A stretch of DNA of 64,000 nt from positions 179,679 through 243,678 of the forward strand of contig OZ244044.1 of assembly GCA_965215275.1 (NCBI GenBank). The letters are read 5' to 3'. A model generated the notes under the pieces. The model searched no databases and was not told the DNA's origin. It was given only the letters and a program-made list of their open reading frames with translations. Both the position numbers and the translations under genes were made by a program. Source of the stretch: Thermodesulfobacteriota bacterium (GTDB lineage Bacteria > Desulfobacterota_D > UBA1144 > Nemesobacterales > JAJCZQ01). Of this stretch, positions 1 to 64,000 are shown one piece after another; position 1 is the stretch's first letter, and each line of letters starts with the position of its first letter.

Positions 1-997
1 TGCTTTTGAGTTCCATCCTGACAGGAATCCCGGTGATGCTTCTGCTTTGGAAAAGTTCAAAGAGATAAATGAAGCCTATCAAATATTGAGCGATGAGAAC
101 AAACGTGCTCAATATGACAGTTTCGGTCACATCGGTTCTGATTTTGGGTCTAATATCAATGACCTGTTTGGAAACCTGTTTGATGAAGTTTTCAATGGTG
201 GTTTTGGTTCCGACGGTCGTCAGAAAGGCAGTAATTTACAGTACGAGCTTAAAATAGGGTTTGAGGAAGCTGCATTTGGAGTTCAGAAAGAGATTGAGAT
301 CTCCAAAAACGTCATATGTTCCCATTGCAGTGGTAGGGGAGCATCACCCAGAGGCGAAGACAGATGTAAGGCCTGTAGGGGTAGTGGTTCGGTTGATTAC
401 ACAAATGGTTTATTTTCTGTCAGAAGGACCTGTGGTCAATGTAAGGGTAGGGGATATGTAATTACAGAGTATTGTAATGAGTGCAGCGGAAATGGGGTCC
501 TAAAAACTCAACATAAGGTAAAAGTTAATGTTCCGGCAGGGATTTCCAGTGAATCAAGGTTAAGGATCAGAAATGAAGGAGGACATGGAATTAACGGGGG
601 ACCGAACGGAGATCTTTTCGTTGTTATATTGGTAGAGGAACATCCGATATTTATAAGGGAAGGTAACGATATATGCTGTGAAGTGCCGATAAATTTTATC
701 CAGGCAATGTTAGGTGATAAGATTACCATTCCGACCCTGCTGGGAAAGGATAACTTAAAAATTCCACCAGGTACTCTGCACGGTCAGCTTTTCAGATTAA
801 AAGGAAAAGGAGTGGTTGATTTACAGACGAACAGGATTGGTGATCTGATTGTAGTAATTAGCGTTGAAATTCCTAAAAAGGTAACATCGAAACAGAAAAA
901 GCTATTAGAGGAGCTTGCCAAGGATATTGTCCCCGAGCAGTTTAAAAACGTTAATAGTTTTAAAGAGAACTTGGAGAGACATATTTCAAAAAATTAG
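1..997 (+). CDS. dnaJ: Molecular chaperone DnaJ, 5' partial; the reading frame runs to the window start
   Basis: The in-frame upstream sequence reads AFEFHPDRNPGD, which is the J-domain HPD motif. There are four CxxCxGxG zinc-finger repeats (CSHCSGRG, CKACRGSG, CGQCKGRG, CNECSGNG) and a DnaJ C-terminal domain. Confidence 0.9.
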   Translation, partial: AFEFHPDRNPGDASALEKFKEINEAYQILSDENKRAQYDSFGHIGSDFGSNINDLFGNLFDEVFNGGFGSDGRQKGSNLQYELKIGFEEAAFGVQKEIEISKNVICSHCSGRGASPRGEDRCKACRGSGSVDYTNGLFSVRRTCGQCKGRGYVITEYCNECSGNGVLKTQHKVKVNVPAGISSESRLRIRNEGGHGINGGPNGDLFVVILVEEHPIFIREGNDICCEVPINFIQAMLGDKITIPTLLGKDNLKIPPGTLHGQLFRLKGKGVVDLQTNRIGDLIVVISVEIPKKVTSKQKKLLEELAKDIVPEQFKNVNSFKENLERHISKN

Positions 998-1171
998 GGG
1001 ATTACATACTTAATTGCCAAAAAGCTCAGACTACTTCCTGCACTGACTTTAAAGTTTTGGACAGGTCCTGTCAGTATGAGATATTATTTATCCACTTGAC
1101 ATTCGTTCATAATACTTGGTAAAATATAAATGTTATGAAAAATTCAAACATAAAAACACATAGTTCCATTA

Positions 1172-1182
1172 CCCCCCCCCCC
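1172..1182 (+). repeat. Homopolymeric C11 tract about 9 bp upstream of the -35 element of subtilase paralog 1
   Basis: Counted directly in the sequence. The position is homologous to the C10 tract upstream of paralog 2 (G10 at 26808-26817 on the plus strand). Confidence 0.85.
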
Positions 1183-1190
1183 ATATAAAC

Positions 1191-1219
1191 CTGACCTTTC
1201 AGTCTGGTATAAGTATTTT
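1191..1219 (+). promoter_or_regulatory. Putative sigma70-type promoter of paralog 1: cTGACC, a 17-bp spacer, then TATTTT
   Basis: Spacing and spacer sequence (tttcagtctggtataag) are conserved with the paralog 2 promoter (tttcagctggacataag). The ATG at 1229 lies only 9 nt after the -10 element, so the transcript may be leaderless or have a very short leader. Confidence 0.5.
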
Positions 1220-1242
1220 TTAAGAACAATGTTTAAGATAAT

Positions 1243-1252
1243 CCCCCCCCCC
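1243..1252 (+). repeat. Homopolymeric C10 tract inside the 5' coding region, between ATG 1229 and the signal peptide; candidate translational phase-variation switch
   Basis: ATG(1229)-TTT-AAG-ATA-ATC-C10 runs into TAA at 1256. With C9 or C12 the ATG frame reads MFKIIPPPSKSLLTLVLFILFIMVIAAKG, which continues into the 1296 ORF. Confidence 0.8.
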
Positions 1253-1295
1253 ATCTAAGTCATTACTTACGTTAGTTTTATTTATTCTGTTTATA

Positions 1296-4200
1296 ATGGT
1301 AATAGCTGCAAAAGGGCAGAGCAGCCTGGAAGAAACATTATCTGAATGCAGAGGTATGAGTGCAGACACGGAAGATCCGTTATACGGATGTCAGTGGCAT
1401 CTGAAAAATACAGGACAGTTTAGTATTTCCGGAAATAGAATAACTGCAGGAGAAGATATAAACATAGAGGGAGTGTGGAACGAATACGTATACGGTACCG
1501 GAATTAACGTAGCAGTTGTAAGTGACGGTATCGACCTTTCACATGAGGACCTTTCTGCAAACGTACGTTCCGAACTGAACTATAGTTTTTCTGAGAAAGA
1601 TAATTCTGACAGTTCATCCTTTACCGGAACACGAGCAGCAGGTGTTATTGCAGCGGCTGGATATAACGGACTGGGAGTAAGAGGAACAGCACCTGGTGCG
1701 AGTATATACAGTTACAGGTTATCCGGTGATCTCAGGGAAGCGGACGCGGTGGTCCGTAATAAAGAAATAACAGCAGTATCGGTTAACGGCCTGGGATCTG
1801 AGGACGGAGCTTTTTTTCAGGAGGCTTTATCTTCCTGGGAAGAAGGAGTGGAACTTGGTATAAGTAAAGGGTTTTATGGTAAAGGAGTGTTTTACGTCCG
1901 GGGAGCAGGGGACGGGCATGAGAATAACGATCAGGCTAATTTTTCTGAATATTCTAATTACTACGGCGTAACAGCCGTGTGTTCAACTGACGGTTATGGA
2001 AAAAAGAGTATTTTTTCAGAAGAGGGAGTAAATCTCTGGGTATGTGCACCTGGTTCTGATATTGTAACCACAGATAACAACAACGATTACGTTGTAACTT
2101 CCGGAACATTTCTATCAGCTTCACAGGTCGGAGGAGTGGCTGCACTGCTGAGAGAGATAAACGGGAATCTGAGCTGGAGGGATATAAAGCTTATACTTGC
2201 GGGTTCAGCACGTCAGAACGATTTTTCTGATATTAGCTGGGAGACAGGAGCTGTTAAATACGGCTCTGACACGGAAAGATATAATTATAATCCTAAGTAT
2301 GGTTTTGGCGTGGTAGACGCAGAAGCAGCTGCAGAACTTGCAGGAAGCTGGAAAGGCGTTGGAGAGATGAGGACCGTTACCGCCTTTTCAGATAATGAAA
2401 TAACAATTCCTGATGGAGAAGGAGAAGCGGATGGAATACTTACCTCCACACTTATGATCCCGGACCTGGAGGAAATATTTACGGAATTCGTGGAGGTAGA
2501 ACTTGTTTTCTCTCATGACCGCTTACAGGACCTTAATATACAGATAACCTCTCCTTCCGGGACAGTATCTGAACTTGTGCGGGAGGTTGTAAGGGGATCT
2601 TCGAATGAAGAAGAAAACTGCGTCAGTTACCTGAGAAGAACACATCGTTTCGGGTCGGCTAAGCACCTCGGAGAAGACCCTTCCGGAGAATGGATCCTTA
2701 ATATATCTGATACTGCTTCCGGAGATGCAGAAAACACTGTTACCTTACACTCATGGAGCATTAAGGTATACGGGCATTTTTATCAGGGAACTGGCAATGA
2801 GATAAATCCTAAACATCACAGACTGAATTTTGGCGGTCAGACAATTCAGGATCAGGAGTATCAAGTAGAAGTTCAGATAGCACCATTAGTGCTGCCTAGG
2901 GCAACTGGAGATACTGGAATACAATATAATTTGACTGATGATCCAAACACAGATGGATTTGCCACTAATGTACCAATTGATGGATTGAGTTTTAACCGTG
3001 GAACCAGAACTCTAAGTGGCACACCCACTAATACTGGGTCTTTTGATCTCATATACAGCGCTGTTGGTAGAACAGACGGTACTGCTGCTCAACTTGAGTT
3101 CAACGTTACGGTGGTAAACGTCCCTACCTTCGGAGGTCAGACCATACCAGATCATACGTATGCAAGACTTCAGACAATAAGAAATCCGTTAACTTTTCCT
3201 AAAGCAACGGGAGGGAATGCTCCCTTGACTTACAGTATAACTCCTAAGGTACAGACTGGACTTGCTTTCAGCAGTTCCACTCGGAGGATAACCGGGTCAC
3301 CTGGGACTGTAAGGAGCAGAACTGAGCATACGTATACGGTAACGGACAATGAGGGAGATACGGCTGAGATAACGTTCGGTATAACCGTAGAAGGAAATGA
3401 CAGGAGGCCGCGTTTCAGAGCAGGTGAGAATATCTCTGATAAGTTTTATTTTACAGGTGTTCCGATAACGCCGGTAACGCTGCCCAGGGCAACTAACGGG
3501 AACAGTCCGATAAAATACAGTTTAAATCCTTCTTTACCAACTGGATTGAGCTTTAACGCAAATACCCGGGAGATAAGCGGGACACCGACTGCTGCAAGCA
3601 GTAACACAGAGTATACATACAGAGCATCAGACCTTGATGGAGACAGGCGTGATCTGAAGTTCAGTATCACGGTAAGGGATGCAACTGACGTACCGACCTT
3701 CGGCAGTGAGACGATAGATGATCAGGAGCATACAGCAGGGAGTCAGATAACACCAGTAACGCTGCCTGAGGCAACATCAGGAGATGCTCCGTTAATATAC
3801 CGTTTAACCCCTGCCTTGCCTGATGGATTGATCTATAACAATATCACCGGAGTTATAAGCGGAACACCGACTGCTGCAATGTCTGAGACTATGTATACAT
3901 ATACAGTAACGGATAATGATGGAGATACGGATGAGCTGACGTTTAATATTGAGGTAGCAGCAAGCTTCAGCAACGTAACGATAGAAGATAAGGTGTATAT
4001 AGCAGGTACAGCAGTAACGGAAATGCTGCCTGAGGCAACTGGACATAATGGAACGGTAACCTACAGTTTAACCCCATCATTACCAACTGGACTGGACTTT
4101 AACACAGCTACCCGGGAGATAAGTGGAACACCTTCTGCTGCATCGTCTCAGACTGCTTATACATATACCGTTACTACTGGTGCAGGAGGACCTGCACGAA

Positions 4201-4688
4201 CTTTGACGTTCAGGATAACAGTAGAAGAAGACAGCATGCCGGACTTCAGCGGTACAGCAATACCTGATCGGGTGTACACGGGGAGAGCAATAACGCTGCC
4301 GGAGGCAACGGGAGGGAATCCACCAGTTACTTACAGTATAACACCTGATCTGCCAGCTGGATTGAGATTTAACGAAGTAACGCGGGAAATAAGTGGGACA
4401 CCCAGGAGTGCATCAACAAGAACTTACACGTATACGGTAACGGACAGCAATGGAGATACGGATGATGCGACTTTCATGCTCAGTGTAGAGGTTACTTCTA
4501 CTCCAGGACCAACACCACCACGAGGACCAAGAACGTCAGGTACTGATTCAGGCGGAGGTGGAGGAGGATGTGCCGTCTCAGATCAGATCAGCGTTGTTTA
4601 TGATATTCTCGGAGCAGTGGCATGTCTGATACTTATACCTGTATCAGTAGTTATCAGAAGGAAGAGAAGAGCTCAGATAAAGACGTAG
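1296..4688 (+). CDS. Kexin-like (S8B) subtilase-family surface protein with P-domain, six He_PIG/cadherin-like repeats and a C-terminal Gly/Cys-TM-RRKRR sorting-type signal. The ORF as sequenced begins at 1296; the full-length form would start at ATG 1229 if the C-tract length changed.
   Basis: Asp motif VVSDGIDLSHEDL. The His region is TGTRAAG, where kexins have HGTRCAG. The Ser region is GTFLSAS, where GTS is expected. The P-domain ends in the GEW...HSWSIKVYG pattern. The repeats follow the pattern LPxATGGNxPLTYSxxPxLPxGLxFN..ISGTP..YTYTVTD.GDTD. The C-terminus is GGGGGGCAVS-hydrophobic helix-RRKRRAQIKT. Confidence 0.75.
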   Translation: MVIAAKGQSSLEETLSECRGMSADTEDPLYGCQWHLKNTGQFSISGNRITAGEDINIEGVWNEYVYGTGINVAVVSDGIDLSHEDLSANVRSELNYSFSEKDNSDSSSFTGTRAAGVIAAAGYNGLGVRGTAPGASIYSYRLSGDLREADAVVRNKEITAVSVNGLGSEDGAFFQEALSSWEEGVELGISKGFYGKGVFYVRGAGDGHENNDQANFSEYSNYYGVTAVCSTDGYGKKSIFSEEGVNLWVCAPGSDIVTTDNNNDYVVTSGTFLSASQVGGVAALLREINGNLSWRDIKLILAGSARQNDFSDISWETGAVKYGSDTERYNYNPKYGFGVVDAEAAAELAGSWKGVGEMRTVTAFSDNEITIPDGEGEADGILTSTLMIPDLEEIFTEFVEVELVFSHDRLQDLNIQITSPSGTVSELVREVVRGSSNEEENCVSYLRRTHRFGSAKHLGEDPSGEWILNISDTASGDAENTVTLHSWSIKVYGHFYQGTGNEINPKHHRLNFGGQTIQDQEYQVEVQIAPLVLPRATGDTGIQYNLTDDPNTDGFATNVPIDGLSFNRGTRTLSGTPTNTGSFDLIYSAVGRTDGTAAQLEFNVTVVNVPTFGGQTIPDHTYARLQTIRNPLTFPKATGGNAPLTYSITPKVQTGLAFSSSTRRITGSPGTVRSRTEHTYTVTDNEGDTAEITFGITVEGNDRRPRFRAGENISDKFYFTGVPITPVTLPRATNGNSPIKYSLNPSLPTGLSFNANTREISGTPTAASSNTEYTYRASDLDGDRRDLKFSITVRDATDVPTFGSETIDDQEHTAGSQITPVTLPEATSGDAPLIYRLTPALPDGLIYNNITGVISGTPTAAMSETMYTYTVTDNDGDTDELTFNIEVAASFSNVTIEDKVYIAGTAVTEMLPEATGHNGTVTYSLTPSLPTGLDFNTATREISGTPSAASSQTAYTYTVTTGAGGPARTLTFRITVEEDSMPDFSGTAIPDRVYTGRAITLPEATGGNPPVTYSITPDLPAGLRFNEVTREISGTPRSASTRTYTYTVTDSNGDTDDATFMLSVEVTSTPGPTPPRGPRTSGTDSGGGGGGCAVSDQISVVYDILGAVACLILIPVSVVIRRKRRAQIKT
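2808..4500 (+). repeat. Tandem array of six roughly 95-aa He_PIG/dystroglycan-cadherin-like repeats inside paralog 1
   Basis: The periodic motif PxATGGNAPLTYSITP...TREISGTPT...YTYTVTDNDGDTDE is visible in the translation. Confidence 0.7.
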
Positions 4689-4828
4689 TAATGCGGTCCT
4701 TTCCAAAACAATGAAGGAATTAAAATCTCTCAGTCAGAATAAAGGAATAATAACAAGTGAGAAACCAAGGATAATTCTATCGGTAGATGGTGATAATGAT
4801 TAAAATTTAAAATCTGAATTGCTTCAAA

Positions 4829-5104
4829 TCACCTGCCACCAGCTATAGCAGGAATTATAGAAATATTGTCATTTTGATTTAGTTTGGTGTTCTTCCCATC
4901 AAGAAACCGGATGTCTTCATTGTTAACGTATAAATTTATGAATCTTCTTACGTTTCCTTCTTCATCACATATTCTATCTTTAATACCGGGACATTCTTTC
5001 TCAAGTTCCTCTATCAGTTCATTAATATCCGAGGCAGTTACATTTATTTCGTCTCTATCTTTAGATAATTTTCTAAGTGGAGTTGGTATTCTTACAGATG
5101 GCAT
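4829..5104 (-). CDS. MoaD/ThiS-family ubiquitin-like sulfur-carrier protein; ends ...IIPAIAGG plus one extra Arg
   Basis: About 90 aa in a beta-grasp pattern (INLYVNNEDIRFLDG...NDNISIIPAIAGGR), with a Gly-Gly at the penultimate position. It lies 37 bp downstream of thrC on the same strand. Confidence 0.6.
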   Translation of the reverse strand: MPSVRIPTPLRKLSKDRDEINVTASDINELIEELEKECPGIKDRICDEEGNVRRFINLYVNNEDIRFLDGKNTKLNQNDNISIIPAIAGGR

Positions 5105-5141
5105 GTATATTTCTCCTGTTATAAATTCTACGTATAATTAA

Positions 5142-6377
5142 CTATTGTACTATATTTTTATACAATTCTTCAAATATTTCAATTTTAGATTCTATTATCT
5201 TTGGACTTGCTAATTTATTTACGATGGCGTCCTGAGTTTTTAAACCGTTACCGGTTATAGAAATAACGGTTGACTCATTAACGGATAGTTTTCCCTTTTC
5301 TATAAGTTTTTTAGTAACCGCTATAGTAACCCCACCGGCAGTTTCGGTATAAATTCCTTCTGTTTCTGCAAGCAGTTTTATTCCATCAATTATTTCTTGA
5401 TCAGACACATCTTCAGCCCAACCTCCGCTTTCTTTAATTACGGACATTGCATAAATTCCATCTGCGGGAGTACCAATTGCAAGTGATTTAGCAATGGTGT
5501 CGGGTTTTACTGGCTTAAACATATCCCAGTTGTTCTTAAATGCAGTGGAAATAGGTGAACATCCTGTAGCTTGAGCCCCATACATTTTTGTTCTGCCAGA
5601 CTCTACAAATCCTAATAGTTCAAATTCCTTTATAGCTTTCCATATTTTGGTCAGAAGCGAACCACTTGCCATTGGCACTATAATATTGTCAGGGACTTTC
5701 CAGCCAAGCTGCTCCATTATTTCAAAGGCATAGGATTTTGAACCTTCTGAATAATAAGGTCTGATGTTTATGTTAACAAATGCCCAGTTATATTTTCCTG
5801 CAATTTCACTGCAGAGCCTGTTTACATCATCATAAGTACCTTTGATCCCTATAAGATCAGTGCCGTACACGATACTGTTAACGACTTTTGATTGTTCAAG
5901 GTCGTGGGGAATAAAAATAAAGCTCTTTAAGCCACCTGATGCAGCAAGAGAAGATACAGAATTTGCAAGATTGCCGGTAGAGGCACAGGAAACGGTATCA
6001 AACCCAAATTCTCTGGCTTTGGATAAAGCAACTGAAACCACTCTGTCCTTAAATGACAAGGTCGGAAAACATACTGCATCATTCTTTATGTACAGATTTG
6101 AATGTCCTAGTGCCTTTGCCAGATTATCAGCTTTTATTAGAGGGGTATAACCGACTTTTTTGCCTATTTCTGGTTCATTATCAATGGGTAAAAGTTCAGC
6201 ATATCTCCAGATATTGTTCTTCCGGGATATAATATCTTCCTTTGTCAGGACTTTTTTAATCTCTTCGTAGTTGTATGATACCTCTAATGGACCAAAGCAT
6301 GTTTCGCAAACATATATTGGCTTAGCAGGATATTTTTCACCGCATTCTTTACACTTTAGACCTTTAATAAAACTCAT
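5142..6377 (-). CDS. thrC: Threonine synthase with an N-terminal Cys4 zinc ribbon
   Basis: SFKDR PLP-lysine motif. The N-terminus reads CKECGEKYPAKPIYVCETC. The ORF track gives a TTG start at 6443, but I prefer the ATG at 6377 (MSFIKGLKCKECGE). Confidence 0.8.
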   Translation of the reverse strand: MSFIKGLKCKECGEKYPAKPIYVCETCFGPLEVSYNYEEIKKVLTKEDIISRKNNIWRYAELLPIDNEPEIGKKVGYTPLIKADNLAKALGHSNLYIKNDAVCFPTLSFKDRVVSVALSKAREFGFDTVSCASTGNLANSVSSLAASGGLKSFIFIPHDLEQSKVVNSIVYGTDLIGIKGTYDDVNRLCSEIAGKYNWAFVNINIRPYYSEGSKSYAFEIMEQLGWKVPDNIIVPMASGSLLTKIWKAIKEFELLGFVESGRTKMYGAQATGCSPISTAFKNNWDMFKPVKPDTIAKSLAIGTPADGIYAMSVIKESGGWAEDVSDQEIIDGIKLLAETEGIYTETAGGVTIAVTKKLIEKGKLSVNESTVISITGNGLKTQDAIVNKLASPKIIESKIEIFEELYKNIVQ

Positions 6378-6417
6378 TTTTTCACAAGTTGAGGAGAGAT
6401 AGGATTGGAAAGAAAAA

Positions 6418-6843
6418 CTACCTTTTATTAACGGTTTTGTCAAAGCTACTTGAAGGTTTTATACCGTCTTTAGTAACTGTTACTTTAATAACCTTCTCTG
6501 ATATGATGATATTTTTGTTTTTTCTATACCTGCCTCCAACTACTACAGTGTCATTTTTATCAAATTCTGGTATTTCTGTAAGTTCCACATTTATGTTGTT
6601 TCCGTAATGATCGGCTAAAGTAAGGATTCCTTGCTTGTTTTCCAAATTCTTGATTTCTTCAACAAATCCCAGTACAACTACTTGTGCTCCATCGAACGCG
6701 ATAGGGGATATCTGAATTCTGGCGATCGAAGTTTTGATCCCTGTTATATTAAAAACAGGTTTCGGCTGTTCTTTCTTCTGACACCCGGCAAGAACGATTA
6801 ACGAGATACAAATTATAAGCAGTTTCGATATTTTAAAAGCCAT
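6418..6843 (-). CDS. Hypothetical lipoprotein
   Basis: Signal peptide with a LAGC lipobox (MAFKISKLLIICISLIVLAGCQ). Confidence 0.6.
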   Translation of the reverse strand: MAFKISKLLIICISLIVLAGCQKKEQPKPVFNITGIKTSIARIQISPIAFDGAQVVVLGFVEEIKNLENKQGILTLADHYGNNINVELTEIPEFDKNDTVVVGGRYRKNKNIIISEKVIKVTVTKDGIKPSSSFDKTVNKR

Positions 6844-6894
6844 TTTTTTAATAAATCAGGTAAATTCTATAAGTATATCTGAAGAGAGGAAAAA

Positions 6895-7686
6895 GTGTAT
6901 ATTTCAGAAGACGATAATTTAAGTATATACAGATTTAAAGTAGAAAACAGTGGTAAGAACTTTAATTACATAGTTAAATGCAATCAAACGGGAGAATGCG
7001 TTGTGATAGACCCGCTTGACCCGGTTCGATTGCTGAACTTTGTAAGAAAGAACGATATGAGAGTGTCTTATGTAATAAATACCCACGGTCACCCCGATCA
7101 CGTTGAGGGAAATAATCCCATAATTAAGGTTTTTTTGTCATCTAATATCTTAATACACGAACTTGGTATGGATTTTGTTGCACCAAGAGCGGAAGCATTA
7201 AAAGAAGGGGACGTTATAAGTTGTGGTAAACTTAAAATAGATGTTCTGCACACCCCGGGTCACTGCCCCGAACATATTTCTTTAATGATCGGCAGCAATA
7301 TATTTGTAGGAGACACTATTTTTGTCTCCGGATGTGGAAACACAAAGTTCAGAGGTAATACTGATGAACTCTATGAAACTTTCTCAAGTAAGCTGATGAA
7401 ACTGGAAGATGATCTTAATGTGTTCTGCGGGCATGATTATGCAAAAAATAATTTAGAATTTGCTTTAAGTATTGATCATAATAATCCTCATATAAACAGT
7501 AAATTAGAAGAAATTAAAAAACAAAATGAGGTTTTATCTACGATCGGAGAAGAGAAAAAATATAATCCTTTCATGAGAGTTGGTGAAAAAAGTCTGGTCA
7601 GTGCCTTAAAAGAGAAATACCCTGATATGAAGACAGATGAGAGGTCCGTGTTCATTAAATTAAGAGAGCTTAGAGATAACTGGTAA
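6895..7686 (+). CDS. MBL-fold metallo-hydrolase, glyoxalase II-like
   Basis: HxHxDH motif INTHGHPDHVEGN. Size is consistent with a hydroxyacylglutathione hydrolase-like enzyme. Confidence 0.7.
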   Translation: MYISEDDNLSIYRFKVENSGKNFNYIVKCNQTGECVVIDPLDPVRLLNFVRKNDMRVSYVINTHGHPDHVEGNNPIIKVFLSSNILIHELGMDFVAPRAEALKEGDVISCGKLKIDVLHTPGHCPEHISLMIGSNIFVGDTIFVSGCGNTKFRGNTDELYETFSSKLMKLEDDLNVFCGHDYAKNNLEFALSIDHNNPHINSKLEEIKKQNEVLSTIGEEKKYNPFMRVGEKSLVSALKEKYPDMKTDERSVFIKLRELRDNW

Positions 7687-7720
7687 AGTGGTTCTTGTTC
7701 AGGGTAGGGCAGGGGGGGGG

Positions 7721-7741
7721 GCACGTCTCAAGTGGTTTTAA
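7721..7741. repeat. G-rich tract GGGTAGGGCAG11, including an 11-G homopolymer at 7731-7741, lying between convergent 3' ends
   Basis: Seen directly in the sequence. It has G-quadruplex-forming potential. Confidence 0.8.
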
Positions 7742-7749
7742 CTGATTTT

Positions 7750-8541
7750 TTAAAACAGACCTTTACTATAACCACCATCTATCTGAATGGTGTTCCCGGT
7801 TATGTAGCTGGCTCTTTCTGAAACCAGAAAAGCCACCATCGAACTGAATTCTTTTGGGTCGCCGATCCTCCCGACTGGAATATCGGATTCCATACCCTTA
7901 ATAACCGTTGTGAGATCCTTTTTTGTTTCTTCAGCTCTTTTTTCAGCGAGTTCCCTGATCCTATCGGTCATTATCCTTCCAGGACACAGGTTATTAACCA
8001 GTATATTAAACTTTCCATACTCATTGGACAGGGTCTTGGCAAAACCAATTACTCCGGTTCTAGCTGTATTTGAAAGGATAAGACCCTCTATGGGCTGCTT
8101 TACGGCAATTGAAGTAATATTGATTATCCTTCCCCATTTTTGCTTTTTCATGTATGGAAGAACCTCTTTTGTTAAATTAATAACGCTCAGGAGGTTCAGT
8201 TCCAGTGCACTCTGCCAGTCTTTTGATCTGAAGTCTTCAAAATAACCAAAAGGCGGGCCGCCCGCGTTGTTTATAACTATGTGAACCGTTTTATATTCTT
8301 TTATGGTGGACCTAACGACGTTTTTTATATCTTTGGTACTTTTTGCATCGGCTCTTAAAGATAGGACCCTGGTTTTGTATTTTTCTCTTATTTCGTCTGC
8401 TGTTTTTCTGATATCAGCTGAATTTCTTGAAAATATAGTTAAGTTACATCCTTCGGCAGCCAATTCTTCGGCACATGCTCTGCCCAGTCCTTTGCTGGAT
8501 GCTGATATTATTGCAACTTTGTCCTTTATACCTAAATTCAT
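7750..8541 (-). CDS. SDR-family oxidoreductase
   Basis: N-terminal dinucleotide-binding motif SASSKGLG and an NNAG motif. The canonical YxxxK appears to be replaced by S...R (SNTARTGVIGFAK); this comes from a memory-based alignment. Confidence 0.65.
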   Translation of the reverse strand: MNLGIKDKVAIISASSKGLGRACAEELAAEGCNLTIFSRNSADIRKTADEIREKYKTRVLSLRADAKSTKDIKNVVRSTIKEYKTVHIVINNAGGPPFGYFEDFRSKDWQSALELNLLSVINLTKEVLPYMKKQKWGRIINITSIAVKQPIEGLILSNTARTGVIGFAKTLSNEYGKFNILVNNLCPGRIMTDRIRELAEKRAEETKKDLTTVIKGMESDIPVGRIGDPKEFSSMVAFLVSERASYITGNTIQIDGGYSKGLF

Positions 8542-8874
8542 TTAGACCTTTGAGTTTTTAGCTTTAGCAGTGTCTTTTTTTATAGAGTCAACCGTGGTTG
8601 CTGCAGCAGTAGCCGTATCTCCATCAGGTGTTCCAGACTCTACTGTTGTGGAATCGGTCTGTTTGGGTGGAGGAGCACCGGATGAAACTTTTTTTCTCCC
8701 ATAATCAGTTTCATACCAACCAGATCCCTGTAAATGGAAAGAGGATAAAGAAATGAGTTTTTTAACTTTATTCTTTTTACAAGATGGACATTTTTTTATT
8801 GGCTCATCATTGAATGCCTGCATTTCCTCAAATACATGATCACACTGTTGACATTGATATTCATATATAGGCAT
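8542..8874 (-). CDS. FmdB-family zinc-ribbon regulatory protein
   Basis: [11 protein letters not shown]...CPSC. There is an AGGAGA Shine-Dalgarno upstream of the ATG at 8874. The ORF-track start at 8940 is probably an artefactual extension. Confidence 0.65.
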
Positions 8875-9188
8875 CTTACTGTGTATCTCCTGTAATGATG
8901 TAAATAGGGTAATTATAATACTTCTGATAGTTTTCTTCAAGATAACGTATCTTTTAGACCGTTTTATATGAACGTATATGTTAGTTTACATAATATCCCT
9001 TATCAGACATAAAATATTCTTAATAAATTACATTAACAAATTAGATATAACTTGCTTTAATAACTCAATTTAATATCAGATATTACATTGAGTTATTTTT
9101 TGGATAAAATTTTTATTGAAAAAGTTGTAATAATGGATTTGCCAATGAAGAAGATTGTCAGTACGTTATTTATTAGAGGTACGGAGCA

Positions 9189-9530
9189 ATGAGCACGATA
9201 TTTGATCAGATCATAAATAGAGAAATTCCCGCGGATATAGTTTACGAAGATGATCTTTGTATAGCGTTCAAGGATATAAATCCCAAGGCACCGGTCCATA
9301 TACTCATAATACCCAAAAAAAATATCGTATCTTTAGCTACAACGGACCAGGAAGACCTGAAGGTCTTAGGACACATCATGATAAAGACGGCTGAGATAGC
9401 AAGGAACGAGGGAATTGAAGAGTCCGGCTACCGTGTAGTGACAAATATCAACGCAGATGCCGGTCAGAGCGTTTTTCACCTGCATTTTCATATTTTAGGT
9501 GGAAGGAAGATGACGTGGCCTCCAGGCTAA
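9189..9530 (+). CDS. HIT-family (histidine triad) hydrolase
   Basis: HLHFHILGG histidine-triad motif. Confidence 0.8.
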   Translation: MSTIFDQIINREIPADIVYEDDLCIAFKDINPKAPVHILIIPKKNIVSLATTDQEDLKVLGHIMIKTAEIARNEGIEESGYRVVTNINADAGQSVFHLHFHILGGRKMTWPPG

Positions 9531-9539
9531 ACGTCTTTT

Positions 9540-12398
9540 TTACTGAATTCCAAGCACTTCAGCGTCTCTGTCACAGAGCATTCCACCGTCGGTCCTTTTC
9601 TTTACGGTCTCATCACGTTTCCAGGACCTTTCACATCGTGCTTCCATCGTTAGATCATTGACTTCGACCTTCAGGTCGTTACCGTTCTTTATATTGAAAC
9701 GGCTTACTCCGCAGAGGTCGGCAAGTTCAGGTTCATAGGGTTTTATAGTATTATAGAGGTCGCTGTTTAAACTTATCTGAATACCAGCGTCCAGCGGATT
9801 GGAAATACCGTGCGATTTGGCCTCTTCAAGTCGTTTCATACATTGACTTCGTATGTTCAAGACCTCGTTCCAGGCGTTATCCAGCTTAATACTTTCAACG
9901 TCGGGGAATTCAGTAAGATGTACACTTTTTACATCATCAGCCCCGCACTGTTCATTAAGGCACCTGTATGCTTCATCAGCGGTATGTACTAATATTGGTG
10001 CCAGTAATCTTATTAAACCATCTGCTATATCGTACATAATGGTCTGGGAGCGTCTGCGGCGTCTGCTGTCCCGCCTGTCGCAGTATAACCTGTCTTTTAC
10101 AGCTGCCAGATAAACTGAACTTAAAGTTTCAGAGCAGAAACTGAATATTAACTCCCCTGCCCTTTTGTAATCAAATTCAGAATAAGCTTTTTTTGTTCTT
10201 GTGACGAATATAGAAAAATTTACATAGGCCCAGTGGTCAATGGACAGCTTATCTTCATCCGCTGTAAGGTCTGTTTTGTCTTTCTCGGGGTCAAAATCGC
10301 TTATATTGCCCAGCAGGAACCTGATCGTGTTTCTGATCTTCCTGTACTCGTCAGCTGCAACTTCAAAGTATCTCCAGTCCGTCTTTATGTCATTTGAGTA
10401 TTTTAAGTTACTGACCCACCATCTGCATACATCTGCTCCGTGTTTTTTTAATATTTCATCCACATCCAGTGCATTTCCGCCTGATTTGCTCATCTTTTTA
10501 CCGTGAACGTCGACCATAAAGCCGTGAGTGAGAATTCCCCTATATGGTGGTTCACCCGTCACTCCGAGTGCCAGGAGCAAAGACAGATGGAACCAGCCGC
10601 GATGTTGATCGGAACCTTCAAGGTAAAGGTCCGCCGGATATCCTATACTGCGTTTCTGGTGCTTTAAGACCGAGTTCCATGAAGAACCGGATTCGAACCA
10701 CACGTCAAATATATCCATTCCCTTACTGAGCTTGCCTTTGATCAGTTCCGGTTCGTTCTTTATCCAGTCCGGTGCATCAGGGTCATCTGCGGGGTCGTAA
10801 CCCTCAAGTATATGCTCGGCGTCTTCTATGAACCATACATCTGAACCTTTTTCTTTTATCTTGGAAGCAACAAGTTCCACGGTTCGTACCGTTAACAGAT
10901 GCTCTCCCCTGTCATTGGTGAAGTAAGGTATTGGAAGTCCCCAGGACCTCTGTCTTGATATACACCAGTCCGGTCGTGCTTCAAGCATGCCTCTCAGCCT
11001 GTTCCTTCCCCATTCGGGGAAGAACCTTACTTTGTTCACTACGCCGTCAATAGCTTTGTCCCGCAGTGTCTTACCGTCTTTACCATAAGGCTTGTCAACG
11101 GCTACGAACCACTGTTTGGCTGCTCTGAAGATCGTAGGGGTCTTGCTGCGCCAGTCATGGGGATAGCTGTGAAAGTACTCCTCTTCATGGAACAGGTGCC
11201 CGTTTTTCCTTAGCGCATCGATCACTAACTTATTTCCCTTCCATACGTTTACACCCTGCAGCCAGTCCGGAACGGTTTTATCAAAAGTACCGTCCTCCAG
11301 TACGGGGCAGTAAATGTCCAGTCCTTCCTTCAGTCCGGTCTGATAATCTTCGATCCCATGTCCTGGAGCAATGTGAACGATCCCTGTTCCATCTTCAAAA
11401 GTAACGTACTCTGCACCGACGACCACACCACGTCTTTGCATGAATGGATGAACATAGGTAATGCCGCTTTCGGCAAGTTCATCTCCTTTGAAACTCCCGA
11501 TCTTTTTGAAACTTCCCGTACCGGATCTGCCGAACACTTTTTCTGCAAGCAGTTCGGAAAGTATCGTGATTATTTTCTTACCCCAGTGCGTTATTTCATA
11601 TAGACCGTAATCTCCCACTGGTGAAACGGCTGCTGCCAGGTTTGCCGGAAGCGTCCATGGAGTGGTCGTCCAGATCATCAGATAGATATCTTTTCCTGAA
11701 ACTTCGACTGGTAAGGGCAAGTTATTAGTGTCGTCTATCTGAAAAAGGACAAAGATACTTTTATCCTTTCTGTCGTAGTACTCAAGTTCTGCGTCTGCAA
11801 GAGCTGTTTGATTTTCAATTGACCAGTGGATCGGCTTCAGGTCCCTGTAAACGAGCCTGTTATCTATAAGCCGTGCGAACACTTCCAGAACCCCTACTTC
11901 ATACCTGGGGACCATTGTCAGGTACGGGTTATCATAATTCCCGGTAGTTCCAAGCCGTTTCATCTGACCTGACTGGACCTTGACGAACTTACTGGCGTAA
12001 TTAAAGCATTTATTTCTGATCTTCAGCTTTGTATAGCCCCTTGCACTGTCCCCCAGGTCTTTAAGGACCTTATGTTCAATGGGAAGTCCATGACAGTCCC
12101 AGCCGGGAATAAAATCCACGTTATAGCCTTCCATGGTCTTGGACCTCACTACAAGGTCCTTGAGGACTTTATTTAAAAGATGTCCAAGGTGGATCGGTCC
12201 GTTCGCATAAGGAGGACCGTCGTGGAAAATAAATTTTTCCCTGTGTTCAGACCGCTCTCTTGTTTTTTCATAAAGCTTTTCCTCGGCCCAGGCCTTCTGG
12301 AGCGCGGGTTCACGCTGGGTTAAGTTAGCTTTCATTGGAAAGCTGGTCCTGGGAAGGTTCAGGGTGTTTTTATAATTTATCTTTTTTACAGTAGACAT
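9540..12398 (-). CDS. ileS: Isoleucine--tRNA ligase
   Basis: Class I HIGH motif (PYANGPIHLGH) and KMSKS motif; length 952 aa. Confidence 0.9.
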   Translation of the reverse strand: MSTVKKINYKNTLNLPRTSFPMKANLTQREPALQKAWAEEKLYEKTRERSEHREKFIFHDGPPYANGPIHLGHLLNKVLKDLVVRSKTMEGYNVDFIPGWDCHGLPIEHKVLKDLGDSARGYTKLKIRNKCFNYASKFVKVQSGQMKRLGTTGNYDNPYLTMVPRYEVGVLEVFARLIDNRLVYRDLKPIHWSIENQTALADAELEYYDRKDKSIFVLFQIDDTNNLPLPVEVSGKDIYLMIWTTTPWTLPANLAAAVSPVGDYGLYEITHWGKKIITILSELLAEKVFGRSGTGSFKKIGSFKGDELAESGITYVHPFMQRRGVVVGAEYVTFEDGTGIVHIAPGHGIEDYQTGLKEGLDIYCPVLEDGTFDKTVPDWLQGVNVWKGNKLVIDALRKNGHLFHEEEYFHSYPHDWRSKTPTIFRAAKQWFVAVDKPYGKDGKTLRDKAIDGVVNKVRFFPEWGRNRLRGMLEARPDWCISRQRSWGLPIPYFTNDRGEHLLTVRTVELVASKIKEKGSDVWFIEDAEHILEGYDPADDPDAPDWIKNEPELIKGKLSKGMDIFDVWFESGSSWNSVLKHQKRSIGYPADLYLEGSDQHRGWFHLSLLLALGVTGEPPYRGILTHGFMVDVHGKKMSKSGGNALDVDEILKKHGADVCRWWVSNLKYSNDIKTDWRYFEVAADEYRKIRNTIRFLLGNISDFDPEKDKTDLTADEDKLSIDHWAYVNFSIFVTRTKKAYSEFDYKRAGELIFSFCSETLSSVYLAAVKDRLYCDRRDSRRRRRSQTIMYDIADGLIRLLAPILVHTADEAYRCLNEQCGADDVKSVHLTEFPDVESIKLDNAWNEVLNIRSQCMKRLEEAKSHGISNPLDAGIQISLNSDLYNTIKPYEPELADLCGVSRFNIKNGNDLKVEVNDLTMEARCERSWKRDETVKKRTDGGMLCDRDAEVLGIQ

Positions 12399-12457
12399 TT
12401 TATGGCCGTGAACGGATCAGGCGATCATAAATCATTTTGCGGAACTGTAAACCTTCC

Positions 12458-12799
12458 TCAATTTTTTTCATTGTCAAAGAAAGTTTCAAGTCCTTCGTAC
12501 AGTTCTCTGGAGAACGTCACCCATTCCTCCCATTCTTTCATATAGTTCTTTTCACTGTCAACCCGCTTTTTCAGCTTAAAGCCGATCTCGGTATATTCTA
12601 TGGCAAAATTCCCGTTCTTATTCAGTTTCTTCAACAGAATATCTCCATATTTTTTAAGCATACTGATAGTTTCACTGTCCGAATCCCTGATCTCAGCCAC
12701 AAAATAGCCGTTTACCTGTGTTGCAGGCATATCCATCTGGAGATTGCGGAATTTCGTCCTGTTCATATCGTCCGCTTTCATAGAGATCAGTATTTCCAT
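12458..12799 (-). CDS. Hypothetical protein (113 aa) encoded immediately downstream of the PDH operon lpdA
   Basis: ORF with no recognisable motifs, placed in an operonic position. Confidence 0.4.
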   Translation of the reverse strand: MEILISMKADDMNRTKFRNLQMDMPATQVNGYFVAEIRDSDSETISMLKKYGDILLKKLNKNGNFAIEYTEIGFKLKKRVDSEKNYMKEWEEWVTFSRELYEGLETFFDNEKN

Positions 12800-12825
12800 A
12801 GAAGGTCGTCCTGTAATAAATCCTG

Positions 12826-14232
12826 CTACTTCATAAAATGTGTACTGTTGCCGTAGAACATTTCGGCAGCTTCCATAAAGGTTTCCGTAAGCGTTGGGTG
12901 CGGATGTACGGACAGTGATATATCGGACGCTAATGTTGCCATCTCTACTCCCAGAACACCTTCAGAGATAAGTTCTCCCGCCCCTGTTCCTGCTATCCCG
13001 GCGCCAAGCAGTCGCTCGGTTTTAGCATCGAAGATCATTTTTGTCAGTCCATCTGTTTTATTGAGGGTCATGGCCCTGCCTGAAGCTCCCCATGGGAACC
13101 TGGTTATTTTTACATCTATATTATTCCGTCTGGCTTCTTTCTCCGTTAACCCGCACCATGCGATCTCAGGGTCGGTAAAGACCACTGCGGGTACGGCTGC
13201 TACGTCGTATATGACGTTTTGACCGGCAATGACCTCTGCGGCCACCCTGCCCTCATGAGTGGCCTTATGGGCGAGCATGGGTTCACCTGCCACGTCCCCT
13301 ACGGCGTAAATGTTCGGTTCATACGTTCTTTTCTGTCTGTCCGTTTCAATAAATCCCATGCTGTTCACCTTTACCTTCGTGTTCTCAAGTCCGATACCTT
13401 CGGAGTTAGGTTGCCGTCCGGTTGATATCAGCACTTTGCTGAACTGACGTTCAAACTTACCGTCATCTTTGTTCTCGAACGTAACCTTTATCCCTTTATT
13501 CGTTTTTCTGACCCCGGTCACCTTTGTACCGAGCAGGATCAAGCTAAACTCCTTTTTCAGTTTTTTATAAAGAACGCTGGACAGGTCATTATCCGCCGCT
13601 TCGATTATAGAGTCGAGCATTTCCACGACCGTTACGTTCGAACCCAGGGACGCATATACCGTACCCATCTCGAGTCCTATGTATCCCCCACCGATAACCA
13701 GGAGTTCTTCTGGCACGCTTTCAAGCGCTAAGGCACCTTCTGAGTTCATTATTTTTTTATTATCCACTTTTATTCCGGGTATGTCTGCCGGTCTGGACCC
13801 CGTGGCAATGATACAGTTCTCAAAACTGACCGTCTCTTCAGAACCGTTCTCTTTCGTAACCTTCATTGTTTTTGAACTTGTAAGGGTCGCGGTTCCACTT
13901 ATATAATTGATCTTTCTTTTTTTTACCAGAAAACCGGCCCCGCTCGTCAGCCTGTTTATTATCTGCTCCTTCCACTGCACCATTTTTTTCAGATCTATGC
14001 TGGGGTCGTCGTAAGTTATGCCGATCTTTTCTGCATCTTTTGATCCGCTTAGAACGCTCGCGGCGTGAAGTAACGCCTTTGACGGGATGCATCCACGGTA
14101 AAGGCACTCACCACCTGGGTTTTTTTCACGGTCTATCAGGGTAACCCTGAGTCCCAGGTCCGCGGCCCTGAAAGCTGCTGGATATCCCCCTGGACCGGCA
14201 CCTATTATGGCTAACTGTGTGTTTATGCTCAT
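12826..14232 (-). CDS. lpdA: Dihydrolipoyl dehydrogenase (E3)
   Basis: GAGPGGY FAD motif and redox-active CLYRGCIPSK disulfide motif. Confidence 0.9.
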   Translation of the reverse strand: MSINTQLAIIGAGPGGYPAAFRAADLGLRVTLIDREKNPGGECLYRGCIPSKALLHAASVLSGSKDAEKIGITYDDPSIDLKKMVQWKEQIINRLTSGAGFLVKKRKINYISGTATLTSSKTMKVTKENGSEETVSFENCIIATGSRPADIPGIKVDNKKIMNSEGALALESVPEELLVIGGGYIGLEMGTVYASLGSNVTVVEMLDSIIEAADNDLSSVLYKKLKKEFSLILLGTKVTGVRKTNKGIKVTFENKDDGKFERQFSKVLISTGRQPNSEGIGLENTKVKVNSMGFIETDRQKRTYEPNIYAVGDVAGEPMLAHKATHEGRVAAEVIAGQNVIYDVAAVPAVVFTDPEIAWCGLTEKEARRNNIDVKITRFPWGASGRAMTLNKTDGLTKMIFDAKTERLLGAGIAGTGAGELISEGVLGVEMATLASDISLSVHPHPTLTETFMEAAEMFYGNSTHFMK

Positions 14233-15617
14233 TAATGTCCTTCAAACAGTATCTTGAACGGCTCTTCAAGAGCTCTTACTATCCATCTCAGGAACTCTGC
14301 GGCTGCCACCCCATCGATTATCCTGTGGTCATAAGATAAGGACAGAGGTATCAGGAGCCTCGGTTCGAATTTTCCATCTATATGGACCGGTTCGATCTTT
14401 GACTGGGAAACCCCGAGTATCGCAACGTCCGGATAGTAAATTATCGGTGAAAAGTACGTTCCACCCACGCCTCCAAGGTTACTGACGGTAAAAGTGCTTC
14501 CCTTCAGTTCGTCCGGGGTGATCTTTTTATTCCTTACCCGGTCCGATATCTCTGACAGTTCTGACGCGATCTCTATGATGTTCTTACGGTTAGCGTTCCT
14601 TATGTTCGGAACGAACAGCCCGCGATCAGTGTCAACGGCAAAGCCTATATTAACGAACTTCTTATAGATTATCTCATTGCGTTCCATATCTATGCTCGCG
14701 TTGAAATCCTGAAAGACCATAAGTGCCGAAGCCACGACCTTTATCAGAATAGGAGTGATGGTCAGGTTCCCACCGGCTTCCTTGGCCTTTTGTTTGTTCT
14801 TTTTCCTGAGCGCGTCCAGTTCCGTAATATCGGCCTTATCATGCTGAGTTACGTGCGGGATGGTCCAGGCCATTGCAAGGTTTTCAGCCGTAAGTCTTCT
14901 TACGGTCGTCATCTTGACCTTCTCTATTTCCCCCCATTTGGTAAAATCGGGAAGTTCTGGAAGTCTGGCCTCGTATTTTCCTCTGTGCGTGGAGGTATGT
15001 GCATCATAGGCGATTATTATGCCTTTGGCGTGGTTTATGACGTCCTCAGCCGAGATCCTGCCACCTGGACCGGTACCAGACACTTTATCTATATCAACTC
15101 CAAGCTGCCGGGCCAGCTTTCTGGTGGAAGGAGCTGCAGGGATATGGACCTTTTTGTCTGCATTGACGATCGAGAGCATATTGTCCGCCTCATTACCCGT
15201 CCCGAGGTCCTTGTCCGACTTTTTATCTGAGGGGTCTGCCTCTGCTTTCTTTGATGAAGGCTGTTTGATCTCATCTGTAATTTTTTTATTTTCTTCATCT
15301 GCTCGTTTTACCGTATCTTCCTTTGGTCTTTCCTTTTTCGTCTTTTTTTCAACAGGTGCTTTTTTACTGACCTCTGCACCTTCTCCTTCTGTGACCTTTG
15401 CTATCAGCTGTCCTATATCTATGGTGTCCCCTACGTTTACAAGCACTTCCTGGACCGTTCCGTCATAAGGGGATGGAAGCTCAATAGCGGCCTTGTCGGT
15501 TTCTATCTCGATGACCGGTTGTTCTTTCTTTATCGTGTCTCCACGTGACACGAAGACGTTTATGACCAGGGCTTTGTCTATACCTTCACCGATCTCAGGG
15601 AGCGATATGCTGTTCAT
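14232..15617 (-). CDS. aceF: Dihydrolipoamide acetyltransferase (E2)
   Basis: N-terminal lipoyl domain (IETDKAA), an Ala/Pro/Lys-rich linker, and the catalytic DHRIIDG motif. Confidence 0.85.
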   Translation of the reverse strand: MNSISLPEIGEGIDKALVINVFVSRGDTIKKEQPVIEIETDKAAIELPSPYDGTVQEVLVNVGDTIDIGQLIAKVTEGEGAEVSKKAPVEKKTKKERPKEDTVKRADEENKKITDEIKQPSSKKAEADPSDKKSDKDLGTGNEADNMLSIVNADKKVHIPAAPSTRKLARQLGVDIDKVSGTGPGGRISAEDVINHAKGIIIAYDAHTSTHRGKYEARLPELPDFTKWGEIEKVKMTTVRRLTAENLAMAWTIPHVTQHDKADITELDALRKKNKQKAKEAGGNLTITPILIKVVASALMVFQDFNASIDMERNEIIYKKFVNIGFAVDTDRGLFVPNIRNANRKNIIEIASELSEISDRVRNKKITPDELKGSTFTVSNLGGVGGTYFSPIIYYPDVAILGVSQSKIEPVHIDGKFEPRLLIPLSLSYDHRIIDGVAAAEFLRWIVRALEEPFKILFEGH

Positions 15618-15626
15618 TAAAGTTCC

Positions 15627-18314
15627 TCATACGAACAATGGATTTGATTTATTAACATCTATTTTAAACTGCTTCTTGGCTTTATTCAGTAATTTCTTAT
15701 CGATAATTCCCTTTTTATAGAGCTCTGCCAGGCTCGAGTACGCTATATGTTCCGCATTTACCTCAAAATGGTACCTGAGCATTTCTCTGTTGTCGCTTCT
15801 GCCAAAACCGTCCGTGCCAAGCGTTACGAGCGGCTTGGGAAACCACTTTGAGACGGTATAGGGCACTGCTTTTATATAATCACACACTGCAACGTATATA
15901 CCGCTGTCGTTATTATCGAAACATCTTTCGATGTAGTTCTTTTTACGCTTTTTCCCCGCGTTCAGGATGTTCCATCTGTCCGTGTCCTGCGCATCTTTAT
16001 AGAGTTCCTTGTAGCTCGTGACGCTCCAGACGTCCGTGGTGATCCCGTATTGCGTCTCCAGTATTTTAGAAGCCCTTATCACTTCATTTAAAACGCCGCC
16101 ACTTCCCAGAAGGTTTACGTGCCTTTCAGGGTCTCTTTCCGGACTTTCTTTAAAGCGGTACATACCTTTGATGATCCCTTCCTCTACGCCTTCCGGCATT
16201 GCCGGCTGTTCATATATTTCATTCAGCAGCGTTACGTAATAGAAAACGTCTTCATACTCCATGTACATACGCCTGATACCGTCCTTGATGATAACCGCAA
16301 GTTCGTAAGCGTAAGCAGGATCATACGCTATTATCGTAGGATAGGAAAAAGCGTAATGATGGCTGTTGCCATCCTGATGCTGCAGTCCCTCGCCGGCAAA
16401 CGAACTCCTGCCGGAAGTGCATCCGATAAAGAACCCTTTACATTTCATATCCGACCCCGCCCAGATAAGGTCCCCTACCCTCTGAAAGCCGAACATCGAA
16501 TAGAACGTGAAAAAAGGGATGGTATTTACACCATGGGTCGCATAGGCGGTGCCGGCAGCTATGAACGATGAGAATGCCCCTGCTTCGGTTATTCCTTCTT
16601 CCAGTATCTGTCCATCCGTTGCTTCTTTGTAATAAAGGAAAGTATCAGAATCCACTGGCTCGTAAACCTGTCCCACATGGGAATATATACCTGCCTGTCT
16701 GAAAAGGGATTCCATACCGAACGACCTTGCTTCATCAGGGATGATAGGTACTATCAGCTTTCCGATCTCCTTGTCCCTCAGGAGTTTTGAAAGCAGTCTT
16801 ACATAAGCCATGGTGGTTGCTGCACCTCTGCCACCGGAACCTTTGTAGAATTCGTCAAATACCGTCTCATCATATCCTTTTATGGGCTGTCCCAGCACTT
16901 TTCTTGCAGGCAGATAGCCTCCGAGTTTTTCCCTTTGCTGTTTTAGATATTCGACTTCAGGACTGTCATCGTCCGGTTTGTAGAACGGTGCTCTGGCAAC
17001 GTCTTCATCTGATATTGGTATACTGAAACGCGTTCTGAACTCCTTAAGTTCCTCTTCGTTCAGTTTTTTCTGATTATGAGTAACGTTCCTGCCTTCTCCA
17101 GCCTCTCCCAGTCCATATCCCTTTATCGTTTTTGCAAGTATGACCGTTGGCTCTCCTTTATGTCCGGTGGCCTCTTTATATGCCGCATACACCTTTTCAC
17201 TGTCATGTCCGCCTCTTCTCAGCTTTTCAAGTTCGTAGTCCGAATACGTTCTCACGAGGTCTTTCAGCTTCGGATGGGTCCCGAAAAAATGTTCCCTTAT
17301 GTATGCACCGTCTTCAACTATGTACTTCTGATAGTCACCGTCCACGGCACTTTCCATCCTTTGAACGAGCAGTCCATCTTCATCTTTTTCCAAAAGAGGG
17401 TCCCAGTCGTCACCCCATATCAGCTTGATGACGTTCCACCCTGCGCCTCTGAATATCCTTTCGAGCTCCTGTATTATCTTTCCATTTCCTCTGACGGGAC
17501 CGTCCAGTCTTTGCAGATTGCAGTTCACTACGAATATCAGATTGTCAAGACTTTCTCTTGACGCAAGGGTTATTGCCCCAAGGGATTCAGGTTCATCGGT
17601 CTCACCATCTCCCATGAAAACCCAGACCTTGCTGTCTATATTCTTTTTTAATCCCCTGTCTTCAAGATATCTGTTGAACCTTGCCTGATAGATCGCCATG
17701 ATCGGAGAAAGTCCCATGGAGACGGTGGGGATCTCCCAGAAATCCGGCATAAGCCATGGATGTGGATATGAGGACAGCCCGGCACCATGGGTCAGTTCTT
17801 TTCTGTAGTTCCTGATCTGCTTGACCGTGATCCTTCCCTCAAGGAAAGCACGGGCGTATATACCCGGAGCGGCATGCCCTTGAAAATAAACTATATCTCC
17901 ATCCTGATTTTCGTTACTGGCTTTCAGGAAGTGATGGAACGCCACTTCGAACAAAGTAGCACAGGAAGCGTAAGTGGAGATATGACCTCCTATACCTTCA
18001 TCGTTCCTGTTGGCCCTCACGACCATTGCCATCGCGTTCCACCTTATGATGTTCCTGATCCTTCGCTCTATATCTGTATTCCCTGGATACTTGGGCTGTT
18101 TACTGAAGGGAATTGTATTTATATAAGGCGTGTTGGCGGTATAAGGTACTGCTATGCCCGCTTTTTGCGAGTATATCTGAAGATTTCTCAGTAACTTTTG
18201 GACCCTGGCGTGTCCAGAGGTCTTGAGAACGGCCTCCAGGGATTCTATCCACTCCCTGTCTTCTGTTTCTTCTTGATGTTCCACACTTTCGTCTTTTTGG
18301 TATGACATGGACAT
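15627..18314 (-). CDS. aceE: Pyruvate dehydrogenase E1 component, homodimeric type
   Basis: 895 aa, with E1 ThDP-binding regions, located upstream of E2 and E3. Confidence 0.85.
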   Translation of the reverse strand: MSMSYQKDESVEHQEETEDREWIESLEAVLKTSGHARVQKLLRNLQIYSQKAGIAVPYTANTPYINTIPFSKQPKYPGNTDIERRIRNIIRWNAMAMVVRANRNDEGIGGHISTYASCATLFEVAFHHFLKASNENQDGDIVYFQGHAAPGIYARAFLEGRITVKQIRNYRKELTHGAGLSSYPHPWLMPDFWEIPTVSMGLSPIMAIYQARFNRYLEDRGLKKNIDSKVWVFMGDGETDEPESLGAITLASRESLDNLIFVVNCNLQRLDGPVRGNGKIIQELERIFRGAGWNVIKLIWGDDWDPLLEKDEDGLLVQRMESAVDGDYQKYIVEDGAYIREHFFGTHPKLKDLVRTYSDYELEKLRRGGHDSEKVYAAYKEATGHKGEPTVILAKTIKGYGLGEAGEGRNVTHNQKKLNEEELKEFRTRFSIPISDEDVARAPFYKPDDDSPEVEYLKQQREKLGGYLPARKVLGQPIKGYDETVFDEFYKGSGGRGAATTMAYVRLLSKLLRDKEIGKLIVPIIPDEARSFGMESLFRQAGIYSHVGQVYEPVDSDTFLYYKEATDGQILEEGITEAGAFSSFIAAGTAYATHGVNTIPFFTFYSMFGFQRVGDLIWAGSDMKCKGFFIGCTSGRSSFAGEGLQHQDGNSHHYAFSYPTIIAYDPAYAYELAVIIKDGIRRMYMEYEDVFYYVTLLNEIYEQPAMPEGVEEGIIKGMYRFKESPERDPERHVNLLGSGGVLNEVIRASKILETQYGITTDVWSVTSYKELYKDAQDTDRWNILNAGKKRKKNYIERCFDNNDSGIYVAVCDYIKAVPYTVSKWFPKPLVTLGTDGFGRSDNREMLRYHFEVNAEHIAYSSLAELYKKGIIDKKLLNKAKKQFKIDVNKSNPLFV

Positions 18315-18383
18315 TTCTCTTCAGCAATTTTAATCAATAGTGAAAAAAGTAAAAGGTTTATAATGAACGTAATATAGTTATAT

Positions 18384-19700
18384 AAGGGAATTATAGTGAA
18401 TAGTTGACAGGAAGAAAAATTGAAAACGGGTCAGAAAATGGGTAATATTATAGCATGGTTAGAACGATCACAAGAACTGTAAAGGCAGATAGTGTTTTTC
18501 ATAAAAGGCTGGATGAATTCTTACAACAGCTTACCGACCTGTATAACGGAGCTTTATATCACAGATTAAGATCTTATGACTGGTATGAAAAAACTATCTC
18601 TAAATACGAACAGTTTAACGAACTAACTGAGGTCCGAGAGCAAGACAAGGAATTTGAAAAGTTTAATGTTGTAGCTCAAAGAAGCGTTCTGGAAAGACTG
18701 GATAATGCATATAGTCCTTATTTGAACTATTTAAAGAATAAAAAAGCAGGAAAGAAGGTGGGCAGACCAAAATACAAAGGTCCAAACAGACCTGTCAGAA
18801 GTTTTGAAACAAACAATTATAAAAACATTGAAAAGATCGGCAGAAGAACGTATTTAACGATAAAGGGACTTGGCAGATTATCTTTCAAAGGTTCTATGCC
18901 TGATGGAGTTGTTTTAAAACAACCTAAAACAACAATAAGGATAGTTAAAACTGCTATAAGGATAAAGATCCAGTTTCTATGTGAGTTTACCAGCGAAAAG
19001 AAAAGACCTATGGACAGGTCCATAGGGATCGATCTTGGAATTATAAACAGAATGGCTTTTTCAGATGGAACTAAAATACCAGGAGTTCGGTTGAACAGAA
19101 AGGAACTGAAAAGAAAGCAGAGAATTGTTTCAAGAGCGGTAAAAGGTTCTGACAGCAGAAAGAAGAAAGTTTTATCGTTAGCAAAGGAATGGGAACGAAC
19201 TACCGATCGTGAAAATAACGCTATACACAGAATGACTACCGAAATAGTAAAAAAGAACAATCATATAAAGTTGGAGGATTTAAAGATCCAAAATATGGTA
19301 AAAAATCCTTATTTAGCAAGAAGTGTAACGGAACAGCAATGGGGGAAGATTAAAACCCAACTTGACTACAAAGCCGAGATAGCTGGAGGCAAGTTAGTTT
19401 TAGTTAATTCCCATTATACAACAATGACCTGTTCTGAATGCGGAAAGGTAAATCCAAAACTGCCTTTGTCTGAAAGAGTATTTAACTGTATATATTGCGG
19501 TTATTCAGAAGACAGGGATATAAATGCAGGTAAAAATATCAATACTCTTAATGAAGGAGACTTCATATCGGGTGGGAATAAGGTAGAAATACTCCCGATG
19601 AGTGCTAAGAGTATCAGATCAAAAGAGAACAGGGATAGAGGAACTCTGCACTCAGAACAGTACGAGTAGTTGTTTGTCAACTATTCACTATAATTCCCTT
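18384..19700 (+). mobile_element. TnpB-only insertion element (IS200/IS605-family OrfB type) bounded by perfect 26-bp terminal inverted repeats
   Basis: 18384-18409 reads AAGGGAATTATAGTGAATAGTTGACA, and 19675-19700 is its exact reverse complement. Confidence 0.75.
18455..19669 (+). CDS. tnpB: TnpB (OrfB) RuvC-like RNA-guided nuclease-family transposase accessory protein
   Basis: RuvC-I motif IGIDLGI. C-terminal zinc finger CSECG...CIYCG. RuvC-III motif RDINAGKNI. Confidence 0.8.
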   Translation: MVRTITRTVKADSVFHKRLDEFLQQLTDLYNGALYHRLRSYDWYEKTISKYEQFNELTEVREQDKEFEKFNVVAQRSVLERLDNAYSPYLNYLKNKKAGKKVGRPKYKGPNRPVRSFETNNYKNIEKIGRRTYLTIKGLGRLSFKGSMPDGVVLKQPKTTIRIVKTAIRIKIQFLCEFTSEKKRPMDRSIGIDLGIINRMAFSDGTKIPGVRLNRKELKRKQRIVSRAVKGSDSRKKKVLSLAKEWERTTDRENNAIHRMTTEIVKKNNHIKLEDLKIQNMVKNPYLARSVTEQQWGKIKTQLDYKAEIAGGKLVLVNSHYTTMTCSECGKVNPKLPLSERVFNCIYCGYSEDRDINAGKNINTLNEGDFISGGNKVEILPMSAKSIRSKENRDRGTLHSEQYE

Positions 19701-19788
19701 ACATAAGTAATGCCAATGGCAGAAAAACCATGTAATATATACCTGATTCATTATTGACCAGAATAATGATACATATGATATTAATCCT

Positions 19789-21219
19789 ATGAAAAAATTC
19801 GACCTGACTATTATCGGTTCCGGACCGGGTGGGTATATAGCAGGAATTCGTGCTGCACAGCTTGGTATGAACGTTGCGGTAATTGAACGTGACAAACCTG
19901 GTGGGGTCTGTCTGAACTGGGGCTGTATACCTTCTAAAGCGATACTTAAATGTGCAGAAGTTTACAACTATATTATCAGTTCGGAAAATTACGGTATTAA
20001 AGCGGACGGGGTTTCGTACGACTACTCAAAAGTAGTAGATAAAAGCCAAAATGCATCATCGACCTTGAACAAAGGTGTTGAGTTCCTGCTTAAAAAGAAC
20101 AACGTCACCCTGTTCAAAGGGGTCGGAAAGATCGTAAAGGAAGATCAGATAGCCGTTCTTAACAAGGAAAGCACTGAGATCCATTCGGATAAGGTCCTTA
20201 TAGCTACCGGCTCGGTACCAAGAACGATCCCCGGTCTGGAAATAGACGGCAAAATAGTTATGACCAGTGATGAAGCGATCAGACACCGCGAAGTTCCCAG
20301 ATCCGTTGTAATTATAGGCGGTGGTTATATAGGAGTGGAATTTGCCTACGTTTATAACTCTTTCGGCAGTAAAGTTACGATCGTTGAAATGGAAAAGAAC
20401 ATTATTCCAGGGGCTGATGAGGAAGTCGCACAGGAACTGCGGAAGATCTTTAAAAAACAAGGGATAGAGGTACTTACTGAAACTAAATACAGGTCTGTCA
20501 AAAAGCAGAAGACATCCGCTACCGTAACGGTCGAGAACGTACGCTCAGGTGAGGAAAAAAATATAAAAGCTTCGTTGGTGTTGGTTGCAATTGGGCGGAG
20601 AGCAGTTGCAAATGCTTCCCCGTCTTCTTTCAGTTATTACGGAAAGAAGGAAAGTCTTGGGCTTGAAGAGATCGGCGTTGAGCTCAGTGATGACGGTTTT
20701 ATCAAGGTCGATAAGGATTATATGACGACTAAAAACAATATCTATGCCATTGGCGACGTCATAGGTCCCCCTCTGCTGGCACATAAAGCCTCCGAAGAAG
20801 GTGTTGCGGCGGTAGAGATCATGAACGGGATCAAAAGCAAGGTTCACTATAACAAGATACCGGGCTGCGTTTATTGTCAGCCCGAAGTAAGTACCCTCGG
20901 TCTTACCGAAAAACAGGTAAAGGAACAGGGTTTTGACTACACGGTCGGGAAATTTCCGTTCAAGGCCGCAGGAAAAGCCGTTGCCGTAGGTGATACAGAT
21001 GGATTTGTAAAGATCCTGTCTGACAAAAGGACCGGCGAGATACTCGGAGCTCATATCATAGGACATGGAGCCACGGAACTGATAGCAGAACTTGGCCTGG
21101 CGTCTTCCCTTGAAGCCACGCCCCTTGAGATCTCATACACCTCTCATGCTCACCCTACTCTTTCTGAAGCGATCATGGAAGCTGCACTGGGAGCGTTAGG
21201 AAGAACGCGCAATTTCTGA
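19789..21219 (+). CDS. lpd: Dihydrolipoyl dehydrogenase, a second copy
   Basis: GSGPGGY and CLNWGCIPSK motifs. Confidence 0.85.
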   Translation: MKKFDLTIIGSGPGGYIAGIRAAQLGMNVAVIERDKPGGVCLNWGCIPSKAILKCAEVYNYIISSENYGIKADGVSYDYSKVVDKSQNASSTLNKGVEFLLKKNNVTLFKGVGKIVKEDQIAVLNKESTEIHSDKVLIATGSVPRTIPGLEIDGKIVMTSDEAIRHREVPRSVVIIGGGYIGVEFAYVYNSFGSKVTIVEMEKNIIPGADEEVAQELRKIFKKQGIEVLTETKYRSVKKQKTSATVTVENVRSGEEKNIKASLVLVAIGRRAVANASPSSFSYYGKKESLGLEEIGVELSDDGFIKVDKDYMTTKNNIYAIGDVIGPPLLAHKASEEGVAAVEIMNGIKSKVHYNKIPGCVYCQPEVSTLGLTEKQVKEQGFDYTVGKFPFKAAGKAVAVGDTDGFVKILSDKRTGEILGAHIIGHGATELIAELGLASSLEATPLEISYTSHAHPTLSEAIMEAALGALGRTRNF

Positions 21220-21248
21220 ACATCCTGCCGTTCAAGTCGTTTACTGCC

Positions 21249-21923
21249 ATGAGCACGCTTGATATATACCACCTTGGAACGATCAGTTACAAGGATGCCA
21301 TGGATATACAGTTCAAGCTGCTCGAAAAGAGGATCAATAAAGAGATAAACGACTCTCTTTTACTGCTTGAGCATCCATCAACGATCACAATTGGCAGAAG
21401 CGGTAAAAGATCCAATCTTCTTATTTCCGACAGTTATTTAAAAAGCAGAAATATAGAATTTTTTGAAACGAACAGAGGTGGGGACATAACGTTCCATGGT
21501 CCGGGACAGATCGTATGCTACCCGATCATAGACCTGGATGATCGCACAAAGGACGTTCATAAGTATATAAGGGATTTGGAAGAAATAATTATAGAGACCC
21601 TTAAGGAATTTGACGTTGAAGGGCAGAGGATCGATGGACTGACCGGAGTATGGACGAAGGGGTGCAAGGTCGCGTCTATTGGAGTGGGTATAAGAAGATG
21701 GACCACCTATCATGGGTTTGCCATTAATGTAAATACTGACCTTGATCTTTTTGATCTTATAATCCCATGTGGAATTGCTGACGTTGAAATGACCTCTATA
21801 AAACGCTGTAATGACCTTGAAGACAAAATAGAGATGGATTCCGTCTGTAAGATCATTATTGAAAAGTTCATTAACGAGTTTAAGTATCTTGAAACAGAGG
21901 AAAAAACGTTAGTTACTGACTGA
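21249..21923 (+). CDS. lipB: Lipoyl(octanoyl) transferase
   Basis: LipB-like domain including the RGGDITFHGPGQ motif. Confidence 0.8.
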   Translation: MSTLDIYHLGTISYKDAMDIQFKLLEKRINKEINDSLLLLEHPSTITIGRSGKRSNLLISDSYLKSRNIEFFETNRGGDITFHGPGQIVCYPIIDLDDRTKDVHKYIRDLEEIIIETLKEFDVEGQRIDGLTGVWTKGCKVASIGVGIRRWTTYHGFAINVNTDLDLFDLIIPCGIADVEMTSIKRCNDLEDKIEMDSVCKIIIEKFINEFKYLETEEKTLVTD

Positions 21924-22019
21924 AACGACCCTGTCTAAGGCAAATTTCTCTTCCCTGTGCTCTCTATACTTCCTGCACAAATAATCTAACCTATACATAC
22001 TAATGAAAGCACATTGTTG

Positions 22020-22690
22020 TCACGGTATTTGTGAACCTAACTGTCCTGTGTCAGCGTCGACCGCTATGCAAGGGTTGCTCGTAGGACTGAAGAAGGACCA
22101 AACGCCGGTGCAATCAGCCATATTCAAAGCATTTAGCTGTGTTCCATCATCATCCAGTACCGGTATAGGAAGGTTTGCAGAGTCAGATGCTTCTTGTACA
22201 AGAACATAAGGACACTTAATAATGTCCGCCATTTCCGGGGCATTGGGACGACCTGACCAAAAACCACGCCATTCTTTTTCATTCATATTGTTTTGTACAA
22301 GGTTGTATATTCCGGGATTGATAAATTCACCAGGGCGGGATTCAACGCTGGTCTGGTAAAACAGCACCATGGAATTTCTTCCAGGATTTCCTTTACTATC
22401 TTGCTGATTGGAACCGATGTATCCTACTTGTCTAAAATGGTGTCGCCTGCCATTATCGTCAATGAATGTGCTTGTAGCCAGTATGTTGTTTTCGTTAAGC
22501 GTTACCTCTTCCATAACTTCAAAAGCACATATTGGCGTATTATTTGCCCCTAATGTTGTATAATATCCAACCCACTCCACTGGGGCTGGAGAACTGTCCT
22601 TACTATCACATGCGAATATAGTTGCTCCAGCAAGTAGAATTCCTGCAAATACTGAACTAATCTTTTTGTAATGTCGTAAAATAATATTTC
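22020..22690 (-). CDS. Hypothetical lipoprotein. The signal peptide lies upstream of the tracked ORF and has no in-frame canonical start codon.
   Basis: The in-frame upstream translation is KKISSVFAGILLAGATIFAC-DSKD, a lipobox. A stop lies 20 codons further upstream and no ATG, GTG or TTG is available. The IS end sits about 60 nt away. Confidence 0.5.
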
Positions 22691-22731
22691 TCCTGATAGA
22701 TTTTCTCCAAATTTATTACAGAGGATCATAT

Positions 22732-24035
22732 TTGTCAATGGGAACTATATACTTAAGTATCCAGTGGATACTAAAAGTTCTCTTTGACGAGTCATAGACC
22801 AGTTCCTGTCCCCAACCCCTCTGCAGTCTCCCCGTCCAATCACCCCTTTCCCTGAGGCTATAATTTGTTTTATTCCAGTTTCCAACTGGTTAAATGCAGC
22901 ATTTAAGTCAGCATTAACTTCATAACCGCAAGATGTACACTTAAATCTGGATTGCGATCTTCTGTTATCAGGAGATCTGTGTCCGCATTCAGAACAGGTT
23001 TGACTGGTATATGCAGCTGGAACTTCTTCAGTAGCATTACACTTGTAATCCAGCATCCTTTTCATATCAAACCAGCCAGTAGCACGAATGTTCCTGTTCA
23101 TCTTGCGAAAGTTCTTCCATTTCTTTCTGGCTGTCATCCCTTGTGTATTAAGTCTCTCAAGTACAGGAACATCATAAAGATCGGAGATCTTTCTTGTAAC
23201 CTGATGTCTCCAGTCCTTCTGTCTGTTTGCCAGCTTCCTATGAAGTTTCTGTAACCTTTCCTTAGTAATTCTCCACCTGTTACTTCTCTCTTCCTGACGT
23301 GCAAGTTTCTTTTGGTATCTGCGTATCTTTGCTTCTGTAAGTTCATCATCAGATAACTTAAAAACCTGTCCGTCAGACAGCGTAACCTGTCTTGAATTCC
23401 TGTCCATTGCTACAACTCTTACTTCTTTCTTTTCCTTTTTAGTTTCATCTATCTCATAGGTAAGGTACGCATACCACTTACCGCATTCCTTCCTTATCCT
23501 GCCAGAAAGGAACTTTCCATCAGGATATGGATTCTTACCTGCCAACCTGAACCATCCAACCTTTAAAATACGGAGCCACTTATTATCTGACAGTTTAGCT
23601 GACTGATAATTTACCGGGAATGAAGGAGTGGTTTTTAATTTACTCTTGAATTTAGGTTGTCCCGATTTTCCATCCCTGTATCTCTTACAGGCATTTGTAA
23701 GGTCCAGTAAATAATGCTGAAGTATGTAAGCAGATGCTTCTTTCAGAAAGTAGTTCTTTTCTTCTTTCTTCAATTCTCTCAAATCGTTACCTAAACTCTC
23801 ATGACCATAACCATCATTAAAATCATTATCCTTTAAATTTCCCACGAATTGATTCCAGATAAACCTGCAACAGCCAGCAGTAGAGGAAAGTTTATGAAAC
23901 TTCTCCCTGTTGTTTGATCTCAACCTCTGCCTTACCGTTCTTATTGTCTTACCTTCTTTCATATTTGTAATTTTACCTTATTCCCTTGCTTTTTTTAAGT
24001 AGTTTGGATAGTTAAGTATATAGTCCCCTTGTCAA
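22732..24035 (-). mobile_element. Second, distinct TnpB-only insertion element with imperfect terminal inverted repeats of about 30 bp
   Basis: 22732-22762 reads TTGTCAATGGGAACTATATACTTAAGTATCC. The reverse complement of 24006-24035 is TTGACAAGGGGACTATATACTTAACTATCC. Confidence 0.65.
22745..23962 (-). CDS. tnpB: TnpB (OrfB)-family protein
   Basis: C-terminal zinc finger CSECG...CTSCG and RuvC-III-like VNADLNAAFN; 405 aa. Confidence 0.8.
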   Translation of the reverse strand: MKEGKTIRTVRQRLRSNNREKFHKLSSTAGCCRFIWNQFVGNLKDNDFNDGYGHESLGNDLRELKKEEKNYFLKEASAYILQHYLLDLTNACKRYRDGKSGQPKFKSKLKTTPSFPVNYQSAKLSDNKWLRILKVGWFRLAGKNPYPDGKFLSGRIRKECGKWYAYLTYEIDETKKEKKEVRVVAMDRNSRQVTLSDGQVFKLSDDELTEAKIRRYQKKLARQEERSNRWRITKERLQKLHRKLANRQKDWRHQVTRKISDLYDVPVLERLNTQGMTARKKWKNFRKMNRNIRATGWFDMKRMLDYKCNATEEVPAAYTSQTCSECGHRSPDNRRSQSRFKCTSCGYEVNADLNAAFNQLETGIKQIIASGKGVIGRGDCRGVGDRNWSMTRQRELLVSTGYLSI

Positions 24036-24240
24036 TTAAGGGATCTGCCGTATGTTCAATATTCAATCGCAGATGTTTTAATATGAATAACTTGATAAGT
24101 TAAGTAATTGTTTTCAGGAGAAAGAGTTTTTCCGAACACGAGCCTCAAGGACATTACACGGTAACGCACCCGTTCTCCTCAACGAACTTATAAAAGAAAA
24201 CCAGGTTGTAATTCTATCTTGTGTTTTGCTGTCAATATTA

Positions 24241-26694
24241 TCAGGTCTTTATCCGAGACCTAATCTTCCTTCTTATCACAACAGATACAGGTATAAGCAT
24301 CAGCGATGCCACTGCTGTGAGCATATCAGGAACGGCTTCGCTCTGACCGGAGACCGCACATCCTCCTCCGCCTGTATCACTACCTGATGACGTTGGTCTT
24401 TGTGTCGGTGGTCTTGTTGTTGGTGGGTCTGTCGGTCCTGGCGGCGTAGTTGTTACCCTGATCGTAAATCTCAGCTCATCCGTATCTCCATCTTCGTCCG
24501 TTACCTTATATGTATAACTGCCAGAAGATACAGCAGTCGGTGTTCCGCTGATAACTCTGTCAGTTTCACTGAAAGCAAGTCCAGCAGGTAAACCAGTAGC
24601 AGGTAAAAGAGGGGACAGGCTGTAGGTCAGTTCTCCATTCCCTGCTGTTGCCTCAGGCAGTGTTTCTTTTATTGCAGTTCCCGGCACGTAATTCTTATCT
24701 GGTATGGTCCAGTTGTTAAACGTCGGCGTGTCCCCAGACATATGACCATAGACCTTTATGTTCCATGAGTGTAAGGTCCCCGTACCTGCAATTGAATTGT
24801 TAGTTATCTTCAAGGTCCACTCTCCAGCAGGGTCCGTTCCTAAGTGATTGGCTAAACCAAAACGATGTTCCCTGCCTGTGTACTTAAAGTCGTCTACAGT
24901 AAGAGATCCGTCAGATAAATGTGATAACGCTTCTGATGCATATTCCTCAGTGAGTTTTGACACGGTAGTATCGTCAGGAGAAGTTATTTCTATATCTAAA
25001 AAAGGAAAGAAAGGATGGGTAAAATTGATACCTATCTCTATAAATTCCGTAAATACCTCAGTGTCTGGTATATCTATATCAGGTACTGTCAGTGTGAAAA
25101 CAACTGAAACGTCTTCTGCGTTTTCCCCCGTTGTGAAGTCTGGTATAACCGTATTGATATTACCCGAGGAAACCGTCACGGGTTTCATTTGCGGTGGAAC
25201 GTTGGTCCAGCTTTCTGCAAGTTCCACTGCAGCTGCAGCGTCTACTGTGCCAAAAGTATCTACTGTGCCAAAACCGAACTTTGGATTGTAAAAATAATAC
25301 TCTGAATCAGAACCGTATTGAAGTGCTACTCTCTTCCATTCTTGGGTATCACCGGAACGGGAGCCCTGGCTGGCTGAACCTGCCAAGATCAGTTTCAGGT
25401 CTCGCCAGCTAAGATCACTGTTTACCTCTCTCATCAGTGCTGCAATTCCTGAAACGACCGCTGCTGAATTTGACGTTCCAGGGAACTCAAAAGTATAACC
25501 GTCGTTATTGTCGGTAGTTACAATACCGGAACCCGGTGCACATACCCATAGATTGTATCCCTCTTCTGAAAAGGAACTCTTAGTAACAGCGAGCGCATCC
25601 CTATCGATCTCTGATGAACATACGGTAGTTACTGCGTAGTAGTTGGAATACTCATCAAAATTAGCCTGGTCTGATCCTTCATGTCCGTCCCCTGCCGCCC
25701 ATACGTAAAACACCCCTTTACCACCAAATCCTTCTCTTATACCCGTTCTCACCCCTTCTTCCCACTCTGATGAAGCCTCTGTAAGAACGGGAAGGTCCTT
25801 CGGTCCCCAGTTGTTGACCGATACAGCAGTTATATCCTTATTACGGACCATGGCGTCCTTTGCATTAGCATCACTGAAGTTACCAGCTAAATTATAACTG
25901 TAGATGTTTGCCTCAGGTGCTACACCTCTTACTCCAAGGCTGTTATCACCCACTGCTGCTATAATGCCAGCTACACGTGTTCCACGACCACTGAAAGGAC
26001 TGTACAGATCACCATTCCCAGAGTAATCATGAGAAAGTGTGGTATCTACATTGTCAGCAAGGTCCTCATGGTCTGTGTCCATACCATGATCTACCACCGC
26101 TACGTTAATCCCAGCACCAAATACGGCATCATCCCAGACATCTTCTATGTTTATGTCTATATCTTGTCTGGCGGAGGTTTGGAATACCTTATCGCCACCT
26201 AATATTACATCAACCGCTGGAGATTCCAGATACCACTGACAGCCGTATAAGGGATCATTTGGAAAATTGGTAGTAATAATTGAACAGGTTTCAAAGAGTT
26301 GATTAGAATCAGCTAATTGAACTTGAACTCGATAGGATGTAGCACCACTGCTTCCTACAACGATATAGTACGTTCCCCGTCTGAGGTGAGTTTGTATAGA
26401 TATATTTCCTAGTAGCCTTTCATCACTTGGGTCCACTACTTCAGTAGTACTTGCTATCAGATCATCATTACTGTCACATACCTGTAGGCTGTATTCCTGA
26501 TCATTGGAGAAGGGGAAGGTTACCAATATATCTGCAATAAAATCTCCATTTATGTTTATCTGAAAGTAATGCGGATCAGCACCGGCAGCTAAACTTCCAT
26601 TGTGTGTTGGTCCTTGCACTCTCAACGTAGCTTCGGTCGTTGCACTGGAGTCACAGTTGTTAATGCTGGTCTTACCATATGCACTAATGGACAC
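24241..26694 (-). CDS. Kexin-like (S8B) subtilase-family surface protein, paralog 2. It has an N-terminal beta-sandwich-type pre-domain, a P-domain, one He_PIG repeat and the same C-terminal sorting-type signal. The full-length form would start at ATG 26758 if the C-tract length changed.
   Basis: Asp motif VVDHGMDTDHEDL. The His region is RGTRVAG, with no His. The Ser region is GTSNSAA. The P-domain ends in GEWTLKITNN...HSWNIKVYG. The C-terminus is GGGGCAVS-hydrophobic helix-RRKIRSRIKT. Confidence 0.75.
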   Translation of the reverse strand: MSISAYGKTSINNCDSSATTEATLRVQGPTHNGSLAAGADPHYFQININGDFIADILVTFPFSNDQEYSLQVCDSNDDLIASTTEVVDPSDERLLGNISIQTHLRRGTYYIVVGSSGATSYRVQVQLADSNQLFETCSIITTNFPNDPLYGCQWYLESPAVDVILGGDKVFQTSARQDIDINIEDVWDDAVFGAGINVAVVDHGMDTDHEDLADNVDTTLSHDYSGNGDLYSPFSGRGTRVAGIIAAVGDNSLGVRGVAPEANIYSYNLAGNFSDANAKDAMVRNKDITAVSVNNWGPKDLPVLTEASSEWEEGVRTGIREGFGGKGVFYVWAAGDGHEGSDQANFDEYSNYYAVTTVCSSEIDRDALAVTKSSFSEEGYNLWVCAPGSGIVTTDNNDGYTFEFPGTSNSAAVVSGIAALMREVNSDLSWRDLKLILAGSASQGSRSGDTQEWKRVALQYGSDSEYYFYNPKFGFGTVDTFGTVDAAAAVELAESWTNVPPQMKPVTVSSGNINTVIPDFTTGENAEDVSVVFTLTVPDIDIPDTEVFTEFIEIGINFTHPFFPFLDIEITSPDDTTVSKLTEEYASEALSHLSDGSLTVDDFKYTGREHRFGLANHLGTDPAGEWTLKITNNSIAGTGTLHSWNIKVYGHMSGDTPTFNNWTIPDKNYVPGTAIKETLPEATAGNGELTYSLSPLLPATGLPAGLAFSETDRVISGTPTAVSSGSYTYKVTDEDGDTDELRFTIRVTTTPPGPTDPPTTRPPTQRPTSSGSDTGGGGCAVSGQSEAVPDMLTAVASLMLIPVSVVIRRKIRSRIKT

Positions 26695-26732
26695 AAAGCA
26701 CAGAAGAAAGAAAAAAGGAATTAATAACTTAT

Positions 26733-26744
26733 GGGGGGGGGGGG
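26733..26744 (-). repeat. Homopolymeric C12 tract on the coding strand (G12 on the plus strand), lying between the upstream ATG and the signal peptide of paralog 2
   Basis: ATG-TTG-AAG-TTT-CTC-C12 runs into TAA. With C11 or C14 the frame reads MLKFLPPPHKLLIPFFFLLCFVSISAYG, which continues into the protease frame. Confidence 0.8.
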
Positions 26745-26767
26745 AGAAACTTCAACATTATTATATT

Positions 26768-26796
26768 ATTGTACTTATGTCCAGCTGAAAGGTCAA
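26768..26796 (-). promoter_or_regulatory. Putative sigma70 promoter of paralog 2: TTGACC, a 17-bp spacer, then TACAAT
   Basis: Near-consensus hexamers with 17-bp spacing. The ATG at 26758 is 9 nt after the -10 element. Confidence 0.6.
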
Positions 26797-26807
26797 GTAT
26801 ATATGGA

Positions 26808-26817
26808 GGGGGGGGGG
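26808..26817 (-). repeat. Homopolymeric C10 tract on the coding strand (G10 on the plus strand), 11 bp upstream of the -35 element of paralog 2
   Basis: Position is homologous to the C11 tract at 1172-1182. Confidence 0.85.
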
Positions 26818-27048
26818 TAACAGAGATACGCGTTTTTAAACTCATAATAGTGATATTCTACTTCTGTTCTGCTGTAATGTCAAGTATAACGTCTTTCTCT
26901 TTCCCTTTTTTACAGTGATAAAGATCTTCAGGATATACGGATCATTCCTAAAATAACAATGAATAATTAAGACAATGCGACAGAGTTTGATAAAATAGAT
27001 CAAAGTATTATCTGAAACTAAAACCTGTACTTTATCTGACTATATATT

Positions 27049-27660
27049 ATGAAACTAATAGAAGAGATAATAATAGCAACAGAAAACAAGGGAAAGGCAG
27101 CTGAATTTTCGTATTTGCTAGGTAGTTACTTCAGCCGAGTTAGATGTTTGCTGGATTTTGATCAAATACCCGAAATAGTGGAAGATGGGAGTTCATTTGA
27201 AGAAAATGCCGTGAAAAAAGCTCAGATCACCTCTGAATTTTTCAATAAAATGGTAATTGCTGACGACTCAGGTCTGGCAGTGACTTCTTTAAATGGCGAA
27301 CCGGGTATCTATTCTGCAAGATATGCAGGAGAGAACAGCACAGACGATCAGAACGTCAATAAACTCCTGGAGAAGATCAGATCAGTAAAGAACAGGGAAG
27401 CAAGATTTATATGCGCAGTAGTTCTTGCCTGTCCTGATGGTATGACCAGGCTGTTTAAAGGAACATGCAACGGCGTGATAATAGATGAAAAAAGAGGGAA
27501 TAACGGATTTGGTTATGACCCGGTCTTTTACCTGCCAGAAATGAAAATGACCATGGCAGAACTCGACCCTGCCGATAAGAATAAAATAAGCCATAGAGCA
27601 AAAGCCGTTAAAAAGCTGGTAGATTATTTGAATAGCTTTCTCGGTGTTGAAAGAACTTGA
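27049..27660 (+). CDS. rdgB: Non-canonical purine NTP pyrophosphatase, RdgB/HAM1 family
   Basis: IIATENKGKAAEF and GFGYDPVFY motifs. Confidence 0.85.
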   Translation: MKLIEEIIIATENKGKAAEFSYLLGSYFSRVRCLLDFDQIPEIVEDGSSFEENAVKKAQITSEFFNKMVIADDSGLAVTSLNGEPGIYSARYAGENSTDDQNVNKLLEKIRSVKNREARFICAVVLACPDGMTRLFKGTCNGVIIDEKRGNNGFGYDPVFYLPEMKMTMAELDPADKNKISHRAKAVKKLVDYLNSFLGVERT

Positions 27661-27813
27661 TCATTTAAATATACTTTACAAAAGCATATGATATAAGCAG
27701 GGAATGATAATGATCTGCTTTGTAAAGATCAACGTTCTTTAAAGGTGTGGAGGGTCTTTTCAAAGTAAATAAGGACTTGAAACTTAATGTTTTTGTTTAA
27801 AAATTTGATTTAA

Positions 27814-29427
<1,614 letters not shown>

Positions 29428-29440
29428 TTAGAACCAACTA

Positions 29441-31444
29441 ATGAACTTATCCTACTCTCCCAATGAGTTAATAGTATTCGCTAAAAGAAATAAGCCCGTG
29501 CTCGGTTCGGTATGCTCAGTTAACGATGACCTTCTGACGGTTTTATCAGAGGATGGAAAGCAGATTGACATCTGCTCTGATCAGATTGAACTGAAGACCT
29601 CAATAATAATAGATCCTGACGGAAAACTGATCCTAAGGGGCTATAGAAAACAGCTGAACGAAAGTATCAAGGAAATAGATCTGGAATTCTTATGGAAACA
29701 GGTAGCCGGGTCGGCTGAAAAAATGTCCTTTGATGACCTGATCGAGATCTACTGCGACGGCAGAGCGTTTGACCGGGATGAAGTGTTAAAGGTCTACTGG
29801 GCCGTTAACAAGGACACTGTCTATTTTAAAAAATTTGACGGGCAGTACTTTCCGTCATCCGAGTCGGAAGTGAACAGCAGGCTGTGGGAGATTGAAAAAG
29901 AGGAAAAAAGGAACCGGGAAACCTCGGCTGCGTTAGAGTATTTTAAAAGTTTTATAAACGAAGACGTCCACTTCTGCGGAAAACCAGCGTTCGATATTGA
30001 TTACTTCACCGACCTTATCAAGCATTACGTCGTTGCCGAAAGCAATAAGGAAAAATATAAGGAGGCCAGGTTCTTTGTCCATCAGCTTGGGATAAGCACT
30101 GCTGAAGATGCAGCTGAATTTTTGATAAAAACAGGTGCGTGGGAAAATGGTGCAAGCCCGGACCTGAAAAAACTTGAAGAATATGGAAAGTTTTCAAAAA
30201 GCTCTTTGAGAGAAGTTGAGAGTAAAATATCTTCGACTTTAGAAAAAGATGGTCTTGTTGATCTGACTTCCAGGGAAGTATTTACGATCGATGACGAAAA
30301 TACCGAAGACATTGACGATGCGGTATCTGTTGAGTTAAAGAGCGACGTGGTCGAACTGGGGGTCCATATCTGCAACGTTGCCCATTACATAAAAAAGGGT
30401 TCCAGTCTGGACATTGAAGCACGTGCCAATGGTCAGACCATCTATATACCCGATAAGCAGATCGGTATATTCCCTCAGAGCCTTATAAAAGAGAAGTTCA
30501 GCCTTTTTAAGGCAGATCTCAAGCCGGCGATATCCCTTCTGTTGCAACTTGATAAAAAAACCTATGAAATAAAGGATTACAGATTTATGAGATCAGTGAT
30601 CTCGGTCTCAAACAACCTTTCCTATGAACAGGCGGCAAAAGGATTTCTTAAAGAAGAAAAAGGTAAGGAACTGGCAAATATAGCAATTGCCCTCAGAAGA
30701 AAAAGGATCAGTAAGGGTGCTTTTATTCTGCATTTACCTGAACTTAAGATCAGCGTTAATGAAGACGGTCGTGCAGCCACTTATAAGAACTACATGAACT
30801 CCATTCCGCACATTATTATTGCTGAACTCATGATCCTTACCAACAACTTAGCGGCTAAGTTCATAAAAAGCTATAAGATACCCTCAATATTCAGAGTACA
30901 GGATGAAGAGGTGCCACAAGAAGGAAGGGAATTAGATACGAACGACCCTCTGTATTCCATAAAGGTGGTTAAATATCTGAGACCGTCCATAACGCGTACC
31001 AGCCCTGGTCCCCATAGGTCGCTCGGACTTGACCCGTACGTGCAGATAACTTCCCCGATAAGGAGATATTTTGACTTGGTTGCCCAGAGACAGATCATCG
31101 GTATATTAGAAGGTAATGAATGGACCTATGATGATAAAGAGCTTTCTGATATCATCTCCACTGTAACAAACGGATTTGGCAAAAGAAGGCTTCTTCAAAA
31201 AGAAAGGAAAAAATACTGGTTATACAGGTACTTACAAGACAATATTGAACAGGATATTAAAGGAATTGTCAGCTTTGTAAACGAGACGAACTTATCTGTT
31301 TACCTGACTGATCTCCTTATTGAGGTCCCGATCAGAAATAACCCTGTAAAAGATCTGAAGGAATATGACGAGGTCGTATTGAAAGTTGAACAGGTAGACC
31401 CTCTTAGAAAAAGGCTCAAATTAAAAGTAATTGATGTGAATTGA
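29441..31444 (+). CDS. RNase II/R-family 3'-5' exoribonuclease (RNB domain)
   Basis: RNB catalytic motif FTIDDENTEDIDDAVS. Confidence 0.75.
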   Translation: MNLSYSPNELIVFAKRNKPVLGSVCSVNDDLLTVLSEDGKQIDICSDQIELKTSIIIDPDGKLILRGYRKQLNESIKEIDLEFLWKQVAGSAEKMSFDDLIEIYCDGRAFDRDEVLKVYWAVNKDTVYFKKFDGQYFPSSESEVNSRLWEIEKEEKRNRETSAALEYFKSFINEDVHFCGKPAFDIDYFTDLIKHYVVAESNKEKYKEARFFVHQLGISTAEDAAEFLIKTGAWENGASPDLKKLEEYGKFSKSSLREVESKISSTLEKDGLVDLTSREVFTIDDENTEDIDDAVSVELKSDVVELGVHICNVAHYIKKGSSLDIEARANGQTIYIPDKQIGIFPQSLIKEKFSLFKADLKPAISLLLQLDKKTYEIKDYRFMRSVISVSNNLSYEQAAKGFLKEEKGKELANIAIALRRKRISKGAFILHLPELKISVNEDGRAATYKNYMNSIPHIIIAELMILTNNLAAKFIKSYKIPSIFRVQDEEVPQEGRELDTNDPLYSIKVVKYLRPSITRTSPGPHRSLGLDPYVQITSPIRRYFDLVAQRQIIGILEGNEWTYDDKELSDIISTVTNGFGKRRLLQKERKKYWLYRYLQDNIEQDIKGIVSFVNETNLSVYLTDLLIEVPIRNNPVKDLKEYDEVVLKVEQVDPLRKRLKLKVIDVN

Positions 31445-31556
31445 CTTTTAAAAAGAAACCATCTGAGTATATACTAAAAGAGTATCATAGGTTGTTTGAT
31501 CGAATTCTGATATATAGTTGTTGTAAAAAACTTAAAAAAATAAACCGGAGGTAATT

Positions 31557-32444
31557 ATGAGTAACAAAATGAACAGTCTCTTTACGGGTTTCAGTTTTAA
31601 ATACCCGATGATAATAATCATACTGTTTTTTATTATTTCCAATGTCTTTGTGGTCGTTGACAGTGGCCATGTAGGCATTGTCAGAACCCTGGGTGCCGTA
31701 CAGCTTGACGCACTGCCGGAGGGTTTCCATTTTAGAAAACCGATCATTGATAAGGTTGAGCAGATGGACGTCAGACTTACAAAAGCGAATGCAAAGGCCC
31801 AGGCTGCCTCAAAGGACCTGCAGACCGTCAGAACTCAGGTCACGGTGCAGTACTCACTGGTGGGAGAAGTCGCTCCGTTAACCTTTCAGAAAATAGGAAA
31901 TAGAGATATAGTCTCTGCCACACTTATTGAACCTGCGATCCAGGAATCCGTTAAGGCCATTACTGCACAGTATACCGCGGAGCAACTCGTAACCAAAAGA
32001 GCAGAGGTAAAACTTCAGATACAGGAAGCAATTAACAACTTTATTTATATAACTCTTAAGGAAAAAGGTGTTGATAATTCCCTGCGGATCGCAAACGTTG
32101 CCATTACGGACTTTGATTTCTCCGACGAATTCAACAGGGCAATTGAGCTGAAGGTAAAGGCAGAACAGGAAGCCCTCCAGGCAAAAAACGAAAAAACCAG
32201 AAGGGTTACGCAGGCTGAAGCCGCAGCGGCTGAAAGAGAACTGGCTGCAGATGCGGAGGCTTATGAGATCACGGTTGCCTCAAAGGCCCGGGCAGAGGCG
32301 ATCAGAAGGGAAGCTAAGGCGCTTAAGAACAATCCAGAACTTATTCAGCTCAGAGTGGCAGAGAAATGGGATGGTAAACTTCCAAAGTTTTCCGGAAGTG
32401 AAGCAGTGCCTCTTATAAATTTAGATGCAGTGCTTGGAAGATAG
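31557..32444 (+). CDS. SPFH/band-7 (HflC/prohibitin-like) membrane protein
   Basis: N-terminal TM segment, SPFH core and a coiled-coil Ala/Glu-rich C-terminus. A GGAGGT Shine-Dalgarno precedes the start. Confidence 0.75.
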   Translation: MSNKMNSLFTGFSFKYPMIIIILFFIISNVFVVVDSGHVGIVRTLGAVQLDALPEGFHFRKPIIDKVEQMDVRLTKANAKAQAASKDLQTVRTQVTVQYSLVGEVAPLTFQKIGNRDIVSATLIEPAIQESVKAITAQYTAEQLVTKRAEVKLQIQEAINNFIYITLKEKGVDNSLRIANVAITDFDFSDEFNRAIELKVKAEQEALQAKNEKTRRVTQAEAAAAERELAADAEAYEITVASKARAEAIRREAKALKNNPELIQLRVAEKWDGKLPKFSGSEAVPLINLDAVLGR

Positions 32445-32499
32445 TATTTTTACTGAACCGCTGTCCAGAAAGTACCTATAAGCCAGATAAGCTGAACCT

Positions 32500-32890
32500 C
32501 CATTCAGTATATCTTAAGAAGTTCCTTTCTGATCACTGCTCCGAGCAGATCAGGAAAGACATAGTTATGATCGGAGGTTGCACGTCCACCACCGCCAGGA
32601 CCAGCATCTTATGTTAATATCTAAAGCTGGTCCTGGTGTTGGATTCACTGCCCCTACCCTGATCATGAAGTTCAGTTCATCCGTATTTCCATCTTCGTCT
32701 TCTGCCGTAGAGGTGTAAGTACTGAAAGAGTGCTCCACTTCCTCCCGCTGCCTCAGGTAGAATTGCTGTAATTGAACTCTCTACTACGCACTGCCGATTG
32801 GAGATGGCTACTCCCCCACTCCCTTAAATGAAATTCTGTTATCCAGGTTAGAAGTATAAGTGTTTTCTACGACGGGATAGAGAGAGGTAA
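32500..32890 (-). pseudogene. Decayed 3' remnant of a third kexin-like surface-protein paralog, containing a P-domain end, a He_PIG fragment and a sorting-signal fragment
   Basis: The reverse-complement translation gives TAILPEAAGGSGAL, then ...YTSTAEDEDGNTDELNFMIRV, then ...GPGGGGRATSDHNYVFPDLLGAVIRKELLKIY*. These are homologous to LPEATAGNGELTYSL...YTYKVTDEDGDTDELRFTIRV...GGGGCAVSDQISVVYDILGAVACL...RRKRR. Nucleotide similarity to 24440-24520 is visible. There are frameshifts, internal deletions and no TM segment. Confidence 0.7.
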
Positions 32891-33113
32891 AACCTTGAAT
32901 TAATGCGGTATTGATACTTTTTATCCTGACCGAAAGGTTATTTTCATGTCCAGGTTATAGTATGTAATTCCCGGAGTTAAATAGCATTGCTTTTCAGATT
33001 TTGCTCAGAACCCATGCAATTCAGCTTTAACTGGTTTTCTTAAAAAGAACTTTACAACGAACACCTAAAAGTTCTATAATCAATGGTATATCTTTTCTAA
33101 AGAGAGGTTTTAA

Positions 33114-35204
33114 ATGTCGTTGGAAATAGACTCGGAGAGAGTACGCAACATAGCTGTAATAGGTTCCCATGGAGTTGGAAAGACCAGTTTGTCAGAAGGA
33201 TTACTTTTCATTAGCGGTGCCACAAGTACGCTGGGAAAAGTGGATGATAACAGTTCGGTCCTTGATCACACAAAAGAAGAAAAGCAGAGAAAAATGTCCT
33301 TGACTTCTCACGTTGCCTATTTTGAGCATGAAGGACATCTTATAAACATTATCGACACCCCTGGGTTCTCGAATTTCCTGTTCGATGCAGATAGTGCGAT
33401 CAAAGTAGCCGATGCGGTTATCTTTGTGGTAAATGGAGTTGAAAATTCAGGAGAACAGCTTGACAGATACTGGAGCATGGCGGCTGAAAACGACGTTCCG
33501 AGGATCTTGTTTATGAACAATATGGACAAAGAACATGCTAATTTCGAGAAATCCTTGGAATATGTAGAGAAGAGCCTCAATATCAAAACAGTTCCGATCA
33601 CAATACCTATGGGACAGGGAAATGACTTTGGAGGAGTGATAAACCTTTTTGAGATGAAAGCCTTTGTATATAAAGGTGAGAACAAGTTCGACGTTCTTGA
33701 AATCCCGGAAAATATGGTTCAGATGGCAAACGACTGCTATGATAAGGTCCTTGAGACCATAGCCGAACAGGATGACGAGACCCTGGTCAAATATCTTGAA
33801 GGTGAGGAGATCGGCCACGATACCGTTATCGATATGTACAAGAAAGGCGTAAAGGAATCAACGATCTATCCTATGCTGATAGGCTCTTCAAAAAAGCTTC
33901 TGGGCCTATACTCTCTTTTGCAGGATATCAAGAGCCTGCTGCCGTCCCCGACCGAGGGAGAAGATATGGTCTGCAAAAATCCCGATGGGGATGACGTTAC
34001 AAGGTCACCAGACAGTACAGGTCCTTCCTCTTTATATATATTTAAAACGGTATCTGACCCTTTTGCAGGCAAAATAAGTATCGGAAAGGTCCTGTCAGGT
34101 ACTGTCAAAGCTGACTCAACGCTCTACAATTCCCACACCAGTTCTAAGATAAAGATCTCTAATCTGTCTCGATTGATCGGAAAGAACGAACATAAGATAA
34201 ACGAGGCAAAAGCAGGGGATATAGTCGGATTGAGCAAGCTCAAGGACGTGAATACGGGTACGACCTTGAGCGACGTTGACCATCCGTGCGTGATCGCTCC
34301 AGTGGAATTACCGCAGGCCGTCCTTTCTTTTGCCATAGAACCTAAAACAAGGGCCGATGAGGATAAACTTACGGTTTCTCTCTCAAGGATAATGGAGGAG
34401 GACCCCACGATAAAATTTCATAAGGAACCGGAAACGAACGAATTCCTTATTTCAGGTACAGGGCAGACACACGTTGAAGTAACGGTTGAAAAACTGCGGA
34501 ACTCTTATGGAGTGAACGTTAATCTGAAAACCCCCAAGGTACCGTACAGAGAGACCATTAAGGGCAGATCTGAAGCAGAAGGTAAGTACGTCAAGCAGAC
34601 CGGGGGCAGAGGCCAGTACGGTGTTGCCAGACTGCGTATAGAACCTCTTCAGAACGGAGAAAGTTACGAATTTGTAAATGAAATAGTTGGCGGGGTTATA
34701 CCGAAAAATTTTATTCCCTCAGTTGAAAAAGGGGTACAGGACGCAATGAAGAAAGGTGTTCTTGCAGGATTTCCGGTGACGGACGTTAAAATTTCCCTGT
34801 TCGATGGTAAATATCATCCCGTGGACTCTTCCGACGTTGCTTTCCAGATAGCGGGTTCAATGGGATTTAAAAAGGCAATGGAGAACGCCAGCCCGGTACT
34901 CCTGGAACCGATCATGAAAATGAACATACACGTCCCGGAGGACAATATGGGGGATGTGATCGGCGATATAAACGCCAGAAGGGGCAAGGTGGCAGGGGTG
35001 GACTCTTCTGTGACCGGTCATCACCTTATCGACGCTCTGGTGCCAATGTCGGAAGTTATGACCTACGCACCTGAACTGAGGTCCATTACGAGCGGCAGAG
35101 GAAGTTTTACAATGGAATTTTCCCGCTATGAAGAAGTGCCGTCACAGGTATCCGCCGAAATAGTGGAACAGTTCAGGACCGCACAGGAACAAACTGATAC
35201 CTGA
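33114..35204 (+). CDS. Elongation factor G-family GTPase paralog (EF-G2-like)
   Basis: Five-domain EF-G architecture with G motifs GSHGVGKTS, DTPGFSNF and NNMDKE. The G1 and G3 motifs diverge from canonical AHVDAGKTT and DTPGHVDF. There is a GAGAGG Shine-Dalgarno. Confidence 0.7.
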   Translation: MSLEIDSERVRNIAVIGSHGVGKTSLSEGLLFISGATSTLGKVDDNSSVLDHTKEEKQRKMSLTSHVAYFEHEGHLINIIDTPGFSNFLFDADSAIKVADAVIFVVNGVENSGEQLDRYWSMAAENDVPRILFMNNMDKEHANFEKSLEYVEKSLNIKTVPITIPMGQGNDFGGVINLFEMKAFVYKGENKFDVLEIPENMVQMANDCYDKVLETIAEQDDETLVKYLEGEEIGHDTVIDMYKKGVKESTIYPMLIGSSKKLLGLYSLLQDIKSLLPSPTEGEDMVCKNPDGDDVTRSPDSTGPSSLYIFKTVSDPFAGKISIGKVLSGTVKADSTLYNSHTSSKIKISNLSRLIGKNEHKINEAKAGDIVGLSKLKDVNTGTTLSDVDHPCVIAPVELPQAVLSFAIEPKTRADEDKLTVSLSRIMEEDPTIKFHKEPETNEFLISGTGQTHVEVTVEKLRNSYGVNVNLKTPKVPYRETIKGRSEAEGKYVKQTGGRGQYGVARLRIEPLQNGESYEFVNEIVGGVIPKNFIPSVEKGVQDAMKKGVLAGFPVTDVKISLFDGKYHPVDSSDVAFQIAGSMGFKKAMENASPVLLEPIMKMNIHVPEDNMGDVIGDINARRGKVAGVDSSVTGHHLIDALVPMSEVMTYAPELRSITSGRGSFTMEFSRYEEVPSQVSAEIVEQFRTAQEQTDT

Positions 35205-35226
35205 CAGGTCCTGTCTTTTTTGCTCA
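35205..35226 (+). terminator. Possible intrinsic terminator: GACAGG-t-CCTGTC palindrome followed by T6
   Basis: Short stem plus a U-run directly after the stop of the EF-G-like gene. The same 13-mer palindrome also follows dnaJ at about 1058-1070. Confidence 0.35.
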
Positions 35227-35243
35227 ATACACTTCGTTCTGAG

Positions 35244-35873
35244 CTACGGTGCTATCCTCTCAATGACCCATTTATGGTCTTCTAACCTGTATCTGAACCT
35301 GTCGTGAAGTCTGTTCTTTCTGCCTTGCCAGAACTCAAATCCTTCCGCTGTTAACATGTAGCCCTTCCAGTGTTCCGGTCTTGGGACTTCGGTCCCTGTG
35401 AACTTTTTATCGTAATGCCGGTAAAGCCTGTCAAGTTCTTCCCTGCTTTCTAATACATTACTCTGGTCTGATGCCCAGGCACCCAGCTGACTTCCCCGTG
35501 GTCGGGTTTTAAAGTAAAGGTCGCTTTCCTCGTCCTTTAGATTTTCCACGACCCCTTCGATCCTGACCTGTCTTTCCACTTCGTTCCACCAGAAGCACAT
35601 CGAGGCCCTGTTGTTCTTTTCCAGCTCTTTTCCCTTTTTGCTGTTCATGTTCGTGTAAAACTTAAATCCGTTCCCGGTCCTGCCCTTATACAGAAGGACC
35701 CTGGAAGACGGTGCCTTATCGTCCGCCACGGTGGAAAGTACGAAAGCGTCCGCATATTTTATTCTGGAAGTTACGGCTTCTTTATACCAGATATCGAACT
35801 GCTCGAGCGGGTCAGAGGACAGATGTTCCCTTCGCAGCTGCATAAGTTCATATTGGGTATCTTTTGATGACAT
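35244..35873 (-). CDS. pdxH: Pyridoxamine 5'-phosphate oxidase
   Basis: PNPOx fold; conserved C-terminal WGGY... replaced by HWKGYML; 209 aa. Confidence 0.8.
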   Translation of the reverse strand: MSSKDTQYELMQLRREHLSSDPLEQFDIWYKEAVTSRIKYADAFVLSTVADDKAPSSRVLLYKGRTGNGFKFYTNMNSKKGKELEKNNRASMCFWWNEVERQVRIEGVVENLKDEESDLYFKTRPRGSQLGAWASDQSNVLESREELDRLYRHYDKKFTGTEVPRPEHWKGYMLTAEGFEFWQGRKNRLHDRFRYRLEDHKWVIERIAP

Positions 35874-35874
35874 T

Positions 35875-36792
35875 TTATTTCACCAGCTTGATCAGGGTTC
35901 TTTTTATATCCGTGTCGATAAACCTGTAACCGTTTTCCAGCAGTTTCCCTGGTCTTACGTTTACGCCGGAAAGTATGACCTCCTCTGCCATTTCTCCAAA
36001 GATCGATCTTATAATAAATCCAGGCAGATGAAAAAAAGCAGGTCTGTTAAGGACCTCTGCCAGTATCTTTGTAAAATGGGCATTGGTGCACGGGTTAGGA
36101 GATACAAGGTTTACCGGTCCTTCTATCTTATCATTTTTCAGAACGAACTTTATCGAGGAAACTATATCGTCAATGGATATCCAGCTCCATATCTGCTCGC
36201 CGCTGCCTATATGGCCCCCCAGTCCCAGACTGAAAGGCAGTAGCATCTTTGATAACGCTCCACCTCTTTTATCCAGCACCAGACCGATCCTCAGGTTAAC
36301 CACCCTGGCACCAAGCTCCCTTGCACGACCTGCTGCTGCTTCCCAGTCCCTGGCAAGTCCTGCAAGAAAGCCCGAACCCGATAATTCGGAACGTTCATCT
36401 GCCATGACGGACCCGGCGGGACTGTATATCCCTATTGCCGAGGCACATAGGAAATGTCCGGGAGGATCTGATACCTTTTTAAATATATCTGCAAGTAACC
36501 TTGTGGTGTCTACCCTGCTTTTAACGATCCTTCTTTTCTTTCTTTCGGTCCATCTGCTGACGATGTTCTCACCAGCTAAATGTATTACCGAATCAAACCC
36601 TTCAAAATCAGACAGTTCATAGTTTTCGTTCTCATAATCTATAAATACCGTGTCTCTGGAAGACCTTGAAGCGGACCTTGCCAGTTTTATCACCTCATGA
36701 CCTTCATCCGTAAGAGCGGTTACCAGACTTCTTCCTATCAGTCCACTGGAACCTGAAATAAGTATTCTCATTGAAAGCTGATCCTGTCCCAT
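35875..36792 (-). CDS. TIGR01777/YfcH-like NAD-dependent epimerase/dehydratase with a DUF1731 C-terminus
   Basis: N-terminus MRILISGSSGLIGRSL; about 300 aa. Confidence 0.7.
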   Translation of the reverse strand: MGQDQLSMRILISGSSGLIGRSLVTALTDEGHEVIKLARSASRSSRDTVFIDYENENYELSDFEGFDSVIHLAGENIVSRWTERKKRRIVKSRVDTTRLLADIFKKVSDPPGHFLCASAIGIYSPAGSVMADERSELSGSGFLAGLARDWEAAAGRARELGARVVNLRIGLVLDKRGGALSKMLLPFSLGLGGHIGSGEQIWSWISIDDIVSSIKFVLKNDKIEGPVNLVSPNPCTNAHFTKILAEVLNRPAFFHLPGFIIRSIFGEMAEEVILSGVNVRPGKLLENGYRFIDTDIKRTLIKLVK

Positions 36793-36810
36793 TGATACCC
36801 TCGTTAAAAC

Positions 36811-37827
36811 TTAATTTCCAAAAACACGAAGCAGTTCATATTGATATTTTTTAACGTCCTCGTAATCAATAAAATAATGCGGGACGCTCAGTATCGGCAG
36901 ATCTATTATCTTTCTGTAACCGTCTATTTTTTCTCTGCATTGGTCCTCGTTGCCGATCACTGCAAAGTTCTCGACCATATCGTCTGAAACGTTTTCGATC
37001 ATCCCTTTGATGTCCTTATTGAAGTACGCGTCCCTTATTCTTCTCGTCTGGTCGGAAAATCCTGCCATCTCAAAAGGCCGTCTGTAAGTCTTAACCACTG
37101 CATAAAACCCTATGGTCGCCTTTGCCGCTTTTTTAGCTTTTTCGGCTTCTCTGGGTTTATTCGCAACGGCACAGGTAATGATAGAAGATACCGTAAAATC
37201 ACTTCTTTGTTTATCTGCTTCTTCAAGTCCCTCATTGATCGCCGGTATTATACTGTCTTTCAAATAGCTTTTATGACAGACGACGTGACCTAAATAACCA
37301 TCTGCGATCTTAGCCGACGATCTTGCCATGTTATTCCCTATACCGGCCATATACAGGGGTATTTTATCCCTGACGGGTTTAAAGGCCCTTTTAAATCCCC
37401 TGGTGTTTATATCGTAATATTCACCACTGTACCTGTGCTCTGTATCCATGTGTGAGGATGATATATAGTGCCTGATTATCTCCACGCATTCCTCTATCCT
37501 TTTAACTGGTTTTCCGTACTTGATCCCATGGTACCTTTCGTTGGTGTTCTTTGCCCCTGTCCCAAGTCCCAGTATGAACCTTCCATCGGACATTTCATCC
37601 AGATCAAGTGCCGTCAGTGAGGTGATCAAAGGACTTCTTGTAAAAGCCAGTGCAACGGCACTTCCCAGTTTTATTCTGTTTGTCACGGAGGAGACGGCGG
37701 CCAGTTGCTGAAAAGAGGTCCTGTACAGTTCGGTCGACCAGACTGAATGGAAGTTCGAACCTTCAGCCCTTATGGCCAGTTCCTTAATATCCTCAATTGA
37801 TGCAGAATCAAGTATTAATCCCGTCAT
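36811..37827 (-). CDS. LLM-class (luciferase-like) flavin-dependent oxidoreductase
   Basis: TIM-barrel LLM pattern with overall similarity; 338 aa. Confidence 0.55.
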   Translation of the reverse strand: MTGLILDSASIEDIKELAIRAEGSNFHSVWSTELYRTSFQQLAAVSSVTNRIKLGSAVALAFTRSPLITSLTALDLDEMSDGRFILGLGTGAKNTNERYHGIKYGKPVKRIEECVEIIRHYISSSHMDTEHRYSGEYYDINTRGFKRAFKPVRDKIPLYMAGIGNNMARSSAKIADGYLGHVVCHKSYLKDSIIPAINEGLEEADKQRSDFTVSSIITCAVANKPREAEKAKKAAKATIGFYAVVKTYRRPFEMAGFSDQTRRIRDAYFNKDIKGMIENVSDDMVENFAVIGNEDQCREKIDGYRKIIDLPILSVPHYFIDYEDVKKYQYELLRVFGN

Positions 37828-37986
37828 TAAAGCCTTATACCAGTATCACAAAGGTCAGATCCTGGTTTTTACCTTTTTGTATCAGTTCTCTTGCAAGAAA
37901 TTAAATAATTTTTACTGTTAGAGTATATTATAACGAGAGATAGGACTTTTTAGAAAAACACAAAGAGGTATCATACAGGATAAAAG

Positions 37987-38667
37987 ATGGATAAACGTAC
38001 TGATCATACAGGTATCTTCAAGTTCATAATATCTTCCGTCCGGGTCCACAAGATGTTCAATTTTATGTGTTCGCTGGTGATATTACTGGTCCTGTCGGCT
38101 GCGATGGAAGATTATAAATATGGAGATCTGGTACTTGGCTGTCTAAGCGTTCTTGTGATCGCTGCAGGCGTGTACGTTGCGTCTGCGAATAAAAGGTCAG
38201 TGGTGATATTGCTTATACTGGCTCTCCCGTGGTTCCTTTCCGAATGGTTTTTTACGATCGACAAGGCCGTTTTTGTTGGGTTTTTTTTCTTTCTTTACGT
38301 GATCTGGATCTTGTTCGATATGATCCTCAAGTCAAAGGACATAACGGAAAACACTTTGTATAGTGCGGTCTGTATCTATCTTCTGATCGGACTTCTCTGG
38401 GCATCGCTTTACGGCCTGATAGATGAAATAGTACCGGGGGTGATCTTTTCGGACCAGCATGAAAAAAGTTACTTAACTCACAATGAACTCATCTATTTCA
38501 GTTACACAACACTGACGACGCTGGGATACGGGGATATAACGTCCATAACTCCCGTTGGAAGGATAATGTCTGTTATAGAGGCGATTACCGGACAGCTCTT
38601 TATCGTTTTCATGGTCGGAAGACTGCTGAGTATATACTCTTTCAAGTCCAGAAGGGACGATAGATAA
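37987..38667 (+). CDS. Small potassium-channel-family membrane protein
   Basis: Pore helix plus selectivity filter TTLGYGD, preceded by several TM helices. Confidence 0.7.
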   Translation: MDKRTDHTGIFKFIISSVRVHKMFNFMCSLVILLVLSAAMEDYKYGDLVLGCLSVLVIAAGVYVASANKRSVVILLILALPWFLSEWFFTIDKAVFVGFFFFLYVIWILFDMILKSKDITENTLYSAVCIYLLIGLLWASLYGLIDEIVPGVIFSDQHEKSYLTHNELIYFSYTTLTTLGYGDITSITPVGRIMSVIEAITGQLFIVFMVGRLLSIYSFKSRRDDR

Positions 38668-38693
38668 GCTGCTAGTCTAGGGCTTTATTACCT

Positions 38694-39530
38694 TTAACGG
38701 CCGTTATCTCTGAGCTGCTTCAGAAGCTTTATATCAGCGGCAACTTTATCAGGAGGATTTTCAACTATAACGTCCATAGGAGCTAGCCTCTTGTCACCTA
38801 TTATCGTTTTAAATCCTTCTACACCTATATTACCTTTCCCTATGAGTTCATGTCGGTCTTTTCTTTCACCCAGACCGACACCTGTATCATTACCGTGTAT
38901 CAGCTTAATACGGTCCATCCCGAACGTTCTATCAGCCTGCTCAAGCGAGAGGTTGAGCGCTTTACTGCTTCTGATATCATAACCTGCGCCGAACATATGG
39001 GCCGTATCAAGACAGACCCCCAGATCGCTTTTGTTAACGCGGTCCAGTATGAAGGCAAGTTCCTCGAACCTATGACCGATCGTATCACCCTGTCCTGCCG
39101 AGTTCTCAAGCAGCAGGGCAGCTTGTCCTTCGTACCCTTCCAGGACCTTAATGATCGAAGCAGCGACCCTGTCCAGTGCCACCTTACGGTCCATACCTTT
39201 TGAACTTCCGAGATGGGTCATTACGTACGTTACTTCAAGAAGTGATGCTCTTTCCAGGTCCTCTCTGATGATCCTTATTGAATTATCCCTGACGTCCTCG
39301 TTCACAGAGGCTAAGTTCAGAAAGTAAGGCGTGTGAACGTGGTAGCCGCTGAAGCCGTATTTTCTGCAGTCTGATAAGAACTTATCAACTACTTTATCGT
39401 CCAGCGGAGACGGCTTTCCTCCCCTTGGGGACCTTGTAAACAGCTGAAAGCATTCACACCCCAGTTCAAAGGCCCTGCCGGGTGCGTTGTCGATCCCTCC
39501 GGCGATCGATACATGAGTTCCAAAATGCAT
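38694..39530 (-). CDS. nfo: Deoxyribonuclease IV (endonuclease IV)
   Basis: AP endonuclease family 2 TIM barrel; HxGS and ...HD... metal-ligand pattern. Confidence 0.85.
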   Translation of the reverse strand: MHFGTHVSIAGGIDNAPGRAFELGCECFQLFTRSPRGGKPSPLDDKVVDKFLSDCRKYGFSGYHVHTPYFLNLASVNEDVRDNSIRIIREDLERASLLEVTYVMTHLGSSKGMDRKVALDRVAASIIKVLEGYEGQAALLLENSAGQGDTIGHRFEELAFILDRVNKSDLGVCLDTAHMFGAGYDIRSSKALNLSLEQADRTFGMDRIKLIHGNDTGVGLGERKDRHELIGKGNIGVEGFKTIIGDKRLAPMDVIVENPPDKVAADIKLLKQLRDNGR

Positions 39531-39623
39531 TAGATATATCTCCTGATCAATGTTTTAAATAAAACAGTTACAGTGCATACTTAAAGCAGTTTCTACATAA
39601 ACGTACATAGTTCCCACAGATTT

Positions 39624-41285
39624 TTAAGATGTTTCGGACAGCATCTCTTTTGCCACCTCGAGCGTTTTTGCAGTAACGTTCTTTCCTGCAAGCATCCTGC
39701 TCATCTCCTCAACTCTTTCTTTGTTACTTAACTTATCTATCTGCACGCTTGTACTGGAACCTTCAATGAACTTGGACACTCTTATATGGGACTGGGCGAA
39801 CTTTGCCACCTGAGGCAGATGAGTTATACAGATGACCTGATTATTTTCAGAGAGTCCCCTGATCTTTTTTCCTATTATTTCCGCGGTAATACCCCCAATG
39901 CCCGAATCTGCCTCATCGAATATCAATATTGCTCCCGTCTCTTTATTTGAGAGCATGTTCTTTAAAAGTAACATTATCCTTGATAATTCTCCTCCCGACG
40001 CCACTTTGCTCAAAGGCTTTGGCTTCTCACCCGGATTTGCCGTGAATAAGAACGAAACGTTATCTATACCATCGATAGAAACGGGCTTGCTCTCTATTTT
40101 TATATCGAGCATAGAGCCTTTAAGTCCCACGTCCTTAGCTTCCTTAGTGAAGGACCTCATCAGCTTTCTGGATGATTCCTTTCTTTTAAGGGAAAGTCTT
40201 TCGGCAGAGGAGCTTAGTTCATCAAGCGACCGCTTGCCGTCCTGCTTCAGTTTATCGACCGTATCGTCCAGCTTTGTCAGTTCAGAAAGTTCCTGCGATA
40301 TTGTTTCATGCTTTGTCAGTATTTCTGTAACCGTACTACCGTACTTTCTTTTTAGACCGTTTATCTCTGATATCCTGTAATTGATCTCCTCCAGTCTTTC
40401 AGGGTCTGACTGTACCTTGGACAGATAATCCATTAAACTGAAAGAAATATCTTCGATCTCGACCGTGACCGATGCCACTGCCTCACCAAGACCCGTCAAG
40501 TCAGGGTCTATTTCCTGTATTTTTTCGACCTCTTTTGAAAGGTTTTTAATAGTGTTGTACGAGGAAGACCCGGATTCATAGATATCAGCGTATACCCTGT
40601 TCAGCGTATCGACGATCTTCTCGGCATTTGACAGTATCTTTTCCTCCTGTCTGAGGTTTTCTTCCTCATCTGCCCGCAGACCTGCATCATCTAACTCTTT
40701 GAGCTGATATTTCAGAAATTCTTCTCTTTCGGTCCGGTCTTTAGCAGCTATAAGGGCCTGTTCGAGCTTTTTGCTGATACACAGGTACCTGGAATATGAA
40801 TTTTTATGCTCTTCAAGCAGGGAAAGGTTATTCGAGTAAGAATCCAGGAACCTTATATGGCCGCCGGGCTTGATCAGCGACTGATGTTCATGCTGTCCGA
40901 ATATATCGATCAAACCGGTCGTTATATCAGAAAGCGTACTCAGCGTAGCGATGCTTCCATTGATAAATATCTTACCCTTTCCCGTAAGCGGTATTATCCT
41001 TTTGATAACCAGCTGTTCATCACTTGTGCTATATCCCCTGTCTTCCAGCTTATCCGACAGTTCTTTATTATTGGTAATATCGAACAGTGCTTCCACTGTG
41101 GTCTGATTGGTTCCCGTCTTTACGATATCGGAAGATACCTTATCACCTAAAAGTATGTTGATAGCGTCTATGATTATGGATTTTCCAGTTCCGGTCTCAC
41201 CTGTGATTATATTAAGACCATCTGAGAACTCCACGGTCAGACTGTCTATTATTGCGTAATTCTTTAGAGAGATTTGAACGATCAT
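39624..41285 (-). CDS. recN: DNA repair protein RecN
   Basis: N-terminal Walker A (GETGTGKS), a long coiled coil and the C-terminal SGGE signature. Confidence 0.9.
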   Translation of the reverse strand: MIVQISLKNYAIIDSLTVEFSDGLNIITGETGTGKSIIIDAINILLGDKVSSDIVKTGTNQTTVEALFDITNNKELSDKLEDRGYSTSDEQLVIKRIIPLTGKGKIFINGSIATLSTLSDITTGLIDIFGQHEHQSLIKPGGHIRFLDSYSNNLSLLEEHKNSYSRYLCISKKLEQALIAAKDRTEREEFLKYQLKELDDAGLRADEEENLRQEEKILSNAEKIVDTLNRVYADIYESGSSSYNTIKNLSKEVEKIQEIDPDLTGLGEAVASVTVEIEDISFSLMDYLSKVQSDPERLEEINYRISEINGLKRKYGSTVTEILTKHETISQELSELTKLDDTVDKLKQDGKRSLDELSSSAERLSLKRKESSRKLMRSFTKEAKDVGLKGSMLDIKIESKPVSIDGIDNVSFLFTANPGEKPKPLSKVASGGELSRIMLLLKNMLSNKETGAILIFDEADSGIGGITAEIIGKKIRGLSENNQVICITHLPQVAKFAQSHIRVSKFIEGSSTSVQIDKLSNKERVEEMSRMLAGKNVTAKTLEVAKEMLSETS

Positions 41286-41362
41286 GGCAGCTGTTTAAAA
41301 CGTTTATCAGGATATAATACATTTTCTTTCTGCACAACAAAGGTTACTGGGGTCTTTCCACC

Positions 41363-42664
41363 CTATTCTTTTATCTGTCCTTTGCCCCAGACAACGAATT
41401 TCTTGGAAGTCAGTTCTTCAAGTCCCATGGGTCCAAAGGCGTGGAGCTTGGAGGTACTGATACCTATTTCAGCACCCAGTCCCAACTCAAATCCATCGTT
41501 AAATCTGGTAGAAGCATTTACGATCACGGCGGAAGAGTTAACACGGCTTAAAAAATATTGAGCATTATTATGACTTTCGGTAATGATAGCATCGGTATGC
41601 ATAGAACCGTACTTATGTATATGCGTGATCGCACCTTCTATATCCTCGACTACTTTTATGTTAAGTATAAGATCAAGGTACTCTTGATGATAATCCTGTT
41701 CGTCAGCCAGTTTAATACCTTTTATTATATCGTTCGTCCGTGCACATCCCCTGATCTCCACCCCGTTTTTTATTAACTCTTCTGAAACCAGCGGCAGGAA
41801 CTCCTCTGAAACGTCCTTGTGTACAAGGAGCGTCTCCATTGAGTTACAGACGCCAGGTCTTTGGACTTTGGAATTTACTGCGACTTTTACCGCACGTTCA
41901 AGGTCGGCACTCTCGTCCACAAAGACGTGACATACGCCTTTGTAGTGCTTTAAGACCGGGATCCTTGAGTTCTCAGATACAAATCTGATAAGTGCTTCAC
42001 CACCTCTGGGTATTATCAGATCGATCTGGTCTTCAAGTTTTAACATATTAAGGACCACGTCCCTGCTGGTTACAGGAACGACCTGTACGCAGTTTTCGGG
42101 TATTCCCACTTCGTTCAGGGCTTCTTTTATTACCTTTGCAATGGCGAGATTGGAATTGATCGCCTCTGATCCGCCGCGAAGTATAACGGAATTGCCAGCT
42201 TTTAAGCACAGGGAGGCGGCATCAAGCGTAACGTTAGGCCTGGATTCGTAGATTATTCCGATCACGCCAAGCGGTATCCTCATCTGTCCGACCACCAGTC
42301 CGTTGGGACGTTCCCATTTTTTTACGACCTCGCCAACGGGGTCTTTGAGAGAAGCGATCTGCTTGAGGCTTTCGACCATGGAACTTATCCTTTGTTCGTT
42401 CAACACAAGTCTGTCCACGAGTGCACTGGATAAGCCTTTTTTTTCCGCACGTTCCACGTCCAGTTTGTTCTGAGACCGTATAAGGTCTTTACTGCCTGTA
42501 ATTTTATCAGCGATCGTTAAAAGAGCCTGGTCTTTCAGTTTGGTATCTACCGTTGAAAGGACCAGAGAGGACCGCTTGGCATCAAGTGCAATATCTTTGA
42601 TCAGCTTAGCGGTATCTGAACCGACACTGCCTTCTTGTTCTCTTTTTTGCATAGAGCTGGACAT
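41363..42664 (-). CDS. proA: Gamma-glutamyl phosphate reductase
   Basis: Aldehyde-dehydrogenase-family ProA pattern; 433 aa. Confidence 0.85.
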   Translation of the reverse strand: MSSSMQKREQEGSVGSDTAKLIKDIALDAKRSSLVLSTVDTKLKDQALLTIADKITGSKDLIRSQNKLDVERAEKKGLSSALVDRLVLNEQRISSMVESLKQIASLKDPVGEVVKKWERPNGLVVGQMRIPLGVIGIIYESRPNVTLDAASLCLKAGNSVILRGGSEAINSNLAIAKVIKEALNEVGIPENCVQVVPVTSRDVVLNMLKLEDQIDLIIPRGGEALIRFVSENSRIPVLKHYKGVCHVFVDESADLERAVKVAVNSKVQRPGVCNSMETLLVHKDVSEEFLPLVSEELIKNGVEIRGCARTNDIIKGIKLADEQDYHQEYLDLILNIKVVEDIEGAITHIHKYGSMHTDAIITESHNNAQYFLSRVNSSAVIVNASTRFNDGFELGLGAEIGISTSKLHAFGPMGLEELTSKKFVVWGKGQIKE

Positions 42665-42678
42665 GGACGGTCACTTCG

Positions 42679-43275
42679 TTAACGGATAATACCTTTTTCT
42701 TTAAGATATTTAACTATAAGCTCTGTACCCTCGTCGATCCCTGATTGGTCCGTCTTTATGGTTATCTCTGGAGCAAGTGGTTCTTCGTACGGGTCATCGA
42801 TACCGGTAAAACCCTTTATGATCCCCTCACGAGCTTTTTTGTATAAGCCTTTAACGTCCCTTTTTTCACATTCTTCAACGGGACAGTCCACGAATACTTC
42901 TATAAATTCTCCGCTTTCGACTATTTCCCTTATCTTGTCCCTGTCCGCTCTGTATGGCGAAACGAATGCAGAAAGAACAATGATCCCCGCGTCCACGAAA
43001 AGCTTTGAAACTTCACCGATCCGCCTTATGTTTTCCTCTCTGTCGTCAGCTGAAAAGCCAAGGTCTTTACAAAGTCCCATCCTTACGTTGTCTCCATCCA
43101 GAATATAGGTCCGTGCCTGTTGCTCGATCAGTATTTTTTCGACTTCATTGGCTATAGTGGATTTTCCTGAGCAGGGAAGCCCGGTAAACCAGATAATTGC
43201 CGAACCATGCTTGTTCAATCTTCTTCTGTCGTCTTTGCCGATCTCATGATCATGCGGGATTACAAATCTTTCCAT
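42679..43275 (-). CDS. cysC: Adenylyl-sulfate kinase
   Basis: P-loop GLPCSGKST; 198 aa. Confidence 0.85.
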   Translation of the reverse strand: MERFVIPHDHEIGKDDRRRLNKHGSAIIWFTGLPCSGKSTIANEVEKILIEQQARTYILDGDNVRMGLCKDLGFSADDREENIRRIGEVSKLFVDAGIIVLSAFVSPYRADRDKIREIVESGEFIEVFVDCPVEECEKRDVKGLYKKAREGIIKGFTGIDDPYEEPLAPEITIKTDQSGIDEGTELIVKYLKEKGIIR

Positions 43276-43443
43276 TATTAACCTCCATACTGCTGTAAAA
43301 ATTAAAAATTTATCATATCATAACTACGGAGTTATTAAATCTATGATTTTATATTAAGGTAACAGCTGTTTTTCCATCAGTAATATTGACTTATTTTTTT
43401 TAAGTTGAAAAATTACACCCTAAATCAAGACGGAGGAAAGTAA

Positions 43444-43857
43444 TTGGAAAGAACTTTATCTATTATAAAGCCGGACGGTACGGCTAAAAACGTCATAGGG
43501 GAAGTCATTACACGCTACGAAAAAAAAGGTCTCACGGTCGCTGCACTTAAAATGATAAAAATGTCCAAAGGCCAGGCGGAAGGTTTTTACCACGTACATA
43601 GAGAAAGACCGTTCTTTGAAAGCCTGACCAGGTTCATGTCATCCGGGACTGCAGTTGTCATGGTTATAGAAGGGGAAGATGCAATATCAAAAGTGAGAGA
43701 GATTATGGGTGCGACCAACCCTGAAGACGCAGCAGAAGGAACTATCAGAAAAGATTTTGCCTCCGACATTGAGCAAAACACGGTACATGGTTCGGATTCA
43801 CCTGAGTCGGCCGAATATGAAATAAGCTACTTTTTTAACTCTCTTGAAATGTTTTAA
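43444..43857 (+). CDS. ndk: Nucleoside diphosphate kinase (TTG start)
   Basis: The N-terminal [11 protein letters not shown] region and the HGSD active-site His. A GGAGG Shine-Dalgarno sits 8 nt upstream. Confidence 0.9.
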
Positions 43858-44034
43858 GTACCGAAGTTTGTCAAACCAGCTTAGACGGTAATATGACTCT
43901 GCGTTCAGTGAAACACTTTAGATAACATTTAACTGTCATTGAAGATATCAGGGCAGGAGTTAAAAGTGCGGTTGAGTGATCAAGGGAGACCAGAGTTAAT
44001 TCAGGGATTGTAAGCAGCTGTTTTGTAAAATATA

Positions 44035-45318
44035 TTAACTTCCAACCACCTGCTCACCTGTTATACCCATGACCTTGATATTGATCTCCTTACCCGTATC
44101 ATATTTACCGTAAGGAAGTTTAACGTTAATATAGTTGTCGGTTGTTCCCCTTGATCTGCTTTCCACTAAGGTTTTTAACTCTTTTCCAATAAAACTTCTG
44201 TAAAATCCGATCTTCTTCCTTAAGCCCAGGTCCCTCAGGACCTTGCTCCTTGCTTTTTTTATCTCCGGCTCTATCTGCCCTTGCATTGAAGCGGCAGCGG
44301 TCTTTTTTCTGATCGAATATGGGAACACGTGAAAATAGGTCAGTTCTGACCCGCTGACCAAATTATAAGTGCTTTGGAAGCATTGTTCGCTTTCTCCAGG
44401 AAAGCCGACCATCACGTCAGTACCGATGGAGGCATCGGGGATCTTATCCCGTATGTAGTCCGTGCAGTTGATAAAATCCTGTGGCTTGTAGCGCCTTTTC
44501 ATTTTTTTTAAAATACTTTCATCTCCACTCTGAAGTGATATATGAAAACTTGGACAGATTATCCTGGATTCCGCACAGAGGTCTATCACATCTTCGTTCA
44601 TATCCGCAGGATCAAGTGAACTCAGTCTTATTCTCTCAATGATGGCTTCCCTGCTCAATTCGTCCAGGAGCCTTAAAAGACTGGTTCCGATGTCCCTGCC
44701 GTAACTGGCAAGGTGAATACCCGTCAGCACGACCTCTTTATATCCGTTGGATCTCAGGTTTCTGATCCTGTCCTTTATATCTTCTATGCTCAGGCTCCGG
44801 GACCTGCCCCTTGCTCTTGGAATGATACAGAAGGTGCAGGCATAGTTACATCCGTCCTGAACTTTTAAGAACGCTCTGGTCCTGTTGGGGAAATAATCTA
44901 TATCCGGCGTGTCGAACTTTCTATTCTTCTCCTTGAATATGTCCGATACATATATTTTTGGGGTGCTTTGCGGAACCGCGTCTTTTATGATCTTTAAAAG
45001 AGACGATGCCTTGTGGGAGTTCCCAATTATATAATCAACACCATCCACTTTATTGAGTTCTTCATGGGAAACCTGTGCATAACATCCGGTAACGACCACA
45101 ACGGCGTCAGGGTTGGACCTTTTTGCTCTGTATATATAGTTTCTTGCCTCTGAATCGGCTTTATGGGTTACCGTACAGGTATCTATTAAATAAATATCAG
45201 CAGGGTCGTTAAAATCACCATTTCTCTGATACTTGCTTTTTGGAAGTTCATTTAAAAGAACGGCAGTATCGTACTGGTTTACCTTACATCCGAGAGTAAC
45301 AACGGAAATTCTCTTCAT
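44035..45318 (-). CDS. MiaB-like radical SAM tRNA methylthiotransferase, MtaB/RimO type
   Basis: UPF0004 N-domain, radical SAM CxxxCxxC (CNYACTFC) and a TRAM-like C-terminus. Confidence 0.75.
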   Translation of the reverse strand: MKRISVVTLGCKVNQYDTAVLLNELPKSKYQRNGDFNDPADIYLIDTCTVTHKADSEARNYIYRAKRSNPDAVVVVTGCYAQVSHEELNKVDGVDYIIGNSHKASSLLKIIKDAVPQSTPKIYVSDIFKEKNRKFDTPDIDYFPNRTRAFLKVQDGCNYACTFCIIPRARGRSRSLSIEDIKDRIRNLRSNGYKEVVLTGIHLASYGRDIGTSLLRLLDELSREAIIERIRLSSLDPADMNEDVIDLCAESRIICPSFHISLQSGDESILKKMKRRYKPQDFINCTDYIRDKIPDASIGTDVMVGFPGESEQCFQSTYNLVSGSELTYFHVFPYSIRKKTAAASMQGQIEPEIKKARSKVLRDLGLRKKIGFYRSFIGKELKTLVESRSRGTTDNYINVKLPYGKYDTGKEINIKVMGITGEQVVGS

Positions 45319-45321
45319 ATC

Positions 45322-46392
45322 TTACAATGCCTCTTTGATCCAGCCACCGCCCAGTACTTTATTTTCCTGATAAAAGACCACCGCCTGACCTGGCGTTACC
45401 GCTTTCTGAGGGTTTTGAAACTTCACTGATGCTTTTCCTTTACGTACAGAGATCACTGCAGGTTCTTCATCATGTCTGTACCTTATCTTGGCTTTTACTT
45501 CGGTCTCTCCTTTTGGGGGTTTTGCAACCCACGACAGATCATCGGCGGTCAGAGAACTGCTGTACAGGTCGGATTCTTCACCTACGATAACCCTGTTGTT
45601 CTCCGCGTCGATCTTAACGATATACATAGGCTTTCCATTTGCAAAGCCTAACCCTCTTCTTTGACCGACCGTATAAGAATAGATCCCGTTATGCTCCCCT
45701 ACCGTTTTGCCTGCCGTATCGACCATTTCGCCCTTCTCTTTTCCTCTTTTAAGATAAGGTTCCAGGAACTCTCTGTAACTTCCGCCGGTTATAAAACACA
45801 CGCCCATACTTTCCGGCTTTTCAGCAACTTTCAGTCCCATTTTTCTTGCCAGCTTCCTGACCTCCGGCTTTGTTTTGTTTCCAAGGGGAAATCTGATCCT
45901 GCCAAGCTCTTTTTGTGTCAGAGTAAATAAAAAATACGACTGGTCCTTAAGTTTATCGGCACCTTTTTTCAGCTCGTATTCGCCACTTCTTTCATTCTGT
46001 TCAACAACTGCATAGTGACCCGTTGCCAGGAAATCCGCACCGAATTCCAGAGATCTTCTCAGTAAAAAATCAAACTTCATGAACTGATTGCATAAAATGC
46101 AGGGTATAGGAGTAAGCCCTTCTTCGTATTTATTTATAAAATCGCTTACAACGTGTTCTTTAAACGGTTCCATGTAGTTTGCAACGTAATGGGGAACGCC
46201 TGCTTCATATGCAACCCTTCTTGCATCACAGACCTCGTCAGCTGAGCAGCATCCACCTTCTGCCTCGCCGTAGTCCCAGAGCTGCATGGTCAATCCCACA
46301 ACGTCATGACCCTGGTCTTTGAGCAAAGCCGCAACGGTCCCGCTGTCAACTCCCCCGCTCATTGCCACTACTATTCTCTCTTTTTTACCCAT
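45322..46392 (-). CDS. mnmA: tRNA-specific 2-thiouridylase
   Basis: PP-loop SGGVDS with conserved Cys residues. Confidence 0.9.
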   Translation of the reverse strand: MGKKERIVVAMSGGVDSGTVAALLKDQGHDVVGLTMQLWDYGEAEGGCCSADEVCDARRVAYEAGVPHYVANYMEPFKEHVVSDFINKYEEGLTPIPCILCNQFMKFDFLLRRSLEFGADFLATGHYAVVEQNERSGEYELKKGADKLKDQSYFLFTLTQKELGRIRFPLGNKTKPEVRKLARKMGLKVAEKPESMGVCFITGGSYREFLEPYLKRGKEKGEMVDTAGKTVGEHNGIYSYTVGQRRGLGFANGKPMYIVKIDAENNRVIVGEESDLYSSSLTADDLSWVAKPPKGETEVKAKIRYRHDEEPAVISVRKGKASVKFQNPQKAVTPGQAVVFYQENKVLGGGWIKEAL

Positions 46393-46507
46393 TTTTCTAC
46401 CTGATAATACTGCCTATAAACTTAATTGATCTTTCTGATAAATAAAGAGTTTTAAACAGTTATAAATGGACTGCAAAGATAACTCTTCACAGTTATAATA
46501 TCACCCT

Positions 46508-48727
46508 ATGGAAAAAAACTCCCATTTGAAATTCGCACTGGACCACGGATTGTCCGAGCAGGAGTATGGGATCATAGTGAGCACACTGGGTCGCCGACCC
46601 AACCATACTGAGATCGGGATACTGGGTGCGATGTGGTCGGAGCACTGCTCGTATAAAAGCTCTAAAGTCCATCTGAGAAAACTTCCCACAACGGGAGATC
46701 AGGTAATACAGGGACCGGGAGAAAATGCCGGGGTCGTTGATCTTGGAGACGGACTGTGTGCAGTATTTAAAATGGAAAGCCATAACCATCCGTCCTATCT
46801 TGAACCATATCAGGGAGCTGCAACTGGAGTAGGAGGGATAATCCGTGATATCTTTACAATGGGTGCAAGACCCGTGGCATTACTGGATTCATTGAGATTT
46901 GGCGACCTTGACCTGTATAAGACGAAATACCTTGTCAATGGAGTGGTTTCCGGAATATCGGACTACGGGAACTGTATAGGTATACCAACAGTGGGAGGAG
47001 AGATATATTTTGACAGCTGCTACAACGGCAATCCACTGGTCAATGTGTTCTGTCTGGGAATAGCAGAAAAGAACAGGATATTCAAGGGCTGTGCATCTGG
47101 TACTGGTAACCCGGTCATTTACATAGGATCAAAGACCGGAAGGGACGGGATACAAGGTGCGATCATGGCGTCTGATAACTTCTCCGACGGATCAGAACAA
47201 AAACGCCCAGCCGTTCAGGTTGGAGACCCTTTTACTGAAAAGCTCCTGCTTGAAGCGTGCCTGGAACTGTTTAAGACCGACTGTGTCGTTGGCATTCAGG
47301 ATATGGGTGCCGCAGGGTTGACCTCATCATCGGCCGAAATGGCAAGCAGAGGTAAAACGGGGATCGACATATGGATGGATAAAGTACCAAGACGCGAGGA
47401 GAACATGACGCCTTACGAGTTGATGCTTTCTGAATCTCAGGAAAGGATGCTCGTGGTACTGAAGAAAAACAAGGAGCATATTGCAAAGTCCATATTTAAA
47501 AAATGGGAGCTGGATTTCTCCGTTATAGGCGTGGTCACGAATACAGAACGTTTAAGGTTATACGATGAAGATAAGCTCGTTGCCGACCTGCCTGTGGACT
47601 TAATTACGGACTCTGCCCCTGAATACAACAGGGACATTAAAGCACCTGAGGGTAATAATGAGACCGCAGACCTGAAAAATATTGAAATTCCGGATATAAA
47701 GACGGCGTTTTTAAAGGTTCTGGGTCTTCCTACCGTTGCGAACAAAAGGTATGTATATGAACAGTATGACTATATGGTCGGAACTGACACCCTGTATGAA
47801 CCTGTAAACGATTCAGCCGTGATAAGGATCAAAGGTTCGGACAAAGCCGTCGCAATGACCCTGAACTGTAATTCCATATACTGCTATCTTTCTCCTGCTG
47901 AGGGTGCAAAGATCGCCGTTGCGGAATCGGCAAGGAACATTGCCTGCTCGGGAGCCAGACCCCTTGCGGTCACGGACTGCCTGAACTTCGGAAATCCTGA
48001 AAAACCTGAGATCATGTGGCAGTTCAGTGAGGCAGTAGAAGGGATCAGGGAGGCCTGTACAGAGCTGAACACCCCGGTCGTAAGCGGCAACGTGAGCTTC
48101 TACAATCAGACGGAGGATGAACCCGTGTATCCGACCCCTACCATAGGCATGATAGGGGTTATAGATGATTACAGGAAAACGGTTACTCAGTGGTTCAGGA
48201 ACGAAGGGGACGTGATCGTTCTGATGGGAGATACCTACCACGAGATGGAAGGTTCACAATATCAGAAGATCGTATATGGTAAAGTGTTTGGAAAACCACC
48301 AAAGATAGATCTGGTACGGGAAAAAAACCTGATCTCGGCCGTGACCGGGTCCATAGATGCAGGTATAATCAGTTCTGCACACGACGTGTCTGAAGGTGGA
48401 CTGGCAGTTTCACTGGCAGAGTGCTGTTTTTCCCCGGAGGGACAGACCGGCTGCAAGGTCGACCTGCAGGACACGAACGGTCTAAGGTTGACGGATGAGT
48501 GTCTGCTTTTTTCCGAATCTCAGTCCAGGTGTATAGTATCGCTGAATAAAGTGAATATCGAAAAATTAATGGACATTGCCTCAAGGAACGATATTCCTGC
48601 CAGGCTGATAGGTATCGTTGGTGGTGACAATATAATTATTGAGGGTATTTTAACTCTGAACGTTCAACAGGTTCATAAAATATGGGATAATTCATTAGAG
48701 GCTAATATAAACGATGTCAATACTTAA
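46508..48727 (+). CDS. purL: Phosphoribosylformylglycinamidine synthase subunit II
   Basis: Duplicated AIR-synthase-like domains; 739 aa. Confidence 0.9.
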
Positions 48728-50141
48728 AGAAGAATGCGGGATATTTGGCATTTTCGGCAACCCTGAAGCGGCAAATCTTACCTATCTGGGACTGTATTCA
48801 TTACAGCACAGAGGCCAGGAAAGTGCGGGGATCGTAACTGCCGATGGATATAAACTGCACGTTCACAGAGCTATGGGACTTGTAACGGACGTATTTTCTG
48901 AAGGTGTTATAAACAAAAAGCTCAGCGGGAAAAGTGCAATTGGTCACGTCAGGTACTCTACTTCCGGATCAAGTGACAATAAAAATACCCAGCCGATAAC
49001 CGTGGTCTATGAAAAAGGAGAACTTGCGATATCTCACAACGGCAATCTCACTAACGCAAGAATGCTCAGGCAGGACCTTGAAAAGCAAGGGTCGATCTTT
49101 CAGTCCACTACGGATACGGAGGTTATAACGCATCTTATTGCCAAGTCCGAAGAGGAAGAGGTGGTCAATCGTATAATCTGTGCCTTAAATCAATGCAAAG
49201 GTGCGTATTCACTGCTGTTCCTTACCCATGATAAACTGCTTGCCGCAAGGGACCCGAGGGGGTTCAGACCCCTTGTACTCGGGAAGCTGAACAAAAACTA
49301 CGTTATTTCATCAGAAACGTGTGCATTTGAGCTGATCGGGGCTGAGTACGTAAGGGAGGTGGAACCCGGTGAAATAATAGAGATCGATGAAAGCGGACTT
49401 ACTTCCCACAAACCCTTTCCTAAAGTGGAACCTGCTCCATGTGTTTTTGAACTGATATACTTTGCACGACCCGACAGCTTTTTTAACGATAAGAACGTAT
49501 ACATGGTAAGAAAGGAACTTGGCAGGCAGCTGGCAATTGAGCATCCTGCCGATGCAGATATAGTCATTGCCGTCCCGGATTCAGGTATGCCTGCTGCGAT
49601 CGGATTTGCCGAAAAACTCAATATTCCGATAGATATGGGATTTCTGAGAAGTCACTATGTCGGACGAACCTTTATTGAACCTCAGCAGTCAATAAGGGAT
49701 TTTGGGGTAAAACTGAAACTTAATGCAATAAAGGAAGTGATAAAGGACAAAAGGGTCGTAGTGGTCGATGATTCGATCGTACGAGGGACCACCAGCAGAA
49801 AGATCGTAAAGATGATAAAGGACGCAGGTGCCACGGAGGTACATATGAGAATAAGTTCCCCTCCTATGAAGCATCCGTGTTATTATGGTATTGATACGCC
49901 TTTAAAGGACGACCTGATCGCAAATTCACTTACCATTGAAGAGACAAATCATTATATAACCTCTGATTCGCTTGGCTATCTGAGTATCGATGGAGTACAG
50001 AAAGCGGTTGACAACTATAACAGAAGCCAGAAAAAGGGATCTTACTGTAAAGCCTGCTTTACGGGTGAATACTTAGCGGAACTGACCGATATTAAAATGA
50101 ACCTGGACCAGCTCGACCTGTTTTCCAAGCGGGTCGGTTAA
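48714..50141 (+). CDS. purF: Amidophosphoribosyltransferase
   Basis: N-terminal CGIFGI Ntn-amidotransferase, a PRTase motif and a C-terminal Cys cluster. Confidence 0.9.
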
Positions 50142-52819
50142 TTGATCTTTTCAAGGTTTTCCAGGGCACTTTCGATCTTATAGATCTGAAAAGCATATTC
50201 ATCTACCTTGTTCTTTTCCTTTTCTATAACGTCTTCAGGAGCTTTTTTTAAAAACTCCCCGTTCTTCAGTTTTTTAGATGCCTTGTCAATGCTGACGTTC
50301 AGCTTTTCCAAGCTCTTTCTAAGCCTCTTTATCTCTTCCTCTACGTCTATTGAACCATCAACGGAGAGATATATCTCCGTGCCAGGTATAACTGCCCTGA
50401 TCATTCTTTTTACTTCTTCATCAGCTTTTATGAACTTATGATCGCTCACTTTGGCCTGACTGCAGATAACCTCGGCGTTGAGGCTTATTATCTCTTTTAT
50501 ACTATCGTTACCGGGATGGAACTTTATCGTTACCTGACTGGAGGGATGCAGACCTGTATTAGCTCTCATGTTCCTTATACACACGACTATGTCCTTTACG
50601 TACTCGATCTCTTCATGCTCCTTTTCAAAGACGTACTTATCCGAGTATTCAGGGTAGCTGTCAAGCAGAACGCTGTCTTTGCCGGTTGGGGTTATATTAT
50701 AGCTTTTTAATATCTGATACAGCTCTTCTGTAACAAATGGAGAGATCGGATGAAGCAGCTTGATGGAATCGTACAGGACCTTTAACAGTACCGCCTGGGT
50801 ATTTTCCTTTTTTTCCGGATCATCACCATAGAGATACTGTTTGGAGAACTCAATATACCAGTCACAGTAGTCGTTCCATATAAAATGATAGATCGTATGA
50901 GCGACCTTGTCGTACTCATGACCTGAATAATACGATCGAACTTCTTTCACGGCACCGTTAAGTCTGGACAAGATCCATTTATCTGTGGTCTTAAGTAAGG
51001 CCGGGTCTACGTTGATATCGTATGACCGCTTAACATCAAGGTTCAGCGTTACAAATCTGAAGGCGTTCCATATCTTGTTCATAAAGTTCCTGTACCCTTC
51101 TATAACTGGAAGCGCGAGATTTATATCGTTACCCTGTGAAGCCAGGGCAGTAAGGCTGAACCTGATGGAATCCGCACCGTACTTGTCTATCACCTGCAGG
51201 GGATCTATTGCGTTGCCTTTGGTCTTGCTCATCTTTTGTCCGGTCTCATCTCTAATCAGTCCATGGATGTACACGTCCCTGAAGGGGACCTTCTTCGTGA
51301 ACTTCAGACCCATCATTATCATTCTTGCCACCCAGAAGAATATGATGTCGAATCCCGTTACCAGACATGAAGTCGGGTAGTATTTTTTAAGGTCGTCCGT
51401 GCTTTCCGGCCATCCCAGCGTTGAGAACGGCCATAATCCGGAAGAAAACCACGTGTCCAGAACGTCTTCGTCCCTTTCCAGTTCAACTTTTTTACCGTAG
51501 TGAACTCTGGCTGATGCCACCGCCTCCTCTTCAGTACGTTCCACGAATATCTTTCCATCAGGTCCATACCACGCGGGTATCCTGTGTCCCCACCATAACT
51601 GTCTTGATATGCACCATGGTTCGATATTTCTCATCCATTCAAAGTAGGTATTCTCCCAGTATTTGGGATAGAACCTTATCTCGTTGTTCTCAACTGCTTT
51701 AATGGCACGTGAGGCCATTTCCTTGGTATCCACGTACCACTGATCGGTAAGCCAGGGTTCTATCGCAACTTCTGACCTGTCTCCGTACGGAACTGTATGA
51801 ACTGTATTTTCAACTTTAGCTATTAATTGTAACTTATTTAAATCCTTTACTATTTCTTCTCTGGCTTTATATCTGCTCAATCCGATGTATTTAGCAGGAA
51901 CGTTACTGTTCAATCTTGCTTCGTGATCAAGGATATTTATCATCTCCAGATCGTGCCTTTTACCCACTTCAAAGTCGTTAAAGTCATGAGCCGGAGTGAT
52001 CTTAACGGCCCCACTGCCCTTTTTCGGGTCACTGTACTCGTCTGCAATTATCGGGATCTTTCTGTTGACGATGGGCAGTATCGCCTGTTTTCCTACCAGG
52101 TCCTTGTATCTTTCGTCATCTGGATGCACGGCTACAGCGGTGTCTCCGAGCATGGTCTCAGGTCTTGTGGTGGCTACAGTCAAATAACGGTCTTTCTCAC
52201 CTTCCAGAGGGTATTTTATGTACCAGTAACTCCCCTTCTCTTCCAGTTGCTGAACTTCCAGGTCGGATATTGCCGTGCATAACTTCGGGTCCCAGTTTAC
52301 AAGCCTTTTATCCTTGTAGATAAGTCCTTCATTATACAGGTCGACGAAAGCTTTTATCACTGAACCGGACAGTCCTGCGTCAAGGGTAAACCTTTCCCTG
52401 TTCCAATCGGGTAATGCACCGAGTTTTTTCAGCTGATTTATTATCTGTCCGCCGGAATTTTCCTTCCATTGCCATACTTTTTCTACAAATCGCTCACGAC
52501 CTAAAGACCTTCTGTCTGTTTTTTCCTTACCTAACTCCCTTTCCACCACCATTTGCGTGGCAATTCCCGCGTGGTCCATGCCCGGAACCCAGAGAACGTC
52601 AAATCCAGACATTCTCTTGTATCTGACGATCATATCCTGAAGAGTATTGTTAAGTGCGTGTCCTATATGAAGTGAACCGGTTATGTTCGGGGGAGGGATT
52701 ACTATGGAAAAAGGCTCTTTATCGCCCTGGGGATCGGATCTGTAATACCCATTGTCCATCCACAGGCTATAGTTCTTATCCTCTATTGCTGCAGGATCAT
52801 AGCTTTTTTCCATTTCCAT
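50138..52819 (-). CDS. valS: Valine--tRNA ligase
   Basis: HIGH motif (GSLHIGHALN), KMSKS motif and a C-terminal coiled coil. Confidence 0.9.
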   Translation of the reverse strand: MEMEKSYDPAAIEDKNYSLWMDNGYYRSDPQGDKEPFSIVIPPPNITGSLHIGHALNNTLQDMIVRYKRMSGFDVLWVPGMDHAGIATQMVVERELGKEKTDRRSLGRERFVEKVWQWKENSGGQIINQLKKLGALPDWNRERFTLDAGLSGSVIKAFVDLYNEGLIYKDKRLVNWDPKLCTAISDLEVQQLEEKGSYWYIKYPLEGEKDRYLTVATTRPETMLGDTAVAVHPDDERYKDLVGKQAILPIVNRKIPIIADEYSDPKKGSGAVKITPAHDFNDFEVGKRHDLEMINILDHEARLNSNVPAKYIGLSRYKAREEIVKDLNKLQLIAKVENTVHTVPYGDRSEVAIEPWLTDQWYVDTKEMASRAIKAVENNEIRFYPKYWENTYFEWMRNIEPWCISRQLWWGHRIPAWYGPDGKIFVERTEEEAVASARVHYGKKVELERDEDVLDTWFSSGLWPFSTLGWPESTDDLKKYYPTSCLVTGFDIIFFWVARMIMMGLKFTKKVPFRDVYIHGLIRDETGQKMSKTKGNAIDPLQVIDKYGADSIRFSLTALASQGNDINLALPVIEGYRNFMNKIWNAFRFVTLNLDVKRSYDINVDPALLKTTDKWILSRLNGAVKEVRSYYSGHEYDKVAHTIYHFIWNDYCDWYIEFSKQYLYGDDPEKKENTQAVLLKVLYDSIKLLHPISPFVTEELYQILKSYNITPTGKDSVLLDSYPEYSDKYVFEKEHEEIEYVKDIVVCIRNMRANTGLHPSSQVTIKFHPGNDSIKEIISLNAEVICSQAKVSDHKFIKADEEVKRMIRAVIPGTEIYLSVDGSIDVEEEIKRLRKSLEKLNVSIDKASKKLKNGEFLKKAPEDVIEKEKNKVDEYAFQIYKIESALENLEKIN

Positions 52820-52876
52820 TTCTGGATATCGCTATCCCGTTATATCCACATATCTGCTGATACGGGAATATAACGA

Positions 52877-55800
52877 TCAGTCAGGTCGTTCCGTTAGTTC
52901 CTCAGTCTCTTCAACGGTTGAGGTCGGTACCATTATTGCATCAAGATTGGTCTGGACCGAAATGTTCCTGTACATCGGTAAGCCGGTTCCAGCAGGAATA
53001 AGTCTGCCCATTATAACGTTTTCCTTGAGTCCTCTAAGCTTATCTTCCTTACCTTCACAGGCGGCTTCAGTAAGGACCCTGGTGGTTTCCTGAAAGGATG
53101 AAGCAGAAAGCCAGCTGTCCGTGCTTAAAGATGCTCTTGTTATACCAAGCAGCAGAGGTTCCGCGGATGCCGGAGTACCGTTATCAGCTATTACTCTCTC
53201 GTTCTCTTCAAAGAAAACATGCTTCTCGACCGCTTCGCCCACCAGCAAAGTTGTATCGCCCGGGTTTCTGACCCTTACGCGTCTGAGCATCTGTTTAACT
53301 ATGACCTCCACGTGTTTATCGTTCAGTTTTACACCTTGAAGCCTGTATACGTCCTGGATCTCGTCCACGAGGTATCTTGCCAGTTCTTTCTCACCCTTGA
53401 TGGTTAAAATATCGTGTGGGTTAATGGACCCGTCTACGAGCTGGTCCCCTGCTTTAACGGTCTCACCTTCCCTCATGAGTATGTGTTTATGTCTGGGAAC
53501 CGCATACACTTTAGGTTCGCCAAGGTCAGGGGTTATAATAACGCGTCTTTTTCCTTTAACGTCCTCATAGGAAACCACTCCGTCTATTTCACTGACAACT
53601 GCAGGACCCTTTGGGATCCTTGCCTCGAACAGTTCCGCCACACGAGGTAATCCACCAGTTATATCTTTTGTTTTTGAAGTTGCCCCAAGTATTTTTGCTA
53701 TAACGTCACCGGCCTTGATGCGGACACCTTCTTTTTTCATTTTATCATCTTTCATCACTACTTTCTCATCAATAATCGCTCCCACGGGAAGTGAGTATTG
53801 AACGCCCTGTGAGTATTGATCTTTCTTTTGAGAGCTTTTTTTAGTGGAAGTATCGTCAGGATAAACTATTAAAGTGGGATGGAGGGCCGTGTTCTTTGAT
53901 TCACCAACTACCTTGTTGACTATACCGGTAGCTTCATCGACCTGATCCACAAGGGTTCCTAAGTCCTCATGCAGATCCTTATATTCAACTTTTCCTGATA
54001 CTTCTGCAATGAAAGGAGTTGTATAGGGGTCCCATTCCGCAAGTAACGTTTTTTCCTTGACCTTACTGCCGTCTTCAACGTTAAGCTTTGCACCAAGGGA
54101 AAGTGGATACCTTTCACGTTCATAGCCTTTCTTGTCAAAGACCGTTAAAGACCCTGTGCGATTGATCACGACCAGGTGATCATCTCTGTTCCTTACCGTT
54201 TTAACATTGTCGAATTTAATGGTCCCGGCGTGCTGGTTCTCTATTTTGCTTTCTGCAGTTCTCGCGCTTGCAGCACCTCCGATATGGAAAGTCCTCATTG
54301 TGAGCTGAGTACCCGGTTCACCAATTGACTGTGCTGCCACTATACCAACTGCTTCACCGATATTGACCAGTTTGCCCGTGGACAGGTTCCTGCCGTAGCA
54401 TAGCCTGCATACGCCGATCTTTGTTTCACACGTCAGTACTGACCTTACCTTGATCTCTATTATGCTTCCTATTTCATCGATCTTATTTGCTGCTTCTTCA
54501 TCTATTTCTTCGTTTTCCCTTACTATGATCTCACCATCTATCGGGTTTCTGATCTCTTCGAGCACGACCCTCCCCAGAACTCTCTGCCCTACCCTTTCAA
54601 TGACCTTACCACTGTCGACCAGATCATGTACGTGTATACCCTCTGATGTCCCGCAGTCGTATTCATTTATCATAACGTCCTGTGCAACGTCTATTAATCT
54701 GCGGGTCAGGTAACCTGCATTGGCGGTTTTAAGAGCGGTATCCGCAAGCCCTTTTCTTGCACCGTGAGTGGATATGAAGTACTGCAGTACCGTTAACCCT
54801 TCTCTGAAATTGGACGTAATGGGGGTTTCGATTATCTCTCCCGATGGTTTTGCCATAAGCCCTCTCATACCGGCAAGCTGTCTGACCTGGGTCTGACTGC
54901 CACGTGCACCGGAATCGATCATCATATATATGGGGTTGGAGCTTGAGCCCTTATTGATATTTCCCTTATCGTCCTTAACTTCCTCGTATGAGATCTTGTC
55001 CATCATCTTGTTTGCAATATCGTTGCTGGTCCTTGTCCATATATCTATTACTTTATTGTACCGTTCTCCGTCCGTGATTAATCCATCATAGTAATGTTCC
55101 TGTACTTTCTCTACTTCTTTGTGTGCATCTGAAAGCATTTCTTCTTTGAGTTCCGGGATCTCTATATCATGAATGGATATGGAAATGCCGGCTTTTGTCG
55201 AATACTTGAATCCGAGGGTCCTGAGCCTGTCGGTAAGGAGCACCGTTTCTTTTCCACCGGTCATCCTGAAGCAGGTATCAACGAGTTCTTCTGTGGCATG
55301 TTTTGTCATTACACGATTAACGAGCTCAAAAGGTATATTGTCCGGCGTTACCTCGTATAGGAGCACTCTGCCGACCGTTGTATCGTACAGTTTATCCTTG
55401 ATCCTGATCTTGATCTTTGCGTGAATTCCGACCTCTCCCAGTTCATAGGCTATGGAAAGCTCTTCGATACTGGAAAAGACCTTGCCATGACCTTTATCAT
55501 AGGCGGCGTCCCGTGTCATATAATATATCCCGAGCACGATATCCTGCGTGGGTAAAACTATTGGTTTACCTGAAGCGGATGAAAGGATGTTGTTGCTTGA
55601 CATTATAAGCGATCTGCACTCCGTCTGTGCTTCAACCGAAAGAGGTACATGCACTGCCATCTGGTCACCGTCAAAATCAGCGTTATACGCCGGACATACC
55701 AGTGGATGGACCTGGATCGCCTTATCTTCTATAAGTATCGGTTCAAATGCCTGTATGCTCAGCCGGTGAAGGGTTGGAGCACGGTTCAGCAGCACGGGAT

Positions 55801-57040
55801 GTTCTTTAATGACCTCATCCAGTGCGTCCCAGACTTTCGGGTCTTCCTGCTCAACGAGTTTCTTTGCTATTTTAATGGTTAACGCGTAGCCCCATTCCTC
55901 GAGTTTCTGATAGATAAATGGCTTGAACAGTTCAAGTGCCATCTGCTTCGGCAATCCGCACTGATGGAGTTTCAGTTCCGGACCGACCGTGATCACGGAC
56001 CTTCCAGAGTAATCCACCCTCTTACCTAATAGGTTCTGTCTGAACCTTCCCTGTTTTCCTTTTATTATATCGCTAAGGCTTTTTAAAGGTCTGCGGTTGT
56101 GTCCAAGTACGGGTCTGCCTCGTCTGCCGTTCTCAAGGAGTGCATCCACTGATTCCTGAAGCATTCTCTTTTCATTTCTTACGATAATGTCAGGTGCTCC
56201 TAGTTCCGTCAGTTTTTTCAGTCTGTTGTTCCTGTTTATGACCCTTCTGTACAGGTCGTTCAGGTCGGAGGTTGCAAACCTGCCTCCGTCCAGTGGTACC
56301 AGTGGTCTGAGGTCCGGCGGCAGAACGGGGATCATTGTTAAGATCATCCACTCCGGCTTGTTCTTTGACTTTCTGAACGCGTCACATACCCTCAGCCTTT
56401 TTGCTATCCTTGCTCTTTTGATCAGATCTTTCGTTCTCTTGATCTCGTCTTTCAGATCCTCGGACAGGGCGAGCATATCCCTGTTCTTAAGCATTTCCCT
56501 GATGGTTTCAGCACCCATGCCGACTTTGAAAGTCTGACCGAATTCGTCAAGCAGCTGTCTGTATTCTTCTTCGTTTATGACCTCGCCGTACTTTAATTTC
56601 GTAGGACCGGGGTCGTAAACGACGTAAGCCTCAAAATACAAGGTCTTCTCAAGGTCTTTCAGGGTCATGCCCAGAAGCATGCGGATGATCTTCAAAAACC
56701 ATATATGAACGGTCGGTGATACGAGTTTAATATGGGCCATTCTTTCGCGTCTGACCTTTGAGGATATGACTTCAACCCCGCATTTTTCACACGTTATACC
56801 TCTGTGCTTTAACCTCTTGTACTTTCCGCAGGTGCATTCGTAGTCTTTGACCGGCCCGAATATCTTGGCACAGAACAAACCGTTCCTCTCTGGTTTGAAA
56901 GTTCTGTAATTGATGGTTTCCGGTTTGGCTATCTCACCCCAAGACCACTCTTTTATCTTTTCTGGTGAAGCAATGGATATCTTTACCGTCGAATAATCGG
57001 ATGGGTTCTTCGGTTTTTCAAAAAGGGTATCTATTTCCAC
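52877..57040 (-). CDS. rpoC: DNA-directed RNA polymerase subunit beta'
   Basis: Zinc-binding Cys motifs and the NADFDGD active site. Confidence 0.95.
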
Positions 57041-60000
57041 TTATTATCTAAACCTCCATTATTATTTTCTGTTTGCTCTTCGATCAGATCAACGTTCAGC
57101 ACCAGGGATTGAAGCTCCTTCTGAAGCACTTTAAATGATTCAGGAAGCCCAGGTTCGAAGTTCAGGTCACCTTTCACTATTGAATCAAATATCCTGGTAC
57201 GTCCCACTACGTCATCGGATTTAAAAGTAAGGAATTCCTGCAGGGTATAGGAGGCACCATAAGCTTCAAGTGCCCAGACTTCCATTTCTCCAAGTCTCTG
57301 TCCGCCAAAATGTGCCTTACCGCCCAGCGGCTGCTGGGTCACGAGCGAGTAAGGTCCGATCGCCCTTGCATGTATCTTTTCTTCCACGAGATGGTGGAGT
57401 TTCAGCATATACATTATCCCGACCGTCACTTTCTGGTCAAAGGGTTCTCCTGTATGACCGTTGAACAGTATTGTCTTACCGTCCATCGGGAGGTCAGCTT
57501 CCTTGTACAGTTCTTTGATCTCGCTTTCCTTTGCTCCGTCAAATACGGGTACTTTGATCGGAATACCGTCTTTAAGGTCCTTGGCAAGTTCAACCACTTC
57601 ACTATCGCTCAGGGAATCCAGGAACTTTAAAAACTCCGCAGAACCTGAATAATAGGTTTTAAACTTCTTTCTGAGCGAATCAGCACTGAACTCTGCTTCA
57701 ATGTATTCGTTCAGCTGTCTTCCCAGTTCCTTGGCCACCCATCCCAGATGGGCTTCAAGTACCTGCCCCACGTTCATTCTGGACGGTACCCCAAGTGGAT
57801 TCAGGACCATGTCGACCGATCTTCCATCAGGCAGGTAGGGCATATCCTCTTCCGCCAGTATTTTTGACACGACCCCTTTATTGCCATGTCTGCCGGCCAT
57901 CTTATCCCCGACCTGGAGTTTCCTTTTAGCGGCTAAATAAACCTTGACTATTTTCAGGACCCCTGGCTGCAGTTCATCCGGTTTTTGCAGATTTGATATT
58001 TTCCGCTCGTATGCTTTTTTAACTATATTTATATGCTCCGATGTACTGTCAACGATCGCCTTCACCTCGTTCTCGACCTTTGATGATCCTGCAACGTTTA
58101 TATCCGGCAGTTTTTCGAACGGCACCTCGTTTAAGATATCTTCGGTTATGACCTCATCCTTTTTTAATATGGTCTTTCTGGCCAGTTTAAAACTGGATGC
58201 GGATCTTTTACCAGCTATCAGCTTGTTTACTTTACTTCTGGCGTCTTTTTCCAATCTGAGAACGTCTTCTTCCCTTTCCTGTTTTAATTTTGCGATATCA
58301 GAGGTATCTATCGCTTTGGAAATACTGTCCTTATCAACTGCCCGGGATACTAACACCTTGACGTCAATGACCGTTGCATAGGTCCCGGGGGACGCTTTTA
58401 AAGAAGTATCTTTAACGTCACCGGCCTTATCACCGAATATGGCCTTCAGAAGTTTTTCCTCGGGAGAGAGCTGGGTTTCACCTTTCGGGGATATTTTTCC
58501 TACAAGTATATCTCCCGGCTTGACCGTGGCCCCTATTCTTATAATTCCGTGTTCATCCAGGTTCCTCAGGGATTCTTCCCCTGCGTTCGGAATATCCCTT
58601 GTGATCTCCTCCTTGCCCAGCTTGGTTTCACGCGCCACGCATTCCTCTTCTTCTATGTGGATCGATGTAAAAGAATCATTTTTTAAAAGTCTTTCACTGA
58701 CAAGTATGGCGTCTTCGAAGTTATATCCTCCCCATGGCATAAAGGCCACGGTTATGTTCTTACCCAGGGCCAGTTCGCCTTCATCCGTGGACGGTCCATC
58801 AGCCACCACCTGTCCTTTTTTTACCATCTGCCCGCTCGACACTATAGGCTTCTGGTTCCAGCAGGTGCTTTGGTTCGATTTCTGGAACTTGATCAGATTG
58901 AATATATCGACACTTCCATTTGTCCCTTCGGTGCCACTTGACCTTACCACGATCTTGTTTGCATCAACGTAATCCACTATACCGTCATTCTTTGCAATGG
59001 CGGTAACACCTGAATCCTTGGCAACTGTGCTTTCCATACCCGTACCTACGATCGGAGAACTCGTTTTTATAAGCGGGACCGCCTGACGCTGCATGTTCGA
59101 TCCCATTAATGCCCTGTTAGCGTCGTCGTGCTCTAAGAACGGTATCAGCGAAGCAGATACGGAGACCAGCTGGTTAGGTGATACGTCCATCAGCTCGACC
59201 CTTTCACTTTTTTCCCTTTTGAACTCACCTTCATGACGCGCGGAGATGAACTCGGCCTTGAACACGCCTTTATCATCAACGGGAGCATTTACCTGAGCTA
59301 TAACGAATTTTTCTTCTTCATGTGCGCTTAAATGCACGATCTCATCAGTTACTAACCTGTCCTTTACAACTCTGTAAGGCGTCTGAATAAACCCATATTG
59401 ATTTACCGTTGCGTAGGTGCTCAGGCTGGATATTAACCCGATATTCGGGCCTTCAGGCGTTTCAATGGGACATATCTTTCCATAATGTGATACATGGACG
59501 TCACGCACTTCAAATCCTGCTCTTTCACGTGTTAAACCACCAGGACCCAAGGCACTGAGCCTTCTCTTATGGGTGATCTCGGACAGGGGATTGGTCTGGT
59601 CCATGAACTGTGAAAGTTGTCCGGTGTTGAAAAATTCCTTCACGACCGAAGTGACGGTCTTCGGCATTAATATCTCACTTGGCATCATATCTTCTACCGG
59701 CTGGTAGCTCATCTTTTCCTTTACTGATTTGGCAAGTCTTTTAACGCCGTGGTAGAACCTGTCCTCTATAAGTTCTCCTATTGTCTTTACTCTTCTGTTG
59801 CCAAGATGATCTATATCGTCCGTACTGCCCTTGCCTCCCTGAAGGTCGAGCAGATATTTGATCGTACGGCATATATCCTCTTTGCTTAAGTGAAGATGAT
59901 CGTCAGGAAGGTCCATTCCCAGCTTATAGTTGATCTTTATCCTGCCGACCTTTGAAAGCCTGTAGGTCTCGGGATTAAAGAACATGTTCTCAAAAAAATC

Positions 60001-61491
60001 CCTGGCCACCTTTAACGTAGGCGGGTCTGTAGGTCTGAACCTTTTGTAGATCTCCTTTATTGCATCTTCGGCCGTCTTGGTCTTATCCTTATCATCAAGG
60101 AGCGTGTTCCTGAGAGAAGCAGAAACAGTATCATCGTCTATGTAAAAGACCTTGAACTTTTCTACGCTGTTTTTCTTCAGACCATCTATTACTTCGTCTG
60201 TGATTGGTTCATTGAAATCAACAAGTATTTCACCCGTGTCCGGGTCCATTATATCCTCAGCACAAAAATATTTTTCCTTATCTGTGGTCAGACCCGTGAT
60301 CTCGTTCTTATCTATCGGAAAGACGTCAACTCCGGCTTTTTCAAGCTTTCTTAACGTTCCTTGCCCGAACCTCATATCTTTGCGGACAAGCGTGTCACCT
60401 GATTTTTTATCAACTATATCCACACTGGCCTTCTGGTATTTTATAGTTTCTTGATTGATCTCTTTTTCAAATCCTTCCTCCGTTATATGAATGACCTCAA
60501 CGGGATAATAGTAGTTCATTATCTCACGTGGACCATAACCCATGGCCTTGAGAAGTATAGTGACGTGGAATTTTTTCTTTCTGTCTATCCTTACGTGCAT
60601 CAGGTCCTTTGAGTCAAACTCAAAATCCAGCCATTTACTGCCTTCCTGGGGAATTATCCTTGCAAAGAAGGAACCTTTACCAAGCGAACTGTCCTTGCTC
60701 TTACCGAAGAACACCCCCGGCGAGCGATGTAGCTGGTTTACTATTACTCTTTCGGTTCCGTTTATAATGAAGGAACCATTACCGGTCATAATGGGAAGTT
60801 CGCCAAAGTAAACTTCCTGTTCCTTTATCTCCCGGATGTTCTTCTTATGTGATATTTCTACGGTTGCACCGGCTGCCTCTAATTTCTTCCTGACATCCTT
60901 AGCTTCTTCCTCTTCGGAGTAATGCTCCACCTGCACGCCGTCTTCAGGGTCCTTAGAGACCAGTGCGATCAGGTCCTTGGCCCCTTTAACTCCCAGACCG
61001 GCAACTTCCTTTACGGTTTCGATGACCTTATTTTTATCTTCACCGATCTGCTTCAGAGCAACCGTGTATGAAACGTCCCATACTATAAGTCTGAAAGTCA
61101 CGTGCAGAGGAGAAACGTAGGTGTATCCTTTTAACCTGCATTCCCCTTCTTCATACTTGGGGTCGTCCAGTTTGTACCTTACATACTCCAGGCTGGATCT
61201 CTTGTTACTGTCCTCAACGGGAAAGACCGTCTTAAAAGCTGCATGCAGCCCTTTTGGCTCCCTGTCTTCGTGTTTTATTTCAGCCTGTAGGAAATCTCTG
61301 TAGGACTTGGTCTGAACTTCCAGCAGATGTGGGATATTTAAAACGTTCGGTATTTTAGAAAAAACCTTTCTATACAGGTGTCTCTCGTGTTTCTGCGCTC
61401 TCAGGTCAGATACGCTGTCTTTGCCAGCAGCTGTGAGCTGTGCCGTTATATGTCTTTCGTTTTTTTGTGCTCTCAAATTAGATACCCTCAA
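57031..61491 (-). CDS. rpoB: DNA-directed RNA polymerase subunit beta, carrying an in-frame L7/L12 C-terminal-domain-like insertion of about 75 aa and a duplicated N-terminal segment
   Basis: Conserved beta-subunit regions throughout. Residues about 141-217 ([20 protein letters not shown]...[13 protein letters not shown]) resemble the RplL C-terminal domain ([22 protein letters not shown]...[13 protein letters not shown]). Confidence 0.9.
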
Positions 61492-61527
61492 AAAATGTAA
61501 TTAATAAAGATGTAATAAATGAAAAAG

Positions 61528-61917
61528 CTATGATATCTCTACGGTTGCACCGGCTGATTCCAGTTTATTCTTAATTTCCTCAGCTTCTTCTTTGTTTATA
61601 TCATCTTTAACGTTTTTTGGGGCACTTTCTACGAGTTCTTTGGCTTCTTTGAGCCCTAACGAGGTAACCTCTCTCACGGCTTTGATGACCTGGATCTTAT
61701 TTTCTCCAAAGTCCTTTAAAATAACGCTTACTTCGGTTTTTTCTTCGCCACCTGGACTTTCCTGATCCGCAGCGGCACCTGGCACAGCTGCAACTGCCAT
61801 CTGCGGTGCTGCCTGAATATCGAATTTTTCCTCTATCTCCTTGATCAGCTCTGATACCTCGAGCATGGTGGCTTTTTCCAGGTACGTAATTACATCGGAT
61901 TTACTTATATCAGCCAT
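61528..61917 (-). CDS. rplL: 50S ribosomal protein L7/L12
   Basis: Ala/Pro-rich hinge and a C-terminal domain ending ...[10 protein letters not shown]. Confidence 0.95.
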
Positions 61918-61945
61918 TATTGAATACCTCCTAATTGCTTTTGTT

Positions 61946-62461
61946 TTATTTTTTCTCTTTTAATGCTTGCAGTAAATATAAGAACTTCGTTTGCATGTTC
62001 TTTAATGAATATGCGAACCTGGACATCGGGGAATTCAACAGACTTGCGAACTGAGCGATCAGTTCGGTTTTTGTGGGAAGTTTGGATATTCGTTCGATCT
62101 CGCCTGCATCCACCTTCTTTCCTTCTACCACGCCGCCTCTGATAGTGAACTGTTCGTAGGTCTTTGCGGAATCCACGAATATCTTTGCCGATGCAGAAGA
62201 ATCACCTTTTGAAAACCCAATGGCCGTTGAACCGGTAAACAGGTCCGTCAGCTGATCGGCGACCGTATCGCTTGAAGCCCTTCTCAGCAGGGTGTTCTTG
62301 ACTATCCTGATCTCACTGTCGACCACCTTCAGGTTCTTTCTTATTTTTTCCAGCTCTTTTACGGTAAGTCCTGAATAATCAATAACGAACATAGATAAAC
62401 CGGACGTGAACTTGCCGTTCAGTTCTTCGATTATTTTTCCTTTTGCTTCTCTTGTTAACAT
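61946..62461 (-). CDS. rplJ: 50S ribosomal protein L10
   Basis: Position and similarity. Confidence 0.9.
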
Positions 62462-62505
62462 TAAAAACTCCCGATCGGCAATGACAGAGCTGTTGTCATC
62501 AGCAC

Positions 62506-63216
62506 TTACAGACCTTTCAAAGCCTCCCTTATATCCGTCAGATCTAAATTAATGCCAGGCCCCATGGTATTCGACACCGATACTTTTCTGAGAAAAATGC
62601 CTTTTGATGAAGGAGGCTTCTGCTTGTTTATCTCGCCAATGATGGCAAGCAGGTTCTCCTTTATTTTTTGCCTGCCAAAAGAAACCCTGCCTATCGGTGC
62701 ATGTATAACGCCGCTTTTATCGTTCCTGATCTCTATTCTGCCCGCTTTTGACTGTTTTACCGTCTCTGCAACGTTGTTCGTTACCGTCCCGACCTTGGGA
62801 TTTGGCATAAGCCCCCTGGGACCCAGTACCTTCCCTAACCCTCCGACCTTGCTCATAACGTCCGGGGTCGCTATGGCTATATCAAAATCAAGCCAGTTCT
62901 CTTTCTTTATCTTTTCTATATATTCGTCTAATCCGGCATGGTCAGCACCGGCATCTTTTGCCTCACTTACCTTATCATCCTTTGCAAATACCATTACCTT
63001 TACGCTTTTACCGGTGCCGTGAGGAAGGTTAACTGCCATCCTTATCTGCTGGTCGGCCTGCCTGGGGTCTATTCCAAGCTTGATCGCGATATCGACCGAT
63101 TCATCGAATTTCGCTCTTTTGGTCCTCTCAACCAGTTCCACCGACTCGTTCACGGAGTAAGACGTTGCCGGATCGACCATATTTTTAACTTTCACAAAAC
63201 TTTTTCCTACTGTCAT
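62506..63216 (-). CDS. rplA: 50S ribosomal protein L1
   Basis: Position and similarity. Confidence 0.9.
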   Translation of the reverse strand: MTVGKSFVKVKNMVDPATSYSVNESVELVERTKRAKFDESVDIAIKLGIDPRQADQQIRMAVNLPHGTGKSVKVMVFAKDDKVSEAKDAGADHAGLDEYIEKIKKENWLDFDIAIATPDVMSKVGGLGKVLGPRGLMPNPKVGTVTNNVAETVKQSKAGRIEIRNDKSGVIHAPIGRVSFGRQKIKENLLAIIGEINKQKPPSSKGIFLRKVSVSNTMGPGINLDLTDIREALKGL

Positions 63217-63238
63217 AAGATTTACCTTCAGTGGACAG

Positions 63239-63655
63239 CTATCCTATATTGATACCCATGCTCCTTGCAGTACCTTCTACGATCTTACAGGCTGCTTCCG
63301 GATCGCTGGTGTTCAGATCTTTCAATTTGATCTTTGCTATCTCCATTATCTGCTCTTTACTTACCGAACCGACCTTTACTCGCGGCACATGGCTTGAACC
63401 TTTTTCTATCTTTGCGGCTTTTTTCAGCAAATAAGAAACTGGTGGTGTTCTTATCTCAAAGGTGAACGACCTGTCGGCATATACCGTGACCACCACGGGC
63501 ATTAATCCCTGACCGTTGGAGGTCTGAGCGTTGAACGCTTTACAGAACTCCATTATGTTCACGCCCTTCTGACCCAGTGCAGGTCCGACCGGAGGTGATG
63601 GCGTTGCCTTACCCGCTTCGATCAGCAGCTTTAAATATCCTTCTATTTTTTTCAT
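63239..63655 (-). CDS. rplK: 50S ribosomal protein L11
   Basis: PPVGPALGQ motif. Confidence 0.95.
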
Positions 63656-64000
63656 TAAACTTTTTCTACCTGGCTGAAATCCAGTTCTATTGGGGTTGTT
63701 CTTCCAAAAATAGTAACGGAGACCTGAACTTTTCCCTTATCGGGGTTTATCTCCTCAATGGTCCCGGAGAAACTTGCAAACGGACCCTCTGTTACTTTTA
63801 CCGTTTCACCTCTTTCAAATGCGATCTTCGGCTTTGGTTTTAACGTCCCTTCTCTTATATGTGTCTTTATTGCTGCTATCTCAGCTTCATCTATATCGGG
63901 AACGGACCCGGAGTTGATCGTTCCATCCACCACGTCACCGCCTACGAACCCAATGACCTTTGGTATGCTCCTGATAAAGTGCCATGTTTCCTCGTCCAGC
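63655..64000 (-). CDS. nusG: Transcription termination/antitermination factor NusG, 3' portion; the N-terminus lies beyond the window end
   Basis: KOW domain; the frame continues to the window edge. Confidence 0.85.

Follow-up and report, generated by a model that had tools for sequence, protein, structure and literature searches.

Few proteins in biology are as conserved as RpoB. The insertions described so far in this beta subunit of RNA polymerase occupy five sites in uD2, uD3, uD4 and uD5, and mostly adopt the BEAN fold (BBM2, CATH 3.90.105.10; Alvarez-Carreno et al. 2024, PMC11515920). Such insertions can dock partners, as exemplified by PcrA/UvrD on SI1 (PMC8318588). Partners also dock directly on the beta1 lobe, where the IKE motif of strand 4 pairs with the Tudor domain of Mfd-RID as an intermolecular sheet and R101 and Q99 join the contact, the loop between strands 3 and 4 accommodating the register shift of strand 4 upon Mfd binding (PMC3001067). 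CarD-RID binds the same lobe, which is situated close to the upstream edge of the bubble (PMC4593161). The ribosomal protein L12, for its part, contacts GTPases through regions mapped by NMR to E. coli residues 66-70 and 80-85, with an affinity of just 0.1-0.4 mM and in dependence on the 4-8 flexible copies present per ribosome (PMC3505967). A link between L12 and an RNA polymerase is known from human mitochondria, in which MRPL12 associates with POLRMT outside the ribosome and is thought to regulate its activity, although its necessity is disputed (PMC7939475).

We analysed a stretch of 64,000 nucleotides from a Thermodesulfobacteriota genome (contig OZ244044.1; hereafter, the window). A sequence-only reading of this window had proposed that rpoB contains an in-frame insertion homologous to the C-terminal domain of L7/L12, spanning 60841-61071. 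The insertion is confirmed by a PF00542 match, by BLASTP alignment with the adjacent RplL and by its predicted fold, and the span was essentially right, the insert proper covering 60850-61068 and being followed by a short linker at 60841-60849. The features concerned are the following:

57031..61476, minus strand: rpoB coding sequence (1481 aa), with all Rpb2 Pfam domains present
60799..60840, minus strand: RpoB beta1-lobe strand 4, unchanged throughout the insert clade and in outgroups
60841..60849, minus strand: HKK linker from the last L12 strand to RpoB beta1-lobe strand 4, from an alignment of six insert-bearing RpoBs
60850..61068, minus strand: in-frame RpoB insert of 73 aa (YTVALKQ...AGATVEIS), a complete L7/L12 C-terminal domain (PF00542, BLASTP, AF2)
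60850..60876, minus strand: 3' patch of the insert, 25/27 identical to rplL 61531-61557 (codons A-G-A-T-V-E-I-S), from DNA comparison
61069..61104, minus strand: RpoB beta1-lobe strand 3, running straight into L12 strand beta1 (continuous strand in AF2, alignment to relatives)
61528..61917, minus strand: rplL (bL12, 129 aa), the neighbouring gene and probable donor (PF16320 and PF00542)

Like betaSI1/beta-i4, betaSI2/beta-i9 and the BEAN domains, the insert is an in-frame folded domain in a surface loop of the conserved beta subunit. It also shares with known beta insertions its presence in one lineage, its absence from sister lineages, a conservation lower than that of the core and the potential to serve as a docking site. 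However, it lies in the N-terminal segment of uD1 (E. coli ~106-115), which is none of the five sites listed in PMC11515920, and its fold is that of the L12 C-terminal domain instead of BEAN. In addition, its donor gene is still recognisable next door, and its spread, a handful of related uncultured lineages, is far narrower than that of phylum-level insertions. We found no description of an L12-type RpoB insertion at the uD1 site, either in PMC11515920 or in literature searches.

Compared with bL12 itself, the insert is a clear homologue of the C-terminal domain (PF00542), with the beta-alpha-alpha-beta-alpha-beta fold and a retained core (V56, L58, G62, K65, V68, V75, L78, G79, K81, L86, A103, L110, E111, G114, A115 and E118). 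Yet it is present in single copy, without the N-terminal dimerisation/L10-binding domain or the flexible hinge, the invariants of the GTPase helices are replaced, P91 is lost and beta2 is extended by six residues. The MRPL12-POLRMT pair similarly involves an L12-family protein physically linked to an RNA polymerase, but there the link is non-covalent and joins a full-length protein to a single-subunit, phage-type enzyme, whereas here a domain is covalently part of a multisubunit polymerase. The lobe concerned is the same structural element as the docking lobe of Mfd-RID and CarD-RID, with strand 4 and its IKE motif intact, but the strand-3/4 loop, which has 3-10 residues in studied polymerases, is here a 73-residue domain. 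Finally, non-ribosomal tandem-L12 proteins (P0133, P0135, P0142, P0147 and P0152) also reuse the L12 domain outside the ribosome, but as multi-copy arrays (~47-70 bits per copy) unrelated to transcription, whereas RpoB carries one divergent copy (48.6 bits).

The true start of rpoB is the TTG at 61474-61476 instead of the TTG at 61491 given by a mechanical listing (ORF 57031..61491, minus strand); an upstream GAGGG (61485-61489) and the TTGAGAG start are kept in seven related loci, and the gene call in one of them (L083) opens at the equivalent TTG. PF00542 (Ribosomal_L12) matches ORF residues 142-213 over profile positions 1-66 of 67, with E values of 1.1e-11 in context and 1.1e-12 for the insert alone (48.6 bits, against a cut-off of 25.9), and precomputed matches to the same profile exist on the RpoBs of L083 and L085-L088. 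By BLASTP, the insert region (76 residues) and the adjacent RplL share 33 of 72 positions (46%) with one 6-residue gap (E 9e-17). The insert opens at the first strand of the C-terminal domain, and RpoB has no match to PF16320, which covers the N-terminal dimerisation/L10-binding domain. Its elements follow the order beta1-alpha4-alpha5-beta2-alpha6-beta3, the 6-residue extension at beta2 reading VEHYSE.

The AF2 model of the insert (pLDDT 86.8) shows the same b-a-a-b-a-b order, with strands at residues 2-10, 48-53 and 72-79 and helices at 15-26, 30-42 and 56-68. Its best Foldseek matches are the L7/L12 structures 1dd3, 2zjq, 3j9y, 8yeq and 1ctf (rmsd 1.9-2.4 A), with a target-normalised TM of 0.76-0.88 for 1dd3, 1ctf and 8yeq. 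ClpS-like structures were matched as well (TM ~0.7, 10-19% identity), which is a known fold resemblance. When the insert was modelled within RpoB from an alignment devoid of RplL rows, it still folded into the same elements (pLDDT 76-93). In this AlphaFold fragment, continuous strands at model residues 86-109 and 169-193 form a continuous two-stranded ribbon from the lobe to the L12 sheet. The insert is flanked on either side by RpoB strands, with no flexible hinge of the bL12 type; judging from the secondary structure of the fragment model, it would be held rigidly on a ribbon projecting from the lobe. The sequence-only reading had placed the insertion on the lobe and proposed modelling it there; the model indeed predicts an L12 fold on the beta1-lobe hairpin.

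The insertion point is the loop joining strands 3 and 4 of the beta1 lobe. Strand 3 includes the arginine equivalent to E. coli R101, and the insert ends seven residues ahead of the IKE motif (60820-60828). All insert-bearing RpoBs share REIKEQEV and FRLI without change, so that the IKE edge strand and the basic residue at the R101 position are retained. We take IKE to be E. coli I117-K118-E119, and the arginine to be R101, through an alignment to the E. coli sequence. The linker has the form [HDQN]-K-K across the clade, KK being invariant in the six insert-bearing RpoBs, and in the context model it is predicted to belong to the continuous strand at residues 169-193. The sequence-only reading had given about a dozen residues for E. 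coli, and insert-less relatives do have ~10 residues between the two conserved blocks, in agreement with the E. coli loop, REAPEGTVKD.

The insert recurs at an identical position in seven further assemblies, which correspond to five additional lineages and hence to six with that of the window. These loci, covered over about 9 kb each, come from ENA (L083 and L084, from two samples), Logan (L085, L086, L088 and L089) and NCBI (L087, GCA_964622285.1). By contrast, the insert is absent at this locus from the nearest outgroups, which represent five lineages (L098, L090/L091, L092, L094 and L081), and the closest sister lineages have a 10-residue loop in its place. Between lineages with dS > 1, the sole indel is a 7-residue loop expansion in L085. 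This alignment of orthologues, which had been suggested as a means to assess lineage specificity, indicates a lineage-specific insertion of the RNA polymerase beta subunit, whose carriers appear to form a small clade of uncultured Thermodesulfobacteriota (monophyly being judged from RpoB/RplL identities).

Insert-bearing relatives were reached through the neighbouring RplL, followed by reading of the contigs. No insert-bearing RpoB was returned by a word-indexed search of 5.8 billion proteins (with the insert and its flanks or with the insert alone), by an exhaustive HMMER search of 1.84 billion 50%-identity representatives, or by searches of GTDB species representatives and JGI metagenomes. 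As these searches missed real carriers, their negative outcome says little about independent L12-in-RpoB events. Several candidates were discarded: matches that seemed to span the insert, such as a Roseateles locus (L021), are gapped alignments and the translation is devoid of the insert, three long proteins (P0145, P0159 and P0176) are not RpoB, and three JGI matches are ordinary RplLs. Separately, contig L082 (ERZ27254861) contains a putative rpoB-N/rplL-C junction at TTCGACGTCG.

The region of rplL homologous to the insert is 61531-61731 (VSVILK...VEIS). The two sequences, once codon-aligned, are 64.6% identical over 198 nt (50% at third positions), and a 60-nt direct repeat (60850-60909 and 61531-61590) reaches 82% identity. 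The near-identical patch described by the sequence-only reading does exist, but with 25 of 27 identical positions (25 of 26 for the string quoted) instead of 26 of 27; its rplL copy lies at 61531-61557 and not at 61528-61554, as the stop codon had been included. In the last third of the insert, codons are identical at 11 of the 14 identical residues (5.2 expected; P ~0.001, for a region chosen post hoc), whereas the first two thirds are at chance level (8 of 19, 7.1 expected). The insert domain is complete up to the final rplL codon. Moreover, the inserts and the rplL genes of the clade end in VEIS (with an ATA codon), while every outgroup examined at the locus ends in VELS; the VEIS terminus also occurs in 6 of 116 other RplLs. 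At the protein level, unrelated RplLs are as close to the insert (46-47%) as its own RplL is (46%), and the donor assignment therefore rests on adjacency and on a few shared characters, which suggest that the insert probably derives from the resident rplL.

The duplication is old, as had been proposed, because the first two thirds of the insert have reached saturation at synonymous sites and because the insert is common to lineages with dS of at least 1. The gene conversion thought to have possibly followed it may have affected a short 3' tract, but is not required. It fails as the sole cause of the 25/27 patch, which is kept in all inserts and all rplLs, and the inserts of L086-L088 are closer to the rplL of the window (23-24/27) than to their own (19-20/27). 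A single short conversion in the branch leading to the window, L083 and L085 is possible, yet GGT is also present in outgroup L098. The strong conservation of the last 10 codons could in part result from gene conversion by the slowly evolving rplL.

In all 15 pairwise comparisons, dN/dS of the insert ranges from 0.10 to 0.33 (0.08-0.10 for the rest of rpoB). pN is lower than pS in the five pairs tested (P 6e-7 to 0.035), a pattern indicative of purifying selection on the insert. Its dN is nonetheless 2.5-3.5 times that of the rest of rpoB, with an excess in pN over the rest of the gene supported in four pairs (P 2e-9 to 1.5e-3) and at P = 0.054 in the closest pair.

We then compared the six inserts with 129 RplLs, using E. 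coli numbering. Positions 66, 67 and 80 are conserved in 100% of the RplLs and replaced in all six inserts (I66 by N, S or D; Q67 by K, A or E; L80 by V or A), and the RplL-invariant S77, P91 and K100 are likewise changed in every insert. Two or three of the six also differ at K70, E82 and K95 (K70E and E82G in three), K95, which contacts L11, being E in the insert of the window. Other residues of the GTPase face are retained (K65, V68, I/V69, K/R73, K81 and K84). Invariant positions are concentrated in the beta2-alpha6-beta3 half of the insert (21 of 30, against 15 of 43 in the beta1-alpha4-alpha5 half; Fisher P 0.004). The conserved half comprises the extended beta2 with its acidic E-x-Y-S-D/E-E-x-E loop, helix alpha6 and strand beta3, while variation in the insert peaks at the exposed positions of alpha4 and alpha5, where each helix has 3 invariant positions out of 10.

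Different origins may be considered for such a locus. Given that rplL and rpoB are adjacent and share the 25/27 patch, the insert might be a chimeric join of rplL and rpoB reads produced during sequencing or assembly, and the unrelated 711-nt contig L082 does resemble a join of this kind. However, the copy shares just 65% identity with rplL, keeps the reading frame at its two ends and is predicted to fold, and seven assemblies from different samples and pipelines carry it, with a divergence between orthologues that tracks the rest of rpoB. The recurrence of the same insert at the same site in ENA, Logan and NCBI assemblies rules out an assembly join, which the sequence-only reading had already set aside from the DNA comparison, and we regard the artefact as refuted for practical purposes. 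The domain could also be foreign, coming from the rplL of another organism or from a non-ribosomal protein with tandem L12 repeats. Many multi-L12-domain proteins exist, Puniceicoccales RplLs (46-47%) are as close to the insert as its own RplL (46%), a short segment is 62% identical to P0121, over its first 45 codons the insert resembles the resident rplL at synonymous sites no more than expected by chance, and GC3 is higher in the insert (0.54) than in the rplL C-terminal domain (0.40). Yet the resident rplL lies only 681 nt away in the same orientation, the insert stops exactly at its last codon, codon identity is in excess in the 3' third, and the VEIS/ATA terminus is common to the inserts and the rplLs of the clade, as opposed to VELS in the outgroup loci examined. 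In addition, the GC3 of the insert resembles that of rpoB (0.50), as a long stay in this gene would lead one to expect, and a foreign source seems very improbable to us.

As for the role of the insert, a dN/dS of ~0.2 could reflect the mere need for a folded domain inside an essential enzyme. The insert might thus be a neutral passenger, born from a chance duplication into a permissive surface loop and kept folded only because a misfolded or truncated version would harm the enzyme. Its elevated dN and the decay of the ancestral functional face fit this scenario, as do the length and sequence variation of this loop among bacteria, the expansion tolerated in L085 and the existence of sister lineages that manage without any insert. 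On the other hand, six lineages with saturated synonymous divergence show no loss, frameshift or truncation, and this retention counts against a useless domain, whose clean deletion back to a short loop should come easily and at no cost. Several invariant residues also depart from the RplL consensus (Q60, L89, the E-x-Y-S loop, E100, K104, D105 and the KK linker), and conservation is biased towards one half of the domain, suggesting constraint on a surface and not on the core alone; we consider a passenger rather unlikely, while granting it some weight. Conversely, the polymerase-borne L12 might have kept its parental role, binding EF-Tu, EF-G, IF2, RF3, LepA or the stalk base and recruiting factors or ribosomes. 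It is a true homologue of the factor-binding domain, maintained by selection, with a contact face retained in part (K65, V68, I/V69, K/R73, K81 and K84); an EF-G paralogue is encoded within the window (33114-35204), and MRPL12 offers a precedent for a link between L12 and a polymerase (PMC7939475). However, the RplL-invariant contact positions 66, 67 and 80 are changed in every insert, K70E and E82G, which alter charge or size, occur in half of them, and the insert of the window has E at the L11-contact position 95. The variability of the exposed alpha4 and alpha5 positions runs counter to what one would expect of a conserved binding face, a single copy that is predicted to be rigidly attached contrasts with the 4-8 flexible copies required at 0.1-0.4 mM affinity (PMC3505967), and the mitochondrial polymerase of the MRPL12 precedent is a single-subunit enzyme unrelated to RpoB. 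The recruitment of translational GTPases, or the transcription-translation coupling, put forward by the sequence-only reading is thus doubtful, the GTPase-contact helices being both substituted and least conserved, and the insert is unlikely to behave as a factor-recruiting stalk of the ribosomal kind. There is likewise only a slim chance that a built-in stalk head still engages the translation apparatus, be it the L11 stalk base of the following ribosome or a translational GTPase, perhaps an EF-G/LepA-type paralogue dedicated to this role, and so provides a hard-wired physical coupling link independent of NusG.

We rather favour, with reasonable though far from complete confidence, the hypothesis of a captured bL12 domain repurposed as a lineage-specific surface module of the polymerase on its beta1 lobe. 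Under this hypothesis, the 3' half of rplL, encoding the whole bL12 C-terminal domain, would have been copied into the adjacent rpoB in the stem of the clade, where it would have taken the place of the ~10-residue loop at the tip of the strand-3/strand-4 hairpin. The L12 domain suits such a tip, as its N- and C-terminal strands adjoin in the sheet. The domain would then jut rigidly from the upstream face of the polymerase, beside the IKE edge strand on which the Mfd/CarD Tudor domains dock. Following capture, purifying selection would have preserved the fold while the domain was repurposed: the GTPase-catching surface would have decayed and become variable among lineages, and the beta2-alpha6-beta3 part would have been conserved instead. 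The decay of the old face together with the conservation of a different part makes a lineage-specific surface module the most likely role. Such a module would establish or modulate an interaction of the beta1 lobe with Mfd/CarD-type factors or with another protein partner.

Known beta insertions are few, catalogued and mostly of one fold, and the capture of a complete ribosomal-protein domain from the gene preceding rpoB in its operon would represent a different type of event. Because a recognisable donor persists and the sampled sister lineages bracket the date of the insertion, the locus may offer a natural example of the onset of domain accretion in the core transcription machinery, along a route leading from a local duplication to a permissive hairpin tip, then to the loss of an old binding face and the gain of a new conserved one. 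The insert sits on a hairpin whose loop flexes for Mfd, beside the strand used by Mfd and CarD, and the clade therefore provides a natural test of how much this docking platform tolerates. If true, the factor-binding reading would amount to a new mechanism of transcription-translation coupling. More generally, the insert may lead to a new partner of the polymerase on its upstream face.

In the window, rpoB belongs to a minus-strand cluster annotated in the order nusG'-rplK-rplA-rplJ-rplL-rpoB-rpoC, and the features of concern here are as follows.

61528-61917, minus strand: rplL
61491 to 57031, minus strand: rpoB ORF
60850-61068, minus strand: insert proper within rpoB, 73 aa (YTVALKQ...AGATVEIS, then HKK)

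All RpoB domains were detected by Pfam in the rpoB product, and the Rpb2_1 match is split into two halves by a Ribosomal_L12 C-terminal-domain match, which covers profile positions 1-66 of 67 and scores 48.6 bits for the segment alone (cut-off 25.9; E 1e-12). Using BLASTP, the segment is 46% identical to the adjoining RplL over 72 columns (E 9e-17). Both searches thus confirm the in-frame L7/L12 C-terminal domain that a sequence-only reading had reported in rpoB. The insert spans the whole globular domain, from the first strand through the last rplL codon, and is acidic (net charge -5 to -7). At the nucleotide level, it is 64.6% identical to rplL over 198 codon-aligned nucleotides, with a 60-nt direct repeat (82% identical). 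The near-identical DNA patch noted in the same reading exists, but has one match fewer than counted there, and its second coordinate had taken in the stop codon: 60850-60876 and 61531-61557 are identical at 25/27 positions.

The true rpoB start is the TTG at 61474-61476, just preceded by GAGGG, which yields a protein of 1481 aa and is also the start called for the related locus L083; the same arrangement, identical in every base, is found in seven related loci. The TTG at 61491, mechanically listed as the start, was rejected because it falls within the Shine-Dalgarno region (TTGAGGG). About 50 nt separate rplL from rpoB (61477-61527), too few to accommodate an E. coli-type attenuator, and Rfam returned no family at gathering score over the whole window (1-64000), including no ribosomal-protein leader upstream of rplJ or rplK. 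At its 5' end, rpoB contains a second local duplication: 36 nt across the translation start region are present twice (61378-61413 and 61450-61485, minus strand, 28/36 identical), the ancestral TTG start is now CTG in the downstream copy, and the RpoB N-terminus is longer by about 23 residues. As this extension is common to the window and L083 and absent from L085-L088 and the outgroups, the duplication is younger than the insert.

Direct searches of protein, genome and metagenome databases returned no other insert-bearing RpoB, the nearest RpoB fragments all being short-looped at this place. Insert-bearing relatives were reached through the window RplL, whose relatives at 99, 93, 82 and 77% identity led to contigs carrying an rpoB of 1454-1481 codons with a precomputed PF00542 match at the equivalent place. 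The window RplL is itself identical to P0401, which is encoded on a 1.99-Mb NCBI/ENA contig. The insert-bearing loci are the following.

L083 and L084: two ENA samples, coverage 14x and 10x
L085, L086, L088 and L089: four Logan runs (L085 rpoB insert region, L085 3079-7473)
L087: NCBI assembly GCA_964622285.1

In the alignment, the insert site is identical in all of them (...FRLI[IV]W[DE][VL]S / Y...VEIS / xKKx IREIKEQEV...), RpoB identity across the clade going down to 83%. Since the insert occupies exactly the same position in L083-L089, from independent ENA, Logan and NCBI samples and assemblies, an assembly artefact has a negligible probability, in agreement with the sequence-only reading, which had argued against a trivial join. 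Lineages with an RplL 74-82% identical to that of the window carry an insert-free rpoB (1371 codons where the gene is complete), with the short loop TPEDQEEERT or PEDSEQEKT (L098, L090/L091, L092 and L081, and L094, which is labelled Thermodesulfobacteriota). The alignment of RpoB orthologues thus shows a lineage-specific insert, which appears to go back to a single event on the stem branch of a small clade.

Modelled with AlphaFold from an RplL alignment (pLDDT 86.8), the insert displays the order strand-helix-helix-strand-helix-strand. When the model was compared with the PDB using Foldseek, L7/L12 C-terminal domains ranked first (1dd3, 2zjq, 3j9y, 8yeq and 1ctf; rmsd 1.9-2.4 A, TM 0.81-0.88 on domain-sized targets), followed by ClpS, a known look-alike fold. 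Because this model is open to alignment bias, we also modelled RpoB residues 41-470 from 120 RpoB fragments and zero RplL rows, and the fold of the insert was unchanged (pLDDT 76-93). In this context model, beta1-lobe strand 3 runs unbroken into L12 strand beta1 (model residues 86-109) and L12 beta3 continues through a KK linker into strand 4 (model residues 169-193). The structure on the beta lobe, whose modelling had been suggested along with the initial observation, is therefore predicted to have continuous strands from the lobe to the L12 sheet, the insert being carried by a rigid two-stranded ribbon rather than a flexible tether.

The insert is flanked by strands 3 and 4 of the beta1 lobe; when aligned with E. 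coli RpoB, it takes the place of residues about 106-115, and IKE at 60820-60828 corresponds to I117-K118-E119. In the alignment of the clade, neither IKE nor the basic residue at the R101 position varies among the insert-bearing RpoBs, and the docking determinants have therefore not been abandoned. L12 having a split beta-alpha-beta topology, its beta3 is expected at the edge of the sheet, so that the free edge to which Tudor domains bind would be extended and not masked. I117-K118-E119 lie on the edge-exposed strand 4, which pairs with the Tudor-like RID of Mfd in an intermolecular sheet (Westblade et al., PMC3001067), and the insert occupies the loop between strands 3 and 4 discussed in that work. 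The PcrA/UvrD Tudor-domain interaction motif, a D-P-x-T-G-E-I-L hairpin (PMC8318588), is also present in the beta2/SI1 region of the window RpoB (60200-60260, residues about 410-430); this RpoB would have two Tudor-docking elements, one of them adjoining the L12 insert.

The candidate donor, rplL, is located 681 nt upstream in the same orientation as rpoB. Judged by protein identity only, the resident RplL does not stand out, but every insert terminates in VEIS (ATA), as does every rplL in the clade, versus VELS at all outgroup loci examined (VEIS is also found in 6/116 other close RplLs). The domain very probably came from the clade's own rplL, and a foreign origin is very improbable. Over the first 45 codons, 8/19 residues identical between insert and rplL share their codon, as expected by chance (7.1), versus 11/14 over the last 21 codons (5.2 expected; P ~0.001 before allowing for the post-hoc split). 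What mainly explains the 3' patch is that the last strand is strongly conserved in both paralogues; the inserts of L086-L088 are closer there to the window rplL than to their own. One short gene-conversion event in the branch of the window, L083 and L085 is possible, though unproven.

An unrelated, alphaproteobacterial-looking contig (L082; 711 nt, ENA ERZ27254861 k141_4151817, protein P0192) hints at a mechanism. It joins RpoB residues 1-111 (...RLIVFDV) to an L12 C-terminal domain running to the L12 stop, at the same hairpin as the insert and within a 10-nt microhomology (TTCGACGTCG), which is the structure expected for a tandem-duplication junction formed by illegitimate recombination between rplL and the rpoB hairpin. 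This single short contig may represent such a junction or a chimera. By this route, the in-frame insert would result from a later deletion following the tandem duplication. A forced MAFFT alignment placed RplL 'VILKDF...' on the RpoB hairpin strands 'RLIVWDV...' instead of the insert; the hairpin faintly resembles the beginning of the L12 domain, perhaps by chance, or perhaps as microhomology of the type that guided the original recombination.

Selection was analyzed in all 15 pairs of six orthologues. dN/dS is 0.10-0.33 for the insert, versus 0.08-0.10 for the remaining rpoB and 0-0.13 for the rplL C-terminal domain. Within the insert, non-synonymous changes are significantly rarer than synonymous ones (five pairs tested, P 6e-7 to 0.035), while being commoner than in the remaining rpoB (four pairs, P 2e-9 to 1.5e-3; P 0.054 for the closest pair). 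The lineages lie at a dS of at least 1 from one another, and the insert has undergone neither frameshift nor truncation nor loss. Its sole length change is a 7-residue expansion (ETDAEAK) in L085, in the acidic beta2-alpha6 loop before helix alpha6, which thus tolerates expansion. The domain is therefore maintained, under a constraint looser than, or different from, that of either parent.

Comparing six inserts with 129 RplLs indicates which surfaces are retained (E. coli L12 numbering). Core and turn residues are kept, whereas at the following positions, 96-100% conserved among RplLs, every insert has another residue: N/S/D for I66, K/A/E for Q67, G/N for S77, V/A for L80, S/D/G for P91 and E for K100. 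Three inserts also exhibit K70E and E82G, and two K95E. Only 3/10 positions in helix 4 and 3/10 in helix 5 are invariant among inserts, versus 21/30 in the beta2-alpha6-beta3 half (Fisher P 0.004 between the two halves), where insert-specific residues are found (the acidic loop E-x-Y-S-D/E-E-x-E, K104 and D105). L12 contacts GTPases through residues 66-70 and 80-85, as mapped by NMR, and L11 through K95, with a Kd of 0.1-0.4 mM (PMC3505967). Given these losses and the variable helices, set against the more conserved half, the ancestral binding face has decayed and is drifting, another surface being conserved.

The sequence-only reading had suggested that the domain could mediate factor recruitment or transcription-translation coupling. 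MRPL12, which binds the mitochondrial polymerase (PMC7939475), offers a loose precedent, but I66, Q67 and L80, within the GTPase-contact regions, are replaced in every insert and the contact helices vary among them, so that we regard L12-like recruitment of GTPases or ribosomes as quite improbable. A neutral passenger, whose fold is preserved because misfolding is selected against, is less improbable, though still unlikely. The explanation that we favor, and consider rather probable as a whole, is a rigid lineage-specific surface module co-opted on the beta1 lobe; its descriptive part is virtually certain. Such a module would establish or adjust an interaction with a protein on the upstream side of the polymerase, Mfd/CarD-type factors being obvious candidates because of the insert site.

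Other genes of the window include an EF-G-family gene (33114-35204, plus strand) with all five EF-G domains, alone and far from any str operon, which is either the housekeeping copy or a paralogue. Downstream of rpoC lies not rpsL-rpsG-fusA, but a class I aminoacyl-tRNA synthetase with a Val_tRNA-synt_C arm (50138-52819, minus strand), probably valS. Two large subtilase (S8) proteins (1296-4688, plus strand; 24241-26694, minus strand) carry a proprotein-convertase P-domain and He_PIG Ig-like repeats.

L12 domains are also found in many non-ribosomal proteins of 230-1070 aa, with 2-7 well-conserved tandem copies (P0131-P0152; for example P0133, P0135, P0142, P0147 and P0152), some with LRV/HEAT repeats. 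P0197 has, by eye, an apparent Hsp70-like N-terminus, and giant proteins of 3500-7900 aa gave 13-24 matching stretches in the sequence search. These tandem arrays look like an unexplored reuse of a factor-binding module.

Five beta sites, in uD2, uD3, uD4 and uD5, are on record in a 2024 survey of insertional domains in RpoB and RpoC, where lineage-specific beta inserts are mostly of the BEAN fold (PMC11515920). The L12 insert differs from these in lying at a sixth site (N-terminal segment of uD1), in its fold and in having a traceable donor. No comparable case is mentioned in a 2024 review on what bacterial ribosomal proteins do outside the ribosome, and literature text searches returned no report of an L12 domain in RpoB, the Lane and Darst catalogues, where a prior mention is conceivable, being outside their scope. 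Despite its narrow taxonomic range, the insert is a real and conserved lineage-specific RNA polymerase insertion, unexpected in both origin and site, and experimentally tractable.
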